Origin: Malacoraja senta
Taxonomy: Eukaryota
DNA length: 64,000 nucleotides
Assembly (NCBI GenBank): GCA_038087875.1
Contig: CM075998.1
Coordinates: 558,001-622,000 of the forward strand
Direction of reading: 5' to 3'
The stretch's first letter is position 1. The number at the start of each line of letters is the position of its first letter. Positions 1 through 64,000 of this stretch are shown piece after piece. The position numbers and the translations under genes are program-made. The notes under the pieces were generated by a model. The model was given only the letters and a program-made list of their open reading frames with translations, made no database searches and was not told the origin of the DNA.

Positions 1-228
1 GTACAGTGCAGTCAGGTTTTCAGATGTGAGGGAGTTGAAGTAACAAACAGTTAATGCTGAACCAGCTTTGGGTGAATTACTTCATTGGCTGCCATTAACT
101 GGTCTCCTTCCCACGGATGGGCTCAGTATCTCATTTATCTCCTGAAATAAGGAGACCAAAGTTGTACATGGTACTCTTTTTGACGACCCTGATGAATTAC
201 AATCCTGTGCTCTTTATTTTCATTACAG

Positions 229-2817
229 GTGAAACAATTATTGTGAAAGTCTGCAAAACAGAACAAGCAACTGCAGAATTAATAAGTAAAGTGCTAGATG
301 GGAATCTGAAAGCTGCTGGCCTTCTGGCCAAATGCATCCACGAAGATATCCACATTGATGGTCCAGCCTCAGATGAACTAAATATAGACATTCCTATGGA
401 CACCATAGGAATATGGGTTGATCCTATTGGTAAGTAAAACCTTTAACCATCTTACAAAAATAAATTCTCCCCACCATATGTGTGGATTAAAGTTTTCTGA
501 AGGTGGGATTCTTTTGACTTTGCTGATCAAGGCAAAGCTAAATCAAGAAGTTGATTGTCTTGGAGGCATCCACACAAGCAGATAGAGATGTTCCCTTCCC
601 CCATCACCCCAAACCCTTTTGCTTCTTCCTCCAGCAGTTGACCAATGATGATTGGAAAAATAATTACTTTGGAAAGTGATAAAAGTAAAATTCCTTGTGG
701 GTGTTGTGAGAATTCCCAACATGAATATGTAACTCCAGACTCGGGGCAGTCTAACCCATAGCAGTCCTCTGAAATGGCCCAGCAAACTTTTCAGTTTGAC
801 CAAATACCACCTAACAGCTGTGGGGTTGTTTGAGAAGGCTCCTCACCCAGCACATCCCCCAAGATGCAATTAGGAATGGGTGATAAATGCTGGTCCTGTC
901 AGCGACACCTGGATTCTCAGAGAGATGTGAAAGAAAAAGCAAGAAGTACAAATGCTGTGGATTTACTGGGTCTGCACATTTCAATGAACTGAATTAAGTT
1001 GAACTGAATCTTTTTGTCCTTGAAAAAATCTTTGTATATATATTTTAAATCTTCTATGTTTCTGTTTTACAGATTCAACCAATCAGTACATAAAAGGACA
1101 ACTTGAGGAGAAGTACAAATCTGGCATTCACTCAAGTGGTCTGAAATCTGCTACTGTACTCATTGGAGTCTTTGATAGAAACTCAGGACAGCCAATAATG
1201 GGAGTCATTAATGCACCCTTTAACGATGTGGACCCCATCTTAAGGTGGAGTGATTTTCAGTATTTGCAATGAAAGGGTGTCGGTTATCTTCCAATCAAAT
1301 GGGATTTTGAGTAGTCAGAGTCCAATCTAAATACTGCATCCTGAGCAAATAAATGTTAGAAGACGATCAAAATCAGCACCATTTGAAGACAATTGTTCTT
1401 TTCTTTGAGGCCATGCAGAAAACTCTACCCATTTTCTAAAATTCTATAAGATACAAAAGAATAGTTGGCCAAAGGTTCTGCAACAGCACCTCCCAAACCT
1501 GTGATCTCTGCCACCTAGAAATATAATAGTAACAGAACATAGGAACACCACCACCTGCAGGTTGCCCTTCAAATTGCAGACAACCACGACTTGGAAATAG
1601 TTATAATTTAGTTTATTGTCACGGGTACCGAGGTACAGTGAAAAGCTTTTGTTGCGTGCAATCCGGTCAGCAGAAAGACAATACAAGATTACAATAGAGT
1701 CATTTACAGTGAAGGAATAGAGATTTAAGATTGTGGAGCAATTGTAATGTGAGTTTGTAAATCTTCTTATGTGGCCTGGGTTGGGCACTATCGAGACCAG
1801 CAACTGCAGATGCTGGTTTACAAAAGTCGACAAAGTGCTGAGGTAATTCAGCGGGTCATGCAGAATCCCTGGAGAACATTGGTGATGTTTAGGGTTGAAA
1901 TCCTTTTTCAGACTGAAATGTCACCTATCCATTTTCTCCAGAGATGCTGCCTGACCTGCTGAGTTATTGCAACACTTTGTGTCAACTTGGAAATATATCA
2001 CTATTCCTTCGTCATTGCTGGGTCTAAATCCTAGAACTCCCTACCAAATAGCACTATTGGGGTAACATAACACAGTTCAAAGAGGTGGCTCACTACCACC
2101 TTCTCATGGGCCTTTTGAGATGGATGATGAATGCTGCATTCTGCATAATTTTCCATATTGTAGAAAATCAGTGGTCTGTTTATGTCGGTCTCCAGATCAC
2201 AATTAGCAGATAACCAACACTTCACAGCTTTTTGATGGAACTAATGTCTGCATTATAACAAGTAGTTCTTATCAGGTTTGTCAAGGTGTAAAATTATTCC
2301 CCTCATGTATTTTTTTTCTTTTTGCAGATGGAAGGGGAAATATTACTGGGGTATTTCCTACAATGGAACCAATATCCATTCCATACCAAAGCAGCTTCCT
2401 GCACATCACAACCTTCTTTCGATAGTCATGAGCTCAAGTGAGAAGGAAGACATCACAAAAGCACTAACTCATCTCTGTGGTGACAAACTGTACTATGCTT
2501 CAGGGGCAGGATACAAAATCTTGTGTACAATCCTTGGCTTGGCAGATGCTTATGTTGTCACAGCAGACACTACCTTTAAATGGGATACCTGTGCCCCACA
2601 TGCCATCTTGAAATCTGTAGGAGGGGGCATTGTAAATCTTGCCAAAACCCTGGCTGAGGTGAAGAGCAGAAGCCCTGGGGTCAATCCAGAACTTCAATAC
2701 AAGATGCCTGATGAAGGGTCAAAAGAAACCGAGAAATGGGCCAACACAGGAGGCCTTGTGGCTTACAGGTCTCAACAGCACCTGGAGACCATTATTAATG
2801 CACTTTCGGTAGAGTAG
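229..2817 (+). CDS. INPP1: Inositol polyphosphate 1-phosphatase (INPP1 family), last three coding exons; 5' part lies outside the window
   Basis: Exons 229-429, 1073-1244 and 2328-2817 (stop TAG) have AG/GT boundaries with matching phases. The spliced protein contains GIWVDPIDSTNQYIKG (metal-binding DPIDST), VLIGVFD..G.PIMGVIN, GAGYKIL, FKWDTCAPHAIL and WANTGGLVAY. Confidence 0.93.
1475..2140 (+). mobile_element. Old LINE 3' fragment split by a composite insertion (Rex-like tail plus Penelope-derived palindrome at 1800-1984)
   Basis: The LINE tail ...gttcaaagaggtggctcactaccaccttctc... recurs at about 830-905 and, inverted, at about 8385 and 62050. Direct repeat ACTTGGAAATA at 1589-1599 and 1985-1995. 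Confidence 0.55.
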
Positions 2818-2961
2818 AGTTTTATTTCACACTACAATTAAGAGGCAATGGGTCACCAAAAATAATCTAATTGTCCTATTCCTAGCCAATTATTTTTTAT
2901 AAACATAAACATCAAATGGGCTTAATAGACATTGTTTTAGAACACTCAAACAATATACCAG

Positions 2962-2992
2962 AATAAAGATCTACCTTGTTCTATAAAATAAA
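2962..2992 (+). terminator. Candidate INPP1 polyadenylation signals
   Basis: AATAAA at about 2962 and about 2987, 150-170 nt after the stop codon. Confidence 0.45.
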
Positions 2993-3700
2993 CAAATTGG
3001 AGAAGGGAAAGAGGCAGTGACTATATCACAGGTGTCTTGCTATTTTAAATGTATCTTTTGTTTAACAAAGCAGCTGCAAACCAAAGAAAAGTTCTGAAGT
3101 AGGTTGAAGTTCTCCGCTACAGGTTTTACCCTGTCTACCAACTCAAAAATACTCCTGTTGGTCTCTTGCATATTAGTCTTAGGCAGAATCTTAATGGTTT
3201 GTCCGTGTACCCAATAATGCAACAGCTGTGGGAAAGCTCCATTCATTTAAAAGTGAGATAATTTATTTCTTCTGTGGATGCCATTGATCTGACATAAAGA
3301 TCCAAGAGCCCACTGGTGCTTTGCCCAAGTCTCCATGCTTCATGTGAATAAGACTAGGATGTGAGTGTCCATTTGTTCGATGATGATGGTACAGTAGAGC
3401 CTAATATCTACCCAGAAACAGTATCTGACAAACACTAAACAGAGCACAAGTTTGTGCTAGAGTTGTCGTCTCAACTATGGGCAGTACAGCCTATTAGCAT
3501 CTCTCTGCTTTATTTGACAAGATTAATTCTCCACAAGGCAATCTGTTCCTTCAAGTCAGTGCCTAGTGGTGGTGGAACTTAAAACACGCAGTAACCAAGG
3601 CAAATTGCTGCATTTGCCCAGTTAATAACAAAAATAAATTGTAATTGTTTGAAATTAAACTGCCTTTTGTAATCTGTTTTACATAAAGTAACATAACATT

Positions 3701-3764
3701 GTCTGAAGAAGGGTCTCGACCCGAAACTGTGTCTATTTCCTTCGCTCCATGGATGCGGCCTCAC
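3701..3764 (+). repeat. Penelope terminal-repeat fragment with hammerhead-like core
   Basis: gtCTGAAGAagggtctcgacccGAAAc, the same motif as at the end of the Penelope element at 56887-56990. Confidence 0.7.
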
Positions 3765-4364
3765 AGGATTGAGGGAAACTAGATTAAGTTCCATTGTGTT
3801 AAAGGCTCTGGAATGAAAAGCTAGGAACAAAAGTTTGTATTTCAATTCTGAGGATATGGGAACTGTCTTCACTCATCTCCTTGGAGGAACAAGAGAGTAA
3901 GTAAGGGGACAATGTAAAGATTATTTTGCCACACCCTGCTCCCCCTTCATTGTGCAGTATTCCAAGCTGAAACTTAACACTCTTGGGCTCTACTTCTGGA
4001 ATTAGGTCATGTTTTACATGTGGAATGTAAAAAAAGGAAAAAAGAGTTTGAGGCTTTTGTTGTAATTTGATCCCAAAAGGGCAAAAACTTTGATTTTAAG
4101 TCCTGCATTTTATTCTTTTAATGAGACAGATAACATCAAAAAAAATGTTTTTTTATTTTGATCTTCCTTATTCTGAGTCTAATGTTGAAATCTGCTGTAA
4201 TGTTGAAACCAGAACTCCCTGTGCCATGACCTCTTGCATTACCTGAAGATGGGCAATGTAAATTATGGAGATTGCCCTATGAAGAGTTAGAAGTAATCTA
4301 ATTGGGACTCAAGATTCTGAGAGGTATTGCTAAGTGTCTCTTGGCAGTTGATTATAAACCTAAC

Positions 4365-4530
4365 AGGCTCAGGATAAGGGGGTTGTCCATATGGGACTGT
4401 GAATAAGGAGACATTTCTCCACTCGGAGGATTGTGAATCTTTGGAATTCTCCACTCCACAGAGAGTTGCAGAGGCTCAGTCATTGAGTATATTCAAGGCT
4501 TCGATCATTAGCTTGGTGGAAACTGGGAGA
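4365..4530 (+). mobile_element. CR1 LINE 3' fragment
   Basis: ...ttctccactcggaggattgtgaatctttggaattctc...; homologous to 47340-47510. Confidence 0.65.
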
Positions 4531-4906
4531 ATTGGCAAAAGTGGGGCCTTTCTCACTCTCATGGAATAATAGTGACCCTGCTTCCCTTGCAAGCACAATC
4601 TAAACATGGGAATGTCTTTGTCAAAAGTGAACTAAAATTTGGGCTGTATGTGCCACAGTATAAACCCCCTGACAGAAAACAAAAGGAAGTATGAAGGAAC
4701 TGGAGGCCATCAATTCAGAGCATAGTGAACACAACACTAACATGAAAATTCAGCTGTGAAATTAGTTTGGGGAGAAAGATTTATTATAAGAATGGCCTCC
4801 TAAACTTGTCCCGTTCAAAATACATTCCGAGTGACATATGCAGAAGTCAGACTTACTGACCGTATCAATTTACTCACATGGACAAATGACAAAATGGAAA
4901 GGAAGA

Positions 4907-6025
4907 CTTAAGGAATAGATCGGGTAGATGCACAGAGTATTTTGCCCAGAGTAGGGGAATCGAGGACCAGAGGACATAGGTTCAAGGTGAAGGGGATAAG
5001 ATTTAAAAGGAATCCGAGGGGTAACTCAGACAAAGGGTGGTGGGTGTATGGAACAAGCCGCTAGAGGAGGTAGTTGACGCTGGGACTATCCCATTGTTTA
5101 AGAAACACAGGTTTGGAGGGATATGGACCAAGCGCAGGCAAGTGGGACTACTGTAATAATAATAATAATACATTTTATTTGTATAGCGCTTTTCAAGGAC
5201 TCAAAGTCGCTTTACATGGAGAGTCAAGAACAAAACAAAATAGAGCAGTAAGACAGAGATGCAAAGGGGAGGGGGACATGGGACTAAGGGTATGCAGAGG
5301 TGAAGAGATGGGTCTTGAGGCGGGACTGGAGGATGGTGAGGGACTCAGAATTTCGAATCAATTGTGGGAGGGAGTTCCAGAGCCTGGGAGCTGCCCTGGA
5401 GAAGGCTCTGTTTCCAAAAGTGCAGAGGTTGGATTTCGGAATGGAGAGGAGACCGGCTGATGTGGATCTGAGGGACCGTGAGGGTTGGTAGGGGGAGAGG
5501 AGGTCAGTGAGATAAGGCGGGGCCAAGTGGTTGAGGGCTTTGTAGGTGAGGACCAGGATTTTGTAGATGATCCGGTGAGAAATGGGAAGCCAGTGAAGTT
5601 CTTTGAGAACTGGTGTGATGTGGTGCCAGGATTTGGTGTGGGTGATGAGTCGGGCGGCTGCATTCTGGACCAGTTGGAGTCGGTTGATGTTGCTGGAATT
5701 AATGCCAAAGAGAAGAGAGTTACAGTAGTCCAGTCGGGAGGAGATGAAGGCATGGATGAGTCTTTCAGCAGCGGGGGGTGTGAGAGAGGGTCTGATTTTG
5801 GCAATGTTGCGGAGGTGAAAAAATGATGTTTTGACAACATGGCGGATGTGAGGCTCAAGGGAGAGGGTTGAGTCAAAGATCATGCCAAGGTTGCGGGCCT
5901 GAGGAGATGGGGAGACAGTGGTGCCGTCAATAGTGAGAGTGGGGTTGTTAATTTTGGAGCCAATGTTGGTCGGTGTGGGCGAGTTGGGCCAAAGGGCCTG
6001 TTTCCACACTGTATCACTCTATGAC
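4907..6025 (+). mobile_element. CR1 LINE 3' end (4907-5153 and 5963-6025) interrupted by an L2 element
   Basis: Typical CR1 3' sequence ending gggcctgtttccacactgtatcactctatgac. Confidence 0.75.
5154..5965 (-). mobile_element. L2 LINE, 5'-truncated, RT C-terminus and 3' UTR
   Basis: ORF 5284-6009 contains RNLGMIFD, LIHAFISSRLDYCNSL, LQLVQNAAAR and HITPVLKELHWLP. The 3' end is tgtaaagcgactttgag...aaagcgctatacaaataaaatg(tat)n. Confidence 0.92.
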
Positions 6026-6169
6026 ATGATAAAGAAATAAATGGCAATGGAAGAACTGAGAAGAAATGGTGCAGAAGAAATTCAGACAGTCAACATCATA
6101 ATCTCACCAGGTAAAGCCCTATCTGCTTCAGACACTTCATTGGGGCCTACTCAGTAAGCCATCCTGGGA

Positions 6170-6916
6170 AGCAGCAGAAGAGGGCCTCTCTGAAGACATG
6201 AACATCCTGTCTTCATACCTGAGGAACTGGCGCCTCAAGCTCAGCATGGGTAAGACAACATCTTCAATGTTCCACCTCAACAACAGGGAAACGTCATGGT
6301 GGATAACGCCCGGTTACGGTCCCAGCCCGTCCCCACATACCTCGGTGTGAAGTTCGACAGAACGTCGTCAATCAAACAACACCTGGAAGGTGCCAAGGCA
6401 AAGACAAGCGCCCGTGCCGCACATAGGGAGCCACGACAAAGACACTGCGCATGTCCACAGTGGCCCTGGTGTTTTCAGCCGCCGAGTACTGCGCCCCGGT
6501 TTGGTGCCGTAGCCCTCACGCCAAGAATCTGGATGCTGTCCTCAACAGCGCCCTGCGGACTGTCTCCGGATGCCTACGAGCCACCCCAGTAAACCAACTG
6601 CCCGTCCTCGCTGGCATCGCCCCAGCCAACATCAGACGAGAAGCAGCCACACAGGCCCTCTCTCGAAAGGCACAGACCAGTGAATCCCACCTCCTCCATC
6701 AGATCGTCACAGAGACACCACGACGCGTGCGCCTCAAGTCACGGCACCCCTTTGCCACGTAAGCCCAAGAGCTGCTCTGCAAAACACCGGCTGATGCTTC
6801 CAAGGCCGCCTGGGTCAAGGCGAGATGGAGAGACCAGTGGAAGTCAGCGGAACCATCTAGGCTACACCATTACATCGATGACCCCATGGACGTCCCTGGC
6901 CAGGACCTGCCCCACT
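6170..6916 (+). mobile_element. Non-LTR retrotransposon RT C-terminal fragment, Ingi/Vingi-like (I group)
   Basis: PTYLGVKFDRT and ALVFSAAEYCAPVW...LNSALRTVSGCLRATP...LAGIAP..IRR; frameshifted; GC-rich. Confidence 0.7.
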
Positions 6917-7207
6917 TGAGGACAGGCGAAAGAAGATTGGGGCCAATAGAAAATAGAAATTTGCTATTCAGTGTTGCTTTATGCTTCAGGGACTGGATAA
7001 CGACAAAGGAAAAAAAAAACCTGTCTCTTGCAAGATAGCCAATTTACATCCCAGAATGGGGAGTGATAAAGCAGTGAGGGGCAAAAGATATTAGCTATGC
7101 TTGACAACACAAATAGTACATCCAACAAGTGGCTACACAGTTGAATGAGCTGAGAGTAAGAGAACAACAAATGCAAGGAAAGGACAAAGCAATAGTCGAC
7201 CCAGTAT

Positions 7208-7392
7208 GTGCTGGTTTAAATTGAAGAGACACACAAAATGCTGGAGTAACTCAGCAGGACAGGCAGCATCTCTAGAGAAGGAATTGGTGACGGTTCAGTC
7301 TGAAGAAGGGTCTTGACCTGAAACGTCACCCATTCCTTCTCTCCAGAGATGGTGCCTGTCCCACTGAGTTACTCCAGCACTTTGAGTCCACC
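7208..7392. repeat. Palindromic Penelope-derived element with hammerhead-like core
   Basis: Arms acaaaatgctggagtaactcag... and ...ctgagttactccagcactttg are inverted repeats; core CTGAAGA...GAAACGTC at 7300-7327. Confidence 0.75.
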
Positions 7393-8502
7393 TAGCATAA
7401 TGCCTAAAATGGTGACTGGGAAATGGAATGCCTCACAGTCCAAACTGAATAAACAGAACAATGTTTGCAGAATGTGAAAAAACAGTATGGCATATTTTGT
7501 ACGATAAATTGAGTGAATCATGCATTTTATTACCCTTACTCTCCGCCACGGCTATGTTATGAACTGTGGCAGCCTTGGTATTTTCCATGTGTATGAACAA
7601 ACATTATGACATGTATAATGGAATTCAGGCAGCACTTCCAATTTATATCGCCAATGCTACATCAAAGGAGATCAATGTCTGCTTTGGTGCTAAACATTCT
7701 TCTCAATCCTCAGCTGCTGAACTCTTTGAAGCCCCAAAATTGTACATTATATTCTTCAATAATAAGTTTAACGTGGTTGCTAGGACCACGATATGAGAGC
7801 TGAGAGCATAAAAAGTACTTCTCAAAGAAAGAGCTGAGAACTCAGAGATCAGATATTGTAGCAGTGATAGCAAACACAAAGTGCAATTAAGTCAGGAAAG
7901 CATATTGTCTAATGTGGGTTAATTGGCTATGTTTCACATTGTAACCCTTTGTCGAACATTAATCATTTATAAAATATCGGTAAAGGAAATGGAGCATAAT
8001 AGAATTGGAGTACATCCCTTTCAACTTCAATAGTATTTGGATTGTACTTCTGCAAGATACATGCTAACCCAAGGATCAGGATTCTGGGAAACATCAGATA
8101 AACTTCAGAAGAGTTCTGGATTTAAATCTGTGCAACCAGATTAGCTAGGCAAGTTTGACTCAATGAGTTTGCGCTGAAAGAAAAGCGTTTTGCTGAAAGT
8201 CAAAACTGGGTCCACATACTAGAGTTGTCGTGTGGGTAACATCTCCCACAACAGCATTTGGTTCATGATGGGTCCCATGTACAACATTCAAAACAAATTC
8301 AATAATTCATTTAGAAACTCACATGCCAAGCTTGCATTCATTGCAAACAGATTATTATCCTTTTAAAAATGTATTTATAGGATCTGGGCATCACTAGCTA
8401 GGCCAGCATTTATTGCCCTTAAGGTGGTAGTGGTGAGCTGAATTCAACCACTACAGTTGTTCTGAAGGTGTTGTTGGGGAGGGAATTCCATATTTAGATC
8501 CA

Positions 8503-8740
8503 TTAACAGTGGTAGAGTTGCTGCCTTACAGGGCCAGACACCTGGGTTCGATCCTGGCTCCGCGTGCTGTCTGAACGTTCTCCCTGTGACCACGTGGGTT
8601 TCCTCCAACACTCCAAAGACGTACAGGTTTGTAGGTTAATTGGCTTTGGTAACAAAACACTGTAAATTGATCCTAGTGTGTTGGGGTGATCGCTGGTTGG
8701 CACAGACTCAGTGGGCCGAAGTGCCTGCTTCCACGCAGCA
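8503..8740 (+). mobile_element. tRNA-derived SINE (HE1/V-SINE type)
   Basis: A/B boxes (gtggtagag..., gggttcgatcc), ccaaagacgtacagg core and CR1-like tail. Confidence 0.8.
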
Positions 8741-9068
8741 AATCATGTATACATGTTTTGTGAATCATGGATATATTCTTTTCTATTTTCTAGAGGTAGT
8801 CTGCAATTATATATTTTAACGTTAACCAATGAAGTGCAGCCAACTGTCACCCATTTCATCCCCCCCAAATAACCATCCTTAGTTTCAGGCGGAGCTAAAT
8901 CTTTTTCAAACAATGAACTAGCATAACTAAATCAACGAGGTGGAAACTTAGTGTATTGTATGCAAGTAGGCTTGGCTCAAATCGCAATAGTTACTTTGCT
9001 CTTAGTGTAGCACCGACAAGGAGTTTGGGGTAAAAAAAAGAGACCATGAATTTCATTAAAAAATAAAG

Positions 9069-9074
9069 TTTATT
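9069..9074 (-). terminator. Candidate PAN2 polyadenylation signal
   Basis: TTTATT on + (AATAAA on -), with U-rich sequence downstream on the - strand. Confidence 0.55.
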
Positions 9075-10313
9075 ATCTTCAGAAAAGCAAGGTAGATGAG
9101 AACTTTTTCAACTGAAAATCTTTAAAAGAGCTTCCATTTTCTTTTCTTTTTTAATATAGGAAGTGCAAATATTTTTCCTTCCAATGCAGGTACGTACGAA
9201 ACTTGACGCCGAATATTGATAGAGCCTCGCACCATATGAATATCTGTGTAAAATACTGTAATAAAGATTGGTAGCCATTTGGAGATTTGTAAACTCAAGG
9301 CCACATTTTAAGTTTTAAAAGTCCTGAGAGTTCAGGAACCTCGGCAGTGTAACTGAAGATTCTGCATCATCCTGCTGGCTATCTGGAAAGACTGAGGAGT
9401 GACATAAATACAAAGCTCAAGAGCGTGGACTGTTAAATTTGGTAAAACTGCGATCATGACATCAATCCCATATCTAATTGTCCAATTAAACAATCTAAAA
9501 TATTTTGTTGAGTTATTAAAATTATTGTGGAATACCATATTCAGTATGACAGGATATAAAACACAATATCTACAACAGGGAAGACAACTATTTCTTGGAA
9601 AGCAATGATTTTACTGAATACAGATGCATGTGCAACCTGCGGGCGATGCATGATATCACCCCTATCTGCTTTCTTCCTGGAATAGGCGAATACAAAGATA
9701 TTAAATTCTATCTCAGAGCTGCCCAAATCTGCCAACCATGTCTGTGCTATTTGAATTAAGCATTCTTCCTTCACAGGAATGTTATTCTGTCCTATGAGCA
9801 CGGCCGCAGGTGGGCACTCATTCTTAAAATTAAAAAATGAAGCTTAAGAAAATAGGAAGAACATTATTTTTTTTTAAAAGCATGGAATGTTTGTCAATAA
9901 ACCTCTGGCGATTGAAGCCTCGACAAAATGCCAGTCCTCAGCAGTGATACGTGCAATTATAGCAAAGTTCAACAATGTTAAAACATTAACGTTTTCCTCA
10001 AAGGGTGCCTGGGTTTGAGCATTTCTAGTATTCCCTAGTTTTATATCGTAACGTGTCAGTTTCCATTTTGCCAAAGCGATTCCTTATGGTTTCTTTTTCC
10101 TAAGAATCCAACCTTCTTTCTCATTCTTCATCCAGTCAGATCAGTGCTCCACGATATAATACTGACAGTCGAGCACCATTTCAAGCCATCTCCACTTAGA
10201 AATAGATTTCTTCCGGAATTTGTTAAAAATACAAACTTCTTTCCCCTCAAATGCTGCAGATTCACTCCTCATTAGATTAGATAGTTCATTCGGTGTCTTC
10301 ACATTTAAACCCA

Positions 10314-10336
10314 TCAGAGGTGAGAAAATTGAGAGC
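10314..10336 (-). CDS. PAN2: PAN2 probable last coding exon
   Basis: Acceptor ttttttctcttaaatcag; the phase-1 join reads SSQFSHL*. A repeat-poor 3' UTR of about 1.25 kb follows, ending at AATAAA. Confidence 0.55.
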
Positions 10337-13300
10337 CTGATTTAAGAGAAAAAACAAGCTTGAAGGTGTAGAATCTGCATTTTATAAAACTATCAAGATT
10401 AATCCCATTAACTCATCATGGGGAATGAAGAGTATGTAAAGTGGATTCCAATACTGTGTGATCATCAGGCCGAAAGAGGTACTAGGGAATGGAACATTCT
10501 TCCAGGTTTTACACCCATTGCCGAGTAGAGCTCCCTCTATTTCTTTACTTTGCGCCAAAAATGCAATAATGTGGCTTTTCCAATTCCAGCCACCCATCTC
10601 TCCTCTCTCTGGGTGGTATTGGAAATTCAGTACCAACCAAAGCTAGCTCTGTCCACTTCACAGGAACTATCAAAGGAAACTTCCATTTCATCACTCAGCA
10701 GTAGGTTCAATGCCAGATCCAGTTGTGAATTAATCAGTGATTCATTGTACATAAATATTTCAGATTTTATATCATGTTACAACTTTTGCAACATGAGAAC
10801 AGACTGTTTGCTTTTTTTGCAGAAATGGAGAGCATAACCAAGCATTCTAATGCATACATACGTGTGCTGCAGTTACCCAGCAGGGTTGTTGAAGCCAGTT
10901 CTTGCAGCTCCTTACAGTCATGGTATGGGGATATTTAGCAAGCAAAACAGGATTGATTTGGAGTTTTGAAACAAAAGATGCTTAAAGAACAATTGAGTCA
11001 TTTGAGTAGCACCTTTTAACATTTTCAGGAAGTCCCAATAGATTTATTTGAAAGCATACGTTTTTGGAGATGGTACTGCAATAATAGAAAGAGCAGGCAA
11101 ACACAGCAACTGATTTGCGCATTGCAAGGTCCCATAAGAGCAGGTGTCCTGGTGCAAGCTTAAGTCTCCACTCTACTGACCAAACTGAAGGAGAACCAAC
11201 AATTAAGCACATTATGAACTTTAAATCTGGCTGTTAATCACCTAATTATTTGCAAAAGTCTGTTGTAACCCACCTAAAAAGTATAGTTTATATATAGCAT
11301 ATCAAAATTTATATGGAAAACCCTATATTAAGTCATGCAACATTCAACAAAGTAAACAACTTTTGCCAACTACAGAGAATAGACAATGTGAAAGACCGCT
11401 CCAGACAAATTATGACAAGTAAGAAAAACTACCAAGATAATAAATGCCTGCATCACTTCATTATTCTATCAAGCATTTTGTTTCAGGTTTGGGTAGGGTG
11501 GGGTTGCAGATGAAGTCGGCTAAAGGGATTAGCATGCCAAAAAGCTACTTATAAACAAAACATTTGAGAAATGAATCACGTTGAGTCTCAAAATTATACA
11601 ACCCAATATTCTCAGAATCACGGTTATTCAAGTGGCAACCTTCTACTCTTAGTCTTGAGAGGCACTAGTTCAGAGTATATCAAGGCATATCCAGATGGCT
11701 GGATCAATCCTATCATATAATACAAACCCAGACAAACTTTCAGAAACTATTAAAATATTCTGCAGTTTAGTTCAACTGCTGGATTTGAGCCTGTTGACAT
11801 CTTTGCACTCATCCCATTCTGCACTTACTATTCAAACAAAATAGACTTAAAATAGAATTAAACAAACACTAAAAATAAAAGTTTAAGTAAGTTTCAGACA
11901 GAGAACATCAGTGCTGAGAAAAGGGTACATATTATGCTTTGGGCATTTAGTGCCAGCATTAACTGGATGGCTTAAAAAAAAAATCTTGAAGGGTTTTGCA
12001 AACAGTGAGTAAAGCAGATTTTGAACAGTGGGTAGAGGAGAGGGTGTGGGGTGGGCAGAGCAGCAGCAAGCAAGCAGGGAATTAATAATTGATCAGACCT
12101 AATGATACTGAAGAGAAATTTTGCAAGGTCACTATAAAAGTGAAATATTAAGAGAGCAATTTACAAGAGACTTCAAAGGGCAAGGATGACAGCAGAAAAG
12201 GAACTCATCAACAAGATAGAAGATAAGGAGGGGCTGACACCAAGTCAGAGAGGTAAAAGTAAGCATAATCAGATAGAGAAAAACATTCCCTGCATGACAT
12301 TTCTCACTCTGCCTTGCGGACTAAATAATAGCTAATTAGTACTGAATTAAAGGAGAGTTTTGTGCTGAGCCCATGTTCCAGAAAATTGAATCACCAAATT
12401 CAATACACTTTAGTCAGCACAGTTTTACCTCAGCAGTGTGCTGCAGGTCAAGGTCAATTTCCATGCAGTTCCCCAAAAGTCTGATTTTCCAAGGCTTCAG
12501 CACTATCTTTTGTTAAGCATCTTAGATCTTAGATTTTAAGTTTATGCAATAAAATCTCTTTACACAAAAATAAGAAATAAAAGAGGCACTTACTTTTTGG
12601 ACTGCTCTGGACTTCTTCAGACTCTGGTACTTTCCAGTCCATCTTTCTGCCCTTCTCATATAGACCTTTCAGTATTTTTCGGAATTCATCTACGTCCATG
12701 CCGTGCTTGGTCAATTCCAGGTACTTTCGATAGAGTTGTAGTGCTGTACGTGCATCCTCTATGCTGTCATGTGTTTCACCCTGAATTTTGAGTTCTATCC
12801 AAGAAATCAACAAAGCGCCAATCAATCTCTCCATATTTGAGCACATTTTGCAAGGCTGGACAACATCCTCCAGCAGAGGCCGAACTAGACCTCCTCTCTA
12901 CTCTCTATCAGCTTTTCAGCTTGTCTATTTCTAATTCAATTCTTCCCAACCTTTCCTGCAAGTACTAACACCCAATTGTGTTATGCACCAGTTCTTATTA
13001 ACGAAGCAGTCATTTTTACACTTGAACCTACACAGTAAGCATTAGCAGATGATTTCAATTGGGAGAAAGTCACATTTGAAGCTGAACCTTGGCCCCTCTC
13101 ATTTTGGATTTCCCCAGGAAGGATGCTAAACAGTATCAAGACCAACTGCTGTGCCTCTGCAGTTGCCCCAGATAATATTAATTAACATTAACCAGGTATG
13201 GGATCTTCAAGATCCACAAGATTCAGCTTTCCCATATCAGGCAGCAATCTCATGGACAAAAGCCCAAACTACTGAAATACTGGGCAGTCACCTTTCTCCT

Positions 13301-16300
13301 GCAGGTTTAACTGCAGTACTCAATGTCATGCCATTCAGTAAAACATAAGAACATAGGAGCAGGAGTAAGCCACTCAGCCCTGCCCCATCATTCAATATGA
13401 CAATGGCTGATCTGTTCCAGACCTCATCTCTTCTGTGCCAGTTCCCTATAACCCTCAATTCCAGTCTTTCAAATATTTATCTACCTCTTTAAAAACCAAT
13501 GACCCAGCTTCCAAGATAGAGAATTCCAGAGATTCACCATCTTCTGTGAAATGTCCCGACACACGTCAGTTACAGGATTAGGGGGTGGTCATTTAAAACG
13601 ATGTCCACTTGAGCATCTCAACATCTGCACTATCATGCCCCTTAAGGATCTAATATGTTTCAGCAACATCACCTCTCATTCTTCTAAACTCCAAAGAATG
13701 TAGATTTAATTACTTTAGCCGCTCATGATAGAACAATCCTCTCATCCTAGGAATTGAACTCTTGAATGTCTGAAGAAGGGTCTCAACCCGAAACGTTGCC
13801 CATTCCTTCTCTCCAGAGATGCTGCCTCACCCGCTGAGTTACTCCAGCTTTTTGTGTCTACTCTTGAATGTCTTTTGGACTGCCTCCAATTCTAGTATAA
13901 TTTCTTAAGTAATGGGACCAAAACTGTGCCCAGTACCCCAGCTGTGGCCTCAACCCTGTACATTTGTAATAATATTTTCTAATTTCTAAACTCCAACCAT
14001 CTTGCAATAAAGGCCAATATGTAATTTGCCTTCTTGACCACTTGCTGCACCTGCCTGCTAACCTATTGAGATTCATGTACAGGAACATCCAAATCTCTGT
14101 GCTCTATTTAAATAATAACTCTCTACCCATTTAAATAATAATTTGCCATTTGGTTCCTCTTACCGAAATGCATGACCTCACTTTCCCATATAAAACTCCA
14201 TTTGCTAATATTTCACCACTCACTCAACCCATCCATAACCAGTGGCAAAGTACAAATCTCTTCATCACAACATGCCCTCCCATCTATTTCTGTAACTCAA
14301 TGCAATCAGCAATTTTAACGTCTTAAACCTACTGACAAGTCACAATGAATGCAAAAAAGGTTTGGATGATGCATGTTGATCTACAGAAATGCATGTCAAA
14401 AACATGTCAAATGGGTTGTAACACATACAGACCTAGAAAATACCATGCAAGGAAACGCAGCGAGATCATCCTCTTCCGAGGCATGTGAAACAAATACACA
14501 GTGTCTATCACTTGCTCCTTTGGAATCTGAAAATGGAAATAGGCAGAAAAATATATTACTCCCAAGCCTAAAAATTATATAAGTAACTCAAAATTTACTG
14601 AAGCTAGAACTTGGAATTGGATTTAGTATTTTGAACAGATAGAGGAGAATATTTTTTAAAGTCATTTTTAATAGCCTGATAATGTCAATCTATTAAAGTC
14701 TTTGCGTTTGCAAGGCATTGACACTAATGTTTCTTTAATCTTTGCTTACACTGTTTTTTTGTTGAAGGTCATGTTATTGCAATAGCAATACAAATTGTGG
14801 ATGCTCTTCTCTGCAAAATACACCACACCCCAATTATCTCACAAGGAACCATTCACAGAGAGCAGCTGCTTCCTGTTACATTAACCCCATGGGTCATATT
14901 TTCTAAGTAGATTTTGCCAATTAGGAGTTTCACTCACTCGCAACATTGAGCCAGATTGTGCTAAAGAAACTGCAACACGCATATCAGTGCATTCCAACTG
15001 TAACGCTTGCACACTGCAGCACAAAAGTACAAAAGCACTGGAGGTCAGATATAGGCGTAACAAATGTCTTGCTCCATTCATGGATTTACCTCAGGGCATT
15101 CAATAACTGGCTGAACCAAGGTGCTGAATGCAATTATATTGTACCTCTGTTTTACACAGGATGCAGCTGGCACATTTCATGTAGTTCCTTTCATCTGACT
15201 GGGATTGGCAACATTCATTAAGCTTATCCAGCTTTTTTGGTTATCTTCAATTCTATGAGCATGTTTTTATTTAATTAATATTTTGATTAAAACATTTTTT
15301 TTTTAATGCTTTGAGACACTTAGCAACAGTGAAACAGGCTTTCGACAGCATAAGCTGTTAAAGACCAGCAAGCCTGCAGGCTGAAACATGTAGAGGCCTG
15401 GCTGCCGCTCTATCTGTTCACAAGATTGTCAGGGAGCCAACAAAGGTTGTTAGCAGCCAGACAGCTACAAAACATTAATGCAGCCACATGATGAGCATAC
15501 GGGTGCAACCATGGGCAATGGATCAAATAACCTCCCTGCAGTTTTACCAGCCATTTTCCATTTTTAGAAAAAAGATTTCTGCTTCCAAAACCCCCAAGTC
15601 TGCTCAGTTATCAAAAGTGTACTGCAATGTGCTGGAACTAAATTTGGATGTGATACAATAAGAGCAAAGAATCATCTTCAGCTCGTCTGAACAAGGATCA
15701 ATTAGAAGTCAGGGTCTCTTTTAACATGTGATGGCAATTCAAAGCAAGACCAGATTTGCTTTCTAATATGCCATCCAGAAATGTACTGCTGTTATTCATC
15801 TGAAAACAATAACTTGGACGATATTGGCTCCTATAGCAATTACCCAAATGTGAATCACCATTTTAGAGAGAAGCAAAGTGGGAAAATAACCACACCCACT
15901 TGTTCATTAGCTGCAAGCAAATCCAGCTTGAGCAACTCCAGTCATGGAGCAATGGTAGTTGAGTGACACAGTTATGGGACTTAAACCTGCAAGTGAAGAT
16001 TTCAAACCCCAAAGGAAACTATGAGAAAGAATAACTTGGGCCATTCAAAAGGTGTCCTATTATTACAGAAGTAGAACTGGTTCTCTAATGCCTCCAGCAA
16101 GGAGACCTGCCACCCATTACCCTGGTTTGATCTTCATGTGATTGACACTTAAAGCTCCACAGAGTAATAATGAAACATAATATTTGCTTGTTTAATCAAA
16201 ATAAAGTTATGTCACTTAATGACATAACAAAATCAAAAATAATGCTGGTCATACTGAAACCCATCTAACTTCCACATTTGGACCTGAAGCAAGCTGGGCT

Positions 16301-19300
16301 CCCCCTAAAAAAAAATGACCAGTTTGTTTTCCCAGCCTTTTCCCCCCACCAGTTTTTAACCAGCCTTTATGAGAGAGATGAAAGGGACACAGTTGGGGAG
16401 TGTGTGGGGTGCGTGGGGCTCCTGAAGGCATATGAAATATGACTCAATAAACATCCTCAAATTGAACATTTCTTATGTCAGCAATTTTAGGGGCTTTTTA
16501 TATTTCAATCTTTTCGATGCTGGTAGGCCTGCTTCAACATATGCAGTTATTTAAAAGAAAACCTTGTGGATGTATTGCAGCAAATCAGACATCTCTCGCA
16601 GATCAGTGGCTGCCCTTGTAGATTTGCTGCCATTTGGGAAGGACTGGCAACGCTAGTTTTGAACAACACTACTGTGTGAAATTTCACTGAGTAGCCAAAG
16701 AGCACAGTGAGATTGTAAGAAAATAACAAGGAAATTCAGATGCTGGTTTATACCAAAGACAGACACAAAATGCGAGAGTAACTCAGCGGATCAGGCAGCA
16801 TCACTGGAGAACAACGGATCGGACCCAAAACATCGCCCATCTATGTTCTCCAGGGATGCTGCTTGACCCACTGAGCTACTCCAGAATTTTGTGTCTCTTT
16901 CTGTACAAAAGTAACATTAATTTAGGAACAGAGTTAAAACATTTGTCCCAAATGCAGCTAGGCCATTGTGTTTAAATTAAAAAGGAAATGAGATAGTTAC
17001 TTGACAGAGAGAAATAAAGAGAAAGCAAAAATGGTTCAAGGTATTTTTTGATTTATTTGCCACTGGCAAGACAAGGATTTATTACTCATCCCCATGTGCC
17101 CTCAATCCATTTCAGAGGTTAGTTGGGAGTCAATTACATTCCTGTTTCTGGATCCACATACTCCAGACTGGGTAAAATAAGATCAGCAGATTTCCTTCTC
17201 CAAGACATTAGCGAGTCAGCTTTAAAATATATATATATAATGGCAGCTTCTTAATCATTATATCATATTAGCTTTTCAAATCAGATTATTTATTAAAACT
17301 TTAAATCCAACATTGTTGTGGTGGGGTTGGACCACTGGACCCCTCGTTACTGGATCAATGGTTCAGACCTCACCCACTAATTTATACTAATGTTACCTTG
17401 TGGTGGTTTGTAGAGAAAAGTGCCAGTACAGAACTGCTGGGCTGAGTGGCCTGTTGCTCTTCATGTTGTGTTTTGTTTTAATAAGTATCCTGTTTTTCTA
17501 TTACCGGAAGACTAAATCCAGTCTTTTCCTATTTAAGAGTTTGTACTCTACATCACAAACAAAATATTTCCTCACTTAACATCTATAAACACCATTCCCA
17601 CTTTTCAGTGTCATTAAGTTAGTTGCGACAAAAAGGCCAATTACCAACATTGCAAGACTTGACATGGAGACGAAAGAGGGAGGGAGATAATGGAAGTGTC
17701 CACAAATAAAGGATGCCACATCAAGTAGCTTATCCCAATTATTATGTTTGTGAACTTTCTAAACCTACCATAAGATTTATGACTCTGAAGTCCTTCTGCA
17801 ACCCGTGTCCCACAAACTTCACTCCAACATCAATGAGGAACCTTAGTTTCAGGTACGTTGACTTCAAGGTGGTTAGGTGTTTAGATGAGATTTTGGCATC
17901 AAGGTCCCCAGGTTTGATTCCAGAATACTGGGTTAGATAATCCACAACCTATTGTTTTTTTTCCAAAGGACAAATTTGTGGAATAAGCACACAAGATCAT
18001 TTTCAGACAGAATCTAAATAACATTTATCCAACCGAAGAGATATTTCCTTCTTCCCACACACTGCAGATCCTGCAGCTGAAATGTGCCCAACCTGCTGCC
18101 AGGTTTACAATGATACCACGCTGAGCTGCCAGGATTTCACCTCCTGCCAAAACAAGTTGTTTGATCTCTATGTAGTGCCTTTCTGCTTAGCAAAGAGAAA
18201 TTAATACCCACATAGTGGACTTAACTGAAACAGAGCATCTCACAGCTGATTAACACTGCAATGATTTACATTAGTGATATAAACAATATACTCGATCAAT
18301 CACAAAGCGGAAGTTGCCAAATTAGGCAGCAAGATCAGAGGAATCATTACTCATGACATTACCTGTTCCTGTGTGGAGATGTAATCATCAATGAAGGGAA
18401 CACCCTCATTTGGTACCTGACCACGCACACATGTGATCCTTGCCACTGACATCTGACTGGGTTTGATGGTGGATTTTGTCCCATCACTGCGAAGCTCTGC
18501 TTCTTCCTGTGAACAAGCAACACCAAACCAAGCAAATCAATCTTACCACTAGGAACTGAGACAAAAGAGTATCCCAAACGGAACCAAGTCATCCTCTATC
18601 CCAAGAACAACAAACGTACCTGATTCAGAGTGACAAACTCTGCATCCAAACCCACTAAATCATTGGGTTGGGGCATTTCATTCAACATCAGTGGGATAAA
18701 TGTTGCATGACATTTTCGCTGCTTTCTAGCTAGAGATGCTTCTGCCAGCAAAACACTAGCCTCAATTGGATTCTTTACTAAAGGAGAGAGAAAAAAATAT
18801 TGACAAAGCAGTCATTGCAAGCAGGCCAGTGTACGTGCGAGAAATATCACCAAGTAGTTCACAGGAATTAGAAGAAGGCACCGCTACCAAATGAGCTAGG
18901 TCGAATCTCACAAACTGATTATCTTGGTCTTCCATACTAAGAATAAAGCAGCAGATTGTGCAAACTGTTTACAATACCATTGCTGGTTTAAGTGGTTGGT
19001 ACACAGTTAACACAAATAATAGTAAGACATTATAATTATTCATAGCTGTATCATTTTTAGTAGAATTGGCAAAAACACCAACAGAAAAAAACTGAAACTG
19101 CAGATATTTCATTGTTTCAGAGGAAACTAACCCTTATCTTTAGCAATTTAGCATATCTGTGGATATTACACCTGGTGTAAAAGGTCAGTATTGCCCTGAT
19201 GATGGCTTGAGCCATTGTAGAGTTTCCCTTTTATTTTAAAATGAATACCAGATTAGAGAAAGTCATTCTCGCCATATTTACACGTGTACTATTAGCACCC

Positions 19301-22300
19301 AAGCGCAGCTCAGCTCTGCTATACCAGGAGTGAAGAAGATAAAAATCACCCTACCCACCTCCAGTTAGTAATTCATACGTCACAAAACGTTACCTACTAG
19401 TTAAATCATACTTGGAATTCAGATTCCGTCTGGCATAGTACAAAATGCAGGGGATCTTCCAACTTAAATCAAACTGCACAGCTTCACACTGAAAAAACAA
19501 AACAAATGTTTAAATATACCACAATCTCAACAACTTAAAAAATGTTTTACTTGTCCCCTATTTAAATTGTTCACTTTCCCTTCCTTTCCTTTCCCAAGAG
19601 GAACATCATGTAAGCTACTCCACAAGAATTGTGGCAGTGCTACTTAATAACGTACTGTTGAGCAATGCCACAATGGTCCTCCTTATTCTGGACAGCACCA
19701 CTCCCCTCCTCACCCCAAACAACCAACAAACTGTATGTGGAACCAGAGCACAAAACCATCTTCCCTTAATTTGATCTACTTCGCTAGGATTTGACCTACA
19801 TATTGAAATAAAAAGCAAATGCTGGACGTTCTCGGCAGGTCGGGCAAAGGTGTGTGCCAAAAAGATGCCTGTGATAGGGTTGATGGCATACAAATAAATT
19901 TCTGCAAGTTTTAGAAAAGGGGGACATTATTTGTGCAAACTATAAAGGAATATTTCTAATTAATACTGAAGCCAAGTGTACACATGAAAAATTCATTGTA
20001 TTTTTGAAAGTATAGAACAGTAGCTTCAAGACAAAAAAATGTCAATTACCTTGTCAATTGGTTCTATGAGAAAGTCATTAAACAGATACCATTGTTTGTG
20101 AGTGACACCCTGAAACATTAAAACATTGCATGAGCTACAGATCTTACACCAAACCTAATACAGGAGATTTCCAACACTAATGCACTCGCGAAACATCACA
20201 CATATTACACATTGGTTTTCCTTCCATTATTGCACAAGCTATGCGTATCACTAACAAAACAAAATAAATTAGCATTAAACAGATTCCTTCAGTGATGTTA
20301 TGCTGCAGACCTGAATTGAGGAAACCAGTTTGAAATTTATGGTCCAAAGTGCTTCTTATTTAGTGGTAAAGCCTTTTTCATGTACCAATTTATGACTTGC
20401 AAAAGATTCACTTAAAGATGGCAGCTACCATTTGGGGTACAGTGAAAAGCTAAAGTAATGCTCTTTACTTGCTTTGCATTTTGGAAACTTAAACTGTCAA
20501 GAGTGTTTAATTGTCTTGTGTGCCAAAACCAACAAAACATTCCATGCTCATTAGATGTGTGGAAAATATCGGGCTATATAAAAAATTATTGCAGGAAAGG
20601 AAGGTAACTTTTTTTGATTAAACTCTGTGGTGATCTTATTGATTGAGATGCTAGTCAGTGAAAATAAAAAACTTCATATTTTTGGTCACTATTGTTTTTG
20701 AAGATGATGTATTCTAGATCACTGATGGTGGACGGGAAATTATGTGGATGTTTGAAAAAAAAGGTTTCTTTAAAGTCATGTCTAACAGAAGTTGAAGTGC
20801 AAACTATAATCAAACATTTATCAAATGTAGAAATTTAAAAAGTTAACTCATCCATTGAGAAAACTGAAGGTTTTAAAGTGCATCAATGCTTCTACTCTTT
20901 ATATTACCATTCTATTGCTGTACCAAAATTCTTCAATAACAAGACATTTGGATACAAATTATACTGCACCTCCTTCCGCTGGTGATAAGTTTCCCCAACT
21001 TTAATGTGAGCCACAAGACTGCCACCAGTCCGAGGATCTAAAATATGAGCCACGGTCACAACCAGGTCGTACAGATAGGTGTTCTCCTCATCTTCTGAAG
21101 CGGACAGCTGCAGAATAGGGCCAAAGTAATCAGTAAACATTCTGCTCAGTAACCACCATAGCAAGCAATTGGCTCAAATAACAGAAAATTAAAATATTGA
21201 ACAAACACCAATTTGTTGCTTCAAACAAACAGAAACAAAGTTTTGATGCTATTGCTAGGCATCGGAAATAAATAGCTCTTTGAAATAGATTTATGCTGTT
21301 AACACAAATTTCACAGTTAAAAATAAGAATGGAATTTTGGAAACCACATGCGTGCAACTTCCAAGACATCTTTAAAATTAACATTTACCCGATCTCCCCC
21401 TCCCCCCCCCCCCCCCCATCCTTAAACCGTTGAATTATTGGGCATTGTCCCAAAATCCCAAGTCTCCAACTCAGAGGGAAGACTTCTCTTCCAATTTGTA
21501 AATATCATCATCTTTACAATAGCATATTAATCAATTTAATACCTGCATCTAGTCTGGCTGAAGTTTAAATTACACTTTAACTTCCTTCAAATTGGTCTTA
21601 AGATATGATAAAACAGGGAACTTCAAAATCTTCCTTTTTAGTGTCAGGAACATACACAAATTAAGTTCCATACTGTATTGCTGCCAACTCCAAGAGAAAA
21701 GAAAGGACTACATACAAAAACGACATCATCCAGAGACCAAACAGAAGGTACATTCAAACCAGTTAACAATGCCTGGAAGGGCATGCAGGATAACACATTT
21801 CCAAAAAATAATTAATATATATTTAATGGTTCTTGTTTGGAATATCTTTTTGACCAACCACAATGAAGAAAGGAACAGAGGGACCAGAATAGAACAGTTC
21901 ACTTCCCCAGCACATTTCGGCTATCCACCTTGCAACAGGCAGGCTCAACAGGGTTTTACTATTTAAATTTGCAGAAAACTGTGAAAGTAAGAATGCTCCC
22001 TCTAGCATCCCTAAAAGTTACTACAGCACTTTAGTTCCATCAACAGTTCCAGTGTACTTACACAACTGTGCAAATTACAGTTAAATGCTAAAGGTTTTCC
22101 TCAAATTTGATATTACAGTATTCTAATTTACAGGGATAGTGATTCTACAAACATTTCTTTCCCAATAAAAATATTAACCGGGACATCAAGGGAAACCAAT
22201 TCAGAGAGATGCACGTTATCTGCTTCCAGATACCTGCTCTGAGCAGCTCATCCTTGTGTCCCATCGTTCCCTCCCCCCCACAAAGAGGAAACTGCTTAGC

Positions 22301-25300
22301 CCCTATTTTCCAATACCAAAGGTAACCTGCCTATTTGAGTTTCCCGATTACAGCTCCACTTACCACTGCTCACATTTCATTTTTGATCACCCATCTGACC
22401 TTAGTTAAAATTTTACAAACATTAGAATCAATCTCTTAAGGGGAGGTTTGAAAAGATACATCAAGGATTAAACTTAATTACATACGCCTTCATTTTCAGT
22501 CCAGTTTGTGACTTCTAGCTCCTTGTTTTTAGACAGCTTCATCTTGATAGAATTTGGCATCCAAATATTTTTCAATTCCTCAATTGATGTATAGAAACTC
22601 AGGCCTTCTGCATTACAAAGTGCTTCCCTGATGATAAAAAGTCAAAGCATCTACTGGTAAAAGGAACTTTACATTATCACTCAATACATCAAGATGAAAT
22701 TGGTCGATCTATTTGAATTATTGCATGGCAATAGAGGCACTGATGTCAGACAGCAGTACAAACTAGTTAAAAATTCTTCATGAAGTGGAAGGTACATTAC
22801 CCAGTTGTCATCTTTGATTCACACGCACAAACATCCATGTCAAAGACACCTGCGGCAGACTCATATGTATTGACAATAGCTCTGTGTTCAACACCATCAT
22901 TCCAACCAAACTCATTTCCAAACTCCTGGACCTAGGACACAGCAACTCCTCTGCAACTGGATCCTCAACTTCTTGACCCATTGACTGTAATCAGTAAGGA
23001 TGGGCAACAAAAAATACTCCACAATAATTCTCAACACAGGTGACCTACAAGGCTGCATTCTCAAAGCCTTACTATAGTCCCTATACACCCAAAACTGGGT
23101 GGCCAAAATTCAGCTCAAATGCATTTACAAGGCAGCAGATAACACCACCATAATAGGCCTGATCTCAAATAATGACGAGACAGAGAACAGGAAGGAGATA
23201 GAGAGCTTAGTAGCATTATGTCAAGATAACCTCTCTCTCTCCACATCAGCAAGATCAAGGAGCTAGTCATCGACTTCAGGAAATGAGGTGGTGAAAAGTG
23301 CCCCAGTCAGCAACAACGGTATTGAGGTGGAGATGGTCGAGACTTCAATTTACTAAATGTAAATATCACCAATTTGTCCTGATCCAACCACATGGACACT
23401 ATGGCTAAGAATGCACACCATCGCCTCCATTTCCTCAGAAGGCTAAAGAAATTCATCATATCTCAAATCTTCTCAGTTTCTACAGATGCATCGTGGAAAA
23501 CATCCTATCTGGATGCACCTCAGTTTGGTATGGCAACTGCTCTGCCCAAGACCACAAGGAATTGCAGTTATGCAGCCCAGTCCATCACAGAGACAGCCTC
23601 CTCTTGGGAAAGCAGCCGACATAATCAAGGAGCACTCACACTGCAGCCATTCCATCTTCTCCCCTCTCCTGTCAGTAAGACAATACAAAAGCTTGATAGT
23701 ACATACCACCAGATTCAAGAACAGCTTCTTCCCTGCTGTCAAAGATTCTTAAACAGACCTCTCACATGGTAAGAATTCCCAATTGACTCATGCACTTTTT
23801 TTTTTTTTTATTGAGCTGCAATTTCTGCGGCTGTAACATTATATTCTTCACTCCATTTTCTCTTTTACACAACCTGATGCACTTGTGTATCATATGATTT
23901 GCCTGGATAGCATGCATTTTTAAAAACTGTATTTCAGTACATGTGACAATAATACAGCAATAGTTTGCAAGCATTGTTCTTTTTTTAATTTGACCTGGAA
24001 AATCTTGTTGCATGTCCAGGTGTTGGGACAACATGTTGTTCTTGAGCAGACAAAAAGCAAAGACAATAGTTATTAAATAAAATGTCTTGAATTGAGCTTA
24101 CCACTTATGCGGACAATAGCACACTTTAAAAATCCCTACCATTCTGTTGGATTGTTTTCTTTCATTTTTATTGCTTCCAAATCTTCCTTCCTCATTTTGT
24201 TGCGCAATTCGTACTGCACAAAAAAAAATGGTACTGATAAAATATTCAAAAGCAACAAATTTAGCTACCAGTTAGATGCGATCTGTCCCCATCTTCATTG
24301 TTTTCTTCTTATGAAGGTAATAAGTCATACACAGTACCTGACATTTCATTTAATGGACTATGATTCATGCAATCAAGTAAGAATTATATTTCGACATAGA
24401 AACTATCACAGTGAAACTCTAGCCTATTCTCACACAGTCACAGATAAGCACTTGTCAAGAAAGGCACTAGAATGAAGTTCAAGTCCCTTTCACATTCACT
24501 TTCTGGGGCTCCTGGCTGACAGTAGCTTTAAACTAGGAGAGATAGTAACTAGATATAGTAAAGCCCTTTCTGCTATCCCAGCCAAAATAGCTAATGTATT
24601 ACCTGTAACATTTTCCTCATCGATATAATTCAATAGTGCACCCTGTAGCAACAAACCTCAGGAAAAATACATTGGTTTTGAAATGGAACACCGCGCAGAC
24701 TCAAAAGGCTTTTGAAGTGCTAACTTGTATTTCCGGAATATAAAGCTATCCTCGGCTTTTGAAAATAGTTTAAAATTATTGCACTACATTTCATTCATCA
24801 GGCTGACTGCTCTTCAGCTTCACCTTGCCACCAACACAATATTCTAACGTTATCTACAGTTACAGCAAACAACTCTCTCTTCAATCAGGGAATGGCTGGC
24901 ATTCTCTCCTTTCAGCACCATCCATTTATTTCAGAATCTTCTTGAACACTGAACACCACTTCCTACATTCCCCAAATGGGATGGAACCCCTGAAAATAGT
25001 CCCAGCAGATTTATATAAAGGGTGCATTTGAAATAATGACAATTAATTCCTCTGTACAGACCTCAGCTTGGCATTTCCAAAATTCAGCTTCCTTTGTGCT
25101 GTTGACTTCACAGTTAATAACAAGAACATCAGGCAAGCATCGAATATTCCTTGTTTGAATCTAGAGCAAAACACAATTCCCAATCAACACTGGAAGCTCA
25201 ATAGTGTATGGCACATTTTGATACAGTAACACAAGATGGCAATGAGTGATATGAAAGTCAAAGCTCAAAAGACCAAACACAGAGTCTTCAAAAACTCTAA

Positions 25301-28300
25301 TCGACTATTTTAGGTCACTGATCATGAAACAGCAGGCTTGATTTAGAACTTTTTTGGAAGAATTTAATTATTTTCTGTAGAATGGATATATGGTCCTGTT
25401 ACATTTAAATTCAAAATATATTCTCATGACAAAATGCACACCAATAAAATCAGTTAAGGAATTTAAGAGCAAAGGATCCATACATTTAACACATGTTGTT
25501 TTATTTTTGCAGTAAGATTTCTATTTTAGGGCACCAAAATCTTTGACAAAATAAAATGGCAACCACATTTGTACCAACTGTAGAAATCTCAAACCAGGCA
25601 TCAGCTCAGCTTTCCAAAGGACCCAACCTCTCAATCAATACTGGCCTTGAATTGTTCACAAAGAAGTAGTGATCGATAATCCTCCAGACTGGATCACTAC
25701 ATTTAGTAAGCTTTTCTAAGAAAAACTACAGAAATTTAAAAATATTTTTAAAGTTTGCCAGACAAGTTGTCCCAAGACCCTATTGAAGCAATAGTCCTGC
25801 TTACAGGTACAGTTAAAGAAAAAAAAATATGATTGAAAATGTAACCAACCTACCAATCAAAAAGAACACATTTGGAAGGTAAGAACAGCAACACAAAAGA
25901 TGCTGCAGAGAACAAAATAGCAGGAAATATTCAAACATCTCCGCAGCCGATAAACAGACACGAAAGGTAATTTTAGACAGTGGTTCGATCTTTCATGAGA
26001 TAGCTAAAGGAAACAGTATAATTAAGATATTCTCAAACAATTAACCAGCAAAATCCTTAAATTTTTGGAAATTCATCTCATGATCTGAGGTTGCAAGAGT
26101 TGATTGGCAAAATATTTACACTCCTTGCTCCCTCCCCAGGCCAAATATACAAACCGTGGGCTGGTACTTCTCGCAATTTTCACACCAGGCCTGGGTGTTC
26201 TGTTCAAGGCAAATACTTCTCTTTAGCACTTCAGCAAATTCATATTCTCGAATAGCTTTGTCTAAAGAAAAAAAGAGGTACTAAGTATTGTACATAAAGA
26301 ACATTTTTGGACAACCAAGTTCACAGAATAAATATAAAGTGGACACATTTCTGTTCACAATATCAGCCCCTGCACATTTATAAATGCAGTCACATTCCAA
26401 CAAAACAATTTTCTGCTTCGATTGGTCAAAACCTAATTTTGAACAATAAACATTTTTAGCAAAATAGAGAATGGCTTCCGTTCCTCAAATTATGATTGGT
26501 TTTGTGATTTTAAAGTTACTGCTGGTAGGTTCTCTAATGGGTCATTCAGAGTTGGCTAGAGTCATAAGATAGTTAGTGTCCCTGGCAGTTTAATTCAGAT
26601 GTTTTGCACCTCTTCAATTTTGATTTACTGTTGCTTTGGTTTAAATCTAAAGAAAGGATAGTGGAAAAAGCATTGAAATATAAACAAATAGGGGGTGCCC
26701 ACTGTATTAGAAAAGTAATATATCACGTGGATCATCATTGGGGAAGAGAATGTGAGACCCTCTGGTACAACAAGGATAGGAAATTAGTGCATTTGGATCA
26801 GGGTGCATAGATGCAAGTTAAACCTTGTTATTTCCATGCAATATAGATTTCTAATTATTTAAAGTTAGAACTGGTTCCAATCTGGGATTTTCTCTGCAGG
26901 ACAGAAGGAAAGGTGCAAAACACTGATGTCATGAGTGGGACAATGAAATGACTGTGGCAAATTTACATTGTGTTTCCTGATAAATACGAACAGGAATTTC
27001 TGAATGGGAAAACCTGAGAAAATACCCAAACATTTTTTTTAAATGTCTTTGTTGACAAAGTATTTGAGACCAATACATTTCAGGGGTCACTGTCATTTAA
27101 CCAAATTAAAATGTTAATTAAAAAAAAAAGATGAAGTACAAAAACTATGTACAGCCCGAGGAAACTGATGATTAAAGCAATGTGGAAGTTTCACACTCAA
27201 AATTCATGCGTCAAGTTTAAAATTAACCTGATGAATAAATGGTAAAATGATGTAATGGTGAAGGCAAGGCAATTCATGATTCTTTTTCCCATGCACTACT
27301 CACCAGCAGTATTTATATCAGGGTATTGCAAGGTAAAAAGCAGGCTTGAAGAAACTCGAACAGTTTCCTTCCCACAACGGCAAGTGCTACAGTTCTCAAC
27401 TTCACAACCAAACAGCTTCCCAATCACAGATTCACCAGAGGATCCAAATGTACTGAAGACAAAAACAAAAGTCTGTAAGAATGCCACATTTAAATAGTAT
27501 ATTGAGTTCAGCATGATTCAAGCAGACCATGTTTCATCTGCATCCACCATGATAAGAACAAGGGGCATCACAAACCATTGAGTCGCTTCTCCATTCCCTG
27601 CAGTAATGGGGCTGAGATTTAGAATGCAGTAGAGTGAAGGGTGTAGACAGAATAAAATTCATGAAAATAGTGCTGAGGCAGAGTGTCACCCGCAATACAG
27701 CAACCTAATACTGGCTTCATTTATCACAGATAATGTTAGCTGTCCACCAGTAAAAACTGTCTGGAAATATTTTTCATAAATGGCTGCTCTGTGATATAAC
27801 AATTGTGGGGATGCCAATGAGGGATTCTCCTCAAGTCTGCATAATTCCAATTGCAGAGCAATGCATAACACCCATGCTTTTGATAAAAATAAATCTAGTT
27901 AGTCTATCTTAAAATAGTGCTGTCTCACCTTCCCATGACACTCCGATAGGCCTGTGGACCTTCCTGCTCTTGTGTCTCCTGATGTAGCTGCGTCAATATA
28001 AATCGGTTCCAGCTCTGTATAAGTCGGCCCAGATTCACCTTCCCAGTCGCTTCATCCGAATCAGCTAGAATCAACCCAAGAGCAGACGCCTCTGGAATAG
28101 TTCGGAAAGCTCGAAGAAAATTGCTGGCCTATAAGACACAATGATAGGAAACAAAACATGATATTTTTTATACCCAATTTTGCACACAGCCACAAGTTAA
28201 CAGGGACTACAGTAATCTGGTTTTGAGACAAAGTACAAGATAGTCAACAGTAGGGAAGAGTATTGTTGACCATCGTTTACGCCTATACAGTCTCTTCTAA

Positions 28301-31300
28301 TTCAAGGATAAGCCACGGCACTAACCACCAACACAAAAGGTACTGCGGAAGTGCAGAGGTAAATGGCTGGAACATGCCATCAAGGGAGATGGTGGAAGCA
28401 GATGCAATAGCAACAGGCAAGCGGCATTTAGACACAGAAGCAAGCAGTGAATAGAGGGATATGTGCAGGCAGATGGGATTAGTTGGAATAACATTTTTTT
28501 TCCCCAACTTCTACCGTTGATTTTTTTACTTTTTATAATACGCAAAATACGGATGAATATTCTGGCCAAGGTGAAGCAGTTAGAACAATCCACATAATGA
28601 ACACCATGCTCAATGATCACACCATCCACTTTACAAGCTCAATATTAATCTACCTGGCATGGGTCGCCTCTGGAGAGATCAAGCATGTGAAACAGAAATC
28701 CAAGTTCACAGCCCAAGCAAAACTCCTTCTGACACAGATGATTTTGAACATGGCAACGGATGGGCTCCAGTAAATATAGCACCTACAATGGGAGAAGAAA
28801 GTGAAGAAAACAAAGTCATTAAAAAAACTTCAAGACAAACACTTGTCTTAACTATTAATTTGGATTACATCCATCTTACATTCTAAATTTTCACCTAAAT
28901 GCTATTTCTGAAAAGTGGATCTTTCCAACATCAGGTACCCCCTATAAAACAGTATTTCTAAGTTAAATAGAGCTCAACTCATTCTACCCTGTCCAATAAT
29001 GTACCTCAAGATAATCAGATGACTACTTCCTACTGTACGAGTACAATATTCTAATTACTTTACAATATTCTAATTACTTTCCTCCTGGGATAAACGGGTC
29101 ATCTGAGGACAACAGAGTTGCCAGGGTTAAAAATAATAAGGGATGATTTCATTGAAACACAAGATTTGGAAAAGAACTGACAAGGTTGATAAAGAATCAT
29201 TGAAGCTGAGAGGCTGTTTTCTCTGACTCATGTCAGTCTCAGGATAATGAATTATACACTTAGGACTTCCATGAGAAGAAACGTCATTAAGTATTGGAAA
29301 TCTTTGAAATTATCTTTCCCCGAGGGCTGTGGATGAGGATATTCAAGTCAAGGTAGATATTTGAATAGCAAATGAATCACGGGATTTGACAGGGAAGTGA
29401 ATCAGGTGATCAGGCAATATCTTAATACATTGTAAAGACAAATTGAGAAGCTGCATGGACTACTCCCACTTTTGTTCCTTATTTCTATTGTTGCTTCCTG
29501 TTTGTGGGGAAACACCTACCTTTTATCTTTCAGGTGAAAACTGGAGGCCCTCAATACCGAAGGCTAGTTACCATGCCCTTCATTTTTCTCCTCACAGGTC
29601 CTTCTGCACGCTCTTCCTTCACAAAAACACTGGCTCTGCCTTAACTCAATATTAACCATTTTTGGGCAGCACACTTATTGAAAGACGAAGACTTTCGAGA
29701 AGGTGCAGGAGGAATTTATCAAAATGATTCCAGAGATGAGGGACTTTAGTGTAGTGACCGAGAAGCTGGGGTTGTTCTCCTTACTAGAGAGGTTTTTGCA
29801 AGGGGATCCACTTTCGATAGGAGGTATTTAAAATCATAAATAGACATTTCTGACTGACTGAAGTATTAAAAAAAATTAAATGAAGACGACAGTTAAAAGA
29901 AAAAAAAATACAGTAAGCGGTTGGATCGGGAGGCAAGGGAAACTAATTCGAAAGTATCTTTCAAAAGATATCTGGATAAACGTCTGAAAGGAAAGAAACT
30001 GCAGCACCATTGGGAAAGGGCAGGGGAGTGGAACGAACAGGGTTGCTCAGATGTTGAGTCAGTATGGAATTGGCACAATAAATGGTCTTTTCTATTCTAT
30101 AAAAATCTTACAATTCTGGAAATATTATAGAATCTGTAATATTGGCAAAAAATTATAATTAGGCAAGATCTTTTGCCAGATGATTATAAACTGCAGAATA
30201 GAATAGCAACACACAGTGGCATTGTTCCCCACTAAAATCACAACCAGGGTGTTTTTCACTTTTATCTAACATGTACAAGTGCTGACTATAGGAATGCAAC
30301 AAAAGGCTGGGAGAATGTCGCTGACCTGAATCATACAGTTGCAGTAGGCATTGGGAATGTGTGGCTCCAGCCCGGCAAACAAGGTCTTGTTGTAGTGCTT
30401 GAAATCAAAGTCTTCCAAACCAAGTTTTGAATATTTGATAGTAACCTAAACAAATACATTTACAATCAAACTGCTGAATAATTTAGGCACAGGGCAAATA
30501 TGCTCAAGAGTTATTTGTAATCAATCTAATAGTTAAAATACATACGACTATTGCAATTCTCAATTGATAAAGGAAGAGAAAAATATTATAATTACTTCAA
30601 AGCAAGTGACACTGGTGGAGGTGGGGGGAGGGGGAGAAATGTGGAAAAAAAGTGTAGGCTGAACACCAGGAAAAAACCCTTCAGGTTAACCAAGAAGCAG
30701 AGTGCTGGCTAATTCAGGGACTTGTCCAACACTACCCATATTCTTCTGGCAAAATACAGGGCAAGATCCCTCAATGATACAAATCCACTCCTGTGGGTTT
30801 TCCACCTCAGGAAATCTTCAATCTTCTTATCCCAGGGCAGCAGGTGGACAAACACCATGGTGGAAAGTAGAGGAAGAGATCTGGTAGCTGACTTAGAAAA
30901 ATGAAATGGCCAGAAGTTTGGCAAACACAAGAAAGCAGCCTAGGTCAAACCACATCACTTTCAGGTAAGAGATTTCTTTAAAATGTAGTATTCTGGAACA
31001 GGAACATACCCTGATAAAGTACATTTCTATTAAAATAAGCTGGCTTTCAGAAATACTTTATAATTCTACTCAATGGAACCAAACATTGAATGATAATCTA
31101 ACTCAAAGTAGGTTTTTTTTTGGCCTCAGACCTTTCGATATTTCTTTGGGACCATGTACAGGTGAGTATCTTCCTCCCTTCCAATAGGAGACTCAGGGAT
31201 TTGATTGTAGTTGTCAAATTCTACATCCATCTCCTTCAATTTATATGGAACCTAGAAACAGAAGTCTAATTATTGATCATCTAAAAAAGTTAACCACACA

Positions 31301-34300
31301 GGGATTAGTAGGCTTAGTGGGCAACAGTTAAGATGGTGTGTTGTTAAATCATACATAGAAGATTTTAGCGTCAATTCTTGGGCTGTTCTGAACAACTTCA
31401 CCTGGCACAGCAGTGGGAGCGATCATGCAGTTATCAAAGTTAAAGGAGGGAGGCAAAAAAGTTTCATTATTCAGTGACACACAAAGACACATGCAGGCTT
31501 GGTAGTTTTACTCCTGCAATAGAACCGCTAGTTGGCCATTTGGCATTTGTTCCAGGGCCTTCTAGCTTAGGAACAAACAAGATTCAGAACCTTGTAAATA
31601 AAAGCAAAATCTATATTCATAAATTGCCGATTCTGCTTTCAAGCATTACACGAGATTTTGTTGGAAAATTTAAATGCCATACTTTAAGATGATAATATCA
31701 TTCGACGGACTAATATGTATGTGCCATAACTGAAGTTACACAATCAATTCCCAAAGTGACCAACAATCCCATCAAATCCAAATACATCACAGTAGCAACT
31801 ATAGAGTCACAGACTCATACAGCATGGAAACGGGCACTTCGGCCCAACTTGCTCACGCCAACCAACATGCCCCAACTACACTAGCCCCACCTGCCTGTGT
31901 TTGGCCCATATCCCTCTAAACCTAAATTATCCATGTACTTATCCAAATATTTTTTTTTTTTAATGTTGTGATAGTGCAGCATATTCCATATACCTACAAC
32001 CCTTTGTGTAGAATAACTGCCCCTCGGGTTCCTATTAAATATTTCCCCCCTCTCTTTAAATCCATGTCCTCTGGTCCTCTATTCACCTGCTCTGGGTAAA
32101 AGACTGCATCTTCCCTATCTATTTCTCACATGATCTTATATACCTCTATAAACTCACCCCTTATCCTCCTATGCTCCAAGCAATAAAGTTCTAGCCTGCT
32201 CAACCTCTCCCAAAAGCTCAGGCCCTTCAACCATGGCAACATCCACCTAAATCTTCTCAGCGCCTTTTTCATCTTAACAACATTTTTCCTGGAGCAGGAT
32301 GACCAAAACTGAACACAATACTCTAAATGTGGCCTCACCAATGTCTTGTACAATTGTAACGTGACCTCCAATGTCTATACTCAATACTCTTGACTGATTG
32401 CCCTGGAATTCAAAACACAAAAAAAAAAAAAAAAAGATTTTCCCTTCCCCACATGCAGTTTCCCAAAAAGGTTACAAGAGGTTATAGGACAATTTGTTGT
32501 GATGTTGTGGCACAATTATACCATGGCATTAACACTCATGCCCACAATTGCAGACCAGTTCCCATGCTAGCCTGGCTATACACAAAAAGGAACTAGAGGT
32601 TAGGGACTTCCTTGAAGGGTATTTTATAGAACTGTCTTAAGCACAAGAAAAAATGAAGCAAGTTAATAGTAAAGTGCCCACTTCTGCATGTCTGTACATT
32701 ATCAGGAATTAGCATCACACAAACCGAACACCCTCTATAACCTTCATCTGTAAACCTGAACAATGAGCTACATCAGGCTTGTTAATCACAAAGGGAATCT
32801 TAACCAAGCCAGGTCTGAGATCTTGAAAATAGAAGAATAGAATACTATTTATTGTCATTCAAACCTAGGCTTGAACGAAATATCATTACTAGTTTTTTTT
32901 TTTTACATTACAAAAAAAACCAAGACCCACACTTAACACAGTTTACATAAACATCCATCACAGTGAGTCTCCAACACCTCCTCACTGTGATAGAAGGCAA
33001 AGTCTTATCTCTTCCCTTTATTCTCCACCCGCGGTCCAGCAGTCCAACTGCAGCATCTAGGCGAACTGGGGCTCCGGTGTTAAAGCCCCCGGCGGACGAT
33101 GGTAAGTCCTGTGGCCATTTAGCCACGCCGGGCGATGCCAGGCCCCGGCTCCGTGTCCTTCAAACCCCGCGGTTCAAGCAGTCCAACCCGCAGTCCAACT
33201 GCAGCGTCTAGGCGAACTGTCCAAATGGGGCAGCACAGCTGCTGTCTTTCAGCACCAGAGACCCGGGTCCAATCTTGACTACAGGTGCTGTCGGTACCGA
33301 GTTTGTACAGGTTACTCCGGTTTCCTCCCACGTTCCAAAGACATGCAGGTTTATAGGCTTCTGTAAGTGGCGGCGCTGTTGAACAGCTGCGGCTCGCCTG
33401 CAGTCCGTCTGTTTTTACTTTTTTTTGTTGGTTTCTTTTGTCCTGTTTTAGTTAAATTTTAGTTTATTGGGTTGTGTATGTGTGTGTGGGGTGGGGGGGT
33501 GAAACATGATTTTTGTCTCTTCCTTCGGGGGAATGCGACTTTTTCTTGTCGTATCCCCCTTCTCTGCCTCCGTCTGCGCTGAGGCCAAAATGGCGGAGCT
33601 GCCGGCCTCCAACTCCAACTGCGACCGACCGACCTCGAGGCTCCGGAGGCAGAGCCAGGACTTACCAGCGCGGGGCTGGCCGGCTTCGGGGCTGCGGTGG
33701 CGTTCCGGCGGTGGCGACCAAGGACGCTGGTGGCGACCTGAGTCCGGAGGCTCGGCCGCGTGCCCGGTGGACGACATCGTTGGGAGCTCGCAGGTCACAG
33801 GTGGGCGACCTTTTTTTCTGGGGCTCCCGCAACTACAGCTGCATCCGCTGGACTGGAGGTCGGCAGCTTCGACCACCCCGAGCCGCGGACGGAGCACGGA
33901 TTCAGCCGCGGGACTGACTTACCATCACCCGGCGGGGTAACAGCGTCAGAAGCCTGGATCGCCTCAGCGCAGAGGGAGAACAAAGAGGGAAGAGACAGAG
34001 ACTTTAAGACTTTTGCCTCCATCACAGTGAGGAGGTGCCTGGTTAACTCTATGTGGTGGATGTTAATTTGTGTTTATTGTGTGTTTTGTTATTTATTATA
34101 TGTATGACTGCAGGCAACGAAATTTCGTTCAGACCGAAAGGTCTGAATGACAAATAAAGGAATCTCTAATCTCTAATCTCTAAACTGGGGCTCCGATGTT
34201 AAAGCCCCCGGCAGACGATGGTAAGTCCCGTGGCCGCCAACCTGCGCCGGGCGATGTTAGGCCTCGCTCCGTGTCCTCTAAACCTCGCGATTCCAGCGGG

Positions 34301-37300
34301 AGAAGTTGCTGTTGTGGGATCTCCGAAACGCCGTCTCCCACCATGGACCTGGAGCTCCCGATGTTCCTGTCCACCGGGCCTGCAGCCGGAGCCTCCGAAA
34401 CTCCAAAGTCGGGTCGCAGCCGAGCGCCACCACAGCTCTCCCCGCTCCAAAGCCGGCCAGCTCCGCGATGTCAGGTCCCAGGCTCCGCGACTGGAGCCCT
34501 CAGGTTGGTCCCGGCCGGAGGCTGCCGCCGGCTCCACAATGTTAGGCCCAACGACATCGGAGAGAAGGAAGGGAGAGCTGGCTGTGGTAATGACAAAGAG
34601 GTCTCCTCGCTGTTGTCCAGAGAGAAAGCAATCCAAATGGGGCAGCACAGCTGCTGTCTTTCAGCACCAGAGACCCGGGTTCAATCTTGACTACAGGTGC
34701 TGTCGGTACCGAGTTTGTACAGGTTACTCCGGTTTCCTCCCACGTTCCAAAGACATGCAGGTTTATAGGCTTCTGTAAATTGTCCCTACTGTGTAGGATA
34801 GAGCTAATGTATGGATGATTGTTGGTCCGTGCGGAGTGTGTGGGCCGAATGGCCTGTTCCCACGGTGTATCTCTAAACTAAACAAGGGAACTCCTCAACT
34901 GGTCATGGTGGCGCAGCGGTAGAGTTGCTGCCTTACAGCGAATGCAGCACCGGAGATACAGGTTCGATCCCGACTACAGGTGCTGTCTTTACGGAGTTTG
35001 TACGTTCTCCCCGTGACCTGCGTGGGTTTTCTGTGAGATCTTCGGTTTACTCCCACACTCCAAAGACGTACATGTTTGTAGGTTAATTGGCTTGGTAAAT
35101 GTGGGTGTAGAATAGTGTTAATGTGCGGGAATCGCTGGTCGGCGGGGACCCAGTGGGCTGAAGGGCCTGTTTCCACACTGTATCTCTAAACTGACGAGCG
35201 ACAAATGCTACCCTGTTACATCAGTGCGAATTTGGTCCATCAAGCACAATGAATCCAAGGAGCCGATGATTACCAACAAGCTATTAGACCTCCTGTGATC
35301 TTTCCACCCGCCTTTGTTGGGTGTCAAGGCCGTCAGTGTTCTATAGAGCTACCTTCCCCACCTCCATCTTCCCCCTCACCACCCCTCCTCCCATCTTGAG
35401 ACAGGATGGCTTCTAATTAACGTTTACCTTGCCCTTGAGGTTAATTAACTTCTGGATCTCCTAGTCATTGTCAAACTGAAGTAATTGTAGCCCCATACCA
35501 TAAGAATATCACTGTTACTTGTACAAAAAAAAGGAATACTTTTTTTTAACCTGATTTCTCAGCTTTGTTTTGGGATTTGGAGCATAACCGATAAATCCAA
35601 CTTTCTTCATGGTACGCAATATCTCAAGGTCAACAGGTGGAGCTCGTCTGCAAGAGTAACCAAAGAAGAGTTAATATTAATAAAAGACCTGGTAGACTAT
35701 TTTAAGATACTGAGGGATTACATAGCATTCAAAGTGAACTGTACAATACAAACTGTATTACCCCACTTACAAAGCGGGAGTACTTTGTAAGCGTCCTTTA
35801 TGGGTGACTATTTGCATACCTTGGGTATGTAAGCAAAGAATCTCACTGTGACGTCACATGTGGCAATATTCAATTCAACTCAATTTCTTCAAAAGGATGA
35901 AGATATTAGGGCATTTTGGTATTCTTTAAATATACATTGGTTTGCTTTGCTTTTCATTTCAGAATTTTCTTTGGTCTTACATTAGACATTAATTGTAATA
36001 TACAAGCAATGTAATTCCATAATGAATATGAAAAAAGGCAAGGGATTTCATCCAAGATTATGATCACCCAAACAAGTTGCATGAACAAGCTGAAATGAAA
36101 ATAACAAGGAAAAGGTAACAAGATTTGATATTGTGTTAATCAGAGGGTTTCAAATTGAAAATCCTTTGTGTTTGTGTCAATTTCACCATTGGCAAAAACC
36201 ACATTAAAATTATAGTCTGAAACAAACAAGTCCTAAACTATTTCATCTCCGCACATCACATACAACGTTAATTCAGAGCTTTGTCTCAAATTTCAGAACA
36301 GGCAAGTGATATAGCACAACTGGATATGGAGGCAGTGTTCTATTATGATATGATCAAGAGTGGGGAGGGCATATATACTTATCTTCTGAATTGAAGTGGA
36401 AAATTCACAGAAAGATGCTCTCATACATCTTGTGCATGGAAATTATGCTGTGTGGTGTCCGATGCAAAATGAATGAATGGACAGAGGCATCTAAATGCAT
36501 TTTAGATTAATCGATATATACGAGGAATTGACAATTCAGCTCATGTTGCTGACAAGCAAAGTCTTGCAAGCATGCCAATCTTAGGTAAAGCACCCTTTTA
36601 TATTGCGATGGCTTTTGATTTCACAGGCTAAGTACAAGGTTCTGCATTTGGTGTAACCATAAAATGAAATATAATCGAGAAGTAAACAAAAAGGGGAATA
36701 AAGTAGCTGTGGGTTTTTTATCCACTGAGAGAAATAATGAGAATATCAACAATTTAAGGAACAGTGGTTTAGATGGAACTAATTGAAATAAAAAGCAGTC
36801 AAAAGGTCAATTATTGTAAACGATTCGCACATTAAATAAAAGCAAATTCAATAACTTTAAGCAATGAGCAAAAAGACAGTGCTGGAAGAACTCAGCAGGC
36901 CAATGCATTACATGCCTCCATTTATAAGAATTCTACTTTCAACTTTTAATTACCTAGGTGTAACAACGCAGTTTGCTGTTGGCCAGTCAGACAACAAAGA
37001 TTCTGTGATAAGAGGTACTGGAATAAGGGATAAAGGCAAGAGATCATCATTCCAGTCCAGATGTGGCAGCGTATCTACCATACACGGCATTGGAAACTCT
37101 GTCTCACGGGAGTATGCGTTAAACGTAGCTTCTGGCGAGTCTGCCCACAGATGCACACACCCTCCAGAGTCTCCAAACACCAATGCTCGCTTGCTAGAGG
37201 ATACATCAAATGTCATAACTAACTGTCCCACAGTGTTTACATGGAAAATATCCGCTGGACTTGCAAGGCCCGTTGGTTCACAAAATTGACATTGTCCTGC

Positions 37301-40300
37301 AAAAAAGACCCAAAAAAGAGATTGCTGCAACAAATTGTAGTTCAAATGAGATCTTTCACCAACAATAAAAGCACATGCATGCCTGTTATATTTAGCCCAC
37401 ATTCATCAACTGCATATCCCATAAATACATACCATTTCAGTGGCAGCCTCCAAAAGTGGCTCCTTTGAGAATGGAGTCAGCTTTAATGTTATCATAATCG
37501 GGTGGAAGGACATTGCAAAATTTTCATGCAACGCCATGCAACATTATATTCCAAAATGTTTTTCAAATAGAACCAAGTTTTAACATTTCATCTCCTTTCT
37601 GATTGTTGCTGCTGGCACTGATGACATTTGGCTAGTTTGTTTTTAAATGTTGCCATATTATAACCATCACAGGCCCAATTTCACCAGATGCTAAGATTCT
37701 TTTAAATAAATTTATCCTCGGCAAAATTAGAAGAGTGGAAATGGAGCTCAGTTTGTAGAAAAACTTTCAACTGAGTAAACAGCACTGGACTTGAAATTAA
37801 TAAATACAACAATCATTACAAACTGCTCAGAATGAGACTTCATTCATTAGTATTCATTCTTTAATTATTCACAGTACTTCATGTAATCAAAGCTAACTAA
37901 ACTATAAAAATTGACAGAGTGCTGGAGTAGGTGACTTTTCAGGTCAGAACCCTTCTTCAGACTGATAAATAAAAGCTTGCCGATGAATCAAATGCAAAGT
38001 TGTCATACTCTTTTTAAAAAGGAAACATTCATTTCCTGGTTTTGGACTGATTTTAAGGAGAAATTGGAGATTCATGATAACTGCAAACCAAAAGAAATGT
38101 TCCTATCAATTAACCTCTCGTTGCTCCTTGTAATCAAGTGACACATTTTCACCCAAGCAGTGAATAATGCTGTGCATGTTCCATGGTGTAATGTTCCTGA
38201 CATCTTAGTATAGCATACTTTGAGCAACAGCCATTAATGAATTATAAAATATCTATAGAACCTTTAGTATTTTGTAAGATACCTGATTGAGAGATGATGG
38301 CTAGCCTTGAAGTATATGTAGGAATAAATCTCAGGAAGAGTGGATCCACATGAACCTGCAAGGGGCTAATCGCCCGCATCATTCGGAGGTCATAAACCAT
38401 CAGGAACCTGTCACATGACAGCCCATTCATTCGATTTGAAAAGCCACATGTCACCAGCAGGTTTCCATGTACATCAAAATCAGAGAGGCTTCCAGAGTAA
38501 GCATCAAACTCATGCTCCAATTTAAAGCTTCTTAAATCTCGAAGAGATACCTAAAGCACAAAATAATCATTATGCAATAAAAGCAATCTGCCCATTCTCA
38601 TTCAATAGTCATGAACACACCACCAGTGTGGTACGATGTTACACAATCCAGGAAAGCCCCAGCCTCAGTCCTAGCCACACAGCAATACGAAACCACAAGT
38701 TGGTCACACCATTTGTGGGTTGTGACCAGTGGGGTACAATTGTTACCATGATCCAGTATCTTTCAGTGGCAAAATGCATACATGCAGTCCAGGATGTGCT
38801 TTGTAATACCTACAAACCCACACTTTTTTGGGATGTGATAGGAAACGGAGCACCCGGAGAAATTCAAGCATACTCAGGGAGAACATGCAAACTCCACAAA
38901 GATAGATAGCACCCGAGGTCAGGATCAAACCTGGGTCTCAGGCGCTGCGAGGCAGCGGCTCTACCAGCTGCACCACTGTGCTGCTTTGTAATTGTCTTTC
39001 CTCGTCAATTCTTCAAAGCTCACGGTCTCAGTTCAAGAGAATAGTGGCTTTAGGTGGAAAACCAGTACCATCAAATCACCTTGAACAGGGAGAAAGGGTA
39101 AATGCGAGGGAAGGGTGTGATTAAGACCTGATCACCCATTATGGCCTCTGTGGGAGATTAGTCACCAATTCCAAAAATTGATGCCTCCAATTTGTTCTTC
39201 CTTTATGCTTAAGTCTATTTATGGTTCCTCTTCTGCTGTTACATTTTGTAAAACGTCTCACTTCTACAGTGGACAGCTGCAACCATTTGCTGATGGTTTT
39301 GCTGGCACTACCTCCATGAATTAAAAAAGATTGGAGTAGAGACCTGATAGAAGTTTATAAAATTATGAGAGGCATAGATAGGCAGTCAGAATTTTCCCTC
39401 AGGGTGGCAATGTTAAAGACTAGAGGGCATAGCTTTTAGGTCTGGGGTGGGGGAGGGGTTAAATGTGCGGAACAAGTTAAAAAAAAGTTGTTTTTTAAAA
39501 ATCAGTGCAGTAGGTACCTGGAATGCGCTACCAAACTTTTAACTAGGCACAAGACTATGTAATATGTAAGGAACAGAGGGATATGGATCGCCTGCAGGAA
39601 GAAGGGTTAGATATAATTTGGCTTGTTTAACGTTGGACACAGATATAGCATCCTAAATGTTTCTATCCGTTCTAAGTCCATTTCTACTTTCAGTGAACTG
39701 ATGTATAAGAACACCCAGGATTCTCTACATTTCAACAATTCTCAATTTAAATCAGTTAATTAAACCGAACACCAAAATAGATTACTTCATATTTAACTAC
39801 CAGGCACTTCATAGACAGGTTATGTACACTTTAGGATTGGGAAGGAAATGAGGGGCATGTTGAGAAGTTTGTAGCAACAATCAGAAAAAGGGATCAGTTT
39901 GTTCCTGTTGCTACAAATTGCTTTAAATTCAGTAGCTTCTATACAAATACCTTTCCTGATGTATGGCCACAAAAGAAGAAGCGGTTAGACTGCCGCATAA
40001 TTGTGACACCGGGAAGCTCAACTGTGTACTGGAAAGAGAGATACAAAAATGAAACTTCATATATTAATACAAAATATCACCATTCAGAGCATGTTAAAAT
40101 AAAATTTCACAAAATGTTTATAAAGCTTTGATATGTTGGCACAAGAGCTGGAAACTGGATAAAGCACCAGTTAACCATACAAAGCTTTGGGATTCAATTT
40201 TAAAAGACATTTAAAATGATGGGGATGAAGAATTGGAGTGAAAATTCATGTGATAAGGAGGAAGTATGGAAATAGAGATCCCAATAAAATTTGAAGGAGA

Positions 40301-43300
40301 CAAGAGCAAGAGGTATTTCAAATCATACAACATTAACTCGAGTTTAAAACCTACAAAAGAAAATGAATGTATTTTAAATAAAACAATTCCTGCAAATTAT
40401 GGAAATTAAGGGATGTCTGTGGCAACCAATCACAAGGAAATTAAAACCACTTCGAGATGTCATGAACCAGATTCTATCAACCATTTCAAACACCCCCGAT
40501 TCAACAGGAGATACAACAAAGTGTTCATGACAAGTATACGAATTAGCACCAATATGGTTGGGTGCCCGATATTTGCAATTCCATCCAACACATTTTTACA
40601 GCTGCAAATACTTTAGAAAGTTCGCACTCAGTACCTTACCTTTTCACTTTCTTGTACTGCATTTAAGTCTATTTCTCTAACATGATTCTGAAGGCCCCCC
40701 AAAAGAACGGAGTTATTGTCAGTGAGAAGGAGGCTGTGCATGTCCTCCGCTTCATCCATACTAAATGTGGAAAAAAAGCATGCAGTTCAATATTTGGAAC
40801 AGACAAGAATATGTAAAAAAACACCAAACAGGCAAACAGAAAATGCAGGAAACACTCAGCAAGTGTTTACTTTGACGTTTTCTCTTCCTTCTTAGAGGTG
40901 CCAACTCATTCTGAAATACAATGACAGAAGTGTCAGCAGTCCTCAGATATCTCAAATGTTCATTCCTCATGCAAGTTTGAGTAATCACAAAAAGGTAAGC
41001 TATTTAAATGGCAGATTAAAGGCAATGTCTTGCAGCCATTTAATATGGTTCCTTACAGGTATCTACAGATCACTAGGCCAATGGTGGCACAAGACAAAGC
41101 AGCAATCAAGTCCCACAGGAACAGTAATTCAAATGAGGAACAAATATTCTAGTTAACACCTGCACAAAGGAGGGGGGGCGAAAACTTGGTGCGCTGGGGG
41201 AAAGATGGGAATAAAACTGCAGGTATACAAGCTTAGTAAATGTGTTCAGCTCTCTTCACTTAAATTTATAGTTTTACTTTAAAAACTGCAGGTGCAAATA
41301 TTTAAAAGAAACTTACACATAATCAAACATTATAAGACCTCCTCGAGTAAAGCACTTGAGATTATTCTTATTCAAAAAGAGCACTCCACTTTCTATGCTC
41401 TGTATCTGACGAATGTCATCTGTAGCATTAACTTGAAAGGAGGAGTATCGTTCCATAGTCGGACCAAAAAAGGAGGTTGCATGGCCCTAGAGAGAACGTT
41501 CATAAACAAATTTAGTTACGCATCTATGAAGGTACGGCTGAAGCACCAGCAAAACAAAAATCAGCTAATTAGTAGCATATCCTTTTTAGTTACATCAATG
41601 ACAATTCAAAAGACTTCGAATTTCATTTCAGATGTAGTTTAGGGTTACGCCCAAATCAATTATCTATACTGCAAGGTCATTTCAGCACACGCCTTGGTCA
41701 CTCCACAAAGCTGCAGAACATCTCAGAAGACCACCTTAACATCTCAGTTCAACTTTACAAAAAATAGTTTAAGTATACAAAGGCCTTCAAATGTTTAGGA
41801 ATGTTTTGGTGATGTTAGCAACCAATAAAACACAAACAAAAACAAAATGCATTGAGAACAACTTTTCAGAGAAGCTGTCCGCTTTTGTGTATGGTTCAAG
41901 ATCAACAGCACATAGATTTTAAGTGAAGGTTAAAAGATACAGTGTGGAGGTGAAAAGGGAAAAATGCAAGTAAAAAGCCTTTTTTGAAGCATACAAAGTG
42001 GTTATGATCTAGGAACAATCCATCTGCAAGTGGTGAAAACAGAGTCAACCAGAACTTTCAAAATTGAATTGGATCAGTACTCAAGGGAAAGATAATTTAG
42101 AGAAGTCATGGGATAAAGATGGAAGGAATGGACTGAATCAAGTGATCTACAGGAAGCCTGCATGGATTACGACACATCTATCTATAGTAAGAATTCCACG
42201 AGTTAATTTGAACTAACATTTAAACCACAGCTGGATGACCAGAACTGTGCACCGTACTCCAAGCGTGGTCTCGTCAATTACCTGTACAGTTGCAACATGA
42301 CGTCCCAACTCCTATATTCAATACCCCAATTGAATACCAACATTTAAACCACGACATGGCAAGTTCAATCAGGGCAGGAGTTGCACAGTAAATCCCAGGG
42401 CTCTGGAGTATGTTGTAGAACAGAGAGACCTAGGGTACAAGTAATTAGTTCCCTAAAAGTGGCAACACAGGTAGACAGGGCAGTGAAGGTGGAATTTGGC
42501 ATGGTTGCCTTCATCAATTGGGGTATTGAATACAGGAGTTGGGACGTCATGTTGCAACTGTAAAGGTCATTGGCGAGACCACACTTGGAGTATGGTGCAC
42601 AGCTCTGGTCATCCAGCTGTACAAAGAATATCATTGAGCTGAAAAGAAGTTTCACGTCGATGTTATGGGACTCGAGATCTTGAGTTATAAAGAGAGTCTG
42701 GATAGGCTGGGGCTTTGTTCCCTGGAGTGTAGATGAGTGACCTAACACGGGTATACAAGATCATGACAAGAGTCGGTAAGTTGGATAGTCAGTCATTTCC
42801 TGGGTTAAGGGAGTCTAATACTAGACGACTAAATTTAGACACAGGAAAGGCGAGGTGAAAGACTTAAAAGGGACTGATGAACAACTTTATCCACACAGAG
42901 GGTGGAGCATATATGGAACGAGACGCCAGAGAAAGTTGTAGAGGCAAGTACAATTACAACTTCTACAAGGTATATGGATAGGAGAGGTTAAGAGAGACAT
43001 GGGCAAAACACAAGCTTGAATAGACATCTGGTCAGTGTAGACATGTTGGGCCATTACACCTGTTTCCATGTTGTAGAACTCTAATGACTATAACAGTGGA
43101 AGGGGAAATATGATCTATAGTCACAATTATAAACCAAAGGTTGACATTGCATTTATATGCTTTTCACTGCTGCAGTGTATAGTTGCCTAGCTAGGAACAT
43201 GCCCATCTCTCACAAGCTGATGTGGGGAGAAGTTGAATGGGATTTGAGGATTATTTTTCAAATAAAAATGTTGGAAAAAAGCTTTCTGTTAATCTCCCAC

Positions 43301-44174
43301 AGCCACTCTTGCATCAGCAGTGGAGCAATGTGGAATTAAGCACTTTTCATTCCACATCCACCATTCATTCATTAATTAACATTCAAACATTTTTAGGGAT
43401 GTAACGAGGTTGAGTGCTGTCTGAGTTCTGGGAAGTGATCAGAGCCGTTAGATTAATTTCAACTGGATTAATCATTACATAAAAGGGGAAATTCCATGGT
43501 CCAAACAGCTGAGAAGTAATACATCATTCTTTCAAACCTAGAGCACAGCACATTGCACGTTCTAAACAGAAGCTCTTAACAGCTCAGTTTCAATCTTAAT
43601 GATATACATACACCGCATGTCATCCAGGCATTCTTTGCTTGTTCTTGATTCCTAAACCACTTAATTTTGTTACTTTAGATAGAGAAATAAAAGCAGAGTA
43701 GCAAATTGGTGCATTGTGAATTATCATCCTGCAGTTCTTGATCATCCTAGCTGCACAGAGAAGCGATGGAAATACAATCTCTTCTCCAGCACTGCCCAAA
43801 ATGTCCCTTCTAAACCAGGTATTGCCAATCTTTCTTGGTTGCAGAAGCTGTACTGTACTTACCCCATGATTTCCCACCCAAAGTAATTCATCTTGAAGGT
43901 CAAAATGCGATGCAGTTACAGGGACTCCAACTTCTGCAACGACTGTGTGTAGTTCTGAATACATGCCTTCCACAAGATGTACAGATTCAGACACAGAGAC
44001 CGACATGCCATCTAACTGGACACCTTCTCCTTCCAATTCCATATTCTGCAGCAAGGTCGGGTCAAGTCTGGGATCCAGCGAATGCTCAATTGAGCGGTCC
44101 AAGGAAGCACTGATGCCAGGATGCAGAGGCGAGGTGTATTCTCCAAGGCCAGAATCAAGACCATTAAAATTCAT
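10314..44174 (-). CDS. PAN2: PAN2 poly(A)-specific ribonuclease catalytic subunit (WD40, inactive UCH/USP and DEDD exonuclease domains); 25 coding exons, about 1205 aa
   Basis: Exons traced by hand with GT/AG boundaries and consistent phases; total 3618 nt. Motifs include [53 protein letters not shown] and [12 protein letters not shown]. The terminal exon is less certain. Confidence 0.97.
12594..12794 (-). CDS. PAN2: PAN2 coding exon 24
   Basis: [21 protein letters not shown]...[14 protein letters not shown]; 201 nt. Confidence 0.95.
13340..14285 (-). mobile_element. Degenerate CR1 LINE
   Basis: Antisense [12 protein letters not shown] and a 3' end of type aacataagaacataggagcaggagta. Confidence 0.7.
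13768..13860 (+). repeat. Short Penelope terminal-repeat insertion with 14-bp target-site duplication
   Basis: ACTCTTGAATGTCT at 13758-13771 and 13860-13873. Confidence 0.8.
14433..14526 (-). CDS. PAN2: PAN2 coding exon 23
   Basis: [31 protein letters not shown]; 94 nt. Confidence 0.95.
16729..16897. repeat. Palindromic Penelope-derived element (ribozyme core deleted)
   Basis: Inverted arms gacacaaaat...tcaggcagcatc and gatgctgcttga...attttgtgtc. Confidence 0.7.
17769..17948 (-). CDS. PAN2: PAN2 coding exon 22
   Basis: [17 protein letters not shown]...[14 protein letters not shown]; 180 nt. Confidence 0.95.
18363..18506 (-). CDS. PAN2: PAN2 coding exon 21
   Basis: [29 protein letters not shown]...[11 protein letters not shown]; 144 nt. 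Confidence 0.95.
18620..18777 (-). CDS. PAN2: PAN2 coding exon 20
   Basis: [29 protein letters not shown]...[13 protein letters not shown]; 158 nt. Confidence 0.95.
19398..19488 (-). CDS. PAN2: PAN2 coding exon 19
   Basis: [30 protein letters not shown]; 91 nt. Confidence 0.9.
20050..20109 (-). CDS. PAN2: PAN2 coding exon 18
   Basis: [20 protein letters not shown]; 60 nt. Confidence 0.93.
20970..21107 (-). CDS. PAN2: PAN2 coding exon 17
   Basis: [15 protein letters not shown]...[19 protein letters not shown]; 138 nt. Confidence 0.93.
22486..22627 (-). CDS. PAN2: PAN2 coding exon 16
   Basis: [47 protein letters not shown]; 142 nt. Confidence 0.88.
22820..23955 (+). mobile_element. Degenerate Rex1/Babar-type LINE RT and 3' end
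   Basis: Remnants of [29 protein letters not shown] and [10 protein letters not shown]. Confidence 0.75.
24140..24213 (-). CDS. PAN2: PAN2 coding exon 15
   Basis: [24 protein letters not shown]; 74 nt; phase fits neighbouring exons, sequence poorly conserved. Confidence 0.8.
25062..25160 (-). CDS. PAN2: PAN2 coding exon 14
   Basis: [33 protein letters not shown]; 99 nt. Confidence 0.92.
26155..26261 (-). CDS. PAN2: PAN2 coding exon 13
   Basis: [35 protein letters not shown]; 107 nt. Confidence 0.92.
27304..27452 (-). CDS. PAN2: PAN2 coding exon 12
   Basis: [32 protein letters not shown]...YPDINTA; 149 nt. Confidence 0.92.
27929..28128 (-). CDS. PAN2: PAN2 coding exon 11
   Basis: [21 protein letters not shown]...[15 protein letters not shown]; 200 nt. 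Confidence 0.93.
28263..28500 (+). mobile_element. CR1 3' fragment
   Basis: ggaacatgccatcaagggagatggtggaagcagatgcaatag...catttagac. Confidence 0.5.
28654..28782 (-). CDS. PAN2: PAN2 coding exon 10
   Basis: [10 protein letters not shown]...[24 protein letters not shown]; 129 nt. Confidence 0.93.
29120..30100 (+). mobile_element. Old CR1 fragments
   Basis: Degenerate matches to the CR1 ORF2 end and 3' UTR seen at 45300-45800 and 47205-47625. Confidence 0.55.
30326..30445 (-). CDS. PAN2: PAN2 coding exon 9
   Basis: [40 protein letters not shown]; 120 nt. Confidence 0.95.
31132..31251 (-). CDS. PAN2: PAN2 coding exon 8
   Basis: VPYKLKEMD...[10 protein letters not shown]...VPKKYRK; 120 nt. Confidence 0.93.
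31800..32398 (-). mobile_element. CR1 LINE 3' end
   Basis: [20 protein letters not shown]...ERLSRLELY...[11 protein letters not shown]. Confidence 0.88.
32828..34631. mobile_element. Cluster of GC-rich non-autonomous elements with Rex/Babar-like 3' stem-loop tails
   Basis: A + copy at 33367-34183 ends in a hairpin, aatgacaaataaa and (aatctct)n. An inverted related tail lies at 32828-33030; related GC-rich pieces lie at 33039-33219 and 34184-34631. Confidence 0.65.
34632..34883 (+). mobile_element. Internally deleted HE1/V-type SINE; 5' part duplicated at 33220-33366
   Basis: gagacccgggttcaatc B box, ccaaagacatgcagg core and CR1-like tail. Confidence 0.75.
34901..35192 (+). mobile_element. 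Full-length tRNA-derived SINE (HE1/V-SINE type)
   Basis: ggtggcgcagcggtagag A box, ggttcgatccc B box, V-domain-like core and tail gggcctgtttccacactgtatctctaaact. Confidence 0.88.
35551..35647 (-). CDS. PAN2: PAN2 coding exon 7
   Basis: [32 protein letters not shown]; 97 nt. Confidence 0.93.
36954..37296 (-). CDS. PAN2: PAN2 coding exon 6
   Basis: [10 protein letters not shown]...[14 protein letters not shown]; 343 nt. Confidence 0.95.
38283..38550 (-). CDS. PAN2: PAN2 coding exon 5
   Basis: VSLRDLR...[25 protein letters not shown]...AIISQS; 268 nt. Confidence 0.95.
38795..38982 (-). mobile_element. tRNA-derived SINE, 5' part
   Basis: Reverse complement reads gcacagtggtgcagctggtagagccgctgcctc...ccaggtttgatcctgacc. 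Confidence 0.75.
39335..39670 (+). mobile_element. CR1 3' fragment
   Basis: gacctgatagaagtttataaaattatgagaggcatagatagg ([11 protein letters not shown]). Confidence 0.7.
39951..40028 (-). CDS. PAN2: PAN2 coding exon 4
   Basis: [26 protein letters not shown]; 78 nt. Confidence 0.93.
40640..40760 (-). CDS. PAN2: PAN2 coding exon 3
   Basis: [14 protein letters not shown]...VQESEK; 121 nt. Confidence 0.93.
41317..41486 (-). CDS. PAN2: PAN2 coding exon 2
   Basis: [10 protein letters not shown]...RGGLIMFDY; 170 nt; AG/GT boundaries. Confidence 0.93.
42355..43092 (+). mobile_element. CR1 LINE 3' portion
   Basis: [18 protein letters not shown]...[13 protein letters not shown] followed by the 3' UTR. 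Confidence 0.8.
43863..44174 (-). CDS. PAN2: PAN2 coding exon 1
   Basis: ATG at 44174; MNFNGLDSG...LWVGNHG followed by gtaagt. Confidence 0.95.
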
Positions 44175-44864
44175 GGTTTACTCTGGGGATGCAAAAGACA
44201 CATAATAAAAGCAACTCCAGACAATATACACATATTTTCAGTGTTATTAACCAGTGTTGATTTGCAGCGAAAAATACTAAGTTTTCTCATCTGACAATAC
44301 CCTTCCCTACAAACTGCACAGCTGAGAGATTCTGTTACTGCACTATGCAGGCCAGACAAAGGACACACTATTTCACTCGCACCTCTGTCAAATACTGGAC
44401 ACTTTTTTTAAACTTTAGAAAGTTTCCACACGTATATCAGTGCTGGTGCTTGTGTATCACTGCACAGCAAAGGTAACAGTGTACAAATGCACAAACTATA
44501 AAGTCAAATGTGTAAATCCATAATCTACCATGGAAGATATTTGAACTGAAAGTAAAACCACAACTCTTCCAAGGTCTAGCAGTGCAATATGCAAGGCAAC
44601 AGACATAACAGAGACAAAGCACGTGCAAGGATTCAGCTAACTCCCACACCTGCTTATGAGCCAAACAAGGAGCTAGCTTTTTTGTACATCTTCATCATTC
44701 TATGGTGCTCGTGATACAACTCCCCATAACTTTGATTTTACATTAATCACCAATCATCCACACAAGACACTTTCTCCAGTCATAAATTGACAAGAAATAT
44801 ATATTTTTTAATTATGTTTAGCATTATTTGGCCAGGGAAATCACAAAAGCAAATACCACAAATG

Positions 44865-45815
44865 TACAGGATTAGTAAGTTTGCAGATGACACTAAAGAG
44901 GGTGGTATTCTAGATAGCAAAGATGGTCATCAAAAATTACAATGGGATCTTGATGAGTTGGGCAAGTGAGCAGAGGAATGGCTAATGGAGTTTAATGCAG
45001 ATAAATGGGAGGTGTTGCATTTTGGGAAGTCTAACCAGGGCAGGACGTTCACAGTGAATGGCAAGGATCTGGGAAGATTTGTAGAGAAGAGGGATCTAAG
45101 AGTGCAGGTACATAGTTCCTTGAAAGTAGCGGCACAGGTGAATAAGTTAGTCAAGCAGGCTTTCACAACATTGGCCTTCATTAGTCAGGGTTTTGAGTAC
45201 AGAACTTGGGTGATATGTTACAGCTGTACAAGACACTGGTGATGCGACAGTTGGAGTATTGTGTTCAGATTTGGTTGTCCTGGTATGTAGGAAAGATGTT
45301 AAAATGGAAAGAGTGCAGAGAAAACGTACAAGGATGTTGCCAGGATTTGCGGGTCTGAGCTGTAGGGAGAGGTTGGGCAGACAAGGACTGTATTCCGTGG
45401 AGCATAGGAGAATGAGTGGTGATCTTATACAGGTGTACAGGATCATGAGGGAAATAGATAGGGTAGATGCACAGACTTTTTTTTTTTTTTTTAAATACAC
45501 AGAGTAGGGTGATCAAGAACCAGGTTTAAGATTAGAGGGGAAAGATCTCATGATAATCTGAGGGGCAACTTTTTCCACAGAGAGTGGTGTGTATATGGAA
45601 TGAGCTGCCAGAAGTGTGTAAATGGAAGCAATTAGTTGGTATGGTAGTTGAGGCAGAAACTATAACAACATTTAAAAGACATTTGAACAGGTACATGGAT
45701 AGAAAAAGGTTTAAAGGGATATGGGCAAAACACGAGCAAGTGGGACAAGTGTAGATGGGGCACCTTGGTCAGCATGGGCATGCTGGGCTGAATGGCCCGT
45801 TTCTGTACTGTAGGA
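44865..45815 (+). mobile_element. CR1 LINE RT to 3' end
   Basis: ISKFADDTK, MEFNADK.EVLHFG and MERVQRK.TRMLPG. Confidence 0.9.
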
Positions 45816-47204
45816 TTATAAATGAAGCATTGATACAAGCATTTGATTTACACTTACCACTGACTTCCAAAGTCCAATCTTCCATGTATTTCTAAACACG
45901 TCAAAGCTGCAAAATAAGAGATCAACAGTATTGGGAGAGGAATTTAGAAAAGAAAAATCACTCCAAATTACAACCCATTTCTAATCAAAGTAATTACATA
46001 ACTATTCTGAAGAAACACATTCACATCCTGGGAACATTTCCCCAAAAACATATGAAAACAGAAGTCCAAGCTTTTCCTTTTCAAAACATATTAATACCTT
46101 GCTGAGTCACAATGTATTCGTTAAGGTAAATATTGCTGAACAATTCAACACCAGGGAACATCACAGCCTATTGACTTCATTCCATATACACAGTTGCATA
46201 TCTCCAGGAGCCAGTTACTGGATCGTGAACAGGAGTGAAAACCCTGACCAAGTTTCCACTTTGAACCAAGTGATACCAATTCAAATAATTGAAATTTACT
46301 GCGCCGTCCGAAGTAAGTGCACCAATGCTAACTTGATAGCTCTGTTAATGGGTTTGCTACTTGCTGAATAAATAAGTTATAAGGAATTGCTTAAAGTAAA
46401 ATATTCAGTTAAATTTAGTAAATTCAGCTAAGACATACCAATGAAACAAGCAGATAAACAAAGAGCTTCAGGAATTGAACTGAGGCAGGGTCCAACATAA
46501 AGCATGTCTAAATTATTTCAAAGAAGCAGGTGGAGATAAACAGCTGAAATTTGCTATTAATTCAAATCTCATATAAACATAAAAGTTGCCAAATTGGAAT
46601 CAAAGTGCACCAGGAGAGGCTGCCTGTTCTTTCATAAAATGCCTATTACAAATATCACTCTCACAACCAAGACAAATACCAAGAACTCACTGACAGCTGA
46701 ATGCTCCCATCAATACAGTCTGCTTTAAATGTAGTCACTGACATTTTCAATATTTAAAATTGTATGCATTGCAATGGTCAAAAAGAAAACATGCTGCATG
46801 AAACTCCTAATAGTAAAATAATCTCCACTTAAAAAAAGTCCCAAAAGCTTAATAACAGGAAATTAAATGGTATTCTGATCAAAAATAGAATAAATTTTAA
46901 GGGCAGAAAAGGTAGGTCAGGAATCGAGTCTAATATCTACTAAAGCCTTGACCCTTTAAATTACTGGACCTTTGAATCCAGAGAAATCACGATTGCTTAG
47001 TGTTATGCCAATGTAGAACAAAACAGATATTTCTAAATGTAGCGTTAGGAAAGTGGAAGTTGACTACAAGATGCTGTGATCACATATCACAGCATAATAT
47101 AGCAATACAATTTTTAGTATTCTTCATGCAGATTGTTATATCACTTACATAAAATATATGGTTGTAGGAAAAAAAAACACAATAAAACAAGACAACAAAA
47201 CAAC

Positions 47205-47625
47205 ATCGCTGAAATTTAGAAGGATGAGAGGATATCTTATAGAAACATATAAAATTCTTAGAGGATTGGACAGGGTAGATGCAGGAAAAATGTTCCCAGT
47301 GTTGAGGGAGTCCAGAACCAGGGGTCACAGTTTAAGAATAAGGGGTAGGCCATTTAGGACTGAGATGAGTAAAAACTTTTTCACCCAGAGAGTTGTGAAT
47401 CTGTGAAATTCTCTGCCACAGAAGGCAGTGGAGGTCAATTCACTAGATGTTTTCAAGAGAGAGTTAGATTTAGCTCTATGGGCTAAGAGAATCAAGGGAT
47501 ATGGGGAAAAAGCCAGAACGAGGTACTGATTTTGGATGATCAACCATGATCATATTGAACTATTGCTGGCTCGAAGCGCCGAATGGCCTACTCCTGCACC
47601 TATTTTCTATGTTTCTATGTTTCTA
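47205..47625 (+). mobile_element. Young CR1 LINE 3' end
   Basis: RMRGYLIETYKILRGLDRVD...FFTQRVVNL with a (ctatgttt)n tail. Confidence 0.9.
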
Positions 47626-47829
47626 ACTGAACGGTCTCACTGTATAATGACCAAAGGACATCAAGAGGAGCGACCAACAAAAGTGGGCAAATAATGTGCA
47701 TTTGTTAAGAATTAGCTCAAATGGAAAAAGAAGAAATAAATAAATAAATGCATCTTAACACCGCATTTCATGGCACTTCAGAACACTACACAGTACTTTA
47801 ACCAATTATATATTTCAGAAATGTAGATA

Positions 47830-48145
47830 ACTTATACAATGTGGAAAACACAGAAGACCACAGCAAGCTCCCAGAACCTTGTGATAATTGCCAGATGAAA
47901 TCTAGATATGTTCATTTTGGGGTAAACATTGGCCCAAAGGCATAAGGGAATAATACCCCTGTTCTTCCGAATACCACAAAGGGACCCTTTACATCCACCG
48001 AGAATGTAGACAGAGTATAACACTTCATTCTAGAATGACCCCTCCGACAATGTATGGCTGCCTCAGTACCACAATGTCAGCCCGGATGTGTGTGCTCTGG
48101 AATAGGGACTTAAACTAAGAATCTACTTGCAAGAGTGACACCCAC
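47830..48145 (-). mobile_element. Deu-domain SINE (SacSINE1/AmnSINE-like), degenerate
   Basis: Reverse complement contains gtactgaggcagc...gtcggaggg...ggtggatgtaaaagggtccc, resembling the Deu core; a related + copy lies at 53470-53700. Confidence 0.6.
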
Positions 48146-48237
48146 AGAGTTACAGTCGGAAAGATCAACACAGAGGGAAAAAATGACATTAACTCTCATG
48201 GGCCTTCGAGCAAGTAAAAACTTCAAGAAAACCACAG

Positions 48238-48335
48238 ATGGACACAAAGTGCTGGAGTAACTCAGCGGGACTGGCAGCACCTCTGCAGAGAAGGAATGGG
48301 TGACATTTCGGGTCGAACCCCCTCTTCAGACTGAG
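48238..48335 (-). repeat. Penelope terminal-repeat fragment with degenerate hammerhead core
   Basis: Reverse complement reads gtCTGAAGAgggggttcgacccGAAAtGTCaccc. Confidence 0.7.
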
Positions 48336-48653
48336 ATAACCATGTTTATTTCTAAAAATCAAAACTTCGGACATATCACGTAGAATCAACTCTGATGCCA
48401 GTATGTCCAGTACCGCACAAAAACACGTAACTGATATGTTAACATCTAACGGACATTTCCCATTGTTCTGACTTCCAGATCTCAAAGAGCTCTGGCCATA
48501 TTCTCCTTTCAGCGATGGTCAACGACATAGACGTTGAGACCCGAGTTAAAATGTCAACCAGGCCCAGCTACATCTCTGGGGTGTTCTTCCTGATTACTTC
48601 TTTTCTTATTCTGTTTTCGCAGCCCATTCATTGCGTTTCAGTATTAAACCTAC

Positions 48654-48910
48654 CAGCGCTTCTTCTTTGACATTTATCATATCACACTGAATACAGATTA
48701 AAACATAAAATAATCAGACGGCGCAGGCCGAAGCTTCAAAACCGAACCAACTCCCCAGAAACTCGCAACCGCAGCTGCCTCTGTCCAGATTGACAGCCAC
48801 ATGATCCAATCATCTGTTTGCAAACCATTATTGTTTATATGTTTCAACCAATGGAAGCGGTGGAAGAAGGCGGGGCTTATACTGGCACGTGTACGGAAGC
48901 CGCATGGAGA
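48654..48910 (-). promoter_or_regulatory. Probable PAN2 promoter and non-coding exon 1
   Basis: CpG-retaining, non-repeat segment with CCAAT (48806, 48848), GC box (48869-48875), CACGTG (48886-48891) and ETS CGGAAG (48894-48899). A minus-strand donor CTG|gtaggt lies at 48654/48653. Confidence 0.6.
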
Positions 48911-49049
48911 ATTGACTCTCGCACATCCAAAATTAAATTGAGTTGTAGGGGATAATCACAAAGAGATGGAGAAGGAGGGCATCTACACCTCTCAATGGTA
49001 GCTGGGGAATTCATATTTGGGTTAATAGTCAAGAATGAAAATGAGGCAA

Positions 49050-50058
49050 CTGATACTGTACCAAAACTCCAAAGTCGTAGATCATCTCCAAACTTGGAGT
49101 CAGCACTCACCTCCGCAACTGGATCCCCAGACTTCCTGACCCAACAGACCACAATCAGTGAAGATAGGGGACAAATCATCCTCTACGATAATCCTCAACA
49201 CTGCATTCTCAGCCCCTTTCTTTACTCCTTGTACACCCACGACTGTTCAGCCAAATACAAATCCAACTCAATTTACAAATTTGCAGACGACACCACCGTA
49301 GTGGGTCGGATATTAAATAATGACGAGACGGAGTACAGTAAGAAGATTGAGAACCTCGTAACCTGGTGCCAAGACAACAACCTTTCCCTCAATGTCAGCA
49401 TGGCAAAGAGAGTGTGATTGTAGTTAGGAAGCAAAGCAGTACACATACACATACATTGACGGTGCTGAAATAGAGATGGTTGAAAGCTTCAAGTTTTATG
49501 TAAGGAGTAAATATCACCAGCAACTTGTCCTGAACCAGCCATGTCGAAGCAACAGCCAAGAAAGCACACCAATGCCTCTACTTCCTTGGAAGGCTTAGGG
49601 AGTTTGGCATGTCCCCAACAACTCTCACCATCACACAAACAAACATCCCTTCCATTGACTCCATCTACACTTCATGCTGCCTCAGCAAGGCCACCAGCAT
49701 AATCAAGGACCAGTCTCACCCCAGACACTCTCTTGTTCCCTCTCCCATCAGGCAAGAAATTAAAACGTACACCTCCAGATTCCAGGGCAATTTCTTCCAA
49801 GCTGCTACTGGGTAGCTGAACCATCCTTTCACCCACTAAAGAGTGGTTTTGATCTGCCATTGGTGACCCTCAGACTATCTTTAATTAGACTTTACTGGAC
49901 TTTATCTTGCACTGAACATTATTCCCTTTATCCTGTATCTGTACACTATGGACGGCTTGACTGTAATCACATGTAGTCTTTCTGCTGACTAGATAGCACG
50001 CAACAAAAAAGCTTTTTGCTGTACCTCGGTACACGTGACAAAATACTAAACTAAACAA
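49050..50058 (+). mobile_element. Rex1/Babar-type LINE RT and 3' end
   Basis: PQHCILSPFLYSLYTHDC, IYKFADDTTVVG and WCQDNNLSLNVS; tail gtacctcggtacacgtgacaa...(ctaaa)n. Confidence 0.85.
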
Positions 50059-50234
50059 AGTCGGGTTTGGCAGATGATGATTGAGATGAAGATAAGCCAA
50101 TGAAAGCTGGAGAGGATCAAAAGAGTAGCGGGAAACAGTGAATCCAGCGATAGGACAGTAGCTTGGAGGTCATGCCCTTAACTTATTTATTGGGAAAATG
50201 AACTTCCAAAAAAGTATAAAGAAGCCATCTAAAG

Positions 50235-51130
50235 AAAATGCTGTAAGCACTCAACAGGTTAGGCTTCATCCCTGGAAAGAGAAACAATTCATACTTCAAC
50301 TTGAAGACCATTCGTCAGAACTGGAAAAAGGGGTTAGCTTTAAATTGCAAAAAGAGTGGTAGGGAATGGATAGGAGAAAGGGAATAGCTCTGATAGGGTG
50401 AGGCCAGGGTTGTCATACAGATAAACTGTAGATGGTCTGATATGTTAATGGAAATGAGAGAAAGTTAGCATGACGAAAGAATCATAAAAGCTATAAAATG
50501 AAGGCAGTTAGCGAGCACACAAACAAAGAACATAAAAGCTATGAAACGCTAAGCTGTAGGAAATGTCCAACAGGTTTGGCGGGTGCTAAGGGAGAGAAAA
50601 CAAAAAAGGGTCAATATTACAGATTGATGACCTACATTAAACTGCCCACTTCTAATTCATACAGAGAGCACAAGTTATCTCTAGTGATAAACCCAACATT
50701 GAGTCCAGAAGGCTACAAAGTTCCCAGATGGAAGATGAGGAGGTATTCTTCAATCTTACCTTGGATCTCTGTCTCCATCTCAGTGAATAGATTAGTGACA
50801 AACATCCAATACAATACCACAGATCCCCACGGCTATCTCAACTGTATTTTCTGCTTCCTGCAAGGACTCCATTTTATTCTCTCAGTCCCTCAGTCTCCGT
50901 CACATCTGCTCCGACAACAAAACTGTCAACACAGGTGCCTCTTAAATTCATTCTTCCTGAATCATGGCTTCCAATCTACCATAACTGGTAGAACCCTTGA
51001 CCAAATCTCATCGATTTTCCACACCTGGACAGAGCAAGGATTCACTTTCCACTTTGCATTCAACCAAATATCTCTCGTAATTTCCACCACCTTCAAGAAG
51101 ATTTCACCATCAGAGACATCTTCCCCTCCT
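50235..51130. mobile_element. Old rearranged Penelope fragments
   Basis: Degenerate terminal repeat at 50240-50330 and a remnant resembling YKPTDSHGYL (IQYNTTDPHGYL). Confidence 0.55.
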
Positions 51131-51611
51131 CTGATCTGGAAGAGTTTAGGGGCTGAGAAGCATACCTAAGAAGGATAACATGAGGGCAAAAATGGGCAGG
51201 ATATAGCCGGGAGATAAAATTACGGAGAATCCAAAGAGATTTTATAAGAGATATGACATTAGAGAGAGAAAAGAGTCCCTCAGAAACCAAAGCAGACATC
51301 TATGTGTGGGGCCACAGGAGGTGGGCAGGTAATCAATGATTGTTTATCCATTGTTTTTACAGTGGAGAAGGCTATAGGAAGCATGTCATATAGCTAGAAA
51401 GAGTGCAAAAATGACAAGGATTTTGTCAAGACTTGAGGGTCTTAGCTATAAGGAGAGGTTGAGCAGGCTAGGACTCTATTTCTTAGATAGACATTATCTC
51501 TGCACAAACAAAACCCAAGGTTAGGATCTAATCTTGGTCCCCCGAGGTGTGAGATGGTTGCATTAAATGCTGAACTATCTGGTCTCAGAAGGAAACAGAC
51601 TCAAGCTTAAT

Positions 51612-51747
51612 GTGTAAGAAGGAACTGCAGATACTGGTTTAAATCGAAGATGGACACAAAAAGCTGGAGTAACTCACCAGGACAGGCAGCATCTCGGGAG
51701 AGAAGGAATGGGTGACGTTTCAGGTCGAGTCTGAAGAAGGGTCTCTA
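51612..51747. repeat. Penelope-derived partial palindrome
   Basis: gacacaaaaagctggagtaactc...gtgacgtttcaggtcga joined to gtctgaagaagggtctc. Confidence 0.7.
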
Positions 51748-52789
51748 TTTTCCTGACCAGTGCCTCAATATCCTTCATTAACCAGGGTTCTATAATCCTG
51801 CCAGCCTTGCACTTCACTCTAACAGGAACTGGCTGGCCTTGAACTCTCCCTATCTCACTTTTAAAAGCCTCTCACATGCCAGACGTCCCTTTACCTGCAA
51901 ACAGCCTCTCCCAATCAACCTTTGCAAGTACTTGTCCAATGCCATCAAAATTTGTGGACCTGTCCCACATTTTCTAAGAACTATTTTAAAACTCGAAAAA
52001 CAATAATGTGTTCGCCTGTGGAGAAAAAAGCTGCTGAATGGGACCAAAGGGATCACTTAACGAGAAGCAATGATAGCATTGAATACACTGAATAGCCTCC
52101 TTTTGCACCATAACAATTCCATGATATCACAATTTTCCTCCCTCAAATAATACTCCCTCTAAAAGCAGATTTACTGGACAATCACCTCAGTTGTAAAGAT
52201 GGCCACCTCATTTACATCTGCATTTTCAGTACCGGGTAAAAATTGAATGTCGATAAACAGGAAGATCCTTTGTTATGGTTACTGGAGGGCACACATTAGT
52301 GAATTCCAGTTAATATGGATTGATTTTTTTTTTTTGATCTATGACTGTGAGGTGAAATTGACCTTTATCAATGTTTAATCAAAATTGAATCCAACCCAAT
52401 ATGAGCAACAGAGAAAGGTTACAGCACTGCACAGAATCCAGTGTGCATAGAGCATTTGAGAACCACAACACAGTGCTATTTAATATCAAATCTTTCTTCC
52501 TTTGGCAAGGGAACTAAGTTGAACTATGTGACGGCACAACCAGCAAGCATTCATGTCCTGTGGCTATTTACAAACCAAGCTCCAGTTCACAGAAATCTGT
52601 TGCAAAGAGAAGCAACGCCTACGATATATGTGTATAACATAACATGTTTTACACCTGATGCTGCGTTACTGTTGACGATACTTCCCTCGACATTTACCTG
52701 TAACATTTTGGAATTCACATAAATGATTTAGGTTTCTGTGTTGCTGCGCAATTTGTGGAATTACCCTTAAGGAGGATATCACAAGGTGA

Positions 52790-52897
52790 TTTCATTTGAG
52801 GTTCATTTGACTTCATTTTGAGGTTCAAATTTGTTTTGAGGTTCAAATGACAATAAACGGTATTGTATTGCATATTGTATTGTATTATATTGTATTG
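52790..52897 (+). repeat. Short tandem repeats and LINE tail (tattg)n
   Basis: ttcatttgagg-like units followed by aatgacaataaa and (tattg)n. Confidence 0.6.
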
Positions 52898-53469
52898 ATG
52901 TTTCTTTAATGATTTATATCATTTTATTTTTTCCTGTTGTACTTTTCTCCCCTAACCAATTTTTCCTTTATCGCTCGTGAAGCAGCTGACCATTGACTGC
53001 AGTTTGGCCTCACAATCACACGTTGCCTCCCTCTGTGGCTACCCCTCATGTTTGTTTTAACAGGATTCAAGTTTTCACCTCACAATCACAGATTAACAAA
53101 AAACTTCCATCCTTAACAACCAAAATTAATGTGTGCCTTTCAGTAAATGTAACAAAAGATCTGATATTCTTATTCTATTTTTCATTTTTTAATTATGAAT
53201 GTAATGAACACGACAAAAAAAAACATTTGTAAATTTAGGCAATTTAGGCTGACAATTCATTATATAAATCTTTTATTGGTACCCCTTTATGAATAAATTG
53301 TCTGCCCTTACCCTACTGATGTTGTACAATCCTGAAAATTCATATGGATAAAAACTGAAATAAACACCTTAAAAAAATCAGATTCTGCCCATTTAGGGTT
53401 TGAGACTTGATGATGCTTACCTGTCTGATTTTCACCACTGAGTTTGAAGGTTTTGAATTTAAAATCATA

Positions 53470-53700
53470 AATCCAGGGAGTACAGCAGAAGTGCTGCCTT
53501 TCAGATTGGATGGTTAACTTGTTCTTTTGGGTGGACATGTAAGATCCTGTGGCACCATTTAAAAATTAGTGGGGCAGATATTTCTGGTGATCTTCCCAAA
53601 TGTATCCCTCAACCAACCCCAACAACAGATTAGCTGATAATGTATCTCATTGTGCTATGTGGAGAATTTTAGTTATGTTAAAGATCATGTATAAATGTAA
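53470..53700 (+). mobile_element. Deu-domain SINE, degenerate
   Basis: ggtggacatgtaagatcctgtggcac...tatccctcaaccaac. Confidence 0.6.
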
Positions 53701-55183
53701 GTTTTTCATTTCTGTGACTGCAGGCTGTGTTTTGATTATTGTTGCACAATTATCAAATCAGAATTGGGTTGAAAGGCAGTGGTAAATATGTAATAAGGGG
53801 TTTTAATAAGGTACATTGGGAAATTAAATACTATTCCCACTGGTTGGTGAGTCAATATTAAAGGTCCTAAGTTAAAGATCATCCCCAAAAGAACAAAGGG
53901 ACAGGTTTGGGGAGTTTTTCTGTTTTTTAAGGGGATGGAATGCCCGAGTATAACAGTGAAGGAAACAGAATCCCTTATAACTTTTAAAAGGGAAGTAGAA
54001 ATAGATTTTTTTTTAAGGGATAATAACTGAATGGTGACACATCTCAAGTTTGCTAAATCCACTTCAGGGCATTTGAGGGCCAGCTGTGTGGAGGAGGGTA
54101 TCAAGGCATGTGTAGGTCCAGATTGGGTGAGGATGGAGTCTTCCATTCCTTACAGGACATCTGTCAGCAAATTGGGATTATGATTACAATCTGACAGCAT
54201 TGTGGTCACTTTATAATCCTTTAGTTCCAGATTTTTAAACATTTATTTTGAATTATTAAACTGCTGTGGTGGTGGTTTAAACTCAATTTGATTTGGAATA
54301 TTGGTCCAAGTACTCAGCAAACTTTAGCAGTTGCCTACTTGAAGCAGAGATTATAATAAAACATAAAAGAGGATTGGATATGTATTTTATAATATACAGT
54401 GATAGGAGGAAATGGGATTAAAGTAGATAAACTCAATTGATGTTCCAACACTGTGATAAGCTTGAGTTACCTCCTTCGCTGTAAATACTGTGATTCTACC
54501 TGTCAGTCATATTTTTCCAGCAAAATAGTTCCTGTGCAAAGCAAAATGAAAGATGTATGTTGGTCCATTCACAGATGCATCCAAACTGTTCCAGTTTTTC
54601 CTTTGATCCTTGAGGGGAAAATGATTTATTACTTGGGCACCAGAGCGATTACTTCAGGATTTTAATGCAAAACCTAGGCTCATGGGTAGAAATTTGGACT
54701 CCATGCAACAACTAGAGGTTTGTACAATTTGTCCTGGGCTGTCACACTGGGAGAGATCACAAAGCAGCTGGAAGCTGAGTTATTCTGGTAACTGTGCTTG
54801 TTCTATCATTACAGAATTAAGAGTGCCTCTCCTTCAGGTCCAACTTTCAAGAGAAATGTTGAGGCATCCTGAATGATTTGAATTCACTACTTTTGTTTTG
54901 TGGTAATGTTCAGTACAGGACCTGTTGACACATAAACCTTTTAGAGAAGTTACTGAAACTGAGAGTTTTGAGCAAATTGACTAAGCATCACCAGGATTTC
55001 GCCTCAGCAAAATTTAGCAGTTGCCTCATTTAAGACTAGAAGTAGATTAGCTTTCCTGCATTGCTGGGAAACGTAACCTTTATGAGCTTATTCCTTCAAT
55101 GATAATTTCTGTTATTTTTAATCAGAGAGTCTTACAGTACACATGTAAGGTATTTAGCTTCACTTGCCACCCTGCTGCTTTCT

Positions 55184-55208
55184 CCCCCCCCCCCCCCCCC
55201 CCCCCCCC
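55184..55208. repeat. Poly(C) tract
   Basis: About 25 consecutive C; a similar tract lies at about 21396-21417. Confidence 0.9.
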
Positions 55209-56600
55209 AGAGTTCTGATCTTTCATTTTCAAGTAAATATGCAGTTGCTTTTTGAAAGTTATTTTGGTCTTCATAAATTCTATTATTTGGGCTGCTGATT
55301 ATGCCAATTTATTCAGAACTCAAAATTGCCTCAGGGTGAAACTTGAGTGTGATGAGTTATACAACTTTTTTTTTTACAAATCTATAAGATATTAATAAGA
55401 GTGGACAATATCTGCTGAACAGATCTGCAGCCTAGGATGTGTAAAACCTCCTTCTGGTATAAAATATTAGCCTCTTCCAAACATAATGTTTCCCAGATTA
55501 AGATAACTAAACTATGGTTAACAAGATTTGCCAACATTCAGCATTGCGCAAAAAGTGTGATACAATGCCTGTGGATTTTGATATGGCTTGTTTAACAGAG
55601 AAAGTTCCAAAGCTGTAGAGTTGAGCTATACTGAATGTAATCTCATTCAAGATGAAGTTGGTTATGTTACTTGAAAAATAGTCCATTAAGCTTTTACGTC
55701 AGAGAATAGAATTTTAGATTCCCTGATGGGATGTCAGTCCAAAGAGCAATGAGCTCACTCACCAGATTGTATTATTTTTCAGTTTGTTGAAATTTAATTC
55801 CAGCTCAATCATGCTCAGTGACCACTTCCCCTAAAATTGACTGGGAGCCTTCAGTTAAGTACAGCCACTTGAAATACGTGGGAATTAAAAACCAACATGT
55901 GCTGTTTAAACCTAAAAACTTCCGTGATTTAAGGAGCAAAATCAGGAGGAATTTCCACCTTATCACAAGAAAGTTTCTTACAACCCCCTCCCCACTATCA
56001 CTACCCCTACCCCAAATCCCACTTCAATGGCTGAATCCACTGTCATGCAGAGCAGGCATTTCCCAAGTTTGAGTTCCAGTCTGACCTCACTTAGCTAATC
56101 TCACCAGTGCAGCAGTTGTAGGTCTAAAATTGGCCTCAGTATCACAAAGCTAGGGAGGATTAGGTTCGGCAAGATTTATGCTTCTGACCACTATCCATTA
56201 GGAACTAACTGTCTCCATGCACATATGTTTCATTTAACAAGAGTACTGATGCCTTTTGTTTTAACACACTTGTAGGATATCTTAACTGGAGAGATGATAT
56301 AGTGGAGTATATATATGCAGGATGGAGTTGCCCAGTGAGTCCTCCATATTAATGCCAGACCCCATGAAGTCTTATAGTATTTGGAAAAACATGGCCAAGG
56401 AAATATCCTCCTGACTACCATCATTCAATTGATGAATCTGTGTTCCTCCATGTTGAAAAACACTTAATGAAGCACCGAAGCAAGGACATAGAATGTACTC
56501 TGGATGGGAACTTCAATGTCCACCACCAAGAATGGTTTGATGGTACTCACACAGACTCAGCTGGCCTAGTCCTGTAGCAGAGTTGCCAAATTGTCTGTAT

Positions 56601-56658
56601 GTACACACACACACACACACACAGGTTTTACACAGAGAATATTATATATATATATATA
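56601..56658. repeat. (AC)n and (TA)n microsatellites
   Basis: Directly visible in the sequence. Confidence 0.85.
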
Positions 56659-56886
56659 TTCCCTCACAAAGAAATCTGTGATGTTGCAGTATAACCATAT
56701 GTGAGTGGTACTCAGAGCTATGGCAGCTACCAGGGAAGCTGTAACCTGTCCTGTTTGCACCGTGCCATCTCAACCACAAATGCAGGAGATGTTAACTGTA
56801 CTCAGATATCAACAGTTTAATGATGGAGGGAGAGGGAGATATAACAGGTAGCTGATTGTTCTCCTTGCCATAGTACTATGTTTACA

Positions 56887-58575
56887 TAGGTGGACACAAA
56901 ATGCTGGAGAAACTCAGCGGGTGAGGCAGCATCTATGGAGAGAAGGAATTGGCAAAGTTTCGGGTCGAGACCCTTCTTCAGACTGATGTCAGGGGAGGGG
57001 GTAGGACAAAGAAAGAATGTAGGCGGAGACAGTGGGACTAGTGGGAGAACTGGGAGGGGGGGGGGAATGAAGAGAGAGAGCAAGGGCTACCTGAAGTTAG
57101 AGAAGTCAATGTTCATACCGCTGTGGTGTAAACTACCCAAGCGAAATATGAGGTGTTGTTCCTCCAATTTGGGCTGGGCCTCACTCTGACAATGGAGGAG
57201 GCCCAGGACAGAAAGGTCAGATTGGGAATGGGAGGGGGAGTTGAAGTACTGGGCCACCGGGAGATCAGCTTGGTTAAGAAGAACTGAGTGGAGGTGTTCA
57301 GCGAAACGATTGCCGAGCCTGCACTTGGTCTCGCCGATGTAGAAAAGTTAACACCTGGAACAGTGGATGCAGTAAATGAGGTTGGAGGAGGTGCAAGTGA
57401 ACCTCTGCCTCACCTGGAAAGACTGTTTGGGTCCTTGGATGGAGTCGAGGGGGGAGGTAAAGGGACAGGTGCTGCATCTCCCGCGGTTGCAGGGGAAAGT
57501 ACCCGGGGAGGGGGTGGTTTGGGTGGGAAGGGACGAGTTGACCAGGGAGTTATGGAGGGAACGGTCTCTATGGAAAGCAGAAAGGGGTGGAGATGGGAAC
57601 ATATGGCCAGTAGACGGATCACTTTGGAGGTGGCAAAAATGTTGGAAGATTATATGTTGTATACGATGGGTGATGTGGTGGAAGGTGAGGACAAGGGGAC
57701 TCTGTCCTTGTTACGAGAGGGGGGAGTGAGAGCGGAGCTGTGGGATATCGAGGAGACCCTAGTGAGAGCCTCGTCTATAATGGAAGAATAGGGAACCCCC
57801 GTTCCCTAAAGAATGAGGACATCTCCAATGCCCTGGTATGAAAAACCTTGTCCTGGGTGCAGATGTGGTGTAGACTGAGGAATTGGAAGTAGGGGATAGA
57901 GTCTTTACAAGTAGCAGGGTGGGAAGAAGTGTAGTCAAGATAGCTATGAGAGTCAGTATGTTTGTAGTAGATTTTGGTCAATAGTCTGTTTCCTGTGATG
58001 GAGACGGTGAGATCTAGAAATGGTAGGGAGATGTCGGAGATGGTCCACGTGAATTTGAGTGCAGCATGGAAAATAGTGGTGAAGTTGATGAAGTCAGTGA
58101 GTGCTGCATGGGTGCAGGAGGTAGCACCAATGCAGTCATCAATGTAGCGGAGGTAGAGTTCGGGGATAGGGCCAGTGCACGCCTGGAACAGGGATTGTTC
58201 GACGTACCCTACAAAGAGGCAGGCATAGCTAGGGCCCATGCGAGTGCCCATAGCTGCGCCTTGGATCTGGAGGAAGTGGGAGGAGTCGAAGTAGAAGTTG
58301 TTGAGGGTGAGGACCAGCTCTGCTAGGCGGAGGAGAGTATTAGTGGACGGAAATTGGCTGGTTCTGCGGTCGAGGAAGAAACGGAGGGTTTTAAGACCCT
58401 CCTAGTGGGGGATGGAGGTGTAGTGTGACTGGACATCCATAGTATAGATGAGGGAGTGGGGGCCTGGAAAACAGAAGTTATTGAAGATACGAAGAGCGGG
58501 TGAGGTGTCTTGGACGTAGGTAGGGAGGGATTGGACCAGGGGGGTTAGGATGCAGTCAAGGTATGTGGAAATTAA
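56887..58575 (-). mobile_element. Penelope-like retroelement (RT, GIY-YIG endonuclease and 3' terminal repeat), 5'-truncated, disrupted
   Basis: TMDVQS.YTSIPH, MGTRMGPSYACLFVG, YLRYIDD, LPFLD, YYK.TDSH.YL and TCTSSNLIYCIHCSRC*LFYIGETKCRLGNRFAEHL; terminal repeat at 56887-56990. Confidence 0.92.
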
Positions 58576-59204
58576 TTTGGTACATATCCGTTGTGCTGCT
58601 GCAAGTAAGAATTTAATTGTTCTGTTTCGTGACCTAGGACAATAAAACACTCTAAAAAACGAATGGCCAAAAAAGCAAAAAAACGACCCCTTGACTCATA
58701 TGTTAAAAGTGGTGGCACTGCGAAAACTGCTAATGTCTGGAATTGGAAATGTTTACACGTGATCTGTCTATCTTACAACAGTGTTTCTGGATAGTAGGGG
58801 GGTATTTCAAAGTATATTTGTAAAGGCAAACAAATGGCCACTGGACCTTATCCGTTGATAGGGGTTCCATTTCGCTTTTTTGGCACAGTTTTTATCTGAC
58901 AAAATCGCCATTACGCTACCCATTCCTTTCAGTTCCTTTTTATTCGTCGATGAGTTGTGGGCATTACTGGCAAGGTCAGCATTTATTACCTACGCACAAC
59001 TGCCCTTGAATTTGATTAACATCATTATTATGTCACCAGAGCTCTTTGTGAAGCTTTCTGCTCTCCGTGTTTCAAAAGCCCACCACTCATCCCCCATGCC
59101 AAATTCAGCTGCTAATATGTTGACACGGAATATATTTTAAAAATTGACATGACACCCATAGCTAACAAACAGCCACTGAAATCTCAGTCTGACTTCCAGT
59201 TTCC

Positions 59205-59335
59205 CTCTCCCCTGACTCTCAGTCTGAAGGGTCTCGATCCGAAACGTCACCCATTCCTTTTCTTCAGAGATGCTAACACTGAGTTACTCCAGCTTTTTAT
59301 GTCTATCTTTGGTATAAACCAGCCTGCAGTTAATT
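59205..59335 (+). repeat. Penelope terminal-repeat fragment (core partly deleted)
   Basis: cagtctgaagggtctcgatccgaaacgtcaccc...gagttactccagc. Confidence 0.7.
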
Positions 59336-59599
59336 TCTACACTTTCCAGCATCCATCCATTGCCTAATTTCTCCTGAGAAAAATCATTAAAAACATAAAA
59401 TACGCGTAGAGTTTGAAGGGAACGATGGTGTTCATATTCACCTGAATACGATATGTTGGAACATTATTCCACGCACTACTTCTTACTTTTTGGGAGCGAA
59501 ATTATATCCCGCTAAAACTCCAACGCTTAACACTTTGTCGGGTTTTTCTGCCATTTCAGTTGTGACTCTTTGCCCTTTAATTGAATAACTACTCTATTT

Positions 59600-59945
59600 C
59601 ATGAGGAAATAAATGTCCTCGTGAAAATATCGTACAATGACATTTCTGACGCAAGTGACCACAGGAATTCGTAACCCAGCGATTGACGCAAACCCACATA
59701 ATGAAACATGGCCCGCTGATATTTTCGAAACAAATTACTCCCCCAGTGGAAAGTGTGGGTTGTCTTTTTTTTGTTGCAGAAGAGGTGGACATGAGTGAGA
59801 CAGGTAAATTAGTGTAAGGTAGATTTTAAAAAAAAACTTCTTCAAACAAATTAGTGTAGGTAGGTTATTTGTAAAGAACCCCCACTCTCCAATACTTGAA
59901 CTGGGAAATTCCGTTGTACCAAGAAGGTCGCTTATAAGGCGGGAC
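59600..59945 (+). promoter_or_regulatory. Inducible cytokine-type promoter of the IL23A-like gene
   Basis: NF-kB GGGAAATTCC 59903-59912, TATAA 59933-59937, CCAAT 59889-59893, two TGACGCAA (C/EBP-ATF-like) at 59647 and 59684, GAGGAA at 59603, GGAAAGTG at about 59748. Confidence 0.7.
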
Positions 59946-60019
59946 CTGTAGTGTCTTGTATTGGATTGTGCTCGACAATTCGCTGTGGTTTAGTGCTGGG
60001 CTGTGACTTTTCTGAAGGA

Positions 60020-60175
60020 ATGATGGAGAGATGCTTCGGAATAGTGGCTCTGGTCTGGCTGCTCAGTGTAGCTGGGATCGTAGCGTCAGAGACCGGTCAG
60101 CAGCCCAGTTGGATATCCTGTCGAATTCTTTCCAGGAATCTCACTTCCAAGGTTTCTAATTATACACACAAACCG
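60020..60175 (+). CDS. IL23A: IL23A-like coding exon 1 (signal peptide and helix A)
   Basis: MMERCFGIVALVWLLSVAGIVASETGQQPSWISCRILSRNLTSKVSNYTHKP followed by gtgagt. Confidence 0.85.
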
Positions 60176-63108
60176 GTGAGTGGCTGCAAAATGAATACCA
60201 TTTACCTTATTTGTTTCTGGCTTAATCAATAAATAATTCTGACCACGCCTAACTGCAATGAACATAAGTTTTAGTGATGTTAAAATGTTTTTAAGTGGGT
60301 AACTGCAAATCATTTGAAGAATCGATATATTTTCAGTTAAGTGTTATAAAGCGAATTTCCACTATTTTAAAACGTTTACTTATTTGGAACATGAACTAAA
60401 TATGCACAAACTATTCGCAATAAATGAATTTCAGTGGAGATATTAATAACATTTAAAGGGCATTTGGACAGGTATATGGATAGGAAAGGTTTAGAGGAAT
60501 ATGGACTAAACGCGACCAGGTGGGACTAGTGTAGATGGAGCACCTTGGTCCGCATGGGAGAGCTGACCCGTGCTGTACGACTCTGTCACTTATTATAACG
60601 TTTCATTCATTTAATTTTTCTAAAGGAATTTAGAGTGGTGCCGGCTAAATCATTTAGCACGTCTGTAGTGGTTAAAATAGGAGATCGGGGCTGAACAGAA
60701 AAGTTTAAAATCACTGATGTGTGAGACAGCCAGCGCGGAGAAATGATGGAAAACATTATTCCTTTTACGAAATTAACTATCCCTTAGAGGTGATAACTGT
60801 ACTCTCCAAAATAAATTACATCGGAGGAAATATTCTCCAGTAAGTATAGCCTGTGATACTAAATCAGAAGATGCTGGAAATGTTAAGCAGGCCAGTTAGC
60901 ATCTGCCAAGAAAAAATGCGAGTCCGCGTTTCAGGTCGTTGACCAGGGGTAGATTCTTGAATATTTTCGTGTAATTATTTGAAGAACAGTTACTTTCAAG
61001 AATATATAAAATTATTTTGGATATGAAACCTCCAAATCGATATAAAAGTACTGATCAACGGATTATAAAATCATCGTATATCGGGATAAAACACCGTGCT
61101 GGAGGAACTCAGCAGGTCGGGCAGTACCTTGGAGGATATGGACAGGCGACCTTTCAGGCGGGACCCTTCTTCAGACTGATTAGATTATTCAGAACGTATA
61201 TTGTGATAACCTGTTTCATATTGTTAATTCTCAAATCTGCAGACGATGAGTTCCGCATATAAATGTGCCGAGAGTCTCTCGCAGCCTGAACTGAGCAGGG
61301 CAGATGATTCGGGTCATCGCTGCACGCATTCACTCCACTCTCATCAGAACTCAACAGGACATTTTTGATTAACTGGCCCAAGTGACCTTAAATCAATTCA
61401 TCTCGCTCTGTTGGTACTCAGGGGTGCGTTGAGAACAGCAGGAATGCTCACTCCCAATTAAATACATTAAATGATTGACCGAATTAAAACTGCCTTTTAA
61501 TTTTGAGTGATATATAATGCCCGCTCACTCCCTCTAACGCCACCTCTGCTCTTTTAATGAGGAATCAAATTCTCATGAACGCAACAACATTTTAGACTCT
61601 CCTTATCCTCCTCCTCACGGGAGGCACTGCACTGCACAGCACAATGCAGTGGGTGCGCGATATTGTGCTCTGGTAATCATTTCCAAGTTTGCTGAATCAT
61701 GCGGGCACATCAGGAATAATATTGTCACCTAACGCAGGGTTTTGATTTGAAAGAAGAATGGTGCATTCACCCCACCGCACCAAAAGATTTACACCAAAAG
61801 TCTGAAGAAGGGTTTCGGCCCGAAACGTTGCCTATTTCCTTCGCTCCATAGATGCTGCTGCACCCGCTGAGTTTCTCCAGCATTTTTGTGTACAAAAGAT
61901 TTACAAGATTGCGAGCCATTGCTTCCATATGACCGACGCAAACCTCTCTGCATCTGCACCCTGCCTCCTTTTTAATCCCCATAGATATTGTTTGACTTGC
62001 TGAGTGTTTTATTCATGCAAGGAATGAGGACTTCGCAGGCTGAGCCATCATTTAATGACCTGTCCCTAATCGAACTGGAGAAGGTGGTGGTGCCTTCTTG
62101 AATCTACTGCAGTCCTTGAGGTGCAAATGTTGATCCAGGATGTTGATCCAGTAACAGTGAAGGAACGACAATATATTTCGGTGCGTGGATGGGCGGGCAA
62201 CCTCCAGGCGGTGATGTTCATGTTTTTGCTGTCCTGGTCCTTCTAGCTGGTTGAGGTCATGGGTTTGAAAGGTGCTGTCTGAGTCTTGGTAAGTTGACAC
62301 GGTGCATTCTGGAGTTTTGTTTTGATTCTCTCTGACCGAGCCTTTGGTAACTTACCAAAAGAACTCCTGATTTGGTTCATTTATTTGACATCTGTGTTGC
62401 TTACACATCTTCGATAAAACACAAGTTGTTGTACAGAGTTCTAACGGACAGAGAACGGGTTAGGTGGATGACAGGGAGGTGGTGAATTCAACAAAACAAC
62501 ACAAGAGTATTTCTTAGTGGTCGTTGGTTGTTAGGAGGTTCAGACTTGCAGCTGGGTTAAGTGGCAATCAGCACTGTGTCAGATGTCAATAATATGATCA
62601 TGAACAACTAACTAGTAGCCACTAATTTTACCACTAATTTCCATCCGGCACTCAAATTCACCTGGACCATTTCAGACATCTCCCTACCGTTTCCAGATCT
62701 CACCGTCTCCATCGCAGGTAACAGACTACTGACCGACATCTACTACAAACCCACTGACTCCCATAGCTATCTTGACTACACTTCTTCCCACCCTGCTTCC
62801 GACATCAGTCTGAAGAAGGGTCTCGACCCGAAAAACATCACCCATTCCTTCTCTCCATAAATGCTGCCTCACCCGTTGAGTTACTCCAGCATTTTGTGTC
62901 TACCTTCGATTTTATCCAGCATCTACAGTTCTTTCTCACACATAACTAGTAGCATGTTTGAGTCACAAACACAATAATCAGAACTTTGATTTTATTTTCT
63001 CGGCAGGAGGGCTGTTCGGAAAATCTTCAGCTGAATGGCAGTGATAATATCCCACGCATAGAAATCAGTGACAACTGTGACCCCAACACACTCAGGACTG
63101 TGCCGGAG
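60020..63108 (+). CDS. IL23A: Interleukin-23 alpha subunit p19-like cytokine, exons 1-2; continues beyond the window
   Basis: Exon 1 (60020-60175) encodes a signal peptide plus PSWISCRILSRNL (human PAWTQCQQLSQKL). Exon 2 (63007-63108) encodes DNIPRIEISDNCDPNTLR (human NDVPHIQCGDGCDPQGLR). Both introns are phase 0, exon sizes (156/102 nt) are close to human, and the gene is head-to-head with PAN2 as at human 12q13. Confidence 0.85.
60445..60588 (+). mobile_element. CR1 3' UTR fragment
   Basis: catttggacaggtatatggataggaaaggtttagagg...gtgctgtacgactct. Confidence 0.7.
61089..61180 (-). repeat. Penelope terminal-repeat fragment
   Basis: ...tttcaggcgggacccttcttcagactga. Confidence 0.65.
61800..61892 (+). 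repeat. Penelope terminal-repeat insertion with hammerhead-like core and 13-bp target-site duplication
   Basis: CAAAAGATTTACA at 61781-61793 and 61893-61905. Confidence 0.8.
62620..62942 (+). mobile_element. Internally deleted Penelope (RT fragment fused to terminal repeat) with 11-bp target-site duplication
   Basis: TNFHPALKFTWTISDISLPF...IYYKPTDSHSYLDYTSSHPAS joined to gacatcagtctgaagaaggg; TAACTAGTAGC at 62609-62619 and 62943-62953. Confidence 0.85.
63007..63108 (+). CDS. IL23A: IL23A-like coding exon 2
   Basis: Acceptor ttttattttctcggcag, then EGCSENLQLNGSDNIPRIEISDNCDPNTLRTVPE, then gtaag. Confidence 0.85.
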
Positions 63109-64000
63109 GTAAGCTGCGACTGGCAGGATTGGCAGTAGATTTGTCATGTTGCTGGAGTAATGACTGAAAGTGCATCAAATCCCACTGCAGCTGTAGGAGT
63201 GGTTATTTTTTAGAGAAAAGTTAGTCTCTGTAACTATGAAGCTGGTGAATTGTTAGAAAAGCCCATCTGGCTTACTGATGTACTGAAGAGAAGAAACCTT
63301 AGCTGGTTAAGGCTTTGATGGGACTCTTGTCCCATATTATGTAGGATGCTCTGGTTGCTCTCTGATGAATCACCTTGACAAACCAATAGGGGAATAAATG
63401 CTACCAACATTCCTATACATATGATTTGATTTAAACCATTGTGCTCTGGTTAGTGCTGGATATTTTGGCTTGCTTGAAGACTAATCTCATCTATTAATTT
63501 TCTGGTTGAATGTAGTTTGTCCCCATGATATTTAAAAAAATCTATTTTTGGTAATCCTTTATTTCCATTCCCCTCCTCTTCCTGAGTATGATTGGCCCAC
63601 AGAAATTGTGGAGTTGTTTAATGGTGGTCCTTGGTTAACAGGACAAAAAGAATGGAATAAAAGACAACGGTAGAAAGGCATTTTTCTGACTGAAGGTTTG
63701 TGATCAGTGGTGTTCCACAAGGATCAGTGCTAGGCCCTTTGTTGTTTGAATGATTTAATATAGTGAGATTTCAATCCCACCTTCCCTCCCCATCTCCATT
63801 GCTCTGAAATGCTTTTCTTCCTTTCGATCAATGTATAAATTTCTCACCATATAGCACAACCTGAAACGCAGGCTTTGACAGACATTCACTGATATTGCTG
63901 ACTTCCACTGTTTCTTTGTCTGGCTTCTGGAAGAGTCATGTGGAGGATGAATTTAGCGCACAATTTGTGTTTAGAGAAATGTCCCCTCTGCCACTCTGCA

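What the first reader, a model, noticed from the sequence alone, without database searches (positions are those of the whole stretch)
60020..63108. Hidden IL-23 p19 (IL23A)-like cytokine gene in a probable cartilaginous fish, head-to-head with PAN2
Seen: a signal-peptide exon ending in a strong donor, and a 102-nt phase 0-0 exon 2.8 kb downstream. Spliced, they give WxxCxxLSxxL and PxIxxxDxCDPxxLR. Known: these are p19 signatures, human IL23A has similarly sized phase-0 exons 1-2, and it lies divergent from PAN2 next to STAT2. Inference: this is a highly diverged IL23A orthologue that automated annotation could miss. It bears on whether the IL-23/Th17 axis dates to the root of jawed vertebrates, which has been debated for chondrichthyans. 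Whether it is already annotated in this species cannot be told from here.
Basis: partly seen in the sequence, partly recalled or inferred. Interest (0 to 1): 0.85.

Follow-up and report, generated by a model that had tools for sequence, protein, structure and literature searches.

The report
Skate IL23A (p19) gene, first two exons
The two exons are real and are the start of a skate's interleukin-23 p19 (IL23A) gene lying back-to-back with PAN2 as in humans, but this gene is already published for cartilaginous fishes and named by NCBI in many sharks and rays, so it is an ordinary, correct gene call.

Summary
Observation confirmed. Exon 1 (60020-60175, 52 codons) and exon 2 (63007-63108, 34 codons) sit exactly where stated, are phase 0, and have good splice sites. 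They carry the stated motifs.

Assembled transcripts from two related species join 60175 directly to 63007.

The two exons are 96% and 100% identical in protein to exons 1-2 of NCBI's 'interleukin-23 subunit alpha-like' of the little skate Leucoraja erinacea. That full-length protein passes the Pfam IL23 threshold (49 bits against a cut-off of 27; IL6 scores 25). A profile of ten elasmobranch orthologues hits human p19 in the PDB at 2e-12, against IL-6 at 7e-3.

PAN2's first coding exon lies 15.8 kb upstream on the other strand. Exons 3-4 lie beyond the window end, about 0.3 and 1.8 kb further on by comparison with L. erinacea.

The gene is not 'hidden' in the clade, though. At least ten elasmobranch species already carry the NCBI name. 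Redmond et al. 2018 (PMC6238376) already showed p19 orthologues in cartilaginous fishes.

No predicted protein of this species turned up in the database, so it may be unannotated here. The scan noted the same gene twice more in this genome (s1-178000, s1-182919); those notes concern the missing interchain cysteine, which I confirm by alignment.

Low interest.

The parts
59903..59912 (+). kappaB-consensus decamer GGGAAATTCC, 108 nt upstream of the ATG (possible inducible-promoter element; inference only)
   Evidence: Identical in L. erinacea and unchanged in four related runs. The consensus is not enriched in the window (5 found, 6.3 expected), and the whole promoter is 96% conserved, so there is no statistical weight.
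59933..59939 (+). TATA-like box TATAAGG, 81 nt upstream of the ATG
   Evidence: Conserved in L. erinacea. No ATG lies between 59791 and 60020. A transcript contig of a relative starts at 60003.
60020..60175 (+). IL23A exon 1 coding part: signal peptide plus helix A (WISCRILSRNL), 52 codons, phase 0 donor CCG|GTGAGT
   Evidence: 96% identical to L. erinacea IL-23 subunit alpha-like, with the same exon end as in that gene model. Transcript contigs of two relatives end the exon here.
60176..63006 (+). Intron 1 (2,831 nt), largely high-copy SINE-like and other repeats
   Evidence: word depth reaches 10^5-10^7 at 60406-60556, 61010-61160, 61765-61915 and 62520-62972. 94.9% identical to the L. erinacea intron, with 605 gap columns.
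63007..63108 (+). IL23A exon 2: A-B loop with the IPRIEISDNCDPNTLR motif, 34 codons, phase 0-0
   Evidence: Pfam IL23 E=0.026 as the only hit. 100% protein identity and 101/102 nt identity to L. erinacea exon 2. The loose ends of two transcript contigs after 60175/60176 read exactly this exon's first 30 letters.
63109..64000 (+). First 892 nt of intron 2; the gene runs off the window (exons 3 and 4 expected about 0.3 and 1.8 kb past the end)
   Evidence: No exon-3-like frame in 63109-64000. In L. erinacea, window position 64000 aligns to L001:13995, and exons 3 and 4 lie at about L001:14306-14458 and 15771-15962.
43863..44174 (-). PAN2 first coding exon (MNFNGLD...WVGNHG, 104 codons, donor GTAAGT): the divergent neighbour, its ATG 15.8 kb from the IL23A ATG
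   Evidence: (PF20770 PAN2_N, E=8.5e-15).
41313..41456 (-). Part of PAN2 second coding exon
   Evidence: (PF20770, E=3.1e-20, profile positions 48-94).

Best explanation
These are exons 1 and 2 of the IL23A gene of a skate closely related to Leucoraja erinacea. IL23A encodes the p19 alpha chain of interleukin-23. The gene has four phase-0 exons over about 6 kb, and the window holds the promoter, exon 1, intron 1, exon 2 and the start of intron 2. Shown here: the exons, their splice sites, use of the junction in mRNA of relatives, orthology to annotated elasmobranch IL23A-like proteins that meet the Pfam IL23 threshold, and the divergent arrangement with PAN2 that human IL23A also has. Inferred from what is established for mammalian and teleost p19: the product is a secreted long-chain four-helix-bundle cytokine made by activated myeloid cells. 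It pairs with p40 (IL12B) and signals through IL-23R/IL-12Rbeta1 to JAK2/TYK2 and STAT3, supporting IL-17-type responses. One detail differs from mammals. The residue aligned with human C54, the cysteine that links p19 to p40, is Ile or Val in all elasmobranch sequences. Two other cysteines, at residues 55 and 167 of the precursor, are invariant or nearly so, so the covalent link to p40 may be placed differently or be absent.
For: Exons, phases and splice sites read directly. Spliced junction: contigs of 1,017 nt (run X7, depth 18.4) and 763 nt (run X8, depth 23.1), from two related species, follow exon 1 to 60176. They then continue with AGGGCTGTTCGGAAAATCTTCAGCTGAATG, which is exon 2 from 63008, with about 590 nt of further mRNA. 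A DNA-like run of the same organism as X8 (X9) holds only the unspliced form, which argues against a retrocopy. phmmer with exon 1 against 1.84 billion representatives found a 207-aa shark protein (P0002, E=1e-6). It scores Pfam IL23 46.5 bits (cut-off 27) and human p19 in the PDB at 6.6e-10. With P0002 as query, 14 elasmobranch proteins came back, 10 of them named interleukin-23 subunit alpha-like by NCBI or UniRef. Window exons against L. erinacea P0014: 96% and 100%, with the same exon boundaries in its genomic locus L001. All 10 aligned orthologues hit Pfam IL23, best E 8e-14. IL6 hits are weaker (25.4 bits for P0014, below its cut-off of 27), and IL12 appears in only 1 of 10 at E=0.014. 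The profile against PDB gives IL-23 p19 at 2.1e-12 and IL-6 at 6.6e-3, with no p35, p28 or G-CSF. The AF2 model of the L. erinacea protein has four long helices (30-45, 86-107, 115-136, 162-188), and the best PDB fold match is p19 chain 6wdq_B. PAN2 N-terminal exons are on the opposite strand. Human IL23A, STAT2 and PAN2 form one locus (PMC8760939). Published phylogeny places cartilaginous-fish sequences with p19 (PMC6238376).
Against: Only 86 of about 200 codons are in the window; exons 3-4 of this species were not seen. No RNA run of this species itself was found: X1 and X2 are DNA-like with uniform depth through the intron. The window's fragments alone do not reach the Pfam cut-off (exon 2 scores 15.1 bits, exon 1 gives no hit) and find nothing in the PDB on their own. 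Fold comparison does not separate p19 from IL-6 or G-CSF (E 4e-3 to 1e-2 for all), and the Atlas feature search gives only the superfamily. I could not build my own tree because no bony-vertebrate sequences were retrievable. The canonical interchain cysteine is missing. Exon and intron divergence from L. erinacea are too similar (97-99% against 95-97%) to show selection; there are 2 non-synonymous and 4 synonymous differences.
Confidence: 0.93

Rival explanations
1. The locus is IL23A-derived but is a decaying or non-functional copy in this species. Exons 1-2 are intact, but the rest is lost or broken beyond the window.
For: Exons 3-4 are not in the window. No protein of this species appeared in the database searches. 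No RNA run of this species was found.
Against: Both exons have an intact frame, start codon and all three splice sites. Exon 2 is 101/102 nt identical to the expressed, annotated L. erinacea gene. The flanking intron 2 aligns colinearly up to the window end.
Confidence: 0.04
2. It is another IL-6/IL-12-superfamily alpha chain (IL-6, IL-11, G-CSF, p35 or p28) rather than p19. In that case the 'IL-23 subunit alpha-like' names are automatic mislabels.
For: The fold search ranks IL-6 and G-CSF almost level with p19. Pfam IL6 gives sub-threshold hits in all 10 orthologues. Atlas feature neighbours are LIF, G-CSF-like, IL-6-like, IL-11 and IL-12 alpha clusters. No tree was built here.
Against: Pfam IL23 scores 49 bits against 25 for IL6. 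PDB profile hits for p19 are ten orders of magnitude better than for IL-6, and no p35, p28 or G-CSF appears. p19-specific motifs align residue for residue, including WxxC, CDPxxLR, xCLxxIxxGLxxY and ARVFxH. The position next to PAN2 matches human IL23A. Published Bayesian and ML trees support p19 identity.
Confidence: 0.03
3. It is a chance pair of open frames with cytokine-like motifs and no gene.
For: None beyond the short length of the pieces.
Against: Spliced transcripts in two related species use exactly these boundaries. An annotated orthologue has identical exon boundaries.
Confidence: 0.003

Closest known systems
Interleukin-23 subunit alpha-like of Leucoraja erinacea (NCBI model, P0014, assembly GCA_028641065.1, CM054046.1)
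   Same: Exon 1 has 50/52 residues identical and exon 2 has 34/34. Exon boundaries are the same, intron 1 is of similar size, and the promoter region is the same, with GGGAAATTCC and TATAAGG.
   Different: It is a different species: about 5% nucleotide divergence in introns, with residue changes E3Q and G26A. The NCBI model starts 33 codons further upstream at an ATG that this window lacks (AAG at 59921-59923). That extension lies upstream of the TATA-like box and would bury the signal peptide, so it is probably a start-codon artefact.
Human IL-23 p19 (IL23A; PDB 3DUH, 3D87, 6WDQ, 8CR8)
   Same: Signal peptide followed by helix A WxxCxxLSxxL. A-B loop xPxIxxxDxCDPxxLR. Cysteines equivalent to C14 and C58 are in the window, and C70, the helix-D Trp and ARVFxH are in the orthologues' exons 3-4. 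The first two exons are phase 0 and of similar size. The gene is a divergent neighbour of PAN2.
   Different: About 22% identity overall. Human C54, the link to p40 (PMC9731863), aligns with Ile or Val. Human C22 is absent. There is an extra cysteine at residue 55 (nearly invariant) and another at residue 167 (invariant in the ten aligned). Intron 1 is 2.8 kb and full of repeats. The distance to PAN2 is 15.8 kb.
Cartilaginous-fish IL-23 p19 reported from shark transcriptomes (Redmond, Macqueen and Dooley 2018, PMC6238376)
   Same: The same gene family in the same clade. Their trees support p19 orthology and an origin in the jawed-vertebrate ancestor.
   Different: That work used transcriptomes and a predicted proteome without genomic context. 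This window adds the PAN2 linkage and the exon structure for a skate.
IL-6 (Pfam PF00489) and other long-chain gp130-type cytokines
   Same: The same four-helix-bundle superfamily. Sequence hits are weak (19-25 bits), and fold scores are nearly equal to those for p19.
   Different: Below the Pfam IL6 cut-off and far weaker than the IL23 hits. Different cysteine pattern and different genomic neighbourhood.

Membership tests
IL-23 subunit alpha (p19, Pfam PF16649) | Score above the Pfam IL23 gathering threshold (27 bits) | tested here: met
   Met for the full-length orthologues: L. erinacea 49.2 bits, shark P0002 46.5 bits, and all 10 members hit IL23. The window's own fragment, exon 2, gives 15.1 bits at E=0.026 as its only hit. 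That is below the cut-off because only 34 residues are scored.
IL-23 subunit alpha (p19, Pfam PF16649) | Closer to p19 than to IL-6, IL-12 p35, IL-27 p28 or G-CSF | tested here: met
   By profile scores: PDB p19 at 2e-12 against IL-6 at 7e-3, the others absent. Pfam IL23 49 bits against IL6 25 bits. No tree of my own could be built; a published tree supports p19. Fold search and Atlas features do not discriminate.
IL-23 subunit alpha (p19, Pfam PF16649) | Secretory signal peptide followed by a long-chain four-helix bundle | tested here: met
   Hydrophobic N-terminus in exon 1. The AF2 model of the L. erinacea orthologue has four helices, pTM 0.63 and mean pLDDT 62. The top PDB match is p19 chain 6wdq_B, TM 0.55/0.72. 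Model confidence is only moderate.
IL-23 subunit alpha (p19, Pfam PF16649) | Intrachain disulfide C58-C70 (human mature numbering) | tested here: met
   The C58 equivalent is the Cys of DNCDP in exon 2 (window residue 76). The C70 equivalent (ETCLKK) is in exon 3 of all orthologues, outside the window. Human cysteine roles come from PMC9731863.
IL-23 subunit alpha (p19, Pfam PF16649) | Interchain cysteine to p40 (human C54) | tested here: not met
   In the HMMER alignments human HIQC aligns with RIEI or RIEV, so there is no Cys at that column in any of 14 elasmobranch sequences. Other cysteines (residues 55 and 167, conserved across the elasmobranch sequences) could substitute; that was not testable here. 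The covalent link is a feature of mammalian IL-23 rather than of the Pfam family, so this does not remove membership.
IL-23 subunit alpha (p19, Pfam PF16649) | Helix-D tryptophan (IL-23R contact in human p19, from my own knowledge of the IL-23:IL-23R structures) and C-terminal ARVF motif | tested here: met
   Present in all orthologues (DW..NC....RFQSFSSLVARVFGH) and aligned to human PWQRL...AARVFAH. They lie in exon 4, outside this window, so this was not seen for this species.
IL23A orthologue (gene-level) | Conserved neighbourhood: divergent from PAN2, with STAT2 on the other side | tested here: inconclusive
   The PAN2 half is met (human locus). STAT2 is not in the window, and no STAT-like frames were evident among the ORFs of the 10 kb downstream of the L. 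erinacea gene, which hold mostly LINE fragments. That flank may simply be too short.
IL23A orthologue (gene-level) | Four-exon structure with phase-0 exons 1-2 that is transcribed and spliced | tested here: met
   Four tblastn blocks in L. erinacea. Window exon phases. The spliced junction stands in transcripts of two related species. This species' own RNA was not available.
IL-23 cytokine (function) | Heterodimer with p40 and signalling through IL-23R/IL-12Rbeta1 | not testable with these tools
   Needs protein biochemistry. IL-23R orthologues in cartilaginous fishes are reported in PMC6238376.

The most novel reading that the evidence does not exclude
Elasmobranch IL-23 may be assembled differently from mammalian IL-23. 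All available shark, ray and skate p19 sequences, including this window's exon 2, lack the cysteine that bonds p19 to p40 in humans. Instead they carry two lineage-wide cysteines: residue 55 at the start of exon 2, and residue 167 in helix D. The heterodimer would then be either non-covalent or linked through a relocated cysteine. Separately, this skate's gene may be unannotated, and it gives genomic (PAN2-linked) proof of IL23A orthology that the 2018 transcriptome study lacked. A 2025 survey (PMC12162339) missed this entirely, tracing p19 no further back than a snake.
Probability: 0.5. Interest if true: 0.35.

Novelty: already known. Interest (0 to 1): 0.15.

Why it matters
It confirms, with genomic linkage to PAN2 and with exon structure, that the IL23A locus predates the split between cartilaginous and bony vertebrates. 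That conclusion was already drawn from shark transcriptomes in 2018 and is reflected in NCBI annotation of many elasmobranch genomes. The practical value is small: a correct gene call for this skate, a probable start-codon error in the L. erinacea and R. longicauda models, and a pointer to the altered cysteine pattern, which could be tested biochemically.

Tried and rejected
1. phmmer of each exon alone against PDB sequences found only noise.
2. The first run search, with the whole 3.3-kb stretch, returned only DNA-like runs with even depth through the intron and thousands of repeat-driven joints. It gave no splice information. Repeating with exon 1 alone found the transcript-bearing runs.
3. 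I looked for exon 3 in 63109-64000 in three frames and found none.
4. A profile search of ten elasmobranch p19 sequences against 5.8 billion clusters returned only the same 14 elasmobranch proteins. No bony-vertebrate p19, p35 or IL-6 sequences were available for a tree of my own.
5. Foldseek against the PDB and the Atlas feature search place the protein in the IL-6/gp130 long-chain cytokine superfamily but cannot tell p19 from IL-6 or G-CSF.
6. STAT2 was not seen among ORFs of the 10 kb downstream of the L. erinacea gene.
7. Exon-versus-intron divergence from L. erinacea has too few differences to show purifying selection.
8. The kappaB consensus is not enriched in the window.
9. The two other phmmer hits, P0001 and P0003, are long repetitive proteins matching a 17-23-residue stretch several times. 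I rejected them as spurious.
10. The large ORFs between PAN2 and IL23A give nothing but one reverse-transcriptase fragment.
Full report
WHAT IS IN THE SEQUENCE.

- An ATG at 60020 is the first ATG after 59791. It sits 81 nt downstream of a TATAAGG box.
- It opens 52 codons with a hydrophobic signal-peptide-like start, followed by SWISCRILSRNLTSKVSNYTHKP. The exon ends at 60175 before GTGAGT.
- After 2,831 nt, a pyrimidine-rich acceptor (..TTTTATTTTCTCGGCAG) precedes a 34-codon exon at 63007-63108. It reads EGCSENLQLNGSDNIPRIEISDNCDPNTLRTVPE and is followed by GTAAGC.
- Both exons are phase 0-0.
- No further exon-like frame lies in 63109-64000, so the gene runs off the window.

IS THE JUNCTION USED? 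A first search for sequencing runs with the whole 3.3-kb stretch found only DNA-like runs. These came from the window's own organism (X1, X2, no differences) and from relatives, with even depth through the intron and enormous depth on the intronic repeats.

Searching again with exon 1 alone found two small, transcriptome-sized runs of two other related species, X7 and X8. I laid them on 59800-60400.

- X7 holds a 1,017-nt contig at depth 18.4, and X8 a 763-nt contig at depth 23.1.
- Both follow exon 1 to 60176 and then leave the genome with AGGGCTGTTCGGAAAATCTTCAGCTGAATG. That is exon 2 from 63008; the G at 60176 equals the G at 63007.
- About 590 nt of further mRNA follow in both.
- A large DNA-like run of the same organism as X8 (X9) holds only the unspliced form. 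The joined form is therefore RNA, not a retrocopy.

This is direct evidence for the 60175|63007 splice, although in sister species rather than in this one.

WHAT GENE IS IT? Exon 2 alone gives one Pfam hit, IL23 (PF16649), at E=0.026 and at the right place in the profile (positions 36-57 of 158).

phmmer of exon 1 against 1.84 billion representative proteins found a 207-aa protein, P0002, aligned from its first residue (E=1e-6, 55% identity).

- P0002 is NCBI's 'interleukin-23 subunit alpha-like' of Chiloscyllium punctatum.
- It scores 46.5 bits on Pfam IL23 (cut-off 27) and 6.6e-10 against human p19 chains in the PDB.
- With it as query, 14 elasmobranch proteins came back. Ten are named interleukin-23 subunit alpha-like. 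Three are unnamed models: Scyliorhinus torazame, Cetorhinus maximus and Rhinoraja longicauda.

The window's exon 1 is 96% and exon 2 is 100% identical to the Leucoraja erinacea protein, P0014.

I fetched that gene's locus, L001.

- The window aligns colinearly with it at about 94-96% from 54.5 kb to the window end.
- The L. erinacea model has the same exon 1 end and the same exon 2 boundaries.
- It has two more exons that would lie about 310 and 1,770 nt beyond position 64000.

The window therefore belongs to a skate closely related to, but distinct from, L. erinacea. The differences are E3Q and G26A in protein, with 2 non-synonymous and 4 synonymous changes over the two exons.

p19 OR ANOTHER FAMILY MEMBER?
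- All ten aligned full-length orthologues hit Pfam IL23 (best E 8e-14).
- All ten also give a weaker IL6 hit. For P0014 that hit scores 25.4 bits, below the IL6 cut-off of 27. Only one of ten touches IL12.
- A profile of the ten against all PDB sequences gives human p19 at 2e-12 and IL-6 at 7e-3. Nothing appears for p35, p28 or G-CSF.
- An AlphaFold model of the L. erinacea protein has four long helices (pTM 0.63, pLDDT 62). Its best PDB match is p19 in the IL-23 receptor complex, but IL-6 and G-CSF score almost the same. The fold confirms only the superfamily, and the Atlas feature search likewise.
- I could not build a tree, because the profile search returned no bony-vertebrate sequences.
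- The published trees of Redmond et al. 2018 support p19 identity for cartilaginous-fish sequences (BPP 0.95, UFBoot 97).

NEIGHBOURHOOD. On the minus strand, 44174-43863 encodes MNFNGLD...WVGNHG and 41456-41313 encodes the next part of PAN2_N (E 8.5e-15 and 3.1e-20). PAN2 and IL23A are therefore head to head, with their ATGs 15.8 kb apart. The space between holds retroelement debris. Human IL23A, STAT2 and PAN2 form one tight locus (PMC8760939). STAT2 could not be checked. It is not in the window, and no STAT-like frames stood out among the ORFs of the 10 kb downstream of the L. erinacea gene.

HOW IT MOST LIKELY WORKS. Shown here: a transcribed, spliced, four-exon gene for a secreted four-helix cytokine of the p19 family. 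Inferred from mammalian and teleost IL-23: it is expressed in activated myeloid cells, pairs with p40, and signals through IL-23R/IL-12Rbeta1. Redmond et al. also found an IL-23R orthologue in cartilaginous fishes.

One difference deserves a line. In human p19, C58-C70 is the internal disulfide, C54 links to p40, and C14 and C22 are free (PMC9731863). In the HMMER alignments the skate and shark sequences keep the C14, C58 and C70 equivalents. They have Ile or Val at the C54 column and no C22. They carry two other conserved cysteines, at residue 55 (EGC, the third codon of exon 2) and residue 167 (LNC, helix D). This agrees with two sibling notes of the scan, s1-178000 and s1-182919. Whether the p40 link is relocated or absent cannot be told from sequence.

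NOVELTY. The identification is right, but the thing is known.
- p19 in cartilaginous fishes was published in 2018.
- NCBI's pipeline finds and names the gene in many elasmobranch genomes, including a skate whose protein is 98% identical (84 of 86 residues) over these two exons.
- No protein of this species came back from the searches. The gene may therefore be unannotated here, but that cannot be decided with these tools.
- A 2025 survey (PMC12162339) traced p19 only to a snake, so the literature is not uniformly aware of the fish genes. That is a sensitivity failure of the survey rather than an open question.

VERDICT. This is a correct and well-read gene call of low novelty.

Noticed in passing
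window 59921-59923; L001:10001-10099: The NCBI model of L. erinacea IL23A-like (233 aa) starts at an ATG that exists only through an A-to-T change relative to this window (AAG here). It lies upstream of the TATA-like box and adds 33 residues in front of the signal peptide. The Rhinoraja longicauda model (242 aa) has a similar extension. Both are probably start-codon artefacts, helped by an upstream frame that stays open for 40 codons.
   Followed up: partly
window 59903-59912 and 59933-59939: A perfect kappaB-type decamer, GGGAAATTCC, lies 21 nt upstream of a TATAAGG box in front of IL23A. It is unchanged in L. erinacea and in four related runs. This fits an NF-kappaB-inducible cytokine promoter, but the consensus is not enriched in the window (5 against 6.3 expected) and the whole promoter is 96% conserved.
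   Followed up: partly
window 63013-63015 (Cys55) and the column of human C54 at 63064-63066 (Ile): Elasmobranch p19 lacks the p40-linking cysteine of human p19. It has two other cysteines that are invariant or nearly so: one here, and one in helix D outside the window. In the ten aligned full-length orthologues the mature protein keeps five invariant cysteines, as many as human p19 has, but differently placed.
   Followed up: partly
window 60406-60556, 61010-61160, 61765-61915, 62520-62972: Intron 1 carries several very high-copy repeats, with summed contig word depth of 10^5-10^7 in whole-genome runs of four related species. Two copies of the same SINE-like unit (..GAAGAAGGGTYTCGRCCCGAAA..) lie at about 61800-61890 and 62810-62900, and similar units occur elsewhere in the window.
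   Followed up: no
window 44175-60019: The 15.8-kb PAN2-IL23A spacer is mostly retroelement debris. One example is a reverse-transcriptase fragment at 48995-49414 (Pfam RVT_1, E=1e-6), and the other long ORFs have no family match. It aligns colinearly with L. erinacea from 54.5 kb onward at 94%.
   Followed up: partly
literature (PMC12162339): A 2025 survey of IL-12-family genes in 405 species lists a snake as the oldest traceable IL23A/p19 and calls p19 a late arrival. This conflicts with the 14 elasmobranch proteins found here and with Redmond et al. 2018.
   Followed up: partly
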